Shown one piece after another: positions 1 through 20,614 of a DNA stretch of 20,614 nucleotides. This DNA comes from a virus. The notes under the pieces are model-generated. The model saw only the letters and a list, made by a program, of their open reading frames with translations, was not told the origin of the DNA and searched no databases. The translations under genes were made by a program, and so were the position numbers. The DNA lies in the UHGV virus genome UHGV-0225178, one strand, 5' to 3'. The first letter of the stretch is position 1. The number at the start of each line of letters is the position of its first letter.

Positions 1-78
1 TCGGCTTCGGCTTCGGCTTCGGCTTCGGCTTCGGCTTCGGCTTCGGCTTCGGCTTCGGCTTCGGCTTCGGCTTCGGCT
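1..78. repeat. Perfect hexanucleotide tandem repeat (TCGGCT/CGGCTT) x13, truncated by the window edge
   Basis: Directly visible: 78 nt with exact 6-nt periodicity and no stop codon in any of the six frames; ends at position 78 where unique sequence begins. Confidence 0.95.
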
Positions 79-356
79 AAATCTGCACCGGTCGCTGCAT
101 GAACCACACCCGCCACGGCTCCCGCATCATCACCAGTCGTCTGTAGTATTCGTACAGTGAGGCATGGCTCCGCTTCCAGTCGGGCAAGCTGCTCCGGGGT
201 GACGTCAACCTGCTGGCGTCCCCGCATGAACAGGAACCCCGCACGACGAAACTGCGTACGACTGCAACGCACTTCTGCCAGTACCGTGACAGGACTGTCA
301 CCACTGACCTGAAGGCCTGAATCATCTGTTGCTGCCACAGTGTGATGTTCATTCAT
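1..356 (-). CDS. Partial CDS (3' end outside window): hypothetical protein immediately downstream of the major head gene, whose in-window C-terminal part is an (Ala-Glu)n repeat
   Basis: ATG at 356..354 preceded by GGAGG with a 6-nt spacer; my hand translation gives MNEHHTVAATDDSGLQVSGDSPVTVLAEVRCSRTQFRRAGFLFMRGRQQVDVTPEQLARLEAEP...GADLAEAEAE..., open to position 1. Composition is more protein-like than the overlapping 77..352 frame in the ORF track. Confidence 0.4.
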   Translation of the reverse strand, partial: MNEHHTVAATDDSGLQVSGDSPVTVLAEVRCSRTQFRRAGFLFMRGRQQVDVTPEQLARLEAEPCLTVRILQTTGDDAGAVAGVVHAATGADLAEAEAEAEAEAEAEAEAEAEAEAEA

Positions 357-399
357 ATTTGCCCTCCGCAGGGGCCGGGCCGTAAGCCCGGCTCTCCGT

Positions 400-1347
400 T
401 TACAGATAATCCGCGACAACCAGCTCCAGCTTGCCCTTCATCTCGTTAGAGACGGTGGTGTTACCGTCCGCGAACAGCTCGCGCTCCAGCAGCTGCACCG
501 CCTGTTTTTCCAGCGAGGTGGGGACAACAATATGGGTGGGTTTGATGCCGAGTTTGCGGCCACCGTCAGCCTTAAAGTCACGCATGGCTGACCAGCCGTG
601 CCACAGCGCATCCAGCGTCAGCGGTGACTGCATCATGTAGGCCATCTGCCAGAAGCCGTAGCCCACATTGCGACGGGCGGAAGCACCGAACACAAACTCG
701 TTATCAGTAAACGCACGGCCTTCATCGACTTTTGTCTGGGCAACCAGTTCGGCCTTACGGCGATCCTGATAAATCAGCGGTTTTACCGCGCGGGAGCAGT
801 CGAGCAGATACCAGGCCGGGCCGCTGTAATCCGCCTGTGCACCGACAGAGCCGTTTTTTGCCACAAACATATTGCTGACCATCTGTGCATCCCCGGAGCC
901 ATCCACTTTGGGGTAAACCGGGTGTTCGGTATCAAAGAAGTTCTGGCCGTCATAGCAGGCCGCACTGATCCCGTCACGCAGTGCAGCAAAGACCAGTTCA
1001 TCCGGTTGTGCCGCCGCAGCGCGCCCCATCTCCTGGAACAACGGGGAGTAGATGCCAAGATTGTCGTCTTCGAAGTCATCGCGGCTAATGGCGACGGTGC
1101 CTTCGAAGGTTTTGTTCACGATGGCGTAGCCATAGGCTTTCATCTTCTCGATGACGCGGGAGCCGATCCACTCACGGAACTGCGGGAACTGCCCAAGCCA
1201 GCCGTAGGTGTTGGATTTCGACGTGGACGGTACGGTCATCGCAATTTTCTGGTACTGAGACGGAGCCATGGACATCCCGGCCTGAAAATCAGAACGGTAG
1301 CCCGTCATCAGAGCGGTGATCATCGCCGGTGTAATCGGGGTAGGCAT
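400..1347 (-). CDS. T: Major head (capsid) subunit, Mu gpT-like
   Basis: 315-aa ORF immediately downstream of the protease/scaffold gene, with TAATG stop-start overlap at 1347; size and position match Mu T. Family assignment is from synteny and recollection, not a search. Confidence 0.75.
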   Translation of the reverse strand: MPTPITPAMITALMTGYRSDFQAGMSMAPSQYQKIAMTVPSTSKSNTYGWLGQFPQFREWIGSRVIEKMKAYGYAIVNKTFEGTVAISRDDFEDDNLGIYSPLFQEMGRAAAAQPDELVFAALRDGISAACYDGQNFFDTEHPVYPKVDGSGDAQMVSNMFVAKNGSVGAQADYSGPAWYLLDCSRAVKPLIYQDRRKAELVAQTKVDEGRAFTDNEFVFGASARRNVGYGFWQMAYMMQSPLTLDALWHGWSAMRDFKADGGRKLGIKPTHIVVPTSLEKQAVQLLERELFADGNTTVSNEMKGKLELVVADYL

Positions 1348-2471
1348 TATTGCATTTCCTCTTTCATTTTCAGGAACTCGGCTTCGGTTTTACCCAGCAG
1401 ATGGGCGGCGGCGATATCTTCAGCCGACAGCACAGCGGTGGCGGTCTTTTTATCCGGCACGGTCACGGTGTCGGTCTGAAGAGTGGTCAGAGCCGCAACC
1501 GGCTGGCGGGCGTCAAGCTGTGCAGAAAGTGCCGCAACACCAATCTGTTGTCCGAGTCCTTCCATGTATCCGCGTTCGCTTTTGAAAATGCGTCCTTCGG
1601 ACTCGGCCTTATCCAGCAACTGCTCCAGCGTGGTGCTGCCATGCTGTGCCGACAGCGCGACATATTCGGTACGCAGGGCGTTATACGTTTCAACGGGCAC
1701 ATATTTCGTCAGATCAATAGTGCCGCCAGTTGGTGTGCCTTTTGCGGTTTCCAGCTCTGCCGACAGGCTGGCAACCTGCGTTTTCAGGGTGTCGTGCGCA
1801 TCCGCACGGGTTTTGATCCCGGTAAGGGCAGACAGCGCCGCCGTGCCCAGTTCCGGCGTAAATTCGTCACCGTCAGCCACGGTCAGACCGAGCGCCGTCA
1901 GCAACTGGCGTAATTGCTCATTCATGGAGGTGTCCTTTAAAGGAGGGTTTAAGGCGTTATAAAGGTCATCCGCCGACAGTGCGGCGACAGGATTCATGCC
2001 AGTCAGACCGGGGTCACCGGTAATAGCCAGCATCCGAAGCTCAACAGGTTCACCGGTGATTTCGTCATAACCAATCACCGGGGAAAACCAGGGAAATTCG
2101 TTATTGCGCAGGTGTTCAATGGCCGGAGGGTTCCACTTCGGACGCACTTCAAAACCCCGCTCTTCACTGAAGCGGAAGTTTTCCGGTGAGGCCATGACAA
2201 AACCGGCAGCCGGTGCCTGATGTCCCTTAATCAGGGTCTGGTGGTTGTAGTCAATTTTTACCGGCTGATTGAGCGCCACAACCCGGGATACCATGCGCTC
2301 AACGGTCGCACGGTTAATCAGCCAGCCTTCAGCCGGTTTTTCCGGGCGACCGTCACGGGCCTTTACCCGACCGGCTGGCATGATCTGACACCAGTCACCG
2401 TCCCCGTCTGCGGACAGGCTGATGGCATTCAGAATGGCATAAGCAAGTTTGGGCGTGTTTTTCGTCTTCAT
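1347..2471 (-). CDS. I: Head protease / scaffold protein, Mu gpI-like (scaffold Z probably from an internal start)
   Basis: 374-aa ORF; C-terminal half is Ala/Leu/Thr-rich and coiled-coil-like as expected for a scaffold; position between G and T as in Mu. Confidence 0.75.
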   Translation of the reverse strand: MKTKNTPKLAYAILNAISLSADGDGDWCQIMPAGRVKARDGRPEKPAEGWLINRATVERMVSRVVALNQPVKIDYNHQTLIKGHQAPAAGFVMASPENFRFSEERGFEVRPKWNPPAIEHLRNNEFPWFSPVIGYDEITGEPVELRMLAITGDPGLTGMNPVAALSADDLYNALNPPLKDTSMNEQLRQLLTALGLTVADGDEFTPELGTAALSALTGIKTRADAHDTLKTQVASLSAELETAKGTPTGGTIDLTKYVPVETYNALRTEYVALSAQHGSTTLEQLLDKAESEGRIFKSERGYMEGLGQQIGVAALSAQLDARQPVAALTTLQTDTVTVPDKKTATAVLSAEDIAAAHLLGKTEAEFLKMKEEMQ

Positions 2472-2648
2472 TCCGGCAGCATAAGCCGGTGTTTTTCAGG
2501 GCCGGTTTTGCGGGACTTCAGAAAGTGCTGACAGGGGAAAAATGAGAAAGGTGCTTCACGCAGATTTTAAAGCCCGTTAAATACAGGTTAGAAAATCACG
2601 ACACGCGCCTGAAGAGGGTAAGGTAATGCGTTTGTATACCTTAAACCA
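2472..2648 (-). promoter_or_regulatory. Intergenic region upstream of I: candidate activator-dependent late promoter (PI equivalent)
   Basis: 177-bp non-coding gap in an otherwise tightly packed operon; contains dyad TAAGGTA (2619-2625) / TACCTTA (2637-2643) and a CCGGC-N7-GCCGG hairpin (2473-2489) abutting the I start codon. Confidence 0.3.
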
Positions 2649-3122
2649 TTACGGCGTTTCTGTGGCCTTTTTAAAGCGTTTTCTGATTTCGTCCATGATC
2701 TCCTGTTCTGCCACCTGATCAAAGCCCATATACGGACGTGCGCCAATGGCCGCCGGTCCCGGTGGCATACCAGGCAGGCCACCCCACTGATGAATGGCTG
2801 CATAAGGTTCATTTGATCCAATCAGCGCCCAGGTATCGCCATAATCCGTGGTCAGGCGGCGGGCCAGATCGCCGTTCAGCGTCAGGATTTTGCCGGGCGT
2901 GTATCCCTTACGGGTACGCCACTCACGGTAAGGATCTGACCAGTCATGCCAGCGTTCACCATCCGGCTCTTTTTCCTGCTCAAACGCCATTTCTGACGAT
3001 GACAGAAGACTCGCCGCCACACTGCGGGCCAGGTCTTTTCCGCCGCCCACAAACTGAAGCCGGGCAAACACCCGCTGGAGACGCGCAACGTCCACCACCA
3101 CGGCCGCATCAATGGATGACAT
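2649..3122 (-). CDS. G: Virion morphogenesis protein, Mu gpG-like
   Basis: 157-aa ORF at the Mu G position (between F and I); GGAG 5 nt upstream of the ATG at 3122. Confidence 0.65.
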   Translation of the reverse strand: MSSIDAAVVVDVARLQRVFARLQFVGGGKDLARSVAASLLSSSEMAFEQEKEPDGERWHDWSDPYREWRTRKGYTPGKILTLNGDLARRLTTDYGDTWALIGSNEPYAAIHQWGGLPGMPPGPAAIGARPYMGFDQVAEQEIMDEIRKRFKKATETP

Positions 3123-3243
3123 ATTGTCTCCGCATAAAGGATGAATATAAAATAAACAGGCGGTCAGTGTACGCTTAACTGGTAAAGTCGGTGCCTGCCT
3201 CCGGGTGGATCATGTATGCGGGTTCGACCCCCGCCACTGACCG

Positions 3244-4575
3244 TTAATCAATTTGTCCTTCCAGCACCTCAAGCATTCCGCCCCGGATATCCGATTTCAG
3301 CTTCTCCATATTGATAACCCGGTAAGCATTCACAATCACATCCAGTTTATCGGGCTGACGTTTCAGACTGTACGGTGCATTAACGGCAATCTGCACACTG
3401 CCATCCTGATTTTCCACGATATACATCAGATTGTTGTGCCGTTTGTCCCACAGTACCGCTTTTGGCTTTGCCAGCATTGCCGGTAAGCGCCCGAAGTCCT
3501 CCGGCATCAGGGCGATGCCGTCATTCTGATGTTTCACACTGTCCGCATGGAGCACATTTTTACCGCTCATCGCCAGCAGGCGGGCCGGTGGCGTTCCCGT
3601 CCGGCTTTCCACCGCCTGAGCAATACTTTCGGTCATAAAGCCCAGCGTGCGGATATCGTTACCACCTCGCCGGGTTTTCATGATGTTTTTTGCCCAGATG
3701 CGGAACGCCAGCTGCCGCTCCGGGCTGTTATTCATCTCCTGCACCACCATTTCCCGTAACGCCGGGCTTTTCACCTCGATCAGTTTGCGGATCAGCGCCT
3801 GGTCTGTGCCGAACGCTGCCGAGCCGGGGTTATATGACCAGCCCACATCCGGTGTCATGGTTCTGGTGCCATCTGAATATGTGGTCACCGGCATTTCTCT
3901 GACTTCTCCGGTCTGTTTATCCACGCCAGCCTCAACATTGCGGGTGGAGAGATGATCCTGACCGGATGAAACGGATAACCCCATCGCATCCAGACGGGCC
4001 TGAGACAATGGCCGGACACGGCAGCGACAGTTCCAGCCATTAGGCGGGTAGTGAGTATTCCAGAACGGATCGTCATAGCGGAATACCAGCCCGTTAAGGG
4101 CGGAATGCGCCGGGCGGGTGCGGCTGTCCATGACCGCCACATACTGCCAGAACGGATGCGTGTCCGTGTTGTTCATCATCTGCGTGTAACGCCCGGCATT
4201 GTAAGCCACACGGGTGTTCACGTTGTAAATCAGCGCCAGACGACGGGGACTGCCCAGTTGCACTTCTTCCGCGTTACCGTCGCTGTCCACCACAATCTGC
4301 TTTCCCCACCATCCCAGCTTTTGCAGGCGTGGCGTCAGCGTGCGGATAAATTCTTTCTGTGAAATTCCCTCATCAATGGCCCGTTGCATTTCGGCATGTA
4401 GGGTGGTCACCACATCCAGCCGTGCTGTTTTTGCTGCCGTGAATGAGCGGGCGTGCACATCCGCGTCTGTTTCGAACCAGTTCCAGCTGATATGCGCCCC
4501 TTTGGCGCGGAAGTATGCCACCGCCTCTTTTGAGGGAAGCGTGGCGGCATAACCTAAATCAATCCCCTGAGCCAT
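3244..4575 (-). CDS. F: Head morphogenesis protein, Mu gpF-like
   Basis: 443-aa ORF directly downstream of and overlapping the portal gene, as in Mu (portal H then F). Confidence 0.7.
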   Translation of the reverse strand: MAQGIDLGYAATLPSKEAVAYFRAKGAHISWNWFETDADVHARSFTAAKTARLDVVTTLHAEMQRAIDEGISQKEFIRTLTPRLQKLGWWGKQIVVDSDGNAEEVQLGSPRRLALIYNVNTRVAYNAGRYTQMMNNTDTHPFWQYVAVMDSRTRPAHSALNGLVFRYDDPFWNTHYPPNGWNCRCRVRPLSQARLDAMGLSVSSGQDHLSTRNVEAGVDKQTGEVREMPVTTYSDGTRTMTPDVGWSYNPGSAAFGTDQALIRKLIEVKSPALREMVVQEMNNSPERQLAFRIWAKNIMKTRRGGNDIRTLGFMTESIAQAVESRTGTPPARLLAMSGKNVLHADSVKHQNDGIALMPEDFGRLPAMLAKPKAVLWDKRHNNLMYIVENQDGSVQIAVNAPYSLKRQPDKLDVIVNAYRVINMEKLKSDIRGGMLEVLEGQID

Positions 4576-6157
4576 CCAGCATCCCCTTCATTTCCGCAGC
4601 GAACATGGCATCACTGAGCAGCGTCATCAGGCGGAAATCATCCATTTCACGATAAAGGGCAGGCAGGTCTGCCAGCGCATCCGCCAGCCCCCGCGTTCTG
4701 ATGGCATCAATGACCGGCTCCAGCACCGGATCGATGGCCTCCTGTAAGCGGCGGGCAGGCACCGCATCCCCCATGTCGTCCAGTTCATCACGCGGTGTGC
4801 TTTTCGCTTCCGGTAGTCTGGCAGCCAGCGCCGTCTGTTCTGTCTTTTCCTGTTTTTCCGGTGGCGTTTCCCTGTCAGGCATGGCCGGTTCATTACTGCT
4901 CTGACGGACACGGAATATGGCTTCACCGGGCGTGGGCTGTGGAATACCGGTCTGCTCCCGTACCCAGGGATCAGGAATATCCATCCCCGCACTGAGTTGC
5001 ATCACCGCACTGGTTATTTTGGTGATATCCCCCGGTTCTTTGGTCTGGAAACAGATACGCGGCAGGCGACGGATATCAATGGCTTGGGCGGTGTTCAGGG
5101 CATACAGCGGATACACCAGATCGCGGTTCAGGGTTGCAGCCAGCTGGCGTAAATCAGAATCCCTGATTTCCCGGCGCACCTCGTTATGCACCTCACCCAG
5201 CGAGCGCGCGCCTTTGTCTCCGGCTTCCGTGGTCAGCGTGCCGCCGAGTATTGCTTTGGAGATGGAACGCTCCCCCCACGAAATCATGGTTTCAAACGGA
5301 TCGGCCTGACCGTTCGCTGCCGCCTGAAACTCCAGCGACATCCCGGCCGGGATGATCCCGCCTGTACGTCGCCCGATATCCATCACCGCCCGCATCAGGG
5401 CACTTTTCTGCTCCGGTGTTGCCCCGGACGGGTATTTCCCGACCTTCATCGGCAGGCCGTACACCTCCAGAAATTCCGCCAGATCGCGCACGGAATAGTT
5501 TTTGAAAATGAACGGCCAGATAAGCGTCCGGACAAGCCCGGTTGCACCACCATAGCCGGTGCGTGAACGCGACTGATGCACTATCCAGCCAAATGGCTGA
5601 AACGCCACCCCGGAATGGCTGCCGTCACGCAGCCGCAGTTCGCTCAAATCATCCGGGTTAAGGCAGAAATGCCCGCTGTCACGCCAGCGGATGGCTCGGA
5701 TGATGTGCATTTTACCGAGCATCCCGTGCTCAATTTCCATGCAGGAATAGCCCTTCAGGATGGCATCCGTGGCGTCAAACAGCATGGCATCAAACCAGTC
5801 TGTGGAATGCAGATATTCGTCGAGCATTTCCGCGTCCTTTTTCTCATTCGCGCTGGCGTTCGGTGGCGGCTCAATGCTCCATGGCACCCCCTGAATGGCA
5901 AGACGTCGCTTGCCCAGCTCCGCAAAAAGGTGGGTGTCCTTTTCTTCAATGTCAGCCGCCAGATCGGACTGGGCAATCAGATCGCCACGTTCAGCCCCGC
6001 GAAGGCACTGCGCCGCCCGGTTCGGAGTGATACCCGAGGCCGGATGCTCAATATAACGGCTGGCAATCTGCGGAATATCCAGCGCGGCACTCTGCATCTC
6101 CGGATCAAAGGAGAAAGGTTTTCCGTCAAGATCAATTATGCGTCCCACTACCAGCAC
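4559..6157 (-). CDS. H: Portal protein, Mu gpH (gp29)-like
   Basis: 532-aa ORF immediately downstream of the large terminase with a 10-nt overlap; size and position typical of Mu-type portal. Confidence 0.75.
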   Translation of the reverse strand: MLVVGRIIDLDGKPFSFDPEMQSAALDIPQIASRYIEHPASGITPNRAAQCLRGAERGDLIAQSDLAADIEEKDTHLFAELGKRRLAIQGVPWSIEPPPNASANEKKDAEMLDEYLHSTDWFDAMLFDATDAILKGYSCMEIEHGMLGKMHIIRAIRWRDSGHFCLNPDDLSELRLRDGSHSGVAFQPFGWIVHQSRSRTGYGGATGLVRTLIWPFIFKNYSVRDLAEFLEVYGLPMKVGKYPSGATPEQKSALMRAVMDIGRRTGGIIPAGMSLEFQAAANGQADPFETMISWGERSISKAILGGTLTTEAGDKGARSLGEVHNEVRREIRDSDLRQLAATLNRDLVYPLYALNTAQAIDIRRLPRICFQTKEPGDITKITSAVMQLSAGMDIPDPWVREQTGIPQPTPGEAIFRVRQSSNEPAMPDRETPPEKQEKTEQTALAARLPEAKSTPRDELDDMGDAVPARRLQEAIDPVLEPVIDAIRTRGLADALADLPALYREMDDFRLMTLLSDAMFAAEMKGMLDGSGD

Positions 6158-7827
6158 CCCCGATCAAATTCATGATATGCCTCATCGTCATCACGATAAC
6201 CGCCCTCCATTGCCCGCGACCGTTCCGGCAGCGCCTGACAGGCTGATTCATCCAGGATGAAGCCCTCCATATATGACGCCCGGTTTGCCATACAGAGCGC
6301 CACGGCAAAATCACCATGGCGGCGGGCGTTCGCAGCCGTTGCGTTCTGGTCCTTCGTGCGCCCCTTGTCGATTTGCGGGATACCGTTCACCACCTTCACA
6401 TGGCGCAAATCATCAAGCGTGGTCTGATGGCGGGCGACGAGGATATTCTGATCTTCAAACTCGGCTTTCAGTTTTGGCATCCACTCGCCGTACCACTTCG
6501 GCGACAACATCACGCAGTCGATGATGTCCGGGCCAAAGGCCAGCAGTGCGGCCTCTGCCAGATAGCCGCCGTTACCGGTGGCGTCGAACGCCGCACCGAC
6601 CAGCGCCGGAACGCGGGTCAGGATGTACATCATCACCTGTTCCTGCTGGGCATACGGCAGGTTGCGCAGCTCCACGCGAAACACCTCGCGCTTTGCCAGG
6701 AGTTCGGTGATTTCCAGCAGCACAAAGCAGGACAGGTCACCGGTGCGGGCAAAGTCTTCCCCGAAGCTGAAGCGGGAACGGGGATTTAATTTCTCTGTAA
6801 GCGGTTTTAAATGTTCTTCACACCAGATTAAAACTTCCGATTCACGCAGCCATGCGGCACGGCTGATGAAGTCGTCCGGGGCTTCAAACGTCAGAATCGG
6901 GATGTCACGAATCATCGCCATTTCAATAAGCGCGTGAGGAATATAGGCACCGCCGGATTTTTTCGGGATACAGCCGTATTCCTCGTCGGCGTCCTCACGG
7001 GTCGGGGCGTTTTTGTAGAGATCATCACGCCATTTCTGCTCGCTTTCCGGTGACCATTCCTGATCGGTGACGTAACAGATACGACGGTATAATCCGTCCG
7101 CAATGGCATCATCCAGGGTTATGCGGTGGACGCTGTAATCCTTGCGCCCCTCGCGGGCTTCCTGAATGTACTGATTAAACAGATTATCGACGCCGTTATG
7201 CGTGGAAATAATGCGCACGCGTGCGCCCCACATGGTAAGCGCCATTGCCGCCTTGAGAAGCTCATCCAGTGACTCGTGGAACGCGGCTTCATCAATCACC
7301 ACATCTCCCTGAAGGCCGCGCAGGTTTGACGGACGGGAAGACAATGCCTGAATTTTGAATCCACTGTTCGGAAAGCGGATCATGTAGGTCAGAATTTCTT
7401 CTTTTTTATCCCGATCCCAGAATGTCTGCTCATACACATCAGCATCTGCCAGCTGGTTAAAGGCACGGGAGAACAGCGCGCAGGCAGAAATATATTCCAG
7501 CGCCATCTCCTGCTTTGATCCCACATAAAACACATTGCGGCCACCACGACGCTTCGGTTTTGCAGCAGTAATGACGTTACGCCCGGCTTCCGCCCAGGTA
7601 AGACCGGTGCGGCGGGATTTTTCCGCGATGCAGACCTGACTTTCATCCGCAAACCAGCGGGCCTGATAATCCAGAAACACCGGCATATCACCTGGCAAAT
7701 CAAGGCTGTCCGGCACATCCACGCCCAGCATGGCTTTTTCACCGGACAGATCAATTTTGCGGGGAGGTGAAAGTTTTATCAGCCCCGTATCTGGTTTAAT
7801 TTTTTCTTCGCCTGTTCTTTTACTCAT
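6148..7827 (-). CDS. Terminase large subunit, Mu gp28-like
   Basis: 559-aa ORF between the gp27-like gene and the portal. The ATG at 7827 has no obvious SD, but a strongly SD-driven 9-codon mini-ORF (ATG 7849, stop 7820) overlaps it, which suggests translational coupling. Confidence 0.75.
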   Translation of the reverse strand: MSKRTGEEKIKPDTGLIKLSPPRKIDLSGEKAMLGVDVPDSLDLPGDMPVFLDYQARWFADESQVCIAEKSRRTGLTWAEAGRNVITAAKPKRRGGRNVFYVGSKQEMALEYISACALFSRAFNQLADADVYEQTFWDRDKKEEILTYMIRFPNSGFKIQALSSRPSNLRGLQGDVVIDEAAFHESLDELLKAAMALTMWGARVRIISTHNGVDNLFNQYIQEAREGRKDYSVHRITLDDAIADGLYRRICYVTDQEWSPESEQKWRDDLYKNAPTREDADEEYGCIPKKSGGAYIPHALIEMAMIRDIPILTFEAPDDFISRAAWLRESEVLIWCEEHLKPLTEKLNPRSRFSFGEDFARTGDLSCFVLLEITELLAKREVFRVELRNLPYAQQEQVMMYILTRVPALVGAAFDATGNGGYLAEAALLAFGPDIIDCVMLSPKWYGEWMPKLKAEFEDQNILVARHQTTLDDLRHVKVVNGIPQIDKGRTKDQNATAANARRHGDFAVALCMANRASYMEGFILDESACQALPERSRAMEGGYRDDDEAYHEFDRGCW

Positions 7828-7859
7828 AACTAAACCAGTCTGTTGCCATGATTCACCTC

Positions 7860-8441
7860 CTACGCCTTACCAAGCAGCATCTGCCTGATACGGAATTCTA
7901 TCTGCTCGCTCATGCCATCCACGCCGCGCAGCTCATCGGTGACCGCGTTCGCCATCTCTTCAGCAAATGCGGCCCGGATTTCTTTTTCACGCTTAATGCT
8001 GCGCTCGGCGGCACTTTCCGCACGCTGTGCCGACAGGAGGATGTCCTTAATAAGGCGCATATCCACATCGCTGTCGCTGTTCAGGGATTCGGTGGCAGCA
8101 CGCAGACGGCGGTACATCAGGGCGCGGGACATTTCCAGAATCAGTGCCGTGGTTTCACCAGTTGGCTTGTCCCCCAGTTCGGCCATCATGGCTTTTGTCT
8201 GCTCGCGCAAATCACGCAGGTTACGGGCAATCAGCTCATTACGGGAGGCTTCCCGGCTGATGGCCGCCGGTGAAAGCTGCTGCTCTTCCGGCAGGCCTGC
8301 CTCACGGATCAGACGGTTGATTTCCTCGCGGATCTGGACCTGCGTCAGGCGTTTTTCACGCAGCATTTCCAGCAGCGGCTTACGGATGCTGTCGGGGAGC
8401 AAATCCACCTTGCGTACACGGCCACGCGTTGGCTTATCCAT
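7860..8441 (-). CDS. Mu gp27-like protein (putative small terminase / DNA-binding packaging protein)
   Basis: 193-aa highly charged, helical, Arg/Glu-rich ORF immediately upstream of the large terminase; AAGGGGG SD 5 nt before the ATG at 8441. Confidence 0.55.
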   Translation of the reverse strand: MDKPTRGRVRKVDLLPDSIRKPLLEMLREKRLTQVQIREEINRLIREAGLPEEQQLSPAAISREASRNELIARNLRDLREQTKAMMAELGDKPTGETTALILEMSRALMYRRLRAATESLNSDSDVDMRLIKDILLSAQRAESAAERSIKREKEIRAAFAEEMANAVTDELRGVDGMSEQIEFRIRQMLLGKA

Positions 8442-8443
8442 CG

Positions 8444-8734
8444 TTACCCCCTTGCGCGTGGTTTCTTCACACCCGGAACAGTGGCACGACCTTCCGCCAC
8501 ATCCTGACCCCGGCCGGTCAGTTCAGCGATGAAATAACCGTTAACAAGCGTGCGCTTACGCACTAGTCCCTGCTCGGCAAGCCAGGCAATGTGGGTGTGA
8601 ACGGTGTCGCGGGACACACGGTGGCCGTAATCATCCAGGCAGTCCTGAAGCACGGATTCACCCAGTTCGCCGTTGTAATCCGCCAGCGACCGCAGAATGA
8701 CAAGACGCTGATCTTCAGTAATGAAATCACTCAT
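8444..8734 (-). CDS. Small hypothetical protein at the Mu gp26 position (possible winged-helix)
   Basis: 96-aa ORF, 2-nt gap to the next gene, ATGA overlap with the upstream gene; no recognised catalytic motif. Confidence 0.5.
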   Translation of the reverse strand: MSDFITEDQRLVILRSLADYNGELGESVLQDCLDDYGHRVSRDTVHTHIAWLAEQGLVRKRTLVNGYFIAELTGRGQDVAEGRATVPGVKKPRARG

Positions 8735-9039
8735 TGTGTTTTTTTCCTTACAGCCTGCTCCAGCAGCAGTTCGTTCTGGTGGGAGACGGATTTCAGGGTG
8801 GCATTGGTGGCCTTAAGCTCACCGCGCAGGGTGGTGATTTCGATATTGAGTCTGTTCACCTCCTGCTGCGTGGGCAGGCCGGAAATCCGGCTCTCCACCC
8901 GCTCAACCCGGTCGGAGAGTTTTTCAAAGGCCTCGCGGGGGACAAAGGTTTTGCGCATCAGCGCCATAAAGATCCCCCCGGCCGTGGCCGTGGCCGACAG
9001 GATCGGCACGACATAATCTTTAACGATACTGACCCACAT
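8731..9039 (-). CDS. Single-pass membrane protein with coiled-coil C-terminus, lysis-cassette associated (Mu gp25 position; possible releasin-like lysis regulator)
   Basis: 102 aa; N-terminal hydrophobic segment VVPILSATATAGGIFMALM followed by a charged coiled-coil region; GGAGG SD with 6-nt spacer before the ATG at 9039; lies in the lysis gene block. Confidence 0.5.
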   Translation of the reverse strand: MWVSIVKDYVVPILSATATAGGIFMALMRKTFVPREAFEKLSDRVERVESRISGLPTQQEVNRLNIEITTLRGELKATNATLKSVSHQNELLLEQAVRKKTQ

Positions 9040-9247
9040 GACCGGCCTCCATGATGTTCTGGCAGTTCACACAACGGATGGCATCCGGCACGGCAACCAG
9101 ACGGGCAGCCGGAATGTCACCCCCGCAGTCCGCGCATACACGCCTGCCTGGTGCTTCCACCACCCGGCGCTTACGTGTCAGCCGGTCACAAAGGGCGCGT
9201 TCTGTTGCCCGCTCCATGACTGCCTGAGCACAATCTGAATCATCCAT
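9020..9247 (-). CDS. TraR/DksA-type C4 zinc-finger protein
   Basis: Motif CADCGGDIP...RCVNCQ (two CxxC pairs) near the C-terminus; start placed at the internal ATG 9247 (AAGGA SD upstream) rather than the ORF-track start at 9313, which would overlap the o-spanin. Confidence 0.6.
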   Translation of the reverse strand: MDDSDCAQAVMERATERALCDRLTRKRRVVEAPGRRVCADCGGDIPAARLVAVPDAIRCVNCQNIMEAGHVGQYR

Positions 9248-9257
9248 ACCTTTTTCC

Positions 9258-9629
9258 TTACTTCGTCTTTCCTGCCGGAACAGCAGTCGTTCCGGCCATA
9301 TCAGTAAATTCATGCTGTCGCTGTGCCTCCAGACGGCGGATGCTGGCCTTGTCCACGTTGCAGTTCTTAATCACCGCCAGCAGTTGCAGGTTGTAAGTGA
9401 CCGATGCGCCAAATGTGAACGGCTGCGGCACAGGAGGGACCAGACAGTCAGCCAGCCATTCAGCGGGGATCGGCACCGGCTTCACCGGCACGTATTTCAC
9501 AGACGGCCCGCCGCACCCGGTCAGCCACATCATCAGGCACAGGAACAGAGGCCGCAGGCACCGTTGCCAGCGACCGGCGGACAATGCTCTGCTGTTCCTC
9601 GCTGTGCTGCATGTTCTGCTGTTTTTCAT
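9258..9629 (-). CDS. o-spanin (Rz1-like outer-membrane lipoprotein), overlapped architecture
   Basis: In the +1 frame of the Rz-like gene: lipobox LTGC preceded by hydrophobic LRPLFLCLMMW and followed by Pro-rich PSVKYVPVKPVPIPAEW...PPVPQPF; starts inside the i-spanin gene and ends beyond it. Exact start (ATG 9629 proposed) is uncertain. Confidence 0.5.
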   Translation of the reverse strand: MKNSRTCSTARNSRALSAGRWQRCLRPLFLCLMMWLTGCGGPSVKYVPVKPVPIPAEWLADCLVPPVPQPFTFGASVTYNLQLLAVIKNCNVDKASIRRLEAQRQHEFTDMAGTTAVPAGKTK

Positions 9630-9810
9630 TCGTGGCCGCCTTGCTGATTTGTGAAATGAGTTGCAGGGTGCGTTGCTGGTTTGCCAGCACCAGACGGGCT
9701 TCGTCCCGTTCACGCACAAGCACATGATTATTGTCCTCAAGGCGCTGCGTCTTCTGGTGCATTCCCCATACCACGGCAGCCAGCACGCTCATCACCCCCA
9801 GCGCCGCCAT
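9460..9810 (-). CDS. i-spanin (Rz-like), N-terminal membrane anchor plus coiled-coil periplasmic domain
   Basis: Start chosen at ATG 9810 (GGAGG, 4-nt spacer) giving MAALGVMSVLAAVVWGM... then charged helical sequence; the ORF-track start at 9981 would overlap the endolysin by 58 nt. Confidence 0.55.
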   Translation of the reverse strand: MAALGVMSVLAAVVWGMHQKTQRLEDNNHVLVRERDEARLVLANQQRTLQLISQISKAATNEKQQNMQHSEEQQSIVRRSLATVPAASVPVPDDVADRVRRAVCEIRAGEAGADPR

Positions 9811-9922
9811 ACAGCCTCCGGCAATCAGGCCCGGTAAGGGATTGTTCACCGCAGCCACAGCACACCCCGCAGCAGCACAACGGCACACAGCAGCGCAATC
9901 ATGAGCGGTCGCCAGAAGCGGT

Positions 9923-10423
9923 TCAGACTTTCGGCAAATCGTAACGACATAACCATTCATCCGCCGAACGGCGGGCCTCAAGACCGGGGAGTTTTACCCC
10001 CTTTGAATAAATCCAGCGGATATACTGCTTACAGGACGCGGGCATCTGCCCGGCATTGATAAGGCGCAGGAGCGTGGAGTTGCGAAAGTTCGTTTCACCG
10101 GCCCAGAAAATCCAGGAGGCCAGCGCCACCGTCTGACCACGGGTAAGCGGCACCTGAACATGACGATCGATAGCCGCAAAGGCCCATTTCATGTCCTTTT
10201 CCAGCAGCGCCAGACATTCTTCATCAGTTTTTGTCATCCCCGGTTTCACATCCGGGCCGGTATGGCCGTAACAGATGGTGAGGGTGCCGGTGGGATCAGT
10301 GTACGTGGTGTTTTCTTTCCCTTCCCAGTAGCCGGTGTAGTGCGTGGCAATGGTGAACGTCCCGGCTCCGGCCAGAACAAGGGCAATCAGCTTTTTACGC
10401 AGGGGCGCGGGGAGTTTTGGCAT
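9923..10423 (-). CDS. lys: Endolysin, T4-lysozyme-like (GH24) with N-terminal SAR (signal-anchor-release) domain
   Basis: Catalytic signature E-x8-D-x5-T (EGKENTTYTDPTGTLT) and a weakly hydrophobic Gly/Ala-rich N-terminal segment LIALVLAGAGTFTIA after a basic stretch, typical of SAR endolysins; position downstream of the Mor/C activator as in Mu. Confidence 0.85.
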   Translation of the reverse strand: MPKLPAPLRKKLIALVLAGAGTFTIATHYTGYWEGKENTTYTDPTGTLTICYGHTGPDVKPGMTKTDEECLALLEKDMKWAFAAIDRHVQVPLTRGQTVALASWIFWAGETNFRNSTLLRLINAGQMPASCKQYIRWIYSKGVKLPGLEARRSADEWLCRYDLPKV

Positions 10424-10494
10424 TGTTACGCTGTCTCATGGTGTTCTCTGAGTCAGCGTAACCGTGGAAAAAAGGGGGCAGGATTTGCGGAATA

Positions 10495-10917
10495 TCAGAA
10501 AAGCCGGGGCTGCGTGCGTTCCTGATGCAGGCGACGCTGGTTGCGGATAACGGAGTAAATCTGCGTCTCTGACATCTGGTAGTGGCGGCGCAGGGTTTCA
10601 ATTTTTTCGCCCTGGCTCCAGCGGGAAAAAATTTCATTATTGCGCAGTTCGGTGAAAAGGGATTCACCGACCGGGAGATAATAACCACGCCCGCCCATGT
10701 ACCCGGCCTGTGCAGCCGCAACTTTACGGGCAAGCATTCCCGCCTGAGCAGGTTCAATCCCCTGACGGTGCAGTTCAGCACTGATCACATCAACCAGGTC
10801 CCGCAGCGTGCCGGGCCAGTTTTTTTTCAGCTCATCATCAGGAATGTCATCCAGACGGTCAATCAGCGCGTGCAGCTGTTCGCTGTCACCAAACATGCTC
10901 ATCTGTGTTTCAGCCAT
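10495..10917 (-). CDS. Mor/C-family transcriptional activator of late genes
   Basis: 140 aa; C-terminal region aligns by eye with what I recall of Mu Mor (R-N-IF, W, G, EL-R-Y, IY-IR-RR, P-L); GGAGG SD with 5-nt spacer; directly upstream of the endolysin. Cannot tell Mor from C orthology. Confidence 0.75.
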   Translation of the reverse strand: MAETQMSMFGDSEQLHALIDRLDDIPDDELKKNWPGTLRDLVDVISAELHRQGIEPAQAGMLARKVAAAQAGYMGGRGYYLPVGESLFTELRNNEIFSRWSQGEKIETLRRHYQMSETQIYSVIRNQRRLHQERTQPRLF

Positions 10918-10950
10918 ACCCGCCTCCGGTCATCATTACACAAGGCAAGT

Positions 10951-10984
10951 TTAAAATAAAAATCCCGCGCTGTGGCGGGATTTG
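10951..10984 (-). terminator. Rho-independent terminator between the gemA-position gene and the Mor/C-family activator
   Basis: On the minus strand: stem AAATCCCGC / GCGGGATTT with 6-nt loop, followed by TTATTTT, 3 nt after the stop of the upstream gene. Confidence 0.6.
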
Positions 10985-10987
10985 GGG

Positions 10988-11497
10988 TTAACGGGGGAAT
11001 GATTTTTCATACAGCCTGCAAACGCGCTCATAACTCATCACTGTATGTGCTGGCATCCCCAGTACAGACAGCATTTTGCGGCGGTGCCAGCGTTTGAGAC
11101 GCTCCAGCACATCAGAGGCCATCGCGGGGTGTTGCTCCAGCCACTGCCAGTTAGCCACACCTTCGCCGCCGTTCTGCGCGGCCGTCTGCGATTTCACCCA
11201 GTGGTTAAGGGCTGTTTCCCCGCCATCAGAGATAAAGCCCTGCCGGTGCATCACCTTCCAGATGGCGCGAATTTTGGCGGTCACCGTACCCGGTTTTAAG
11301 GCCCGGTTAACCGGTTTCTGACGCACTTTAAAACCGCGTTTTTTGAAAACATCCAGCACGCGGGATAACTCATCCGGTGACATATCCCGGCAACTGGTTT
11401 TGCCGGTGGCTTCCAGTAGTACGGATGTGTAGATCTCATCATCCAGGGCAAGCTCGCGCTTTGCCACATGAATAGCGGATATCAGTTTCCCTCTCAT
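10988..11497 (-). CDS. Hypothetical early protein at the Mu gemA (gp16) position
   Basis: 169-aa ORF immediately upstream of the Mor/C-family gene, ATGA-coupled to the upstream gene; assignment by synteny only. Confidence 0.45.
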   Translation of the reverse strand: MRGKLISAIHVAKRELALDDEIYTSVLLEATGKTSCRDMSPDELSRVLDVFKKRGFKVRQKPVNRALKPGTVTAKIRAIWKVMHRQGFISDGGETALNHWVKSQTAAQNGGEGVANWQWLEQHPAMASDVLERLKRWHRRKMLSVLGMPAHTVMSYERVCRLYEKSFPR

Positions 11498-11790
11498 GCT
11501 GTATCAACACTCCTGCTGATATGATAGATATTATTTTCCCGATCGAGCTGAACCCGATACTCCGGAGGAATCACAAAAATATTAAAACCATCATCAGTTT
11601 TTATTCTTGAGTAGTATTCCCCCTTATGATATCTGGCAAGTGCATTAATCAGAGAAGTCGTCGCCAGCCCAATCAGGTATTTTTTATGAAAAATACTGAT
11701 AACTTTCCGGCACAGCCATCGTGTAATGACGAATGCACCGAAAAACGATGTGATATATAAACACCAGAACAACTGCGAACTACTGTCCAT
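11494..11790 (-). CDS. Small membrane-anchored protein (single N-terminal TM helix), low-GC insert
   Basis: 98 aa; TM segment LFWCLYITSFFGAFVITRWL followed by basic residues; AAGGAGA SD 7 nt before ATG; markedly AT-rich versus flanking phage genes. Confidence 0.6.
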   Translation of the reverse strand: MDSSSQLFWCLYITSFFGAFVITRWLCRKVISIFHKKYLIGLATTSLINALARYHKGEYYSRIKTDDGFNIFVIPPEYRVQLDRENNIYHISRSVDTA

Positions 11791-11805
11791 TATCTTTCTC
11801 CTTAT

Positions 11806-11940
11806 TCAGTCTTCTGCGGCATTCGGCACAGTCATCAGGGCTTTCAAATGTATCCGGCTCGCGATTATGAGCCAGATATAACCACCGCCTACATATACTG
11901 ATATTATCGCCTGTTTTAAAAAATGATGCTTCTTAGCCAT
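11806..11940 (-). CDS. Possible 44-aa hydrophobic micro-protein in the low-GC insert
   Basis: ORF found by hand translation (MAKKHHFLKQAIISVYVGGGYIWLIIASRIHLKALMTVPNAAED) with a central hydrophobic segment; weak RBS; below the ORF-track length cutoff. Confidence 0.2.
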   Translation of the reverse strand: MAKKHHFLKQAIISVYVGGGYIWLIIASRIHLKALMTVPNAAED

Positions 11941-11968
11941 CAGAGGGCGCGCCCATCCAGCGGGTAGA

Positions 11969-12301
11969 CTATTCATTTACTTTATCCTCCATACTGGACA
12001 GAATCATCTGTATTAATGTCGGGCGTGGAGATATACGCATTTCATTAAGCGTCTGAAGGGCAGCAACAGCTGCCTGTTTATCGGTGCCTTTGGCAATTTC
12101 CGCAAGAGAATGCACAATCCATAACGGACTTAACGCCACGACTGAATCCAGAATCATGTCATCCATAATAATTTCTGGCACATCCAGTTTGTCATACTCC
12201 TTATCCATAAAAGAAACGATTTTTTCCACATCTTCCGGTTTCATGCCTCCGGCGATGAGAATTTTTCTATATTCATAAGACGATCTTAATTCAATACTCA
12301 T
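11969..12301 (-). CDS. Small acidic soluble protein, low-GC insert
   Basis: Start placed at ATG 12301 (AGGAG with 6-nt spacer) instead of the ORF-track start at 12343; Asp/Glu-rich, no TM segment. Confidence 0.55.
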   Translation of the reverse strand: MSIELRSSYEYRKILIAGGMKPEDVEKIVSFMDKEYDKLDVPEIIMDDMILDSVVALSPLWIVHSLAEIAKGTDKQAAVAALQTLNEMRISPRPTLIQMILSSMEDKVNE

Positions 12302-12339
12302 ATTCATCTCCTGTAACGCTGACAAGGACGTAATTTTTC

Positions 12340-12525
12340 TCATTTATGTTTTCCAGTAATACGGATATATATGTCGATAAGAAGATTCATAATAAACAGG
12401 AAGAGCGACATCCTGATAAAGAACCATATATCTGGCATCATGGACAGATTTCCTGTAACCGAAAATATAAAACCAACCACCCCAACTGGAACGATAATTG
12501 CGAAAAGTATAAGTCGCTTTATCAT
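12340..12525 (-). CDS. 61-aa two-TM hydrophobic mini-protein, low-GC insert
   Basis: Two hydrophobic segments (LILFAIIVPVGVVGFIFSV and FFIRMSLFLFIMNLLIDIYI); ATGA stop-start overlaps on both sides. Confidence 0.5.
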   Translation of the reverse strand: MIKRLILFAIIVPVGVVGFIFSVTGNLSMMPDIWFFIRMSLFLFIMNLLIDIYIRITGKHK

Positions 12526-13073
12526 GGCGTTAACTCCCGTAATACAGCGTCCTCGGCGGTCCGGCGACGGTAATAAACTGCGTGAGCAGAATGTTCAGAT
12601 ATTCCAAACTTTTCGCCAATTTCCCGGAATGACAGACGGCGTGGGTAATCGGAATCACGCAGCGCACGTATAAGACGTACATCATCATCAGATATGCGCG
12701 TGCCGGGGCGTAACTCTCCGCACTTTGTTAATCCGGCACCAATCATTCCTGCCCGACATCTGACAGAATCTTTATTACGTCCGAGATATTCTCCCATTTG
12801 CTGGCAGGTCATTGTTCTGGCATTTTTTCGAATAAACTTATCTTCATCAGGTGTAAATCTGGGGTGTTTATATTTCAGTAACTCCGGGTATGAACTGCGC
12901 AATACACCAGTCCGGTTATATACAGCCCAGACAGTTCTTTTTATTCTGGCAGCAATATCCTTAACCGGGGTGGATGAATAAAGCGCAATCAGCAGCGCAT
13001 CTTCTTCAGGTATCCACGGACGGACATGAGCGGGGGCGCGACCTTTTCGTCCCATGGGTTGTAATTTCATCAT
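12522..13073 (-). CDS. Putative DNA-binding protein with three Myb/SANT-like repeats
   Basis: Three repeats of the pattern [W/F/I]-x-P/S-[E/D]-[E/D]-D followed by an HTH-like segment: WIPEEDALLIAL...IAARIKRTVWAVYNR, FTPDEDKFIRK...MGEYLGRNKDSVRCR, ISDDDVRLIRAL...FREIGEKFGISEHSAHAVYYRR. Confidence 0.55.
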   Translation of the reverse strand: MMKLQPMGRKGRAPAHVRPWIPEEDALLIALYSSTPVKDIAARIKRTVWAVYNRTGVLRSSYPELLKYKHPRFTPDEDKFIRKNARTMTCQQMGEYLGRNKDSVRCRAGMIGAGLTKCGELRPGTRISDDDVRLIRALRDSDYPRRLSFREIGEKFGISEHSAHAVYYRRRTAEDAVLRELTP

Positions 13074-13076
13074 GCA

Positions 13077-13592
13077 TCACCCCCTGACTCGCTTTTCAGC
13101 AGCATAAAACTCATCAGACAGAATTTCGGTCATTTTCCGTTTTGCGGAATCATCTTCGCACTGAAGATAAATCACATTGTCAACGCAGAACCAGTTCACG
13201 GGACCATACAATATTGCTGAGAAGTCAATGCCCAGCCAGAACAACAGGGCATCGGTTCTGGCATACGTGACGGGCGAATATTCACGCCACAGAATGTTCA
13301 GTTCATCAGAGGCAACACGCAGGGTTTTAGGGATACGTGATGTGCGCGGCGTGCAGCTCCAGCCATTCGACGCAGTCGGTTTTCTCCATAAGTCGCGATG
13401 AAAAGGATATTTGTCATCCATAAAGCGCAGCCCCTTAAAACAAAATCCACTGATACCGGATACAAATACCGACCGGCACGCAACATTCAGCACGGCCTCA
13501 AGGCGTTTTGCCTCATCCTTAACTTTCTGGCAGTCCTGCTGGTATTTTTGCCACGCAGCCAGCGCGGAAGGGTTTGATGTTTTAAAGAACAT
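13077..13592 (-). CDS. Hypothetical early-region protein
   Basis: 171-aa ORF; 3-nt gap downstream and TAATG overlap upstream indicate the same operon; no recognised motif. Confidence 0.55.
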   Translation of the reverse strand: MFFKTSNPSALAAWQKYQQDCQKVKDEAKRLEAVLNVACRSVFVSGISGFCFKGLRFMDDKYPFHRDLWRKPTASNGWSCTPRTSRIPKTLRVASDELNILWREYSPVTYARTDALLFWLGIDFSAILYGPVNWFCVDNVIYLQCEDDSAKRKMTEILSDEFYAAEKRVRG

Positions 13593-14125
13593 TACGCCAC
13601 CTCCGCAGATATCCCGGCAGGCGCTGCTGTCCGGTCAACAATCAGGTAGCGCAGAACACGCGCGGTGATATTCCAGCCGCTTAAACCGCAGATAATGACA
13701 CCCAGGCGAATGTCGATATACGCCATCACAAACTGGGGTACGCCTTCTTTCATGGCCTGCTCATCAACTTCAGCCACCACATAAACGGTTCCACAGGTCA
13801 GAACGCCCTGAGCAAATTCCCACGCCATCGACGGAATATCATGCCCCTCAATCCACGGCAGGGATTTTCTGAAGCTGCACCACTGAACATCATCAGCCGC
13901 ACATTCCTGGCTGCATTTGCGACGAACCGGCTGCACCGGGCGGGGACGCGGAATATCATAAAAACCGTTACATTCCGTCAGCACGCCTGCATCAACCGCA
14001 TCACGCAGAAAATAAACCATGGAGGATGGCGGCATATTCATTTTTTCAGCCAGTACACCGCAGGTCAGACGTCCGTAAATACTCAGCCAGTTTTTAACCC
14101 CTTCAAGCACTTTTGCATCAATCAT
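13592..14125 (-). CDS. Hypothetical early-region protein with probable N-terminal winged-helix and Cys-containing C-terminal region
   Basis: 177-aa ORF; N-terminal segment resembles an HTH; several Cys residues downstream; coupled to neighbours. Confidence 0.55.
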   Translation of the reverse strand: MIDAKVLEGVKNWLSIYGRLTCGVLAEKMNMPPSSMVYFLRDAVDAGVLTECNGFYDIPRPRPVQPVRRKCSQECAADDVQWCSFRKSLPWIEGHDIPSMAWEFAQGVLTCGTVYVVAEVDEQAMKEGVPQFVMAYIDIRLGVIICGLSGWNITARVLRYLIVDRTAAPAGISAEVA

Positions 14126-14128
14126 GAA

Positions 14129-14671
14129 TTATTCCTCCGTAAGCGCCACATATTCAGAATGTTTAATTTCCTGGCATTCTTCAGGAATACACCCGTTTAT
14201 TTCCCTGCCATAAGCGCCTACTTTAAACACCACACACAGAGCATCACGGGAGAGCGACGGGGTCCACCAGGAGTCCGTGTTAAACATGGAGGGGATTCTC
14301 ATTACCCCCAGCTTTTCACAGAGCCAGACAAGGAAATCAGGATGTTTTCTTAAATCGCGTTCAGCGGCTTCAACCATTGCGGCAATCGCCGGTCCTTCAG
14401 GGCATAACTCATCAGGTCTGGCAATAAAGCACTGTCCGTCCCCGATAAAAGCCACATCATCGCGCTTACGCCAGCCCGCAGGCAGAGCACCGGCAAAATA
14501 AAACTCACTGACTCTGTCCATGGCGAACGGCTTTAAGCGCAATCCGGCAGCGCCTGTATTTTTCAGTAATGCCCGAAGAATACTGTTGCGTAGCGGTAAA
14601 ACAGTCTGTTGATATTTGGTGAAATATTTATTTGTCTGCACACGGTCTAATTTGAAATAAAAATATGCCAT
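14129..14671 (-). CDS. Hypothetical early-region protein
   Basis: 180-aa ORF; AAGGAA SD about 9 nt upstream of the ATG at 14671; first gene after gam. Confidence 0.55.
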   Translation of the reverse strand: MAYFYFKLDRVQTNKYFTKYQQTVLPLRNSILRALLKNTGAAGLRLKPFAMDRVSEFYFAGALPAGWRKRDDVAFIGDGQCFIARPDELCPEGPAIAAMVEAAERDLRKHPDFLVWLCEKLGVMRIPSMFNTDSWWTPSLSRDALCVVFKVGAYGREINGCIPEECQEIKHSEYVALTEE

Positions 14672-14768
14672 ATTTCCGATTCCTTATTTTCAGCTTTCAG
14701 GCGCAAGCAGTCCCCTGACGCGAGCGCCATACTTAAAACGATGTGATATTTAAAGATTTAATGCGGTG

Positions 14769-15299
14769 TTATTTATTCAGTCCGGCGTCCTGTTCAAAAG
14801 GCTCGACATAAAAACTTTCAGCGCCTTTATTCACCTTAATACCGGCAATGCCTTTCACTGCATCCGGCTCCGCCAGGACGGCTTCCTTGTTCACTTCCTC
14901 TTTCGTGCGGATGAATCGCTCAAGCCCCATACGGCGCAGCATTTCAATCACACCTTCCACATCACGGCTGACGCTGCATGATGGCGTTCCCAGCCGCCAT
15001 GACACCGTTCCGGTGGTCAGATTGACTGTTTTGGTTTTGCCGCCGTTCGTCAGCTCATCACGGTTGGTTTTGCACCAGTCCTGAATCCCTTTAAAAAGCA
15101 CTTTGATTTGCTTTTTAAGATTTTCAATCTGCGGCGTATAACGGGCGGTGATTTCAGCCACCTCGTCATTCATTGCCGTTTCCAGGCGCAGCGCCTCTCG
15201 CTGAATATCGCCCAGGGTGCGGATATCACGGCTGACTTCTTCGCGGGTCTGCGGTGCGGCCTCGGCTGCGGCCTTTAATTTTGTAACGCGTTTTGCCAT
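14769..15299 (-). CDS. gam: Host-nuclease inhibitor Gam (Ku-like DNA-end-binding protein)
   Basis: 176 aa; closely matches my recollection of Mu Gam (LETAMNDEVAEITARY, ANRDELTNGGKTKT, FIRTKEEVNKEA, VEPFEQDAG); AAGGA SD upstream. Confidence 0.85.
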   Translation of the reverse strand: MAKRVTKLKAAAEAAPQTREEVSRDIRTLGDIQREALRLETAMNDEVAEITARYTPQIENLKKQIKVLFKGIQDWCKTNRDELTNGGKTKTVNLTTGTVSWRLGTPSCSVSRDVEGVIEMLRRMGLERFIRTKEEVNKEAVLAEPDAVKGIAGIKVNKGAESFYVEPFEQDAGLNK

Positions 15300-15310
15300 T
15301 TTGTTTTTCC

Positions 15311-15604
15311 TTATTGCAATGTATCTGGTGCGTTCTGCAAAGAACGGCGCTCAATGCTGCTTTTCACCCCCATAGCCTGCATGGAACCCTGAAGTTCATC
15401 TGTCAGAAACTGAATAATTGTGGGGCTGTGATATTTAAGAATTTGAGCATAAACATCACAGGGTCCTGTCGGTCTGTTCTCCGTATCACGTTCGATTTTT
15501 ACAGTGGCAGTAACCCCCTCCGTGATTTCCTGACTATCATTACCGGCTGGCTTTACTTCATGCATTACGTGGTTAAATTCAAAAATAACGCGTACTTTGC
15601 TCAT
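15311..15604 (-). CDS. Small hypothetical early protein upstream of gam
   Basis: Start placed at internal ATG 15604 (MSKVRVIFEF...), preceded by GAGGA; the ORF-track start at 15703 would overlap the upstream gene. Confidence 0.5.
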   Translation of the reverse strand: MSKVRVIFEFNHVMHEVKPAGNDSQEITEGVTATVKIERDTENRPTGPCDVYAQILKYHSPTIIQFLTDELQGSMQAMGVKSSIERRSLQNAPDTLQ

Positions 15605-15678
15605 CCTGTTGTCCTCATTTCGTCTTAATAACTCATCCGGCGTCTGACCTGATGACAGAGCCGAACCATGAAGTAACT

Positions 15679-15945
15679 TCATACTTCCCAGTAGACCGTA
15701 CATCCGCTTATGCGGGTGGCTTTTACACGGCGGCGCAGGCCATTGGTCTGAACAGTGATTTCAATTTCACCGGTTCCCTTAACTTCGTTTACCGGCGGCG
15801 TGGTTTTCAGGGCATAACGTTGTGGGTAGCGTTTGCTGCGCTCCAGCACTGCACCGGCAAGTTCAGTCAGACGGCGTGCGCTGTTCAGGGAGTCGAATAA
15901 ATTCATTTTGTTACCGCAGGATTGCATATTCATATAACACCTCAT
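15679..15945 (-). CDS. Small hypothetical early protein (start uncertain)
   Basis: 88-aa ORF with several in-frame candidate ATGs (15945, 15933, 15927, 15906) and no strong SD. Confidence 0.4.
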   Translation of the reverse strand: MRCYMNMQSCGNKMNLFDSLNSARRLTELAGAVLERSKRYPQRYALKTTPPVNEVKGTGEIEITVQTNGLRRRVKATRISGCTVYWEV

Positions 15946-16167
15946 TTAGCTGACTTGTTTTGCACCAACAGAACGGCATATTCCACTGTAAACCTCTGTC
16001 GCACCTTCGCGATCAAGTCCGGCAGATATCACCATTCGCGTGCGGTCATTAAATTCAAAAAGTAAATCGCCACATTCTTTATTTTCGGCCAGTGAAATCA
16101 CTTTCACGATATCGAAATTCACCAGGTAAAAGCGTCCGTAGATATCAGGAATATTAAATGCAGCCAT
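15946..16167 (-). CDS. Small hypothetical protein immediately downstream of B (position of Mu kil)
   Basis: ATG at 16167 preceded by AGGTG (5-nt spacer) and 2 nt after the B stop codon; the ORF-track start at 16173 is a GTG overlapping B. Confidence 0.45.
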   Translation of the reverse strand: MAAFNIPDIYGRFYLVNFDIVKVISLAENKECGDLLFEFNDRTRMVISAGLDREGATEVYSGICRSVGAKQVS

Positions 16168-16169
16168 AA

Positions 16170-17102
16170 TCACACCTGTGAGAGTAATTCAGGGTTGGTA
16201 TAAACCTCTTTAAAGGCCGCATTAATATGTTTTTCTGTCAGCGCGGCACCTTCACCGCTGGCGGTGATCCACGCCTGGTTAAGCGTATGTGTCAGAACGC
16301 GTAAGGCTCCCGGCTTTTCAGCGATAGCCTGCATGACAGCCAGCTCGGCCTCACCACTAATCCCCCATGCCCTGGCAATAGCCAGCACATCCGCCTTTTT
16401 GGCCTTGCGAAGTTGTTTTGTACGGGCAAGACGGCTGAACAGGCGCGATAAATCATCAACGGTGCGGCGTCCACCCTTAAACAGTCCGCGCGGGTTACCA
16501 ATAAGCACCATCCCGATCCCCGTGGCGTCCTGGATTGCACGCAGTTGTTCCAGACCGTCAATACCAAGATGATCCGCCTCATCAACAATCACCAGTCCAC
16601 GAGTTCCCATCAGGCGACGGCGGATGGCGCGGGATAACGCCCCCTTGTTCGCGCGGGTGTAATCAATCCCCAGTTCCTCTGCCAGCTCCAGCATACACTC
16701 CGTGACGCTGGAATGCGCGGGCGACAGGGTGATCATCCAGGTGTTCGGTTGCTCCTGACAGTAATTGCGGGCCGTGGCCGTTTTACCCACACCCGGTACG
16801 CCCACAATGACGTTAATACAGCCCATCAGGCGAACCGCCTGAAACAACGCGCGCAGCTCCTGGACTGTCTGCGTTTCCACAAACTGCGGCGGTTCCGGCA
16901 GTGCGCTTTGTTTATTCCAGTTCTCATACCAGGAACGCAGGGAAGCAGCCACAGCAGCGTTATCGCCTTTATATTTTCCCTTACGGAAAGCCGATAATGT
17001 GCCGTCGGAAATTCCCGCCTCTCTGGCGATGGCATACTGCGTCAGTACGCCGCCATCAATAAGTTCATCAATGGTCTTGATTACATCGTTTATATCGGTC
17101 AT
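16170..17102 (-). CDS. B: DNA transposition protein B (AAA+ ATPase, target DNA activator), MuB-like
   Basis: 310 aa; Walker A GVPGVGKT, Walker B LVIVDEADHL, N-terminal HTH-like region; directly downstream of the transposase. Confidence 0.85.
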   Translation of the reverse strand: MTDINDVIKTIDELIDGGVLTQYAIAREAGISDGTLSAFRKGKYKGDNAAVAASLRSWYENWNKQSALPEPPQFVETQTVQELRALFQAVRLMGCINVIVGVPGVGKTATARNYCQEQPNTWMITLSPAHSSVTECMLELAEELGIDYTRANKGALSRAIRRRLMGTRGLVIVDEADHLGIDGLEQLRAIQDATGIGMVLIGNPRGLFKGGRRTVDDLSRLFSRLARTKQLRKAKKADVLAIARAWGISGEAELAVMQAIAEKPGALRVLTHTLNQAWITASGEGAALTEKHINAAFKEVYTNPELLSQV

Positions 17103-17142
17103 ATTATTACCTCGCGTTTGTGTAGTTCCTTTGTTTAATCAA

Positions 17143-17176
17143 ATAACCTGAGTCGCCGCTCGGGTTATTTTTTTAT
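17143..17176 (+). terminator. Terminator-like hairpin in the A-B intergenic region, canonical on the plus strand (antisense to the operon)
   Basis: 10-bp stem ATAACCTGAG / CTCGGGTTAT (one G-U), 6-nt loop, followed by a T run on the plus strand; on the minus (mRNA) strand it is followed only by UUGAUU. Confidence 0.45.
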
Positions 17177-17177
17177 T

Positions 17178-19265
17178 TCAGGCCAGAGGGTCATTTTCTT
17201 TTAATTTCGCTTCAAGCAGCTGCAATCCCCGCTGGAAATTACGCTCGTATTCTTCATCAGGTTCATCCTCAGCGACCGGTTGCTGAACGGTCACTGTATT
17301 ACCCACAGGGCGGTATATATTTTCCAGCCATGGCTCCTGTGGCTTGTGCTCCAGCACGTTGACAACCTCATCCTCGGCATCACGGATTTTTTCCTCTGCG
17401 CGTTTACGCATACCTTTAAGGCGCTGCTGCTGTTTGTAGTATTCCGCGCTGACCGGGAAGGCTTCGCGTTTATTGCCGTCCCATACCGCCTCGCAAATCA
17501 CGCTGCCATCCGGGCGACGCACGGTAATTCGTTCGGCATCATGAATGTCATAGCTGATAAGCACTTTGCGGCCATGTTCATCACGCAGCTCGGGCGCGTA
17601 GTAAATATTATTCAGCCAGCGTATTTCACAGCGTCTTACAGGGCGTTCCACCATCGGCCGGAACATGTCCCGCAGTTCAACATCGGACAGCCATTCAATT
17701 TCCGTGTCCTCTTCCGCCAGGCGTTTTTTTCTGAACTCCGCCGGGCTGTAATGTTTGCCGTTCGGCTTCATGGGTAATTCATCGTGCGGCCGGCTGTTGT
17801 ACCACTCAACGCCGTCACGAATGGCATCAATCAGTTCAGACCAGGACGGTAAATCACGCATCGCTGACTGCTGCCGGGCGTTCAGCCGCTTGCCCTGTTG
17901 CAGGGCAGTGAATGCCGAGCGTAAATCGCGGTTGGTTTTACGTAACGTCTCGCGATCTGCACCTTTCCCGAAATAGGTGCGGTATTTACGGGCTATGCGC
18001 ATCGGTAATGTGCGGTTAAGCCGTTCGATAATGCCCCGTCCCTGCGGGTTACCGGCAATCCCGGTCGGGTGATTAATCCCCAGTCGCGGCAGTATCCCCA
18101 CAATCTCCTTATCCAGGACGTCGGCGGTTTCCCCCGAGCCATTATCCGAGTAATACAGAAACGGTTTGCCGTGATGTCGAATACCGTGCTGTATGGCACC
18201 GGCTACGGCGAAAACATTTTCAGCCAGGTCAAGGCTCCAGCCCACCACAAAGCGCGTGCCGCCGTCGATAACAAAGGTCACTTCCGGTGCAAATGGCCGC
18301 CCGTGAACCGGGTGTGCGCATTTCAGCTTCATGCCGTGACCGTCACCAATCCAGACATAATTCACCGGCATTTTTGACCAGTCGCGGCGAGTGAACCCCT
18401 CAAGCTGGCGGTATTCACTGCCGGTAACCCGGCCTTTTTGTTTCACCACTTCCGGCAGTTTCTTCATTGCGCGGCGAATGGTGTCATAAGAGGGCATGAT
18501 ATCGAGCATATAAGGCTCATCAGCGTGCCGGTGCTGCCATTCAGCGACAAAATCCTCGTAAGCCTCGGTCATTGGTCGGCCGTTTGACTGGCGATACTGC
18601 GCCAGAAACTCGGGCAGCCAGTTAATATCTTCGGCTTTTATTTCCTGACGTTTACCCGGTGCCAGTAAAAGCAGGCGTTCAGCGGCGTTCTGCGCCTTGT
18701 TAAAGGCCGCAATCCAGCGTTTCAGCGTGATTTCACTCAACGCGCGGCTGTTTCCCTTTTTGGCGTTCGCCGTCTCAACCATTGCCACAATGCGCTCGTC
18801 CAGTTGTGATCGTGCCAGGCTGTTAACGAGGAACCGGATAGCCTTAGCGCAACTAAAGCCGGGTTGTTGCGCGATTTTCAGCGCCTCGCTGACGATCGCT
18901 ATTCGTGCCTCTGCCACTTTACGTTGGTTTTCAGTCAGGGCATTGAGGCGTTCGACCATCAGTTGGGGTGATCCGCGATATGCCTCCACCGCATCAACCA
19001 CGGCAGGTGAGCGTCTGGCCTTTGTCACCACCGGAGCCGGTGATTCATCGGCTTTTTGCGTCATCAGTTGCAGGGCGTAGCGTTCACGTAATGCCTGCTG
19101 CGTCACTTCAGGTAAACAGTCGATGCTGTATTCAAAACCTTTAGTGCCTTCCTGGCGGCGTCTGCTGGTTTCGCTGGTTGCATACTTCCTGATTGAATAG
19201 CGGACGCCTTGCTCCGTTCCCGGCATTCCCGGTAATCCAACCAGCTCTTTAACTGAAGCAAACAT
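17178..19265 (-). CDS. A: DDE transposase, MuA-like
   Basis: 695 aa; the N-terminus (VKELVGLPGMPGTEQGVRYSIRKYA...GTKGFEYSIDCLPEVTQQAL) resembles the MuA enhancer-binding winged-helix domain as I recall it; size and position between ner and B. Confidence 0.85.
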   Translation of the reverse strand: MFASVKELVGLPGMPGTEQGVRYSIRKYATSETSRRRQEGTKGFEYSIDCLPEVTQQALRERYALQLMTQKADESPAPVVTKARRSPAVVDAVEAYRGSPQLMVERLNALTENQRKVAEARIAIVSEALKIAQQPGFSCAKAIRFLVNSLARSQLDERIVAMVETANAKKGNSRALSEITLKRWIAAFNKAQNAAERLLLLAPGKRQEIKAEDINWLPEFLAQYRQSNGRPMTEAYEDFVAEWQHRHADEPYMLDIMPSYDTIRRAMKKLPEVVKQKGRVTGSEYRQLEGFTRRDWSKMPVNYVWIGDGHGMKLKCAHPVHGRPFAPEVTFVIDGGTRFVVGWSLDLAENVFAVAGAIQHGIRHHGKPFLYYSDNGSGETADVLDKEIVGILPRLGINHPTGIAGNPQGRGIIERLNRTLPMRIARKYRTYFGKGADRETLRKTNRDLRSAFTALQQGKRLNARQQSAMRDLPSWSELIDAIRDGVEWYNSRPHDELPMKPNGKHYSPAEFRKKRLAEEDTEIEWLSDVELRDMFRPMVERPVRRCEIRWLNNIYYAPELRDEHGRKVLISYDIHDAERITVRRPDGSVICEAVWDGNKREAFPVSAEYYKQQQRLKGMRKRAEEKIRDAEDEVVNVLEHKPQEPWLENIYRPVGNTVTVQQPVAEDEPDEEYERNFQRGLQLLEAKLKENDPLA

Positions 19266-19267
19266 AA

Positions 19268-19498
19268 TTACGCGACCTTACGAATGTAGCGGCTGGGCCA
19301 AATCTCCTCGGGTGGCACACCCAGGCATTCCGCAATAATCCCCTCATACTTGGGAACATGACGGTATACCGCGTTGTACAGGTTGTTCTGACCTACACCA
19401 GCTTTACGTGCCAGCGCCCTCATACTTCCTTCTCTGGCTCTGACTTCCCCCAAGATTCTTTGAGGATGCCAATCAGGCTTAACTTCATTTCTCGCCAT
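19268..19498 (-). CDS. ner: Ner-like DNA-binding early regulator (Ner/Nlp family)
   Basis: 76 aa; WHP-ILGEV, LS-RALARKAG, NNLYNAVYRHVPKYEGIIAE, EEIWPSRY pattern resembles Mu Ner; first gene of the leftward early operon, divergent from the repressor. Confidence 0.75.
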   Translation of the reverse strand: MARNEVKPDWHPQRILGEVRAREGSMRALARKAGVGQNNLYNAVYRHVPKYEGIIAECLGVPPEEIWPSRYIRKVA

Positions 19499-19682
19499 GA
19501 TTCATCTATCCTAAAAAGTTACGAAATTTGATAACCAAAGTTAGTTATCAAGTTTAATACAAGTATTGATCCACTTGTGATTCATGTAAAGCAAAAAATC
19601 ATCTTTCTTTTGTCTTTTGTGGATCATTGGTTGCTTATGCGGCTAAAAGCCAATAATTTCAAATTGATAGGAAGAAAAGAAA
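19499..19682. promoter_or_regulatory. Divergent repressor / early-operon control region (operators, early and repressor promoters)
   Basis: AT-rich 184-bp gap between divergent genes. Near-palindrome TTGATAAC-N8-GTTATCAA (19518-19541); inverted repeat TGATCCAC (19557-19564) / GTGGATCA (19609-19616); direct repeat TTGTGATTCA / TTGTGGATCA; possible -35 TTGCTT (19621) and -10 TAATTT (19644) for the repressor gene. Confidence 0.55.
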
Positions 19683-20228
19683 ATGAACAAGCAAGCAACA
19701 ACATCTCTTTCTTTTCCAGGTGGTAGAAAAGAAAGCATTGCTGAACGTCTGAAAAGGCTGATTGGCCCCCGTAGCGTCAGAGCTGCCGCAAGAGATTGGG
19801 GGCTTTCATTTTCAACGCTAAACAATTATCTGTCTCGTGGCACTGAACCATCCTTAAGTGTCGCCCTTCAGATTGCGTCTATCGAAGGGGTTAGTGTTGA
19901 GTGGCTGTGTGGATTCAGTGATGCGCCTCAAGTGAATCATAGTGAGATCAAGGCAAATCAAGATGAAAGCAAGAAGATAATTATGACCATTATCAGCGCA
20001 CTTGACGAAAAAGACTTAGAGCAGCTATCGAAAAATTTAGTTCTGAATGGAGCCAAGTACTTAGCTCGGCTGTTAGAGCCTGAAAATCAAGATCTAATCC
20101 GCTTAGAAGGAAGGAAAAGAATAGCTGCGTTACAGCTTGAAGGTATGTCTGACGAACGCGTCAGAGAGATTTTGGAAGAAACTGAGAGAAGTCGCAAATC
20201 TAACGCGGTAGACTCGAAAGCGGGTTAA
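19683..20228 (+). CDS. Prophage repressor with CI/Cro-type (XRE-like) N-terminal HTH and helical C-terminal domain
   Basis: 181 aa; HTH pattern AARDWGLSFSTLNNYLSRGTEPSLSVALQIASIEGVSVEWLCG; AGGAAG RBS; divergent from ner at the prophage end. Confidence 0.7.
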   Translation: MNKQATTSLSFPGGRKESIAERLKRLIGPRSVRAAARDWGLSFSTLNNYLSRGTEPSLSVALQIASIEGVSVEWLCGFSDAPQVNHSEIKANQDESKKIIMTIISALDEKDLEQLSKNLVLNGAKYLARLLEPENQDLIRLEGRKRIAALQLEGMSDERVREILEETERSRKSNAVDSKAG

Positions 20229-20298
20229 TAGCATTAGCCCGCATTTTGCTCTGTATTGCGTATTTTGCATTATTTGAAACGCCCTAAAAGGCTAAAAC

Positions 20299-20470
20299 CA
20301 CAGTATCAAATGAGTTGCCGATTTTATAATAAATGACTAATTATTGCACAATCGGTATCAAATAGACTTTATCCGCCCATCCAGTCATCACCTGTTTTAT
20401 TTCAGTATCTTACAGGTGATTTCACCTCCTTTCACTAAAACCCTTGTCAGTATCAAATGATTCACCTGGT
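20299..20470. repeat. Cluster of direct 11-13-nt repeats (AGTATCAAATGA family) in the prophage end region; candidate transposase-binding att sites
   Basis: CAGTATCAAATGA at 20300-20312 and again at 20448-20460, GGTATCAAATAGA at 20354-20366, a related AGTATCTTACAGG at 20403-20415, plus TGATTTCAC/TGATTCAC at 20416 and 20458; all lie between the repressor stop and the host gene fragment. Confidence 0.35.
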
Positions 20471-20497
20471 TATATTCTGCGCCGCAGCAAACCCATC

Positions 20498-20614
20498 TTA
20501 TTCTGGAGTAGTCGGTTTTTCTGTCAGTTGGCTGTGGTACTGCCGACGATATTCCGACGGCGAGCGTTCGGTATTTTTACGAAACAGACGGCAGAAGTAG
20601 TTGCTGTCGACAAA
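20498..20614 (-). CDS. Partial CDS (5' part outside window): C-terminal end of an AraC/XylS-family transcriptional regulator (likely host gene flanking the prophage)
   Basis: Hand translation of the minus strand from the window edge gives FVDSNYFCRLFRKNTERSPSEYRRQYHSQLTEKPTTPE-stop, matching the conserved second HTH of AraC-family proteins; stop codon at 20498-20500. Confidence 0.55.
   Translation of the reverse strand, partial: FVDSNYFCRLFRKNTERSPSEYRRQYHSQLTEKPTTPE

Follow-up and report, generated by a model that had tools for sequence, protein, structure and literature searches.

The hexanucleotide array that opens UHGV virus genome UHGV-0225178 is already known as the VNTR EHC-5, and it lies in a known gene family. 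In the reading we favor, to which we give a probability of about 0.9, it is a hypervariable, in-frame repeat in a gp35/HI1506-type gene, its units come and go by slippage, its length is nearly neutral, and the edge of our DNA inside it is an assembly break. We refer to the whole stretch of DNA analysed, 20,614 nt, as the window.

TRF found a single array in the window, thirteen perfect TCGGCT units at positions 1–78 (period 6, 13.0 copies, 100% matches, score 156). A probe of 18 nt, three units long, matched 11 times in the window and not once in 100 dinucleotide-preserving shuffles, bearing out the thirteen exact units that an earlier note on this DNA had described. Read on the minus strand, the array is a run of GCC GAA codons and gives (Ala-Glu)n. 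Translation confirmed that note's proposal of a coding repeat that shares its frame with the open reading frame from ATG 356–354, which stays open to the window start for 118 codons plus 2 nt and ends in ...GADL(AE)12A. The window start cuts the array, leaving 12 full GCCGAA units and 5 nt of a thirteenth; the wording ‘thirteen or more’ was thus apt, and the 119-aa partial protein was correct to within the cut codon. The well-formed ribosome-binding site and the major head gene just upstream, both part of the same description, were likewise present (Table 1). Between the two genes, the minus strand can form a hairpin, GCCGGGC ... GCCCGGC (dG −21.7 kcal/mol, z −1.96), with no U-run behind it; the Mu record carries a predicted terminator at the matching position.

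Table 1. Features of the window, with positions, strand and the evidence for each.
Feature	Position	Strand	Evidence or remark
(GCCGAA)n array encoding (Ala-Glu)n	1..78	-	TRF, shuffle control, translation, unit count, EHC-5 primers in relatives
Truncated gp35/HI1506-related CDS, 3' end missing, 118 codons	1..356	-	Translation and closed relatives
EHC-5 forward primer site (ATACTACAGACGTCTGCTGATGA)	127..149	-	2 mismatches in window allele
Folded N-terminal domain (beta hairpin, helix, strand), ~aa 23-73	138..290	-	Pfam, 2OUT, AlphaFold pLDDT 86-93
Shine-Dalgarno GGAGGG	362..367	-	5 nt before ATG 356, read from sequence
GC-rich hairpin	374..392	-	Fold; between major head gene stop (400-402) and gp35-type start
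Mu gpT-type major head gene	400..1347	-	Context; ends 44 nt before ATG 356
tRNA-like element	3163-3242	+	Rfam tRNA 31 bits (gathering 29), E 4.6e-5, searching 3100-3270 only

Of 5426 complete E. coli genomes, 233 matched in a megablast of window positions 1–1400, and homologous genes are present in 228–233 of the 5426, about 4%. Nearest are strain CI5 (98.6%) and two mouse strains, M1 and M3 (98.1%), while the O157:H7 group is about 94.6% identical. RefSeq labels the genes in these matches as phage protease, Mu-like gpT major head subunit and ‘HI1506-related protein’, the last of which sits between gpT and a ‘gp436 family’ gene in closed E. coli genomes. The homology search of the partial protein suggested in the earlier note led to the Mu gp35/HI1506 family. 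Pfam FluMu_N (PF17891) matches at aa 36–72 (window 141–251) with an E value of 3.9e-9 and 36.5 bits, above the gathering score of 25.8 bits; Mu gp35 itself matches the same model at 40.8 bits. The partial protein also matches phrog_3622 and PDB 2OUT, the NMR structure of Haemophilus FluMu gp35/HI1506 (E 2e-4). In tblastn against phage genomes, the matches in Mu, D108, SfMu and Yersinia Mu-like phages were all to gene 35 (46.5% over 43 residues, E 2e-3 to 5e-3).

Gene position agrees with these matches. The genes for Mu gp35 and FluMu HI1506 follow the major head gene directly and precede the gp36 adaptor gene, as here: a gpT-type gene lies upstream in the window, and a gp36-type gene lies downstream in closed relatives and in locus L045, where the neighbor matches Pfam Phage_Mu_Gp36. 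Both known proteins also resemble the window protein in having a FluMu_N domain followed by a flexible segment. By sequence similarity, then, the gene is a Mu gp35/HI1506-type (FluMu_N) gene of an Sp18-like Mu-like prophage of E. coli and Shigella. In the Mu record, gene 35 has the major capsid gene on one side and the gp36 adaptor gene on the other and is labelled ‘head-to-tail connector complex protein’, and a 2025 cryo-EM study of Mu, in which gp35 was not resolved, lists it as probably structural and perhaps connector-related and describes a capsid without cement proteins (PMC11915804). Gene position and the Mu literature together suggest that the encoded protein is probably an accessory protein of the head or neck. 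For a capsid decoration protein of the JBD30 gp39 or T4 Soc type, neither fold similarity nor presence on the capsid was found. Bacillus subtilis YqbF (PDB 2HJQ), from the skin-element prophage, gave a weak score at 13% identity and has no sequence similarity to the window protein. Pattern scans of genome contigs with the full protein and with the N-domain gave no confirmed locus, all 600 candidates being unrelated; the species breadth of the family given here is drawn from the protein database and IMG/VR.

Closed genomes show what follows the array. The frame continues into a basic tail of 18–21 residues, GQDAPRKKTGNKAKQ(AKK)ARA, with the overall pattern (G/V)QDA(P/A)RKKTGNKA(K/E)Q(AKK/KKK)ARA, and the tail's TGA overlaps the ATG of the next gene, the gp36-type adaptor (‘gp436 family’), by 4 nt (ATGA). 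In 9 of 9 closed relatives examined there is no stop or frame change beyond the point corresponding to the window edge, so the array stays coding there, the alternative outcome being one that the earlier note had named as fatal to its proposal.

This ending sets the window lineage apart from the rest of its family. A profile search gathered a wider family of Mu-type proteins from E. coli as well as Salmonella, Edwardsiella and others, in which a short linker joins the FluMu_N domain to a C-domain of about 55 residues (DLNxRIRA...GEPKVKAVSAALGE.VS.AQIKAAL). Members from Mu, Salmonella and Edwardsiella have this helical C-domain, whereas the window lineage has (AE)n and a basic tail of about 20 residues in its place; a helical C-terminal domain after the linker was absent from all E. 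coli Sp18-type alleles. The nearest relatives that carry the C-domain are P0080 and P0094, with 61–64% identity in the N-domain. Aligned as DNA, these two and the E. coli lineage are homologous up to ...GATTTA and again from the gp36 ATG, and the segment between shows no detectable DNA homology, which indicates that the Sp18-type lineage replaced the C-domain by (AE)n plus basic tail. When the proteins were aligned with MAFFT, the basic tail looked like a remnant of the C-domain; with no DNA homology in the segment, this idea stays speculative and we set it aside. In HI1506, the segment in the place of the AE tract is reportedly a flexible linker. AlphaFold gives the AE tract a pLDDT of about 40, against more than 90 for the N-domain.

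The earlier note had anticipated that the tract could change in length without a frameshift and that related prophages might carry the same repeat, and both expectations were met in closed E. coli genomes and in IMG/VR prophage contigs. Direct counts in nine closed genomes gave 2, 10, 11, 13, 13, 13, 14, 15 and 20 perfect GCCGAA units, every allele in frame and retaining the conserved tail and the 4-nt overlap with the next gene. Three cattle strains, 140, 119 and 118, carry 13, 14 and 15 units respectively; their 5.45-Mb chromosomes hold the locus at one shared coordinate with identical flanking proteins, and from size, coordinates and flanking proteins they are apparently clonal. Across 60 evenly sampled closed-genome matches to a 1001-nt query spanning the gene, the matching spans ran from 938 to 1046 nt, which converts to 1–20 units with nearly every value represented; the conversion used two tail lengths and was verified on 7 directly counted loci. 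IMG/VR prophage contigs carry alleles of 1–16 units, and every complete one is in frame. Some alleles are interrupted (AEVE, AETE, GAGAG, KAEA), and the residues of the AE tract are therefore not strictly conserved.

We propose that perfect GCCGAA units are gained and lost by slipped-strand mispairing during replication, a mechanism to which the pattern of alleles points. Because the unit is two codons, slippage never shifts the frame, and the tail is kept, as is the ATGA in which its stop overlaps the start of the gp36-type gene; translational coupling to the adaptor gene would thereby always be preserved. An on/off phase-variable contingency locus is ruled out by the same property, the unit being 6 nt, a multiple of 3, and all nine directly counted alleles and all complete IMG/VR alleles being in frame. 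Behind the FluMu_N domain, the AE tract stands in for the short linker and the helical C-domain of about 55 residues found in other members. Most probably it serves as a disordered acidic spacer that tolerates changes in length. All lengths from 1 to 20 units are common, no value is preferred and interruptions are tolerated, a distribution that suggests nearly neutral variation in length; the point against neutrality is that arrays remain perfect and long in many lineages.

That last observation bears on the strongest competing explanation, in which the AE tract is a functional, length-tuned acidic spacer and changes in unit number adaptively set the reach of the basic tail from FluMu_N, the tail itself possibly binding DNA or the portal. 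In a variant of this explanation, what varies is an exposed epitope or a host-defense target, making the locus a contingency locus by length and not by on/off switching. Arrays kept perfect at up to 20 units in several lineages would fit such tuning, as would a family made of two modules joined by a linker and the listing of Mu gp35 as probably structural or connector-related. The basic tail and reading frame, conserved in all alleles, could be counted in its favor too, but the 6-nt unit alone explains the conservation of frame. Against tuning, alleles of 1–2 units are common and sit within otherwise intact-looking late operons, unit numbers fill the range from 1 to 15 almost evenly, without a favored length, and interrupting substitutions alter residues freely. 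The tract is moreover predicted with very low confidence by AlphaFold, and gp35 was not resolved in cryo-EM of the Mu virion (PMC11915804). We regard this explanation, its variant included, as unlikely. Still less probable, in our judgment, is the more specific claim that selection acts on the tract as an acidic tether that can be adjusted rapidly, within an accessory protein of the head or neck of Mu-like phages. Were that so, its length would tune the contact of the basic tail with packaged DNA or the portal, or would aid escape from host defense, and the VNTR would act, within a phage structural module, as a contingency locus of the length type.

The array already serves public-health laboratories as a typing marker. 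EHC-5 belongs, according to its description in PMC10062581, to the Japanese EHEC O157/O26/O111 MLVA scheme of Izumiya et al. 2010 (Microbiol Immunol 54:569), and in that 2023 paper on EHEC O157 MLVA it is missing from most clades and has 2–10 repeats elsewhere (PMC10062581, Table 2). Absence from most clades combined with variable repeats is the pattern expected of a VNTR in a variably present prophage. Using the primer sequences from S5 Table of PMC10062581, we found that both primers match O157 loci L004–L007 with 0 mismatches and bracket exactly the GCCGAA array, giving an in-silico amplicon of 115 + 6n bp; over the directly counted alleles, n is 2–20. With a perfect primer fit on either side of the array in O157, the repeat is identified as the known VNTR. 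Taken singly, the forward primer has 0 mismatches in O157 loci L002 and L004–L008. The reverse primer (CCGCTTTGTTACCGGTCTTTTTC), whose site falls outside the window, has 0–1 mismatches in O157-type relatives and 4 in CI5/M3. The window prophage is of the CI5/M3-like subtype (98% identity), whereas the O157 subtype that carries EHC-5 is about 94% identical, and with 4 mismatches at the CI5/M3 reverse site the window's subtype may not amplify, or may type as null. On sequence homology the window locus is nonetheless the same locus as EHC-5, primer mismatches notwithstanding.

Like the coding PulseNet loci O157-3, -9, -17, -19, -25 and -37, EHC-5 is a short perfect array that slips fast enough to separate outbreak clones. 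The PulseNet O157 typing loci likewise have 6-bp units. Unlike them, EHC-5 is inside a transposable Mu-like prophage, which makes it a presence/absence marker as well, and it occupies different chromosomal sites in different strains. The EHC-5 literature that we examined presents the locus only as a marker and does not discuss the encoded protein tract. Full-text literature searches by hexamer (ten of the twelve rotations), by HI1506 and by Sp18 returned nothing useful on the array.

The abrupt start of the window inside the array has many counterparts. Numerous database proteins of the family are marked ‘partial’ and end in the AE tract (P0001, P0010 and P0040 among them). Two partial proteins that we looked up trace to contigs of five Logan sequencing runs and of three NCBI draft assemblies; every one of these contigs ends within the array, 12–32 nt into it, and two IMG/VR contigs stop after 12 and 14 units. 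Draft contigs from at least 8 independent samples thus end inside the array. The window edge is most probably a short-read contig break of the same kind: the recurrent contig ends suggest that short-read assemblers cannot bridge long alleles, which would explain why the window starts where it does. As a contig break, it makes 13 units only a lower bound for the source strain.

An assembly or construct artefact, with the repeat absent from the real genome, was the caveat that the earlier note had attached to its own observation. The window does begin within the array, and many draft contigs do end in it. However, more than 220 closed chromosomes hold a perfect in-frame array with unique sequence on either side, and the array is routinely amplified as EHC-5. 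The repeat is genuine, since closed genomes contain it, and an artefactual origin is hardly credible; the part of the caveat that stands concerns the edge, which is most probably a contig break of the usual kind.

Equally hard to sustain is a non-coding or regulatory repeat with a fortuitous or pseudogenic frame from 356, for which a second ATG at 352, in a frame stopping just before the array, could be cited, when a strong Shine-Dalgarno sequence precedes the 356 frame, its product matches FluMu_N above the gathering score, homologs occupy the matching gene position in Mu, D108, SfMu, Edwardsiella and Salmonella, and all alleles read through the array to the conserved tail and the coupled stop/start. 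We rejected the ATG-352 frame itself: it stops at TAG 79–77, would turn the array into (Pro-Lys)n, and has no homolog support except for two database entries that start with it (P0076, P0085). A few rare database variants (P0069, P0020, P0035, P0076, P0085) are frameshifted in or beside the array or were called from the ATG-352 frame; one of them yields (Pro-Lys)n and then regains the normal tail, and other tails run into the next gene. Known from one contig each, these variants may be sequencing errors or pseudogenes.

At its other end, the window leaves the prophage. Prophage homology ends at about position 20475, and the last ~139 nt, to 20614, are core E. coli DNA matched in 5417 of 5426 genomes; the window is the left half of a Mu-like prophage with its left end at ~20475. 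The simplest reading is that the window represents a contig running from the host junction to a repeat that could not be bridged. Elsewhere the same prophage end adjoins other host genes (xdhA, paaA, sgrR, citD, elyC), as Mu-type transposition predicts. In CI5 (NZ_CP011018.1) the best match of the window's late region lies at 4.86 Mb and that of its early region at 4.30 Mb; CI5 thus apparently carries at least two Mu-like prophages, with the window prophage a mosaic relative to them.

Two further features of the late region deserve mention. The tRNA-like element is antisense to the late genes, between a gpF-type gene (3244–4575, minus strand) and a gpG-type gene (2649–3122, minus strand), and PGAP annotates a ‘tRNA-OTHER’ at the matching place in CI5, CV261 and M3. 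A whole-window Rfam scan at gathering thresholds and ARAGORN reported no RNA gene and missed this element. Between the gpG-type gene and the protease (gpI-type) gene is an intergenic gap of 177 nt (2472–2648); in Mu, the corresponding region carries the central strong gyrase site.

By itself the array raises no new question. Its practical meaning is that of an epidemiological marker that repeatedly breaks short-read assemblies of E. coli and Shigella with a Mu-like prophage, and annotators should be prepared to meet gp35-type proteins marked ‘partial’ where contigs end. What is modestly new, and descriptive only, is that this marker encodes a variable (Ala-Glu)n tract replacing the C-domain of a gp35-type protein and that it systematically truncates draft assemblies. 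For the Mu gp35 family this offers a small clue: the C-terminal half can give way to an acidic tract that is low in complexity and very variable in length.

Follow-up and report, generated by a model that had tools for sequence, protein, structure and literature searches.

The window, that is, the whole stretch of DNA analysed here (20,614 nucleotides of the virus genome UHGV-0225178), carries five lysis-region genes, all on the minus strand, inside positions 8731-10423, as read from its open reading frames. Every member of the five-gene lysis cassette proposed in an initial annotation was located, namely the endolysin, the i-spanin, the overlapped o-spanin, the zinc-finger protein and a 102-aa protein. 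A conserved small transmembrane (TM) ORF inside the cassette, at 9846-9956, had been overlooked in that gene inventory, and the gene starts had to be revised, as two of them differ from the longest-ORF starts. The cassette genes abut or overlap one another, no terminator-like sites were found on the coding strand within the cassette, and Pfam and PHROG assignments were obtained for every gene except the small ORF. Purifying selection acts on every cassette gene, with pN/pS values of 0.16-0.50 in the coding frame and greater than 1 in the other frames (14-28 distinct relatives).

Directly upstream of the operon lies a gene for a Mor/C-family late transcription activator of 140 aa (10495-10917, minus strand; PF08765, E 6.7e-31; phrog_532, late transcriptional activator), which is the counterpart of Mu C (gene 21) both by position and by sequence (E 7e-36). 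The next gene of the same operon, at 8444-8734 on the minus strand, encodes a gp26-like winged-helix protein of 96 aa (phrog_436); it shows an ATGA stop/start overlap and marks where the packaging genes begin, with gp27 (7860-8441; PF11985) and terminase. A gene-by-gene comparison revealed complete synteny with Mu genes 21-27, from C/Mor through gp27, with BLASTP identities of 40% for C, 40% for gp22, 24% for gp23, 44% for gp23.1, 34% for gp25, 63% for gp26 and 57% for gp27. The surroundings are likewise Mu-like, comprising transposase A/B-sized ORFs, GemA, Mor, gp27 and a Mu-type portal context, and the ORFs from the transposase through the major head are all intact in the window, which holds part of the prophage. 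The cassette is present in 231 of 5,426 complete E. coli genomes (approximately 4%), at up to 4 copies per genome and in many O157:H7 strains, and most of it is annotated by PGAP.

Endolysin, spanins and zinc-finger protein

The endolysin gene (9923-10423, minus strand) encodes a SAR-type GH24 protein of 166 aa (PF00959, E 1.1e-36), with a catalytic triad, E34-x8-D43-x5-T49, that is invariant in an alignment with Mu gp22 and the endolysin of a canonical relative, L039. Its N-terminus reads MPKLPAPLRKK followed by LIALVLAGAGTFTIATHYTGYW, and in the latter 11 of the 22 residues are A, G, S or T. A basic cluster, R9-K10-K11, is thus followed by a weakly hydrophobic segment at approximately residues 12 to 33, whose Kyte-Doolittle 19-residue maximum of 1.39 falls under the usual TM threshold. 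Both the motif LRK[KR]L and the weakly hydrophobic, small-residue segment are kept across the clade. Signal-peptidase cleavage at TIA|T, after residue 26, may formally be possible. The alignment with Mu gp22 starts at residue 1, and the top-scoring PDB entry is the phage 21 SAR endolysin (3HDE, E 3e-26), in which residues 5-161 of the query align with residues 2-162 of the chain. In functional terms a SAR endolysin is one whose signal anchor stays uncleaved and escapes from the membrane when this is depolarised or when a pinholin or releasin acts. The PF00959 match, the triad, the hydropathy profile and the homology with 3HDE and gp22 all favour the earlier proposal of an N-terminal SAR-type segment joined to the GH24 E-D-T signature.

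The i-spanin (9460-9858, minus strand; 132 aa) matches the Rz-like spanins of phrog_214 (E 7.7e-30) and, more distantly, Mu gp23 (E 6e-7). Its true start is GTG 9858, since the same column is ATG in relatives from Citrobacter, Salmonella and Serratia and PGAP agrees. The upstream TTG 9981 was rejected as a start because the extension displays a pN/pS of 2.2-2.9, which argues that this frame is non-coding upstream of 9858, in contrast to the value of 0.28 obtained for the gene itself. A TM helix near the N-terminus (approximately residues 9-31; Kyte-Doolittle 2.2-2.45 at residues 12-30) precedes a helical periplasmic domain. The o-spanin lipoprotein precursor (9258-9629, minus strand; 123 aa) belongs to the LysC family (PF23793, E 1.2e-16; phrog_3001, E 1.8e-40), and both its ATG at 9629 and its lipobox, LTG|C with Gly and no Asp at +2, are conserved across the clade. 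A long signal peptide is followed by a Pro-rich mature protein of 85 aa, and the non-overlapped tail of the gene has a pN/pS of 0.27. As the initial annotation had it, the pair is overlapped: the o-spanin gene uses the +1 frame relative to the i-spanin (9981-9740 = 241 = 3x80+1), begins inside the i-spanin gene and reaches its stop at 9258, 202 nt past the i-spanin stop at 9460, where an overrun of about 200 nt had been stated. This arrangement resembles the LysB/LysC-type overlapped spanins of P2, which also combine a LysC-family o-spanin, a +1-frame start inside the i-spanin gene with extension beyond it, a lipobox Cys and a Pro-rich mature part. It differs from them in an i-spanin matched by phrog_214 but by none of the Pfam families, and in the unusually long n-region of the o-spanin signal peptide, with 38 residues before the Cys.

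The 75-aa product of the gene at 9020-9247 (minus strand) was correctly described as a TraR/DksA-type zinc-finger protein, given that PF01258 is matched above threshold (46 bits against a cut-off of 24.9; phrog_54, E 1.1e-17) and the four cysteines are in place (C38-x2-C41-x17-C59-x2-C62). Its start is likely ATG 9247, the codon that corresponds to residue 23 of the long ORF, at which the phrog_54 alignment begins. The gene has a pN/pS of 0.50 and is the positional counterpart of Mu gp24, which also displays a CxxC...CxxC pattern; the BLAST similarity between the two proteins is weak (E 0.005). TraR of the F plasmid and lambda Orf73, which are DksA-like proteins that bind the secondary channel of RNA polymerase, have a similar size, an acidic N-terminus (here MDDSD) and a C4 finger of the type CxxC-x17-CxxC, and they differ from the present protein in that its gene resides in a late lysis operon. 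We consider it more likely that the protein is a TraR-like factor acting on the host RNA polymerase than an envelope or lysis protein.

The DUF2730 protein and the parallel with phage Mu

The 102-aa protein is encoded at 8731-9039 (minus strand); its gene comes fourth among the annotated ones downstream of the endolysin, or fifth with the small ORF counted, and stays within the five downstream genes expected for a releasin of a Mu-like transposable phage. It is a member of the DUF2730 family (PF10805, E 1.1e-22; 80.4 bits against a cut-off of 24.9), and the match covers residues 6-97 of 102 on profile positions 3-101 of 102, including the TM helix, just as the DUF2730 match of Mu gp25 spans that whole protein with its TM helix (PMC9239132). 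BLASTP aligns it with gp25 over 91 aa (E 2e-18), a similarity that corresponds to the 'type I' group of DUF2730 proteins defined by Chamblee et al. (PMC9239132), and 27 invariant columns are common to the two, among them M28-R29, within the junction motif MR[KR], and the C-terminal block SHQxELLLExAV, which here forms part of SHQNELLLEQAV. In agreement with the initial description of a single-TM protein, hydropathy and AlphaFold2 give one N-terminal TM helix and a helical remainder: the small-residue-rich helix of residues 10-28 (Kyte-Doolittle 1.80) is followed by two cytoplasmic helices, and the model contains helices at 2-30, 35-53 and 58-101 (mean pLDDT 73). The residues before the helix, K7/D8, are net neutral, whereas R29-K30 stand at the membrane junction and R35 beyond it, and the protein is predicted to be oriented N-out/C-in, with its bulk in the cytoplasm. 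The gene has the lowest pN/pS of the cassette (0.16), and within the clade the TM helix is nearly invariant.

Phage Mu provides the closest parallel. Its endolysin, gp22, is a SAR endolysin, its spanins are gp23 and gp23.1, it has no holin, and a membrane-tethered DUF2730 protein, gp25, named "releasin", is required for release of the endolysin (Chamblee et al. 2022, mBio, PMC9239132). A releasin is defined functionally as a protein needed for SAR endolysin release and timely lysis that is non-lethal and is not triggered by depolarisation. The order of genes in Mu is the one found here (C activator, endolysin, i-spanin with overlapped o-spanin, C4 zinc finger, DUF2730, gp26, gp27 and terminase) and the Pfam families are the same. 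In both systems the endolysin begins with a basic cluster and a weakly hydrophobic segment, the DUF2730 protein combines a TM helix at its N-terminus with a twin-basic junction and SHQxELLLExAV, and no holin gene adjoins the endolysin. The differences are also several: the lysis proteins are only 24-44% identical, the zinc finger matches TraR/DksA clearly here but weakly in Mu, and the window holds a single Mor/C-family gene, adjoining gemA, with Mu genes 18-20 absent. In addition, Mu gp23 overlaps the endolysin gene directly, whereas here an extra TM ORF of 34-36 codons is interposed between endolysin and i-spanin.

Based on the Pfam and PHROG families, the synteny with Mu and the selective constraint, we regard the cassette as probably the operon for late lysis in a Mu-like (transposable) E. 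coli prophage that appears to be intact, most likely working as in phage Mu. The Mu-type lysis strategy suggested at the outset is thereby backed by homology, by full synteny and by the findings of Chamblee et al. 2022 (PMC9239132), and the 102-aa protein, a full-length DUF2730 member homologous to gp25 and in the same syntenic place, is a good candidate for the endolysin-releasing role first assigned to it. From the characterised phages we infer the functional steps. As in Mu, the Mor/C-family activator would turn on a late promoter located within the 71-nt spacer ahead of the endolysin gene. By homology with Mu gp22 and phage 21 R, the endolysin would be exported by Sec and tethered, inactive, in the inner membrane by its SAR segment, with the R9-K10-K11 cluster on the cytoplasmic side helping to keep it there. 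The DUF2730 protein, N-out in the inner membrane, would then promote exit of the SAR segment in the manner of the gp25 releasin, and according to the gp25 model the freed muramidase would refold and degrade the cell wall. After loss of the wall, the i-spanin and the lipoprotein o-spanin would fuse or disrupt the inner and outer membranes. Beside this Mu-like set, the small TM ORF would represent an additional component.

The releasin-based design was already published for Mu in 2022, and the cassette is ordinary apart from the small membrane-peptide gene missed by standard annotation. What the Mu-like reading adds is little, namely that Mu's releasin-based, holin-free design is carried in diverged form by about 4% of complete E. 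coli genomes.

The small TM ORF and the holin question

The initial annotation saw no classical holin nearby. This stands as far as family matches are concerned, since none of the TM ORFs of the window, including those at 9846-9956, 11494-11790, 11806-11976 and 12340-12525, matched a Pfam or PHROG holin family. Given the great diversity of holins, a missing family match is no proof that a holin is absent. The TM ORFs upstream of the cassette lie in an AT-rich accessory block and are found in 7-12 of 30 cassette-sharing relatives, and no annotated holin occurs in the rest of the near-identical CI5 prophage. Pinholin and SAR endolysin cassettes, such as S21/R21 of phage 21 and that of L039, resemble the present one in their GH24 SAR endolysin, R21 (3HDE) being the closest structure, and in the two-component spanin downstream. 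In those cassettes, however, a holin gene with at least 2 TM helices lies immediately upstream, usually overlapping the endolysin gene; in L039 a holin-like two-TM ORF (279-629) overlaps the SAR-type endolysin (626-1117), and that position is taken here by the C/Mor gene. The part of the claim that fares less well is the term "holin-less" itself, which draws only on absent holin-family matches and on the analogy with Mu and becomes less secure in view of the small ORF.

This ORF (9846-9956, minus strand; 36 codons) is conserved and shows a weak coding signature. In most relatives it starts at ATG 9950 (GTG in two), giving 34 aa, and the peptide, MVMSLRFAESLNRFWRPLMIALLCAVVLLRGVLWLR, consists of one hydrophobic helix with an embedded Arg (Kyte-Doolittle maximum 2.3-2.6). 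It has no Pfam or PHROG match and no PGAP/RefSeq annotation, and is named 'uncharacterised protein' in a few GenBank records. We tentatively propose that it is translated and is a functional lysis component, perhaps as a minimal peptide that depolarises the membrane or sets the timing, or as an interaction partner for the releasin or the SAR helix, although this would be the less probable outcome. If it is functional, the phages of this clade would not be strictly holin-less and would possess an extra control element in releasin-based lysis.

A stronger version, in which the cassette is not holin-less because this peptide acts as a pinholin-like or depolarising peptide, or as an antiholin-like regulator, that times release of the SAR endolysin while the DUF2730 protein is accessory, appears unlikely, even though it is the best of the alternatives considered. 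In its favour, the ORF sits within the late lysis operon between endolysin and i-spanin, overlapping the 3' end of the former by 34 nt and the 5' end of the latter by 13 nt, and among the relatives inspected, from the four genera Escherichia, Citrobacter, Salmonella and Serratia, L028 alone does not have it intact. Its substitutions are frame-specific, with a pN/pS of 0.43-0.53 against 0.8-0.9 and 2.2-2.9 in the other frames, but this signal comes from only 60 non-overlapped nt and is weaker than that of the neighbouring genes. The strongly hydrophobic helix carries conserved WRP and LRGVLW motifs, and no conserved RNA structure was found that would account for the conservation; nevertheless, the most conserved 3' part coincides with the Shine-Dalgarno-like GGGGTG and the start codon of the i-spanin, and the ribosome-binding site of the ORF itself is weak. 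Moreover, a holin is defined functionally by lethal membrane permeabilisation that is prematurely triggered by a protonophore (DNP assay in PMC9239132), and the peptide offers one short TM helix, no charged C-terminal tail and no match to a holin family, while Mu, in which it has no counterpart, lyses without such a gene. The peptide also weakly resembles the N-terminal anchor of DUF2514-type i-spanins, and the ORF could for this reason be a relic. A precedent for small accessory TM lysis factors is nonetheless found in Lcc6 of the Shewanella phage LambdaSo, a small single-TM protein needed for lysis outside the holin/endolysin/spanin triad, to which the peptide is likened by description; Lcc6 differs from it in having 65 aa, in being encoded far from the lysis genes and in acting with a pinholin (bioRxiv 10.1101/2024.01.23.576932). 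The small ORF is in any case a cheap genetic target for deciding whether the "holin-less" lysis of this clade has another membrane component.

Endolysin release and the state of the prophage

In a different reading, the endolysin is secreted by means of a cleavable signal peptide, or is a SAR protein that releases itself, and the DUF2730 protein has its role elsewhere, in morphogenesis, membrane DNA packaging or another late function. We consider this very improbable. The n-region, the h-region and TIA|T within residues 1-27 are compatible with a Sec signal peptide, yet two endolysins whose SAR nature has been proven by experiment share homology with this one starting at the first residues, and the basic residues to which Mu gp22 owes its dependence on the releasin have a clade-conserved counterpart in LRK[KR]L. 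As a reservation on the Mu-like reading itself, the SAR segment is more hydrophobic than that of Mu and has no equivalent of Mu's six-Gly run, and consequently dependence on a releasin cannot be assumed. Most DUF2730 proteins of Mu-like phages are paired with endolysins lacking a SAR domain (PMC9239132), which suggests that the function of the family may exceed endolysin release, and the DUF2730 gene does adjoin the packaging genes gp26, gp27 and terminase; on the other hand, several unrelated SAR endolysins were released by gp25 in the Mu study (PMC9239132). The charge of the cytoplasmic domain also differs, with 14 K/R against 10 D/E (+4) here and 9 against 12 (-3) in gp25, which argues against a simple model where an acidic domain neutralises the basic tail of the endolysin. 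In contrast, the almost invariant, small-residue-rich TM helix is what would be expected for a helix-helix contact within the membrane, and points to such a contact.

A defunct cassette, left over in a cryptic prophage, is hardly credible, for although many E. coli prophages are defective and the window covers part of the element only, the transposase-to-major-head ORFs are without exception intact, no cassette gene escapes purifying selection, 231 complete E. coli genomes carry the cassette, in as many as 4 copies per genome, and Sp18 of O157 Sakai, a Mu-like prophage probably of the same type, was judged intact (PMC2669165).

Under the preferred, Mu-like reading, the charge difference between the two releasins and the near-invariance of the TM helix are details that could be of use in work on releasin action.

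Organization of the lysis cassette and its relation to Mu

According to the ORF listing and the family scans, the genes of the Mu-like prophage in the window lie on the minus strand. In transcription order, transposase-sized ORFs (-) come first, followed by GemA (10988-11497 (-), PF06252), a Mor/C-family activator (10495-10917 (-), PF08765), a phage lysozyme, here the endolysin (9923-10423 (-), PF00959, E 1.1e-36), an Rz-like i-spanin starting at GTG 9858 (-), an Rz1/LysC-like o-spanin (9258-9629 (-), PF23793, E 1.2e-16), a TraR/DksA zinc finger (-), a 102-aa DUF2730 protein (8731-9039 (-), PF10805, E 1.1e-22 over residues 6-97) and, after the DUF2730 gene, a gp26-like winged-helix protein, gp27 (PF11985), the large terminase, portal and head genes (all (-)). 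The span proposed for the lysis cassette in the initial annotation, 8731-10423, has the DUF2730 stop and the endolysin start as its exact limits. Adjacent genes overlap or abut at their stop and start codons throughout the cassette, no terminator-like sites were found within it on the coding strand, and among 14-28 distinct relatives every gene is under purifying selection in its own frame, with pN/pS values of 0.19 for the endolysin, 0.28 for the i-spanin, 0.27 for the o-spanin tail, 0.50 for the zinc finger and 0.16 for the DUF2730 protein, the off-frame values being above 1. The cassette, as first annotated, is real and beyond what chance would produce. It is present in 231 of 5,426 complete E. 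coli genomes, including many O157:H7 strains, in which it probably corresponds to Sp18, a Mu-like prophage judged intact (PMC2669165).

At 10960-10983 (-), in the interval from the gemA stop to the Mor/C gene, a strong terminator-like hairpin with 9 pairs and a subsequent T-run suggests that the early transcript ends at this point, leaving the activator and lysis genes to be transcribed separately. A single Mor/C-family gene is seen between gemA and the endolysin gene, while Mu carries both mor and C.

In Mu, gp22 is a SAR endolysin, gp23 and gp23.1 are overlapped spanins, and none of the membrane proteins acts as a holin (Chamblee et al., mBio 2022, PMC9239132). Release of gp22 from the membrane needs gp25, hence named "releasin", a 99-aa N-out/C-in membrane-tethered protein whose full length defines DUF2730, and two basic residues of gp22, K6 and K7, make it dependent on gp25 (PMC9239132). 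When Mu genes 19-28 were compared gene by gene with those of the window, the order and orientation of the cassette genes were found to be identical. Sequence identity to the window counterparts amounts to 40% for C, 40% for gp22 (endolysin), 24% for gp23 (i-spanin), 44% for gp23.1 (o-spanin), 34% for gp25 (DUF2730 protein, E 2e-18), 63% for gp26 and 57% for gp27, and the similarity between gp24, likewise a CxxC...CxxC protein, and the zinc finger is weak. This homology and synteny support the Mu-type lysis strategy put forward in the initial annotation, in which the 102-aa protein would act as the releasing factor, and we infer each functional step of the cassette. The lysozyme, LysC, TraR/DksA and DUF2730 genes already carry these labels in PGAP annotation. 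Since the releasin strategy was published in 2022 (PMC9239132), the cassette constitutes a diverged further example of a known design, and a small conserved TM ORF found between the endolysin and the i-spanin might be the only part holding something new.

The 102-aa protein displays one hydrophobic helix at its N-terminal end (residues 10-28), with R29-K30 next to it, in accordance with the single TM segment first ascribed to it, and an AlphaFold2 model places helices at residues 2-30, 35-53 and 58-101 (mean pLDDT 73, pTM 0.34). A junction motif, M-R-[RK], and a C-terminal block, SHQxELLLExAV, are common to this protein and Mu gp25. In contrast, the cytoplasmic domain is net basic in the window protein (14 K/R and 10 D/E, +4) and net acidic in that of Mu (9 K/R and 12 D/E, -3); owing to these opposite charges, a model in which an acidic patch neutralises the basic tail of the endolysin is unlikely to be valid for the whole DUF2730 family. 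The TM helix, VPILSATATAGGIFMALM, is near-invariant within the clade and abundant in small residues (Ala/Gly/Ser/Thr), as would suit helix-helix packing against the SAR helix of the endolysin, itself rich in small residues.

Endolysin, spanins and zinc finger

The endolysin begins with MPKLPAPLRKK followed by LIALVLAGAGTFTIATHYTGYW, with 11 A/G/S/T among the 22 residues that come after the three basic ones. Its Kyte-Doolittle maximum over 19 residues, 1.39, is under the usual value of a stable TM helix, and the basic cluster directly preceding the hydrophobic segment, LRK[KR]L, is kept across the clade. Compared with that of Mu, the SAR segment is more hydrophobic and does not contain the Gly run. 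The catalytic signature reads E34-x8-D43-x5-T49, and among solved structures phage 21 SAR endolysin (3HDE, E 3e-26) is the best match, in an alignment that begins at residue 5 and therefore covers the SAR region. These features agree with the SAR-type segment and the GH24 E-D-T signature initially assigned to this protein. A search of genome contigs with the endolysin returned one locus only, in Citrobacter braakii.

The i-spanin, Rz-like as proposed (phrog_214, E 7.7e-30), has its true start at GTG 9858, a column occupied by ATG in the relatives from Citrobacter, Salmonella and Serratia and also chosen by PGAP. Starts at TTG 9981, which gives the longest ORF, or at ATG 9960 were rejected on account of a pN/pS of 2.2-2.9 in the upstream frame and of the use of the GTG 9858 column by the relatives and by PGAP. 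The o-spanin starts at a conserved ATG (9629) within the i-spanin gene, in the +1 frame, and ends at 9258, 202 nt beyond the i-spanin stop, in agreement with the overlapped arrangement first described; its lipobox is L-T-G-C, with Gly at +2. The lysC start selected by PGAP, GTG 9500, was discarded because it removes the lipobox Cys, ATG 9629 being the conserved start. It is the start used in the RefSeq/PGAP records of two comparison loci (L002 and L003, both 3059-3301, equivalent to 9258-9500 of the window), where the GTG lies 3' of the lipobox Cys, and consequently the annotated o-spanin is devoid of signal peptide and lipidation site. From its most likely start, ATG 9247, the zinc finger comprises 75 aa with a CxxC-x17-CxxC arrangement, and its TraR/DksA assignment holds (PF01258, 46 bits against a cut-off of 24.9).

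Candidate holins

A hydropathy scan of all ORFs together with the family scans gave no holin-family match in the window, and no holin is annotated in the rest of the 99.7%-identical prophage of E. coli CI5. The description of the cassette as holin-less stands as far as holin families are concerned, but it had overlooked the small TM ORF within the cassette; a cassette without a holin is consistent with the sequence and not proven.

Three small TM ORFs located 1-2 kb upstream of the cassette were considered for the role: a 61-aa ORF with two TM helices (12340-12525 (-)), a 56-aa ORF (11806-11976 (-)) and a 98-aa ORF (11494-11790 (-)). Besides matching no holin family, they reside in an AT-rich accessory block of 35-47% GC, ahead of the hairpin at 10960-10983, and are found in 7, 10 and 12, respectively, of 30 relatives sharing the cassette. 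Their position resembles that of Mu gp19 and gp20, which were shown not to be holins (PMC9239132), and they were rejected as the cassette holin on all these grounds. The block itself (11500-12500 (-), GC 0.39-0.42 compared with about 0.56 in its surroundings), which varies among relatives and lies where Mu has genes 18-20, resembles a moron or accessory island.

In a locus from a non-Mu phage with a distantly related SAR-type endolysin (L039), a holin-like ORF with two TM segments overlaps the endolysin start. At the right end of the CI5 prophage, outside the window (7117-7589 of locus L104), two small genes annotated as DUF1378 and DUF826 adjoin a DUF6645 gene near the com-like end. The DUF1378 and DUF826 families are usually located in lambdoid lysis regions.

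The small TM ORF between endolysin and i-spanin

The small ORF (36 codons, 9846-9956 (-), MVMSLRFAESLNRFWRPLMIALLCAVVLLRGVLWLR) encodes one hydrophobic helix and fills the gap that runs from 9923, the endolysin stop, to 9858, where the i-spanin starts, overlapping the former gene at its 3' end and the latter at its 5' end. Mu has no ORF at this position, since gp23 overlaps lys directly. Among the relatives inspected (Escherichia/Shigella, Citrobacter braakii, Salmonella, Serratia and one further host), whose nucleotide identity over the region falls to about 76%, it is intact in all but one, mostly starting at ATG 9950 to give 34 aa, with the conserved core [FY]WRP-x13-LRG[VA]LWL. Over the 60 non-overlapped nt its pN/pS is 0.43-0.53, whereas the two other frames give 0.8-0.9 and 2.2-2.9; as a sign of coding this is on a par with the zinc finger, though drawn from little sequence. 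Its intactness and this substitution pattern speak for a real gene. On the side of caution, the ORF has no match in Pfam or PHROG, is absent from RefSeq annotation and appears as "uncharacterised protein" in a few GenBank records.

We hypothesize that the small ORF may be either an accessory membrane lysis factor or a relic of the N-terminal anchor of a replaced i-spanin. The latter stems from a weak likeness to the membrane-anchoring N-terminus of DUF2514-type i-spanins, seen as [YF]WRP and, after it, G[AV]LW (E = 2 when all phages were searched by tblastn, and 16 bits with the small-ORF HMM). When 1.84 billion proteins were scanned in full with phmmer, the only homologue was a protein of 34 aa, alongside one spurious repeat protein, and no longer protein carried this N-terminus; among viral contigs, a sequence pattern retrieved same-clade contigs only. 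Conserved RNA structure as the cause of the conservation was rejected (consensus fold, -6 kcal/mol; covariation term, -0.39). A further ground for caution is that the best-conserved 3' part of the ORF coincides with the GGGGTG ribosome-binding site and the start codon of the i-spanin. In the one exception among the relatives (L028, about 3460-3580), a 1-nt insertion, CCGAAAAGTCTG, which may reflect true variation or faulty sequencing, puts the TM part of the small ORF in frame with the endolysin, the product being an endolysin with a hydrophobic C-terminal tail.

Follow-up and report, generated by a model that had tools for sequence, protein, structure and literature searches.

Phage Mu carries, between gp12 and gemA, a slot of small genes (gp13-gp15) whose GC content (0.455-0.475) lies below that of the flanks (0.53-0.55), and GemA and Mor then follow. 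Some Mu-like phages encode, within their early or lytic operons, small accessory proteins that alter host surface or physiology, such as D3112 Tip and DMS3 Aqs1, and exclusion proteins of the T4 Imm type are small proteins of the inner membrane that appear early during lytic growth. Superinfection exclusion is shown by gene 10 of Fc02, a transposable Pseudomonas phage in whose lytic operon it directly follows ner (PMC9936078). SfMu has its gp14 upstream of gemA, with SfMu gp15 between the two; the SfMu paper does not discuss gp14, and no reported function was found for it.

The window analyzed here, a stretch of 20,614 nucleotides (UHGV virus genome UHGV-0225178), was 99.9% identical to the Mu-like prophage of E. 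coli CI5 and carried every gene on the minus strand. In CI5 the annotation runs from ner through transposase, AAA ATPase (MuB-like), Gam, several hypothetical genes and GemA to Mor; Pfam matches in the window fell on the Gam-side genes, Gp11_C, GemA and Mor, and Mu gp11 and gp12 shared 67% and 52% identity with neighboring proteins of 177 and 171 aa, respectively. The block under study (11494-12525) lies between the transposition and gam genes on one side and gemA/mor on the other, on the early-operon strand, a location in keeping with accessory genes. Its upstream flank, the left border of a variable slot, is the gene of a 183-aa Myb/HTH-repeat DNA-binding protein (12522..13073, minus strand; phrog_323, E = 1.2e-51, with weak Pfam HTH matches), and its downstream flank, the right border, encodes GemA of the Mu gp16 family (10988..11497, minus strand; Pfam GemA, E = 5e-30). 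ATGA stop-start overlaps tie the block to both flanking genes, as the preliminary description had noted, and read as TCAT on the plus strand at 11494-11497 and 12522-12525. The genes within run in one direction, every one of them behind a Shine-Dalgarno sequence of its own, and overlap by 4-11 nt at their stops and starts. Rfam and ARAGORN returned no RNA genes.

The first gene of the block (12340..12525, minus strand), preceded by GGGAG at 9 nt and overlapping the HTH-gene stop with its ATG as ATGA, encodes a 61-aa protein in which two strongly hydrophobic segments (mean hydropathy of 1.8-2.8 across two 19-residue windows) predict two transmembrane (TM) helices and an inner-membrane hairpin. 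Topology was called here from hydropathy and the positive-inside rule, and the basic ends (MIKR... and ...RITGKHK) suggest an N-in/C-in protein with a short periplasmic loop. A small two-TM hairpin with a basic C-terminal tail resembles the class II holin architecture, and hydropathy and charge distribution would allow the N-in/C-in layout of that class. All homologues came from E. coli or Shigella and lay in an identical context. Of about 232 E. coli genomes with a prophage of this type, 109 had the gene, whose dN/dS was about 0.45. The sole family match was a weak one to phrog_19804, a family without functional annotation. Relationships to Pfam SHR3 and NCBIfam MrpD were rejected, as the matches were far below cut-off and are explained by hydrophobic composition; so was kinship with a 77-aa two-TM protein that sits beside an acidic homologue in contig L008, as the two did not align.

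The last gene (11494..11790, minus strand), with AAGGAG 7 nt upstream and a stop that overlaps the GemA start as ATGA, encodes a 98-aa protein matching phrog_17269 (E = 4.9e-66). A 17-residue hydrophobic stretch (residues 7-23), invariant among relatives, predicts an N-terminal membrane anchor, and a basic cluster after it (RWLCRK) would place the C-terminal part in the cytoplasm. Residues 1-30 were invariant, and the C-terminal part came in two alleles about 50% identical. AlphaFold2 predicted a helix (residues 3-54) followed by four strands, a small beta domain, and this low-confidence model (pLDDT 66.9) had no significant PDB match. Some member of the family was present in 216 of the 232 genomes, and the allele of the window, at ≥80% query coverage, in 63. 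Hydropathy thus agrees with the preliminary description that two products of the block, a single-TM 98-aa protein and a two-TM mini-protein, are membrane proteins.

Between these two lies a gene for an all-helical soluble protein (11969..12301, minus strand) that belongs to phrog_1988. The open frame runs upstream to 12343 (124 aa), but the protein most likely starts at 12301 (110 aa) and a start at 12343 is unlikely, because PGAP chooses 12301, AGGAG lies 6 nt ahead of that site, and the PHROG family aligns with the 124-aa frame only from residue 15. The protein had been described as Asp/Glu-rich; it is acidic, but mildly so (pI 4.67, net charge -7, with homologues ranging from -2 to -8), and its probable length is 110 aa. 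It shared 36% identity over 92 residues with SfMu gp14. Homologues at 27-36% identity stood zero to two genes upstream of GemA in those Mu-like phages whose context could be read (SfMu, L008, L011 and L019-L021), and invariant motifs were kept down to 27% identity in distant ones. The gene was found in 214 of the 232 genomes with a dN/dS of 0.12-0.46, and an HMMER profile search of 1.84 billion representative proteins gave only 9 clusters at E<=1e-3. In the distant contig L010, a gene of this family adjoins a holin gene.

AlphaFold2 modeled the 110-aa protein as six helices at low confidence (pLDDT 66.6); neither PDB nor viral fold searches gave this model a significant match, and the family profile, run against PDB sequences, found nothing below E = 0.2. 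Three candidate identities were rejected. A diverged Mu gp14 paralogue gave an hhalign probability of 0.3% (E = 0.23), the acidity or similarity expected of a DNA-mimic anti-restriction protein of the Ocr/ArdA type was lacking, and neither a HEAT-repeat model nor the corresponding fold supported the HEAT-repeat name that NCBI gives to relative P0012.

The preliminary description had seen a 178-bp gap at 11791-11968 with a possible internal promoter, but this stretch is coding and contains no promoter-like site. It is occupied by a frameshifted copy (11780..11976, minus strand; a PGAP pseudogene) of a conserved gene for a 65-aa hydrophilic Cys/His-containing protein, phrog_2358, which is intact (198 bp) in STEC299, KS 470-1 and SJ7. 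Alignment with these relatives revealed a one-base deletion in the CI5 copy, where the coding strand has six T residues (11918..11923, minus strand) and the relatives have seven. Among 38 E. coli records matched by a 60-nt probe of the site, CI5 alone matched without the extra base. The mutant site reads CAT CAT TTT TTA, an in-frame T_TTT_TTA heptamer, and a simulated -1 slip there regained the 65-aa product with one F-to-L change. The gene has GGAGG 9 nt before its ATG, its intact product matched phrog_2358 with E = 2.6e-33, and its dN/dS in relatives was 0-0.11. The 44-aa hydrophobic micro-protein proposed earlier proved to be the 56-aa frameshift product from M13 onward, with a hydrophobic tail translated out of frame.

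The GC content of the block was 0.401, compared with 0.566 in the late genes (1-10987) and 0.512 in the remaining early region. The lowest-GC window of 1,032 bp in the prophage starts exactly at 11494 and is 2.8 SD below the mean. GC3 of the three intact genes was 0.39-0.40 against 0.58-0.68 in core genes (about 0.40 in the block against about 0.60 in the late genes), so amino-acid composition is not the sole cause of the low GC. Windowed GC and codon usage, suggested as a check, therefore bore out an AT-rich segment of about 1 kb that is the minimum of the prophage, but not its clear separation on both sides: the edge is sharp only at GemA, where GC returns to 0.545, and upstream the block passes gradually into the HTH gene, which has a GC3 of 0.39. 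Mu and SfMu also show a GC dip at the equivalent position, shallower than that of the window.

This prophage type was found in 232 of 5,426 complete E. coli genomes, O157 strains among them, and at least six gene arrangements were seen among these 232 in the slot that the HTH gene and GemA enclose. The HTH gene was present at the border in every variant examined and an annotated gp16 family protein in every relative examined. The variable early-region slot anticipated earlier was indeed found when related prophages were compared. CI5 combines the 61-aa two-TM, 110-aa helical, 65-aa Cys/His (inactivated) and 98-aa anchored proteins, SJ7 has two soluble proteins in place of the 61-aa gene, and some variants contain reverse-strand genes (DUF2513, a 79-aa gene, Mu gp15). 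Partners of the phrog_1988 gene vary by lineage, being a two-TM protein here and in L008 and a zinc-finger-like protein, placed before the helical gene, in SfMu-type phages; the pairing of a membrane protein with a helical protein is not constant between phages. The 110-aa, 65-aa and 98-aa genes are near-core and the 61-aa gene is swappable. The absence of the 61-aa gene from about half of the related prophages and the broken 65-aa frame of CI5 are indirect signs that such genes may be dispensable for lytic growth. In L022 the region is present in fragmented form.

On the sequence evidence, the block genes are real genes under purifying selection, because each has a PHROG family and dN/dS was 0.1-0.5 in pairs with enough substitutions, values from pairs differing at few sites being noisy. 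Word-indexed searches with the three intact proteins retrieved only E. coli and Shigella relatives. A single, separately acquired module, as had been proposed, is not supported, in view of the near-universal presence of the acidic gene (214/232) and the 98-aa family (216/232), the similar placement of acidic-family homologues in distant Mu-like phages and the GC dip in Mu and SfMu; a repeat search around the block found neither flanking repeats of the insertion type nor mobility marks. We infer that the block is a long-standing resident rather than a recent insert, because homologues lie upstream of GemA in distant phages, Mu and SfMu have a GC dip of their own and flanking repeats are absent. 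Its low GC, which extends to synonymous sites, probably reflects recombination at gene borders, by which Mu-like phages exchange these small genes, rather than one recent insertion.

A crude consensus scan, which may miss a weak or non-sigma-70 promoter, found 5 promoter-like sites in the region when 4.7 were expected from shuffles, with none ahead of the 61-aa gene, and terminator-like sites were likewise in no excess over shuffles. The first terminator-like hairpin comes after GemA (10983-10960). The layout suggests that the early promoter, which the repressor controls, most likely drives the block genes along with A, B and gam; translation of the block genes would most likely be coupled, and their expression confined to infection or induction.

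Searches for function returned little. Scans of Pfam, PHROGs, PADLOC and NCBIfam gave only PHROG families that lack functional annotation. Pfam and NCBIfam had no significant match for the block proteins, the NCBIfam hits being chance matches far below threshold, and PADLOC, proposed as a defense check, matched no family at E<=0.1 for eight proteins that included the three intact block products. Superinfection exclusion, abortive infection, toxin-immunity and anti-restriction, the roles suggested in the preliminary description, found no homology support in PADLOC, Pfam, NCBIfam, PDB or fold searches, and the fold searches were uninformative because the models were of low confidence (pLDDT about 67). 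No functional data on the block genes were found in the literature on Mu early genes, SfMu, Sp18 and anti-defense, and in these searches nothing connected the block with a defense or anti-defense system already known.

Taken together, the block is probably a hypervariable slot in which an Sp18-type Mu-like prophage carries non-essential accessory genes, at the end of its early (lytic) operon farthest from the promoter. Three intact small genes and a broken one in such a slot are ordinary for phage genomes. By analogy with the semi-essential early region of Mu, the block genes would be dispensable for the basic lytic cycle. Very tentatively, the two membrane proteins could enter the inner membrane early in lytic growth and alter a property of the envelope, for example by excluding superinfecting phage DNA or by tuning membrane or division state, and the 110-aa protein might bind a protein of the host or the phage as a small adaptor. 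The accessory-slot model has a corrective value, as a variable end of this kind would be normal for a Mu-like early operon and the block would not be a foreign defense island, and the supposed promoter gap is a broken gene.

A bolder proposal, which we regard as doubtful, is that phrog_1988 is a new early host-takeover or counter-defense factor with host-adapting partners, and that the 61-aa protein joins the 98-aa protein in a device for exclusion during the lytic phase, unlike those known. If a host-modulating or counter-defense role were true, it would give new families of small proteins to the transposable phages, a group common in pathogenic E. coli. In a related and unlikely explanation, the block is an early anti-defense module whose acidic helical protein inhibits a host restriction or immune system, for instance as a DNA mimic. 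Such a function would suit the early-operon position, a pI of 4.67, a lineage-restricted and fast-evolving family (9 clusters among 1.84 billion proteins) and the slot variability that is usual for counter-defense genes. However, a net charge of -7 (-2 to -8 in homologues) falls far short of the acidity of DNA mimics such as Ocr, and no significant Pfam, NCBIfam or PDB sequence match was obtained.

The composition of the block differs from that of the surrounding phage genes (GC 0.401 against 0.51-0.57; GC3 about 0.40 against about 0.60), as expected of a moron, and a defense moron expressed by the prophage from its own promoter in the lysogen could provide exclusion, abortive infection or a toxin-immunity pair of membrane and soluble proteins. 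Two small membrane proteins among the products and a slot that differs among close relatives are consistent with this, and the reverse-strand genes of some slot variants could be expressed apart from the early operon. We consider a moron quite unlikely, as the block genes are oriented like the repressed early operon and packed into it by stop/start overlaps, and nearly every prophage of this type, not a scattered few, has the acidic gene and a 98-aa family member. The consensus scan found no bracketing promoter before the first gene or terminator before GemA, promoter counts did not exceed those of shuffles, and PADLOC matched no family. Location in a repressor-controlled early lytic operon argues against functions expressed in the lysogen, but not against exclusion during lytic growth.

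It is very unlikely that the reading frames are decaying, non-functional filler whose low GC comes from relaxed selection and AT-biased drift, with the frameshift as one symptom. One gene of the four is frameshifted in CI5, the region is fragmented in L022 and no block gene has an assigned function; yet the frameshift was seen in CI5 alone, reading frames are intact in >100 to >200 genomes, a strong Shine-Dalgarno sequence precedes each gene, dN/dS is 0.1-0.5 in informative pairs of all four genes (0-0.11 for the 65-aa gene in relatives) and the acidic family keeps invariant motifs down to 27% identity in distant Mu-like phages. Least probable of all is that the 61-aa protein, with the 98-aa protein as partner, regulates when lysis occurs in the manner of a holin, pinholin or antiholin, as its two-TM hairpin with a basic C-terminal tail and the holin gene beside an acidic-family gene in L010 are outweighed by an early-operon location that GemA, a terminator-like hairpin and Mor separate from the lysozyme and Rz/Rz1-like lysis genes, some 1.9 kb downstream, by the lack of a PHROG or Pfam holin family match and by the about half of similar prophages that have no 61-aa gene yet keep the lysis cassette.

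The accessory-slot model can be set against the systems named at the outset. The 61-aa and 98-aa proteins may be likened to T4 Imm in architecture and in the timing that the layout predicts, an analogy of form, with no homology in the libraries searched. Fc02 gene 10, Tip and Aqs1 are, like the genes of the block, small and part of an early or lytic operon in a Mu-like phage, a likeness of size and location, but they adjoin ner at the start of the operon whereas those of the block adjoin gemA. The Mu gp13-gp15 slot occupies the equivalent place in a collinear early operon and, as in the window, holds small genes with a GC below that of the flanks. Mu has no homologue of any of the four genes, carrying zinc-finger-like gp13, gp14 and reverse-strand gp15 instead, and the window differs further in an additional Myb/HTH gene before the slot and in a deeper GC dip (0.40 vs 0.55). 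SfMu gp14 differs in its neighbors, a Cys-rich 60-aa protein before it and a Mu gp14-like protein after it rather than membrane proteins. SfMu gp14 and the 110-aa protein are nevertheless homologues of a similar length class within one PHROG family, phrog_1988, which is also found in the Yersinia Mu-like phages vB_YpM_5 and vB_YpM_6.

Over 11300-12700 the window is 99.9% identical to E. coli CI5 (NZ_CP011018.1), where the RefSeq annotation places a Mu-like prophage within xdhA. Apart from the repressor-side ORF, every phage gene is on the minus strand. RefSeq orders them, in the direction of transcription, as a ner-like helix-turn-helix (HTH) gene, the Mu transposase, a MuB-like AAA ATPase, small genes, Gam, three conserved genes, a 183-aa DNA-binding protein, four small genes, the gp16-family protein GemA, Mor, lysozyme and the head genes. 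A 177-aa and a 171-aa protein show 67% and 52% identity to Mu gp11 and gp12, respectively, and Pfam picks out Gp11_C and GemA; the block of four small genes (11494-12525) therefore lies at the early operon's promoter-distal end. It is joined on both flanks by ATGA overlaps, as described before (11494-11497 and 12522-12525, read as TCAT from the plus strand). Beyond GemA (10988-11497), a GC-rich hairpin with a 9-bp stem followed by a T-run (10960-10983, minus strand) sits in the 70-nt GemA-Mor spacer, and the Mor/C-family gene (10495-10917) is the only one of its family in the prophage, so the early transcript of this prophage type may stop ahead of its single late activator. Mu, by contrast, has overlapping gemA and mor genes and a pair of activators, Mor and C. 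Elsewhere, RefSeq lists a "tRNA-OTHER" in CI5 at about 3163-3242 (+), between the virion-morphogenesis and head-morphogenesis genes; no RNA gene was found in the window by ARAGORN, or by Rfam at the gathering threshold. Searches with parts of the block matched two sites in the CI5 record, which may therefore hold a second related Mu-like element.

Hydropathy fits the predicted membrane segments. The 61-aa protein (12340-12525) has two strongly hydrophobic segments, in line with two TM helices, and residues 7-23 of the 98-aa protein (11494-11790) form a hydrophobic run of 17 residues with RWLCRK behind it, a region that AlphaFold2 models as one long helix. The N-terminal 30 residues of the 98-aa protein are invariant among relatives; for its C-terminal part there are two old alleles (about 50% identity, dS about 2). 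The soluble protein is most likely 110 aa long, with its start at 12301 (span 11969-12301), because AGGAG lies 6 nt upstream, PGAP uses this start and the phrog_1988 alignment begins at residue 15 of the 124-aa ORF. It had been called Asp/Glu-rich; it is acidic, yet mildly so (pI 4.67, net charge -7). Shine-Dalgarno sequences precede each block gene's start by 6-9 nt. Internal gene overlaps measure 8 and 11 nt, and the sole spacer (38 nt) separates the 61-aa and 110-aa genes. The proteins belong to phrog_17269, phrog_1988, phrog_2358 and, weakly, phrog_19804, all of unknown function.

The preliminary description saw a 178-bp gap at 11791-11968 with a possible internal promoter. The gap is in fact a frameshifted 65-aa gene, annotated by PGAP as a pseudogene (11780-11976, minus strand). 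No promoter-like site falls within it, and 10400-13200 holds five such sites against 4.7 expected from shuffles. Likewise, the proposed 44-aa hydrophobic micro-protein is the out-of-frame tail of the frameshift product, read from M13 of a 56-aa ORF. E. coli STEC299, KS 470-1 and SJ7 carry an intact 198-bp gene at the equivalent place, whose 65-aa hydrophilic product contains Cys and His and matches phrog_2358 (E = 2.6e-33). In relatives its dN/dS of 0-0.11 points to constraint. By alignment, CI5 is one T short in a T7 run (plus-strand A6, 11918-11923). As a 60-nt probe found this missing base in CI5 alone among 38 E. coli records, it may reflect a sequencing error in the homopolymer, an inactivation of recent date or a leaky frameshift. 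The deletion leaves CAT CAT TTT TTA, with an in-frame T_TTT_TTA heptamer (11918-11923, minus strand), and a simulated -1 slip there regains the full-length 65-aa protein with one F-to-L change.

The low GC content of the block was borne out by windowed analysis. GC is 0.401 at 11494-12525, versus 0.566 at 1-10987 and 0.512 at 12526-19498, and the lowest-GC 1,032-bp window of the whole prophage starts exactly at 11494 (2.8 SD under the mean). GC3 of the three intact genes is 0.39-0.40, versus 0.58-0.68 for transposase, B, terminase, portal and lysozyme; the bias is therefore not due to hydrophobic amino acids alone. The edge is abrupt at GemA (GC 0.545) and gradual upstream, because GC3 of the HTH gene (12522-13073) is 0.39.

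As had been proposed, the slot bordered by the conserved HTH gene and GemA is variable. Of 5,426 complete E. coli genomes, 232 carry this prophage type, and at least six gene arrangements were seen between the same borders. Reading from the HTH gene to GemA (figures in aa), they are 61, 110, 65, 98 in CI5, STEC299 and KS 470-1; 103, 116, 110, 65, 98 in SJ7; 109, 122, 98 in M18; 109, 116, 102 (acidic family) and a reverse-strand DUF2513 gene in JE86-ST02; 103, 103 (98-aa family) in JNEC-KY203; and 110 (103-aa family), 95 (Mu gp14 family) and a reverse-strand 79 in PO06021 and SCU-106. Gene-level searches matched the 61-aa gene in 109 genomes, the acidic gene in 214 and the 98-aa family in 216 (in 63, the window's own allele matched across 80% or more of its length). 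Together, arrangements and frequencies make the slot a cassette mosaic: the acidic and 98-aa genes are near-core, with the 61-aa gene as one of two alternatives. The M18 122-aa protein (1116-1484 of locus L014) ends in ...VTVPSAAED, nearly equal to the ...MTVPNAAED with which the window's frameshift product ends out of frame (11806-11830). In M18 a deletion has apparently fused the gene of the 116-aa family with the 3' part of the 65-aa gene region, which is then read in the alternative frame. The window's slot has no reverse-strand gene. Such genes lie just upstream of GemA in several variants (loci L004, L015, L017, L018 and L020), among them Mu gp15, the DUF2513 protein (L015), a similar 138-aa protein (L020) and a 79-aa protein (L017, L018), and they could be expressed apart from the early operon. 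A single separately acquired insert, as first suggested, is not upheld: no repeats flanking the block were found, GC also dips at the equivalent position in Mu and SfMu (0.44-0.48 versus 0.53-0.55), and an old acidic family lies near GemA. These observations favour long-term exchange of small genes over one recent insertion.

The acidic family (phrog_1988) is tiny but old. When 1.84 billion representative proteins were searched in full with its profile, nine clusters were recovered at E<=1e-3. Mu has no member. Most members with readable context lie in Mu-like early regions, zero to two genes from GemA (SfMu gp14 and members at L008, L011 and L019-L021; 27-36% identity). A DNA-mimic role was considered and is weakened, because strong acidity is not conserved across the family (net charge -2 to -8). 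One 211-aa protein from the search of representatives (P0024) has a hydrophobic N-terminus resembling a signal peptide and three tandem copies of the family's N-terminal motif YRKxLIxxGLxPxDxDRI, and this motif may constitute a short helical unit in its own right. The 61-aa/110-aa order is echoed in the distant Mu-like element L008 (4778-5360), where the gene directly ahead of an acidic homologue (27-31% identity), and overlapping it, encodes a 77-aa two-TM protein. An obligate membrane-acidic pair is nevertheless unsupported, because the 61-aa and 77-aa proteins share no sequence similarity and the neighbour in SfMu-type phages is a zinc-finger-like protein, not a membrane protein.

We favour a model where the block genes would be dispensable and expressed from the early promoter alone, upon induction. 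The two predicted membrane proteins might act during the early lytic phase at the inner membrane, for example in exclusion of superinfecting DNA or envelope modulation, and the helical 110-aa protein could be a protein-binding adaptor. The AlphaFold2 models (six helices at pLDDT 66.6 for the 110-aa protein; a long helix and four strands at pLDDT 66.9 for the 98-aa protein) are of low confidence, and fold searches with them gave no significant match. A PDB search with the acidic-family profile returned nothing below E = 0.2. Alternatively, the block could be a defence moron expressed by the prophage; promoter and terminator signals and known defence homology are lacking, with no significant match for block proteins in Pfam, NCBIfam or PADLOC. 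It could also encode an anti-defence protein. That the phrog_1988 family underlies a new early function in counter-defence or exclusion seems rather improbable. Another rival is a lysis-timing device, which would recall one exception in family context, a 2.5-kb metagenome contig where an acidic member adjoins a holin gene with no Mu genes in view. A further rival is decaying filler; the block genes are coding and under purifying constraint (dN/dS 0.1-0.5 among relatives in pairs with enough substitutions, the ratio being noisy in pairs with only a few differing sites).

The block genes, already annotated as hypothetical proteins and placed in PHROG families, had no data in the searched literature. 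Small AT-rich genes confined to one lineage are well known from variable parts of phage early regions. The corresponding region of Mu carries the uncharacterised genes gp13-gp15. As one functional precedent, a lytic-operon gene of the transposable Pseudomonas phage Fc02 has exclusion activity (PMC9936078).

Follow-up and report, generated by a model that had tools for sequence, protein, structure and literature searches.

The window analysed here, the whole stretch of 20,614 nucleotides, is a Mu-like E. coli prophage, in which one early gene encodes a protein of 183 amino acids that is predicted to consist of three consecutive helix-turn-helix (HTH) units. This protein is probably a monomeric, sequence-specific double-stranded DNA-binding protein, whose three linked HTH units would read one long asymmetric site, and which would serve as an accessory early regulator. 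The identification at the domain level had already been made by RefSeq, where a protein 99 % identical to it (WP_000977058.1) is named 'SANT/Myb-like DNA-binding domain-containing protein', and the present analysis is in this respect a refinement of the annotation, sound and without surprise. New are the proof of a three-fold internal duplication, the arm and linker motifs specific to the family, its spread over both Mu-like and P2-like phages, and an allele dimorphism concentrated in helix 3.

A preliminary description made from the sequence alone had reported the 183-amino-acid open reading frame, and it is present exactly as described, at 12522-13073 on the minus strand, which is the forward direction of the prophage. 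The motifs quoted in that description are all found in the translation: WIPEEDALL at residues 20-28, FTPDEDKFIRK at residues 73-83 and ISDDDVRLIRAL at residues 127-138. The gene, its ribosome binding site and the parts of its product, with helices as predicted by AlphaFold2, are:

12522..13073, minus strand: gene of the tandem Myb-like/HTH protein, a complete coding sequence of 183 amino acids plus stop in the list of open reading frames, with its ATG at 13073
13080..13085, minus strand: Shine-Dalgarno sequence AGGGGG, 6 nt before the start codon at 13073, identified by direct reading of the DNA
13017..13073, minus strand: N-terminal basic arm, residues 1-19 (MMKLQPMGRKGRAPAHVRP), conserved in ortholog alignments and predicted to be disordered
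12900..13016, minus strand: unit R1, residues 20-58, predicted Myb-type three-helix HTH with helices 22-31, 37-43 and 48-58
12858..12899, minus strand: linker 1, residues 59-72 (RSSYPELLKYKHPR), basic, based on AlphaFold2 and the allele comparison
12741..12857, minus strand: unit R2, residues 73-111, predicted Myb-type three-helix HTH with helices 75-84, 90-97 and 101-111
12690..12740, minus strand: linker 2, residues 112-128, predicted to be flexible; its K117-x-G119-(D/E) is the motif best conserved in the family
12525..12689, minus strand: unit R3 and C-terminal helix, residues 129-183, with predicted helices 129-140, 149-156 and 160-169 and a fourth at 173-181

The gene sits in the early operon between gam and gemA/mor. 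A near-identical prophage in RefSeq has the order transposase, AAA ATPase (B), five small ORFs, Gam, three hypothetical proteins and the 183-amino-acid gene, followed by small ORFs, gp16/GemA, Mor and lysozyme. The upstream gene ends with TGA at 13079-13077, 3 nt before the ATG of the 183-amino-acid ORF, and its 3' end overlaps the Shine-Dalgarno sequence. The stop codon of the 183-amino-acid ORF shares bases with the ATG of the small ORF that follows; within the early operon the gene is translationally coupled. A promoter scan around the gene found no excess of promoter-like sites, and a terminator scan of the same surroundings found 5 where 2.0 ± 1.5 were expected, a small and unconvincing excess. 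The gene is therefore probably translated from a polycistronic early transcript. Between the two allele classes described below dN/dS is 0.25, i.e. the gene is under purifying selection, so that the ORF is a functional coding gene. The neighbouring genes matched only PHROGs of unknown function, gam being the one recognised gene among those scanned, and PADLOC gave no match for the 183-amino-acid protein and six neighbours.

Of 5426 complete E. coli genomes, 200 contain DNA matches to the gene. The preliminary description could not place the protein in the Mu early region, and rightly so: tblastn of 50,697 phage records gave 25 matches, with no homolog in phage Mu or D108. Full-length matches in this search were confined to a P2-like Citrobacter phage and to Mu-like inserts carried by two Stx phages. 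In P2-like phages (Peduoviridae), full-length orthologs with 35-46 % identity are located between cox and the replication endonuclease gene, and Citrobacter phage Shae_phiSM carries a full-length ortholog (36 % identity) in its early operon. No neighbouring gene is common to the Mu-like and P2-like contexts, and the gene thus appears to be an autonomous accessory early gene. By the names of their sources the orthologs come from E. coli, Salmonella, Hafniaceae and Citrobacter; the taxonomic spread rests on these names, since two scans of genome contigs with ortholog alignments found no relatives. The non-coding repeats downstream of the P2-like orthologs were considered as protein-binding iterons and rejected, as they are the isrK and C4 RNAs.

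More distant relatives are numerous. In an exhaustive profile search, 4393 representative proteins were found at E ≤ 1e-3, many of them 300-880 amino acids long with 3-9 matched stretches. Among the array proteins examined, scores on Pfam Myb_DNA-binding reach 148 bits (140-148 for the distant ones), and one array relative derives from a Propionibacteriaceae MAG. In some relatives (P0020, P0121) a ResIII/Helicase_C helicase is N-terminal to the unit array, and in mycobacteriophages the unit forms part of a DNA methyltransferase gene, or lies in genes annotated as HNH endonucleases. In BFVD many phage proteins have the same tandem fold (E 1e-5 to 1e-3). PHROG 323, a 'transcriptional regulator' family, matches residues 2-182 at 1.2e-51; its profile is longer (319 positions), indicating that it includes proteins with more units. 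Together with the RefSeq name and the P2-like orthologs, PHROG 323, the 4393 proteins and the BFVD matches contradict the earlier statement that the architecture would be unusual for bacteria or phages. Other tandem-HTH relatives in phages, all uncharacterised, are the Myb-like proteins of phage Goslar and the 'DNA binding protein' of Citrobacter phage Shae_phiSM. Literature searches on Myb-like proteins in phages or Mu-like prophages gave nothing relevant, and no experimental work on the 183-amino-acid family was found.

The three units were compared with each other as single sequences (Smith-Waterman against shuffled sequences) and as ortholog profiles (hhalign). In the single sequence the repeat was undetectable, self-alignment of the three segments giving p = 0.14, 0.27 and 0.04 versus shuffled sequences. 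With profiles from 14 close orthologs R1 and R2 aligned at E 5e-7. When a larger alignment of 29 orthologs, extending down to 30 % identity, was used, the E values were 2.4e-17 for R1-R2 (98.9 %), 2.3e-7 for R2-R3 (93.5 %) and 5.6e-6 for R1-R3, and a pooled R1/R2 profile aligned with the R3 profile at 2.6e-7 (hhalign). The R2-R3 alignment keeps its register onward from the acidic beginning of the units, apart from 5 residues inserted in R3. The three-fold internal repeat is confirmed at the profile level, though it is not seen in the single sequence, and by their profiles the three units appear to have arisen by internal duplication.

The AlphaFold2 model, based on the 14-sequence alignment, has a mean pLDDT of 77.8 and a pTM of 0.42. 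It contains the helices listed above and no beta strands, and its confidence is low (pLDDT below 50) only at residues 1-13 and 119-125. As the low pTM value implies, the relative placement of the three units is without confident prediction, and the model describes three three-helix units on flexible linkers, like beads on a string. The preliminary description had seen three consecutive copies of an acidic motif followed by an HTH-like segment, for which three repeated three-helix bundles would be expected; the ortholog profiles bear out the three copies, and the model gives exactly three three-helix units.

Among the 29 orthologs the only invariant residues are W20, K117, G119 and D129. The N-terminal arm has the consensus L-x-P-M-G-x-P-G-x-C-P-A-H-x-R, then x-W, and a dN/dS of 0.0-0.13. 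In R1, R46 is nearly as conserved as the invariant W20. R2 carries the motif FIRxN..TMT...A..LGR, and its residues 74-108 are matched by PHROG 14101 'transcriptional regulator' at 1e-7. R3 is a diverged HTH, which starts at the invariant D129 and has conserved LTFREIGEKF and C-terminal LLP motifs. All 29 orthologs are basic, with pI values of 9.2-10.3 (10.0 for the protein of the window).

When the 183-amino-acid sequence alone was searched against Pfam and NCBIfam, every match was below the curated threshold. Pfam Myb_DNA-binding (PF00249) gave 14 bits (E 0.057, threshold 24.4) and HTH_AsnC-type 19.1 bits against a threshold of 27 (E 0.0011, residues 130-164, in R3), Sigma70_r4 matched R3 below threshold, and NCBIfam TIGR02937 gave 12.1 bits against a cut-off of 42.9. 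Pfam Myb_DNA-binding is matched by 16 of the 29 orthologs at E ≤ 0.01, the best at 1e-7, and one ortholog (P0024) scores exactly the threshold of 24.4 bits. When a profile made from units R1 and R2 only of the orthologs was searched against solved structures (PDB), the best match was c-Myb (E 8.9e-10), with all three Myb repeats aligned, and the second best Cbp2 (2LVS, E 4.9e-9); v-Myb, Trichomonas vaginalis Myb3 and B-Myb matched at about 1-2e-8, and GcrA more weakly (0.011). The R3 profile found generic HTHs only, namely a designed repeat protein, the N-terminal domain of CENP-B, sigma-E region 4 and Lrp HTHs. Assignment of R1 and R2 to the Myb/SANT type is thus supported by sequence profile and predicted fold, while R3 seems only remotely Myb-like and nearer to generic HTHs, such as sigma-70 region 4, the AsnC-type HTH and the CENP-B N-terminal domain. 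Of the three Myb/SANT-like repeats proposed earlier, the first two stand as such and the third only in a remote sense, and the Myb assignment holds in searches at the level of the family profile but not for the query by itself.

Like c-Myb with its R1R2R3 array, the phage protein is predicted to have tandem three-helix bundles of about 50 residues, three in a row, with helices 2 and 3 forming the HTH, and its units have a Myb-like sequence, with W-[ST]-x-E-E-D at the start and ...IA..L.GRT....R further on. In a Myb repeat three regularly spaced tryptophans (W-x18-19-W-x18-19-W) form the hydrophobic core. Only the first of these positions is kept in the phage protein (the invariant W20, and F73 in R2), whereas the second and third align with non-aromatic residues of the R1/R2 unit consensus; W49 of the window allele is not conserved among the orthologs. 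The phage units are also 3-4 residues shorter between helices 1 and 2, and the protein differs from Myb in having the extra conserved N-terminal arm and the KxGD linker, in being without a trans-activation domain and in its prokaryotic viral origin. As the fold and the family profile support Myb/SANT, but the tryptophan triad and the Pfam threshold for the single sequence fail, the best label seems to be a divergent prokaryotic/viral Myb-like (homeodomain-like) tandem HTH protein.

Close prokaryotic analogues are found in archaea. Cbp1, a CRISPR DNA repeat-binding protein, has three HTH domains derived from duplication, which are aligned 5' to 3' along a repeat of ~25 bp (PMC10883916), and Cbp2 has two HTHs and a basic linker, the latter being protected by DNA (PMC3597662). 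Common to these and the phage protein is a small prokaryotic protein that has only duplicated HTH units, three in Cbp1 and two in Cbp2, and basic linkers. The Cbp2 structure 2LVS is the best match among solved structures for the whole phage protein, both by sequence (E 0.014) and by Foldseek. Cbp1 and Cbp2 are, however, encoded by archaeal chromosomal genes, whereas the phage protein is an early gene product in Enterobacterales, and the identity is about 22 %. The Cbp proteins are without the KxGD linker motif and the N-terminal arm of the phage family, and no connection with CRISPR repeats was seen for the phage protein.

GcrA of Caulobacter acts on DNA as a monomer (PMC9976885) and works through sigma-70 (PMC5887438). 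It has a single unit and a C-terminal sigma-70-interacting domain (Pfam PF07750; PDB 5YIU), compared with the three units of the phage protein. The arm, the three units and the linkers account for residues 1-183 apart from helix 173-181 in the AlphaFold2 model, and no counterpart of the sigma-70-interacting domain was identified within residues 1-183. Pfam GcrA did not match the query, but related array proteins match it at up to 8e-27. The possibility that the protein is a GcrA ortholog was rejected, as no sigma-interaction domain was identified in it, and the preference of GcrA for methylated GANTC sites is not to be assumed for the phage protein.

Many RefSeq records name the orthologs 'AsnC family protein', and others 'DNA-binding protein'. 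Proteins of the AsnC/Lrp family combine an N-terminal winged HTH with a C-terminal RAM domain, an alpha-beta sandwich for ligand binding and oligomerisation. An AsnC/Lrp protein was rejected: the AsnC_trans_reg (RAM) domain is absent, the model is all-helical without strands and the HTH_AsnC-type match is below threshold. The label is a misnomer, as there is neither a RAM domain nor strands, and for the 183-amino-acid family it should be corrected in the databases. Membership of the sigma-70 family was also rejected, as the protein has no region 2 and only region-4-like HTH matches, and R1 and R2 are of the Myb type.

We propose that the 183-amino-acid protein binds double-stranded DNA as a monomer, and that one long asymmetric site would be contacted by helix 3 of each unit in turn, in consecutive segments of the major groove. 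Further contacts with groove or backbone might come from the KxGD linker and the conserved N-terminal arm, or these might hold the units together like a clamp. In c-Myb R1R2R3 DNA is read by linked units, i.e. by the mechanism proposed here, and by analogy with c-Myb and Cbp1 an array on a single site is what we infer for the phage protein. The high pI of all orthologs fits binding to nucleic acid, but is only supportive. The settings in which the unit is found in its relatives, fused to helicases, embedded in a phage DNA methyltransferase and annotated as HNH endonuclease, are those of a DNA-targeting module and point to such a role. As it would be expressed from the early operon, the protein may act after induction or infection on phage or host genes, and since it is made from the early operons of two types of temperate phages, Mu-like and P2-like, its function is most likely that of an accessory early regulator.

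E. coli Mu-like prophages carry two allele classes of the gene, with about 99 % and about 72 % amino acid identity to the window protein. The flanks of both classes are 93-99 % identical, and the drop in nucleotide identity is confined to 12550-13000. In the gene dS is about 0.6, compared to about 0.1 in the neighbouring genes. With this difference in dS and the dN/dS of 0.25, positive selection was rejected as the cause of the divergence, and it seems instead that an old allele was brought in by recombination. Between the alleles helix 3 is 48, 55 and 27 % identical in the three units, whereas helices 1 and 2 are 67-100 % identical (86-100 % in all cases except helix 2 of unit 2, with 67 %). 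Differences occur at 18 of the 32 helix-3 positions, compared to 30-34 of the 151 remaining residues (Fisher p about 1e-4). Such a distribution would be expected of alleles that differ in specificity, with helix 3 as the part that reads DNA. In an HTH helix 3 also has the greatest exposure to solvent, and its variability could reflect relaxed constraint, so that the concentration of differences is only suggestive of diverged DNA specificity. No flanking stretch that co-varies with allele class, and could thus be a candidate binding site, was found; mor and one small ORF show a partial association with allele class. A further reading, which we consider rather improbable, is that the three recognition helices are swapped between alleles in the manner of phage immunity specificities, each class being a monomeric reader of a different long asymmetric site, possibly within a rival mobile element or an element that is repeated in the host. 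If Cbp1 and Cbp2 are a guide, the targets could then even include CRISPR or other repeat arrays, and the protein would be a phage tool for conflict between elements rather than a housekeeping regulator.

Three other explanations have to be weighed against DNA binding. It is unlikely that the protein acts on RNA polymerase, with R3 docking on the beta-flap or core or competing with sigma region 4, so that host transcription would be redirected early by an appropriator or anti-sigma-like factor, or by a minimal phage sigma factor. Pfam Sigma70_r4 matches 20 of the 29 orthologs (best 4e-10) and Sigma70_r4_2 18 of them (best 5e-11), residues 145-164 of the query match Sigma70_r4 at E 0.15 and TIGR02937 at E 0.11, and GcrA, a close structural match for one unit, does work through sigma-70 (PMC5887438). 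Sigma70_r4 models, however, match almost any HTH, and the same proteins match a dozen other HTH families. The TIGR02937 match has 12 bits against the cut-off of 42.9, and the Foldseek matches to sigma factors have probabilities of 0.15-0.28 and TM about 0.2. In place of region 2 the protein has R1 and R2, which are homologous to each other and to Myb, and no GcrA-like sigma-interacting domain was identified.

SANT domains have the same fold and bind proteins, not DNA, which counts against the DNA-binding reading. If the repeats were a module of this type, their target would be a protein of the host or the phage, for instance a nucleoid-associated protein or a factor of defence or replication. 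An inhibitor of a host DNA-associated factor was also the second suggestion of the preliminary description. The N-terminal arm and the KxGD linker, conserved yet apparently disordered, could be short linear motifs for a partner, and the occurrence of the gene in two unrelated phage types would be expected of a host-directed accessory factor. We nevertheless find this explanation improbable, as all orthologs are strongly basic, the sequence-profile matches are DNA-binding Myb repeats and Cbp2 and not SANT proteins, the fusion partners of the unit are DNA enzymes, and the lack of a PADLOC match gives no link to known defence systems. Very unlikely, finally, is a remnant of the DNA-binding module of a mobile nuclease, i.e. 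a homing endonuclease or methylase without its catalytic domain, spreading as a mobile cassette with little or no role for the phage. Weak PHROG matches to endonuclease families, Pfam HNH_repeat in 2 of the 29 orthologs, phage 'Endonuclease' proteins among the BFVD matches, the replacement of alleles confined to the gene within near-identical flanks, and the scatter of the gene among Mu-like and P2-like phages would all agree with such an origin. The length, the three-unit layout, the arm, the KxGD linker and the LLP motif are, however, kept down to 30-45 % identity, and this conservation of the layout, together with the dN/dS of 0.25, argues that the protein in its present form has a function under selection. 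Neither a nuclease domain nor a remnant of one is present according to Pfam and AlphaFold2, and the translational coupling of the gene within the early operon is a further point against a passive cassette.

If the protein does bind DNA, its family would amount to a small counterpart, in bacteria and phages, of Myb R1R2R3 and archaeal Cbp1, namely a monomer of 183 residues that reads a long asymmetric site by three linked HTH units. With natural alleles that differ mainly in the presumed recognition helices, it would then lend itself to the study of how specificity is encoded in tandem HTH arrays, and possibly to engineering. A conserved accessory early gene, common to Mu-like and P2-like prophages in E. 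coli, Salmonella, Citrobacter and Hafnia, would also gain a role.

In Mu-like prophages the gene of the tandem Myb-like protein is always preceded by three conserved early genes, which are missing from the P2-like loci. Their products of 171, 177 and 180 aa belong to PHROGs 2314, 1949 and 2260, each a family of unknown function, and a PADLOC search with the three ORFs gave no match. The zone immediately 3' of the target gene was cassette-variable: two different hypothetical genes stand in place of the window's hydrophobic 61-aa ORF in a prophage with 93% identity elsewhere, and a 98-aa ORF downstream of the target gene has variants at 49% identity. Another divergent patch, spanning the small ORFs that separate the B gene from gam, had 72-86% identity to related prophages in both target-allele classes, the genes around it holding 93-99%.

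Features of the early region (window coordinates unless stated)
10495-10917: mor, compared with the target gene
11494-11976 and 12340-12525 (61-aa ORF): cassette-variable zone; 9549-10225 in L001, the locus of a related prophage
12522-13073, minus strand: target gene
13077-14671: three upstream ORFs of 171, 177 and 180 aa
15250-15700: divergent patch of small ORFs

Most orthologs of the target protein are named 'AsnC family protein' in RefSeq/NCBI. Since a RAM domain is absent from the orthologs and the structure predicted for them is all-helical, this label looks like an over-extension of a sub-threshold HTH_AsnC-type match. Very long prokaryotic proteins consisting of 5-9 Myb-like units in tandem were also observed in metagenomic sequences (P0020, P0121, P0026 and P0048, from the profile search), with scores of 55-148 bits against Pfam Myb_DNA-binding. 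Some such proteins carry a ResIII/Helicase_C helicase at the N-terminus, and one derives from a Propionibacteriaceae MAG.

In P2-like phages the ortholog is followed on its 3' side by approximately 330 bp of non-coding DNA with 96% conservation, which matched the Rfam families isrK (66-69 bits) and C4 antisense RNA (82-84 bits). Inspection of the DNA alignment by eye shows, in this stretch, substitutions between phages that appear to be compensatory. The Mu-like window had no Rfam matches.

Rfam RNA matches in P2-like phage loci, outside the window
L002: 5265-5339 and 5375-5462
L048: 6625-6699 and 6735-6822

Like the target gene, mor occurs in two forms, with 78% nucleotide identity between lineages in which other early genes are 93-99% identical, and gemA, lying between mor and the target gene, is undifferentiated. 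The mor allele was partly tied to the target allele, Mor-type 1 being present with 8 of the 9 class A target alleles vs about 3 of the 13 of class B. Because this sample is small and its members are not phylogenetically independent, the association could reflect either population structure or functional coupling of the two genes.

Follow-up and report, generated by a model that had tools for sequence, protein, structure and literature searches.

The three genes that follow gam at positions 13077-14671 make up the gp11/gp12 part of the semi-essential early region in a Mu-like E. coli prophage, together with one extra gene. From sequence comparison, ORF-B can almost certainly be assigned as a homologue of Mu gp11, ORF-C as a homologue of Mu gp12, and ORF-A as a divergent DUF5420-like protein that is a probable distant paralogue of gp12. 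The three are ordinary genes for a Mu-like E. coli prophage and not orphans. The window, which is the whole 20,614-nt stretch of DNA analysed (UHGV virus genome UHGV-0225178), has a Mu-like wider context with repressor, Ner, A, B, Kil-like and Gam genes, then GemA, Mor and endolysin. The features of the block are given below.

14769-15299, minus strand: Gam, matching Pfam PF07352 (Phage_Mu_Gam, E 6.4e-42) and PHROG 491 (E 5.5e-70); upstream boundary of the module
14672-14768, minus strand: spacer of 97 nt between gam and ORF-A, read from the sequence
14685-14680, minus strand: AAGGAA, ribosome-binding site of ORF-A, within the gam-ORF-A spacer, read from the sequence
14129-14671, minus strand: ORF-A, 180 aa, ATG start, DUF5420-like; PHROG 2260 (E 3.6e-72)
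14138-14133, minus strand: GGAGGA, ribosome-binding site of ORF-B, inside the last codons (T-E-E, conserved) of ORF-A
13592-14125, minus strand: ORF-B, 177 aa, ATG start, Mu gp11 homologue with a Gp11_C C-terminal domain
13604-13598, minus strand: GGAGGTG, ribosome-binding site of ORF-C, inside the end of ORF-B
13077-13592, minus strand: ORF-C, 171 aa, ATG start, Mu gp12 homologue; PHROG 2314 (E 2.7e-81)
12522-13073, minus strand: ORF-D, 183 aa, basic (pI 10); PHROG 323, 'transcriptional regulator, D5-like' (E 1.2e-51)

The gene junctions are evident from the sequence itself. The gam stop codon (TAA) is followed by the 97-nt spacer and the ATG of ORF-A, a 3-nt gap separates ORF-A from ORF-B (TAA ttc ATG), and the stop of ORF-B overlaps the start of ORF-C by 1 nt at 13592 (TAATG, 13594-13590). 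ORF-C is followed by a fourth member of the coupled block, ORF-D (TGA tgc ATG), whose translation is coupled to that of ORF-C and whose product is predicted to be a DNA-binding protein of HTH or Myb-like type, with weak Pfam matches to HTH_AsnC, HTH_10 and Myb. The overlap between gp11 and gp12 in Mu is also 1 nt (6954/6954), and wherever the ORFs are intact the DUF5420-like gene is almost always separated from gp11 by 3 nt, even at loci whose alleles are 25-40% identical. The initial annotation had placed three tightly coupled ORFs of 171-180 aa beside Gam in the Mu semi-essential early region; the coordinates and the synteny with Mu agree with this, and the 3-nt gap and 1-nt overlap bear out the coupling, which now extends to ORF-D. 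Its statement that the proteins have no recognisable motif did not hold, as the assignments to gp11, gp12 and DUF5420-like proteins indicate.

ORF-B was 67% identical to Mu gp11 (Mup11, NP_050615) over all 177 residues, and it matched Pfam PF25754 (Gp11_C) over the entire profile (positions 1-78 of 78), scoring 133.2 bits (E 4.3e-39; cut-off 27). The two proteins are equally long, and both genes lie in the same place after gam and overlap the following gene by 1 nt. The gam spacer of Mu leads straight into gp11, whereas here the DUF5420-like gene intervenes and its last codons form the gp11 ribosome-binding site. The gene order gam, gp11, gp12 was found in Mu, in the window and in the IMG/VR loci, and the assignments to Mu gp11 and gp12 stood up to checks of reciprocal best hits and synteny. 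ORF-B is composed of an N-terminal HTH-like domain (modelled), a low-confidence linker and the C-terminal Gp11_C domain. No Pfam HTH family matched ORF-B even at E 0.1, and the HTH family domain plus effector/dimerisation domain that define an Lrp/AsnC- or MarR-type winged-helix regulator were not found in it.

ORF-C was 52% identical to Mu gp12 (Mup12, NP_050616) over 169 residues, in the same order after gam, and its match to PHROG 2314 covered profile positions 2-169 of 173. All 46 relatives of ORF-C carry a precomputed PF26885 annotation; for ORF-C itself, hmmscan with a local copy of Pfam gave no family match. Position and coupling are the same as in Mu gp12, which is followed in Mu by the small genes gp13 and gp14; ORF-C is followed instead by the coupled 183-aa HTH protein ORF-D. 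The AF2 model of ORF-C is a confident alpha/beta fold, for which a PDB fold search found no solved structural relative. Distant members of the gp12 family occur outside the transposable phages, in Klebsiella Lastavirus, Vibrio and Acinetobacter phages, and gp12-like genes are also found in lambdoid and lytic phages that lack MuA and MuB. In non-Mu temperate phages they lie in an accessory early operon with Lar, orphan MT-A70 and C5 DNA methyltransferases and ParB-HTH proteins as neighbours, Lar and the orphan methyltransferases being one or two genes away. Small wHTH proteins are often nearby as well (FtsK-gamma domain, E 1e-16; weak HTH_20-like).

ORF-A is, as judged from its sequence, a divergent relative of the DUF5420 proteins and not a threshold-passing member of the family. 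It was 41% identical to SfMu gp11, a 'DUF5420 family protein' in RefSeq that is of the same length and occupies the same genomic slot, and 37% identical to a Salmonella DUF5420 protein, and Pfam DUF5420 (PF17457) was matched by 19 of the 29 proteins in the ORF-A family alignment (18 of 28 relatives, best E 9e-28). Yet ORF-A itself scored only 13.4 bits against PF17457 (E 0.07), below the gathering threshold of 26, with no match at E <= 0.01. Like ORF-A, the SfMu gp11 and Salmonella DUF5420 genes lie between gam and the gp11 homologue, and the proteins have a C-terminal tail in common, IKHSE[YF]VALTEE. The ORF-A family, also present in SfMu and in Yersinia Mu-like phages, has no member in Mu itself and is very small, with 26 representatives in a set of 1.84 billion clustered proteins. 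A pattern scan of genome contigs based on the DUF5420-like alignment gave 51 pattern matches, of which 0 were confirmed.

Profile comparison indicates that ORF-A and ORF-C are probably distant paralogues. The ORF-A and gp12 families aligned in hhalign over 154 collinear columns (Prob 89.4%, E 2.1e-6; controls E >= 0.09). A local re-run scored 43.6, against at most 17.7 for any of the controls (the gp11 profile, reversed profiles and 30 column shuffles). The similarity appeared only once both alignments were broadened: no similarity between ORF-A and ORF-C was seen by pairwise BLASTP or by hhalign with shallow alignments, and hhalign in the reverse direction gave a probability of 27% only. Motifs common to both families are an N-terminal [YF]FK, a central L..LG and a C-terminal EI..SE[FY]..A. 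This suggests that the DUF5420 and gp12 families form one superfamily, proposed here.

All three ORFs gave full-length PHROG family matches (E 4e-72, 8e-104 and 3e-81 for ORF-A, ORF-B and ORF-C), and E. coli CI5, at 99.9% identity, has the same three CDS in its RefSeq annotation. No PHROG family was matched by ORFs antisense to the block, and no Rfam match was found across the whole window. Purifying selection acts on all three genes: among 35-57 related loci, which are partly redundant, median dN/dS was 0.38 for ORF-A, the highest in the block, 0.14 for ORF-B and 0.22 for ORF-C, compared with 0.09 for Gam.

Gene presence was compared at 64 gp11-anchored viral loci from IMG/VR, mostly E. coli and Salmonella prophages. 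A DUF5420-like gene was present at 31 of these loci, gp12 at 44, neither at 14 and ORF-D at 27, counts that come from redundant loci and are not independent events. Relatives of ORF-A and ORF-C were gained or missing independently of each other, and one locus had two tandem DUF5420-like genes. gp11 was recovered together with the transposition genes A and B and with Gam, GemA and Mor at almost every sufficiently flanked locus. The idea that gp11 is always accompanied by at least one of the paralogues was rejected on the 14 loci with gp11 alone, one of which was also inspected visually.

ORF-A is swappable: its slot, between gam and gp11, forms a cassette site bounded by recombination. In a prophage ~95% identical over gam, gp11 and gp12, ORF-A is replaced by an allele of 24.6% identity, with breakpoints at the gene borders. 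The left breakpoint lies at ~14700, in the gam-ORF-A spacer, where identity to the Mu-like element Stx1_JNE122137 falls from ~0.9 to ~0.4. ORF-A alleles that are 25% identical adjoin gp11 genes that are 97% identical.

No sigma-70-like promoter and no terminator-like site was found on the minus strand from gam through ORF-C, and minus-strand promoter- or terminator-like sites were confined to the 3' end of ORF-D and the sequence immediately after it. ORF-A to ORF-D would probably all be transcribed from the early promoter, as part of its long early transcript. Their translation would by the same reading be coupled, because each ribosome-binding site lies within the last codons of the preceding gene, so that the products would be made only during lytic development, with transposase, B, Kil and Gam.

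Searches for an activity covered several collections. None of the three proteins matched an enzyme family when profiles from Pfam, NCBIfam and the PDB were searched, querying PDB sequences with single sequences or with profiles gave nothing below E 0.2, and neither NCBIfam nor PADLOC gave a match, the latter at E <= 0.1 for ORF-A, ORF-B, ORF-C, ORF-D and the downstream small ORFs. Nothing resembling a characterised anti-defence protein was found in Pfam, PHROGs, NCBIfam or the PDB sequence and fold searches. The possibility of DNA mimicry was rejected, as the three proteins have pI values of 6.7, 5.2 and 8.9 and none is strongly acidic. The gp12 and DUF5420-like proteins have so far been found only in phage or prophage DNA and have no obvious set of catalytic residues. 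We put at about an even chance the proposal that the gp11-like protein uses its N-terminal helix-turn-helix to bind DNA and that the gp12/DUF5420-like proteins most likely bind another macromolecule rather than act as catalysts.

A role in host interaction or counter-defence is plausible from context. The three proteins may be dispensable accessories that adjust the host for lytic growth, by host takeover or counter-defence, a proposal we make tentatively and at roughly one chance in three. An accessory, arms-race character is suggested by the patchy presence of the genes, the tandem copy, the ORF-A swap, its highest dN/dS and the neighbours of gp12-like genes, and the ORF-A slot would be the most arms-race-like part. 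Against counter-defence, none of the three proteins has homology to a defence system or a host target. The block occupies the same kind of genomic place as host-acting early-operon genes such as Lar (restriction alleviation) and Mu Gam, in an early lytic operon by a host-nuclease inhibitor, but the three proteins resemble these genes' products in position alone, with no similarity of sequence or fold to any of them.

The suggestion of anti-defence or host takeover made in the initial annotation keeps its circumstantial side (accessory distribution, ORF-A exchange and the anti-restriction neighbours of gp12-like genes) and gains no homology. The same annotation had set against it the case of conserved Mu early genes of known role. 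Conserved Mu genes they are; as to role, the literature on Mu gp11, gp12, DUF5420, the Pfam accessions and the semi-essential early region yielded no assignment, and Gam was the sole member of the region mentioned in two anti-defence preprints. Neighbourhood evidence is weak, since phages keep many unrelated functions in their early accessory regions.

The best explanation as a whole, a gp11/gp12 segment expressed early and encoding binding proteins that serve as host-adjusting accessories, is given somewhat less than an even chance. A further and improbable extension is that the gp12/DUF5420 superfamily represents a new phage-specific fold, whose members would be counter-defence or host-factor binders diversifying by cassette exchange beside Gam, with the gp11 HTH protein as a conserved directing or regulating partner. 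If this were true, the duplicated pair flanking gp11 would represent two specificities against different host targets.

The Mu arm and cim functions are a serious rival to the host-adjusting reading and could equally be gp11 or gp12. Mu genetics has placed arm (replication-stimulating) and cim (immunity-control) in the same region, with ORFs not assigned (PMC4553209). By this account at least one of the genes would encode arm (for amplified replication of Mu) or cim (for control of immunity), Mu DNA would be the target of the gp11-like HTH protein, and the gp12/DUF5420-like proteins would assist the transposition-replication machinery; we consider it unlikely, at about one chance in four. Only some of the functions genetically placed in the region have assigned ORFs, gp11 is kept with A, B, Gam, GemA and Mor under strong purifying selection (dN/dS 0.14), and the modelled HTH-like domain of ORF-B fits the account too. 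However, gp12-like genes occur in non-transposable lambdoid and lytic phages without MuA and MuB, and a transposition-specific role is therefore unlikely for the gp12 family. The patchy presence and swapping of ORF-A and ORF-C are also unlike core replication helpers, and a mapping of arm or cim to the gp11 or gp12 ORFs was not found in the searchable literature.

A second account, which we regard as doubtful, has the gp11-like protein and ORF-D as phage transcription factors tuning the expression of early/middle or host genes, with the gp12/DUF5420-like proteins as co-factors. The predicted DNA-binding proteins ORF-B and ORF-D are indeed interleaved with the two paralogues just upstream of the regulators GemA and Mor, and the frequent small wHTH proteins near gp12-like genes in other phages point the same way, but wHTH genes are common in all early regions and ORF-B matched no Pfam HTH family at E 0.1. 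An obligatory pair is not supported, since gp11 and gp12-like genes each occur alone, gp11 without either paralogue at 14 of the 64 loci and gp12-like genes without gp11. The 25%-identical ORF-A alleles beside 97%-identical gp11 likewise argue against a specific complex that co-evolves.

That the genes benefit the lysogen, as prophage defence, superinfection exclusion or a toxin-antitoxin pair, is very unlikely: they are small, tightly coupled, variable prophage genes, one with an HTH like many antitoxins, but there was no PADLOC match and no promoter-like site for expression in the repressed prophage, and the lytic early operon position is conserved from Mu. Chance ORFs or decaying pseudogenes, a reading favoured by the lack of an assigned function for the three genes and by the split, unannotated gp12 copy in SfMu, were ruled out to a near certainty by the selection and conservation data, namely dN/dS of 0.14-0.38, full-length PHROG matches for all three, length, order and junctions kept from Mu to the Salmonella and Yersinia relatives, and the confident AF2 fold of ORF-C.

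The main gain is a correct label for the block, the gp11/gp12 genes, which have been on the Mu map since its genome sequence became available but never explained. Of possible use for work on Mu early functions and counter-defence discovery are the proposed DUF5420 and gp12 superfamily, the ORF-C model without a solved relative, the gp12-like genes beyond transposable phages, and the gam-gp11 cassette site with its ~25%-identical alleles in near-identical prophages. The block was present at >=90% identity in 232 of 5426 complete E. coli genomes (about 4%), and because of this any function found would apply to many STEC and commensal strains.

The three coupled minus-strand genes that follow gam (ORF-A, ORF-B and ORF-C) are members of catalogued but uncharacterised families and are best read, on circumstantial evidence, as an accessory host-modifying or counter-defence module. 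All three were present as the initial annotation had claimed, tightly coupled by a 3-nt gap (A/B, reading TAA-ttc-ATG) and a 1-nt overlap (B/C, reading TAATG), with Shine-Dalgarno sequences within the final codons of the preceding gene. Between gam and ORF-A lies a 97-nt spacer. A Mu-like prophage makes up the window; apart from the plus-strand repressor, its genes run on the minus strand, in the following order.

19683-20228, plus strand: repressor, at the start of the gene order, before Ner and transposase A and B
Between transposase B and Gam: 75-aa ORF, Kil-like ORF and PHROG 2230 ORF
14769-15299, minus strand: Gam, directly before ORF-A, ORF-B and ORF-C
14129-14671, minus strand: ORF-A, 180 aa
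13592-14125, minus strand: ORF-B, 177 aa
13077-13592, minus strand: ORF-C, 171 aa
12522-13073, minus strand: ORF-D, 183 aa, joined to ORF-C as TGA-tgc-ATG
~11494-12525, minus strand: low-GC stretch between ORF-D and GemA (the "insert" of the initial annotation), with four short ORFs of 61 aa (hydrophobic), 124 aa (PHROG 1988), 56 aa and 98 aa (PHROG 17269)
After the low-GC stretch: GemA, Mor, endolysin and head genes

Nothing resembling a promoter or terminator was found on the minus strand over the interval that runs from gam to ORF-C inclusive, so the block looks like part of a long early transcript; the sole minus-strand sites of these kinds occur at the ORF-D 3' end and immediately downstream.

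The initial annotation recognised no motif in the three, yet none of them is an orphan. By sequence comparison, ORF-B is settled as a homologue of Mu gp11 (67% identity over the full length; Pfam Gp11_C match, E 4e-39) and ORF-C as a homologue of Mu gp12 (52% identity). The Mu gp11 and gp12 genes overlap by 1 nt, identical to the ORF-B/ORF-C overlap. The predicted structure of ORF-B was poor overall (pLDDT 60), with an N-terminal helical HTH-like domain (pLDDT ~70), a low-confidence linker (56-111) and a beta-rich C-terminal domain (~80). Across 45 homologues, C22, C83 and C111 never vary and C52 hardly does; these four cysteines span both domains and might form a metal site joining them, which might also account for the poorly modelled linker. 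ORF-C was modelled well with a merged alignment (pLDDT 86.5, pTM 0.76) as a strand, long helix, beta hairpin, loop and three helices, then a second hairpin, short helix (148-152), strand and C-terminal helix, and this confident model had no relative among solved structures. The gp12-like frame of SfMu (NC_027382) lies in two pieces (2495-2863 and 2931-3062 of the compared locus, L003), is absent from the RefSeq annotation and probably represents a gp12 gene that has been frameshifted or is decaying.

Mu has no counterpart of ORF-A, and its gp11 comes straight after the gam spacer. ORF-A falls in a divergent DUF5420-like family: the SfMu gene at the equivalent position (RefSeq "DUF5420 family protein") shares 41% identity with it, and its counterparts in Yersinia Mu-like phages and Salmonella prophages share 37-39%. 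Its own score is below the DUF5420 threshold (13.4 versus 26 bits), but of the 29 proteins in the alignment of its family, 19 match DUF5420. The family is small, with 26 representatives in 1.84 billion clustered proteins.

ORF-A and ORF-C appear to be distantly related paralogues. Neither pairwise BLASTP nor shallow profiles linked the two. The alignments were then broadened, that of ORF-A (A4) by deep-search hits and that of gp12 (A5) with Klebsiella, Vibrio, Acinetobacter and Pseudomonas phage homologues, and hhalign between the two gave 89% probability (E 2e-6, 154 collinear columns); the reverse comparison gave 27% only. A local re-run scored 43.6, whereas none of the controls (the gp11 profile, profiles run in reverse, 30 profiles with shuffled columns) scored above 17.7 (E at least 0.088). 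Both families share an [YF]FK N-terminus, a middle L..LG and a C-terminal EI..SE[FY]..A. The support for paralogy is decent, not conclusive.

Against the Mu-like element carried within Stx1_JNE122137, the window shows ~95% identity in gam, a drop to ~35-40% exactly over ORF-A (about 14700 to 14150) and again ~95% in gp11 and gp12; between the two ORF-A alleles identity is 24.6%. By this alignment the change is a clean cassette exchange, bounded by the gam spacer on one side and on the other by a conserved tail with the gp11 ribosome-binding site. IMG/VR was anchored on gp11, and 64 loci with sufficient flank were kept; these are redundant, mostly E. coli and Salmonella prophages.

Gene arrangements among the gp11-anchored loci
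Gam, DUF5420-like, gp11, gp12, ORF-D: 19 loci
Gam, gp11 only: 14 loci
Gam, gp11, gp12: 11 loci
Gam, gp11, gp12, ORF-D: 8 loci
DUF5420-like, gp11, with gp12 absent: 6 loci
DUF5420-like, gp11, gp12, with ORF-D absent: 6 loci

From these counts, the DUF5420-like gene and gp12 are gained and lost independently of each other while gp11 stays constant. Where the locus extends far enough, the DUF5420-like gene is always directly upstream of gp11, at 3 nt in nearly all intact cases, including alleles of 25-40% identity. One further contig (IMGVR_UViG_2663762818_000004, 5473-6602) has a tandem pair of DUF5420-like genes upstream of gp11 and gp12, with no Gam detectable by a single-sequence profile.

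Genes like gp12 are also found where gp11, MuA and MuB are missing. They occur in Klebsiella Lastavirus phages; close to a helicase-like (COG1061) gene, dUTPase or DNA ligase in Vibrio phages; upstream of Bet in Acinetobacter phage TCUAN1; and in ~20 contigs of uncultivated temperate phages, the majority of them with a gene for a cI/LexA-like repressor a few genes upstream. In these phages ParB-HTH proteins and DNA methyltransferases of the MT-A70 and C5 types are among the neighbours. In one non-Mu contig (IMGVR_UViG_2795385498_000006, 3995-4993), directly after the gp12-like gene come a 73-aa winged-helix protein with an FtsK-gamma domain (E 1e-16) and then a Lar restriction-alleviation protein (E 1.5e-13).

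Such anti-restriction neighbours, the accessory distribution of the genes, an ORF-A that is exchanged as a cassette and evolves faster, the location beside Gam and the fact that no enzyme signature is seen together point to the host-modifying or counter-defence reading. ORF-A, ORF-B and ORF-C would form a dispensable module within the lytic early operon, made of a gp11-like DNA-binding protein and one or two non-enzymatic binders of a phage-specific fold, that would modify the host or counter its defences. Small additions made here are the proposed gp12-DUF5420 link, a confidently modelled fold without a solved-structure relative, and a swappable slot between gam and gp11. In the main rival reading, the genes would supply the unassigned Mu functions arm (amplified replication, replication-stimulating) or cim (control of immunity), both reported in the same Mu region (PMC4553209); gp12-like genes in non-transposable phages speak against a transposition-specific role for the gp12 family, an argument that does not extend to gp11. 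Models of pure regulation, and of defence or a toxin-antitoxin pair, are less likely, and so is one in which the ORFs are not real genes. They are real: each has a full-length PHROG match, RefSeq calls the same three CDS in E. coli CI5, median dN/dS is 0.38, 0.14 and 0.22 for ORF-A, ORF-B and ORF-C (Gam, 0.09), and antisense ORFs in the interval had no match to phage families.

ORF-D, present in 27 of the 64 loci, is basic (pI 10), HTH or Myb-like and translationally coupled to ORF-C. It shares PHROG 323 ("D5-like transcriptional regulator") with Mu gp9, which in Mu lies upstream of gam and is about half as long. With 39-40% GC, against ~55% in GemA and Mor, the low-GC stretch has the look of foreign cargo occupying a variable slot. 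In CI5, RefSeq places a "tRNA-OTHER" between the genes for virion morphogenesis and head morphogenesis (window ~3210-3289; 211-290 of the CI5 locus, L002), where ARAGORN and Rfam, run on the window, gave no match, as elsewhere in it.

The 1.75-kb block is 99.9% identical in CI5 and is carried at 90-99% identity by 232 of the 5426 complete E. coli genomes compared, among which O157 and other STEC strains are numerous; DNA identity is only ~69% to Mu, D108, SfMu and Yersinia Mu-like phages. In CI5 the fimbrial usher gene yfcU (L002 17698-19449), beside the repressor end of the prophage, is annotated as a truncated pseudogene; this suggests that the prophage, which appears to be seated inside yfcU, entered the gene by Mu-type transposition.
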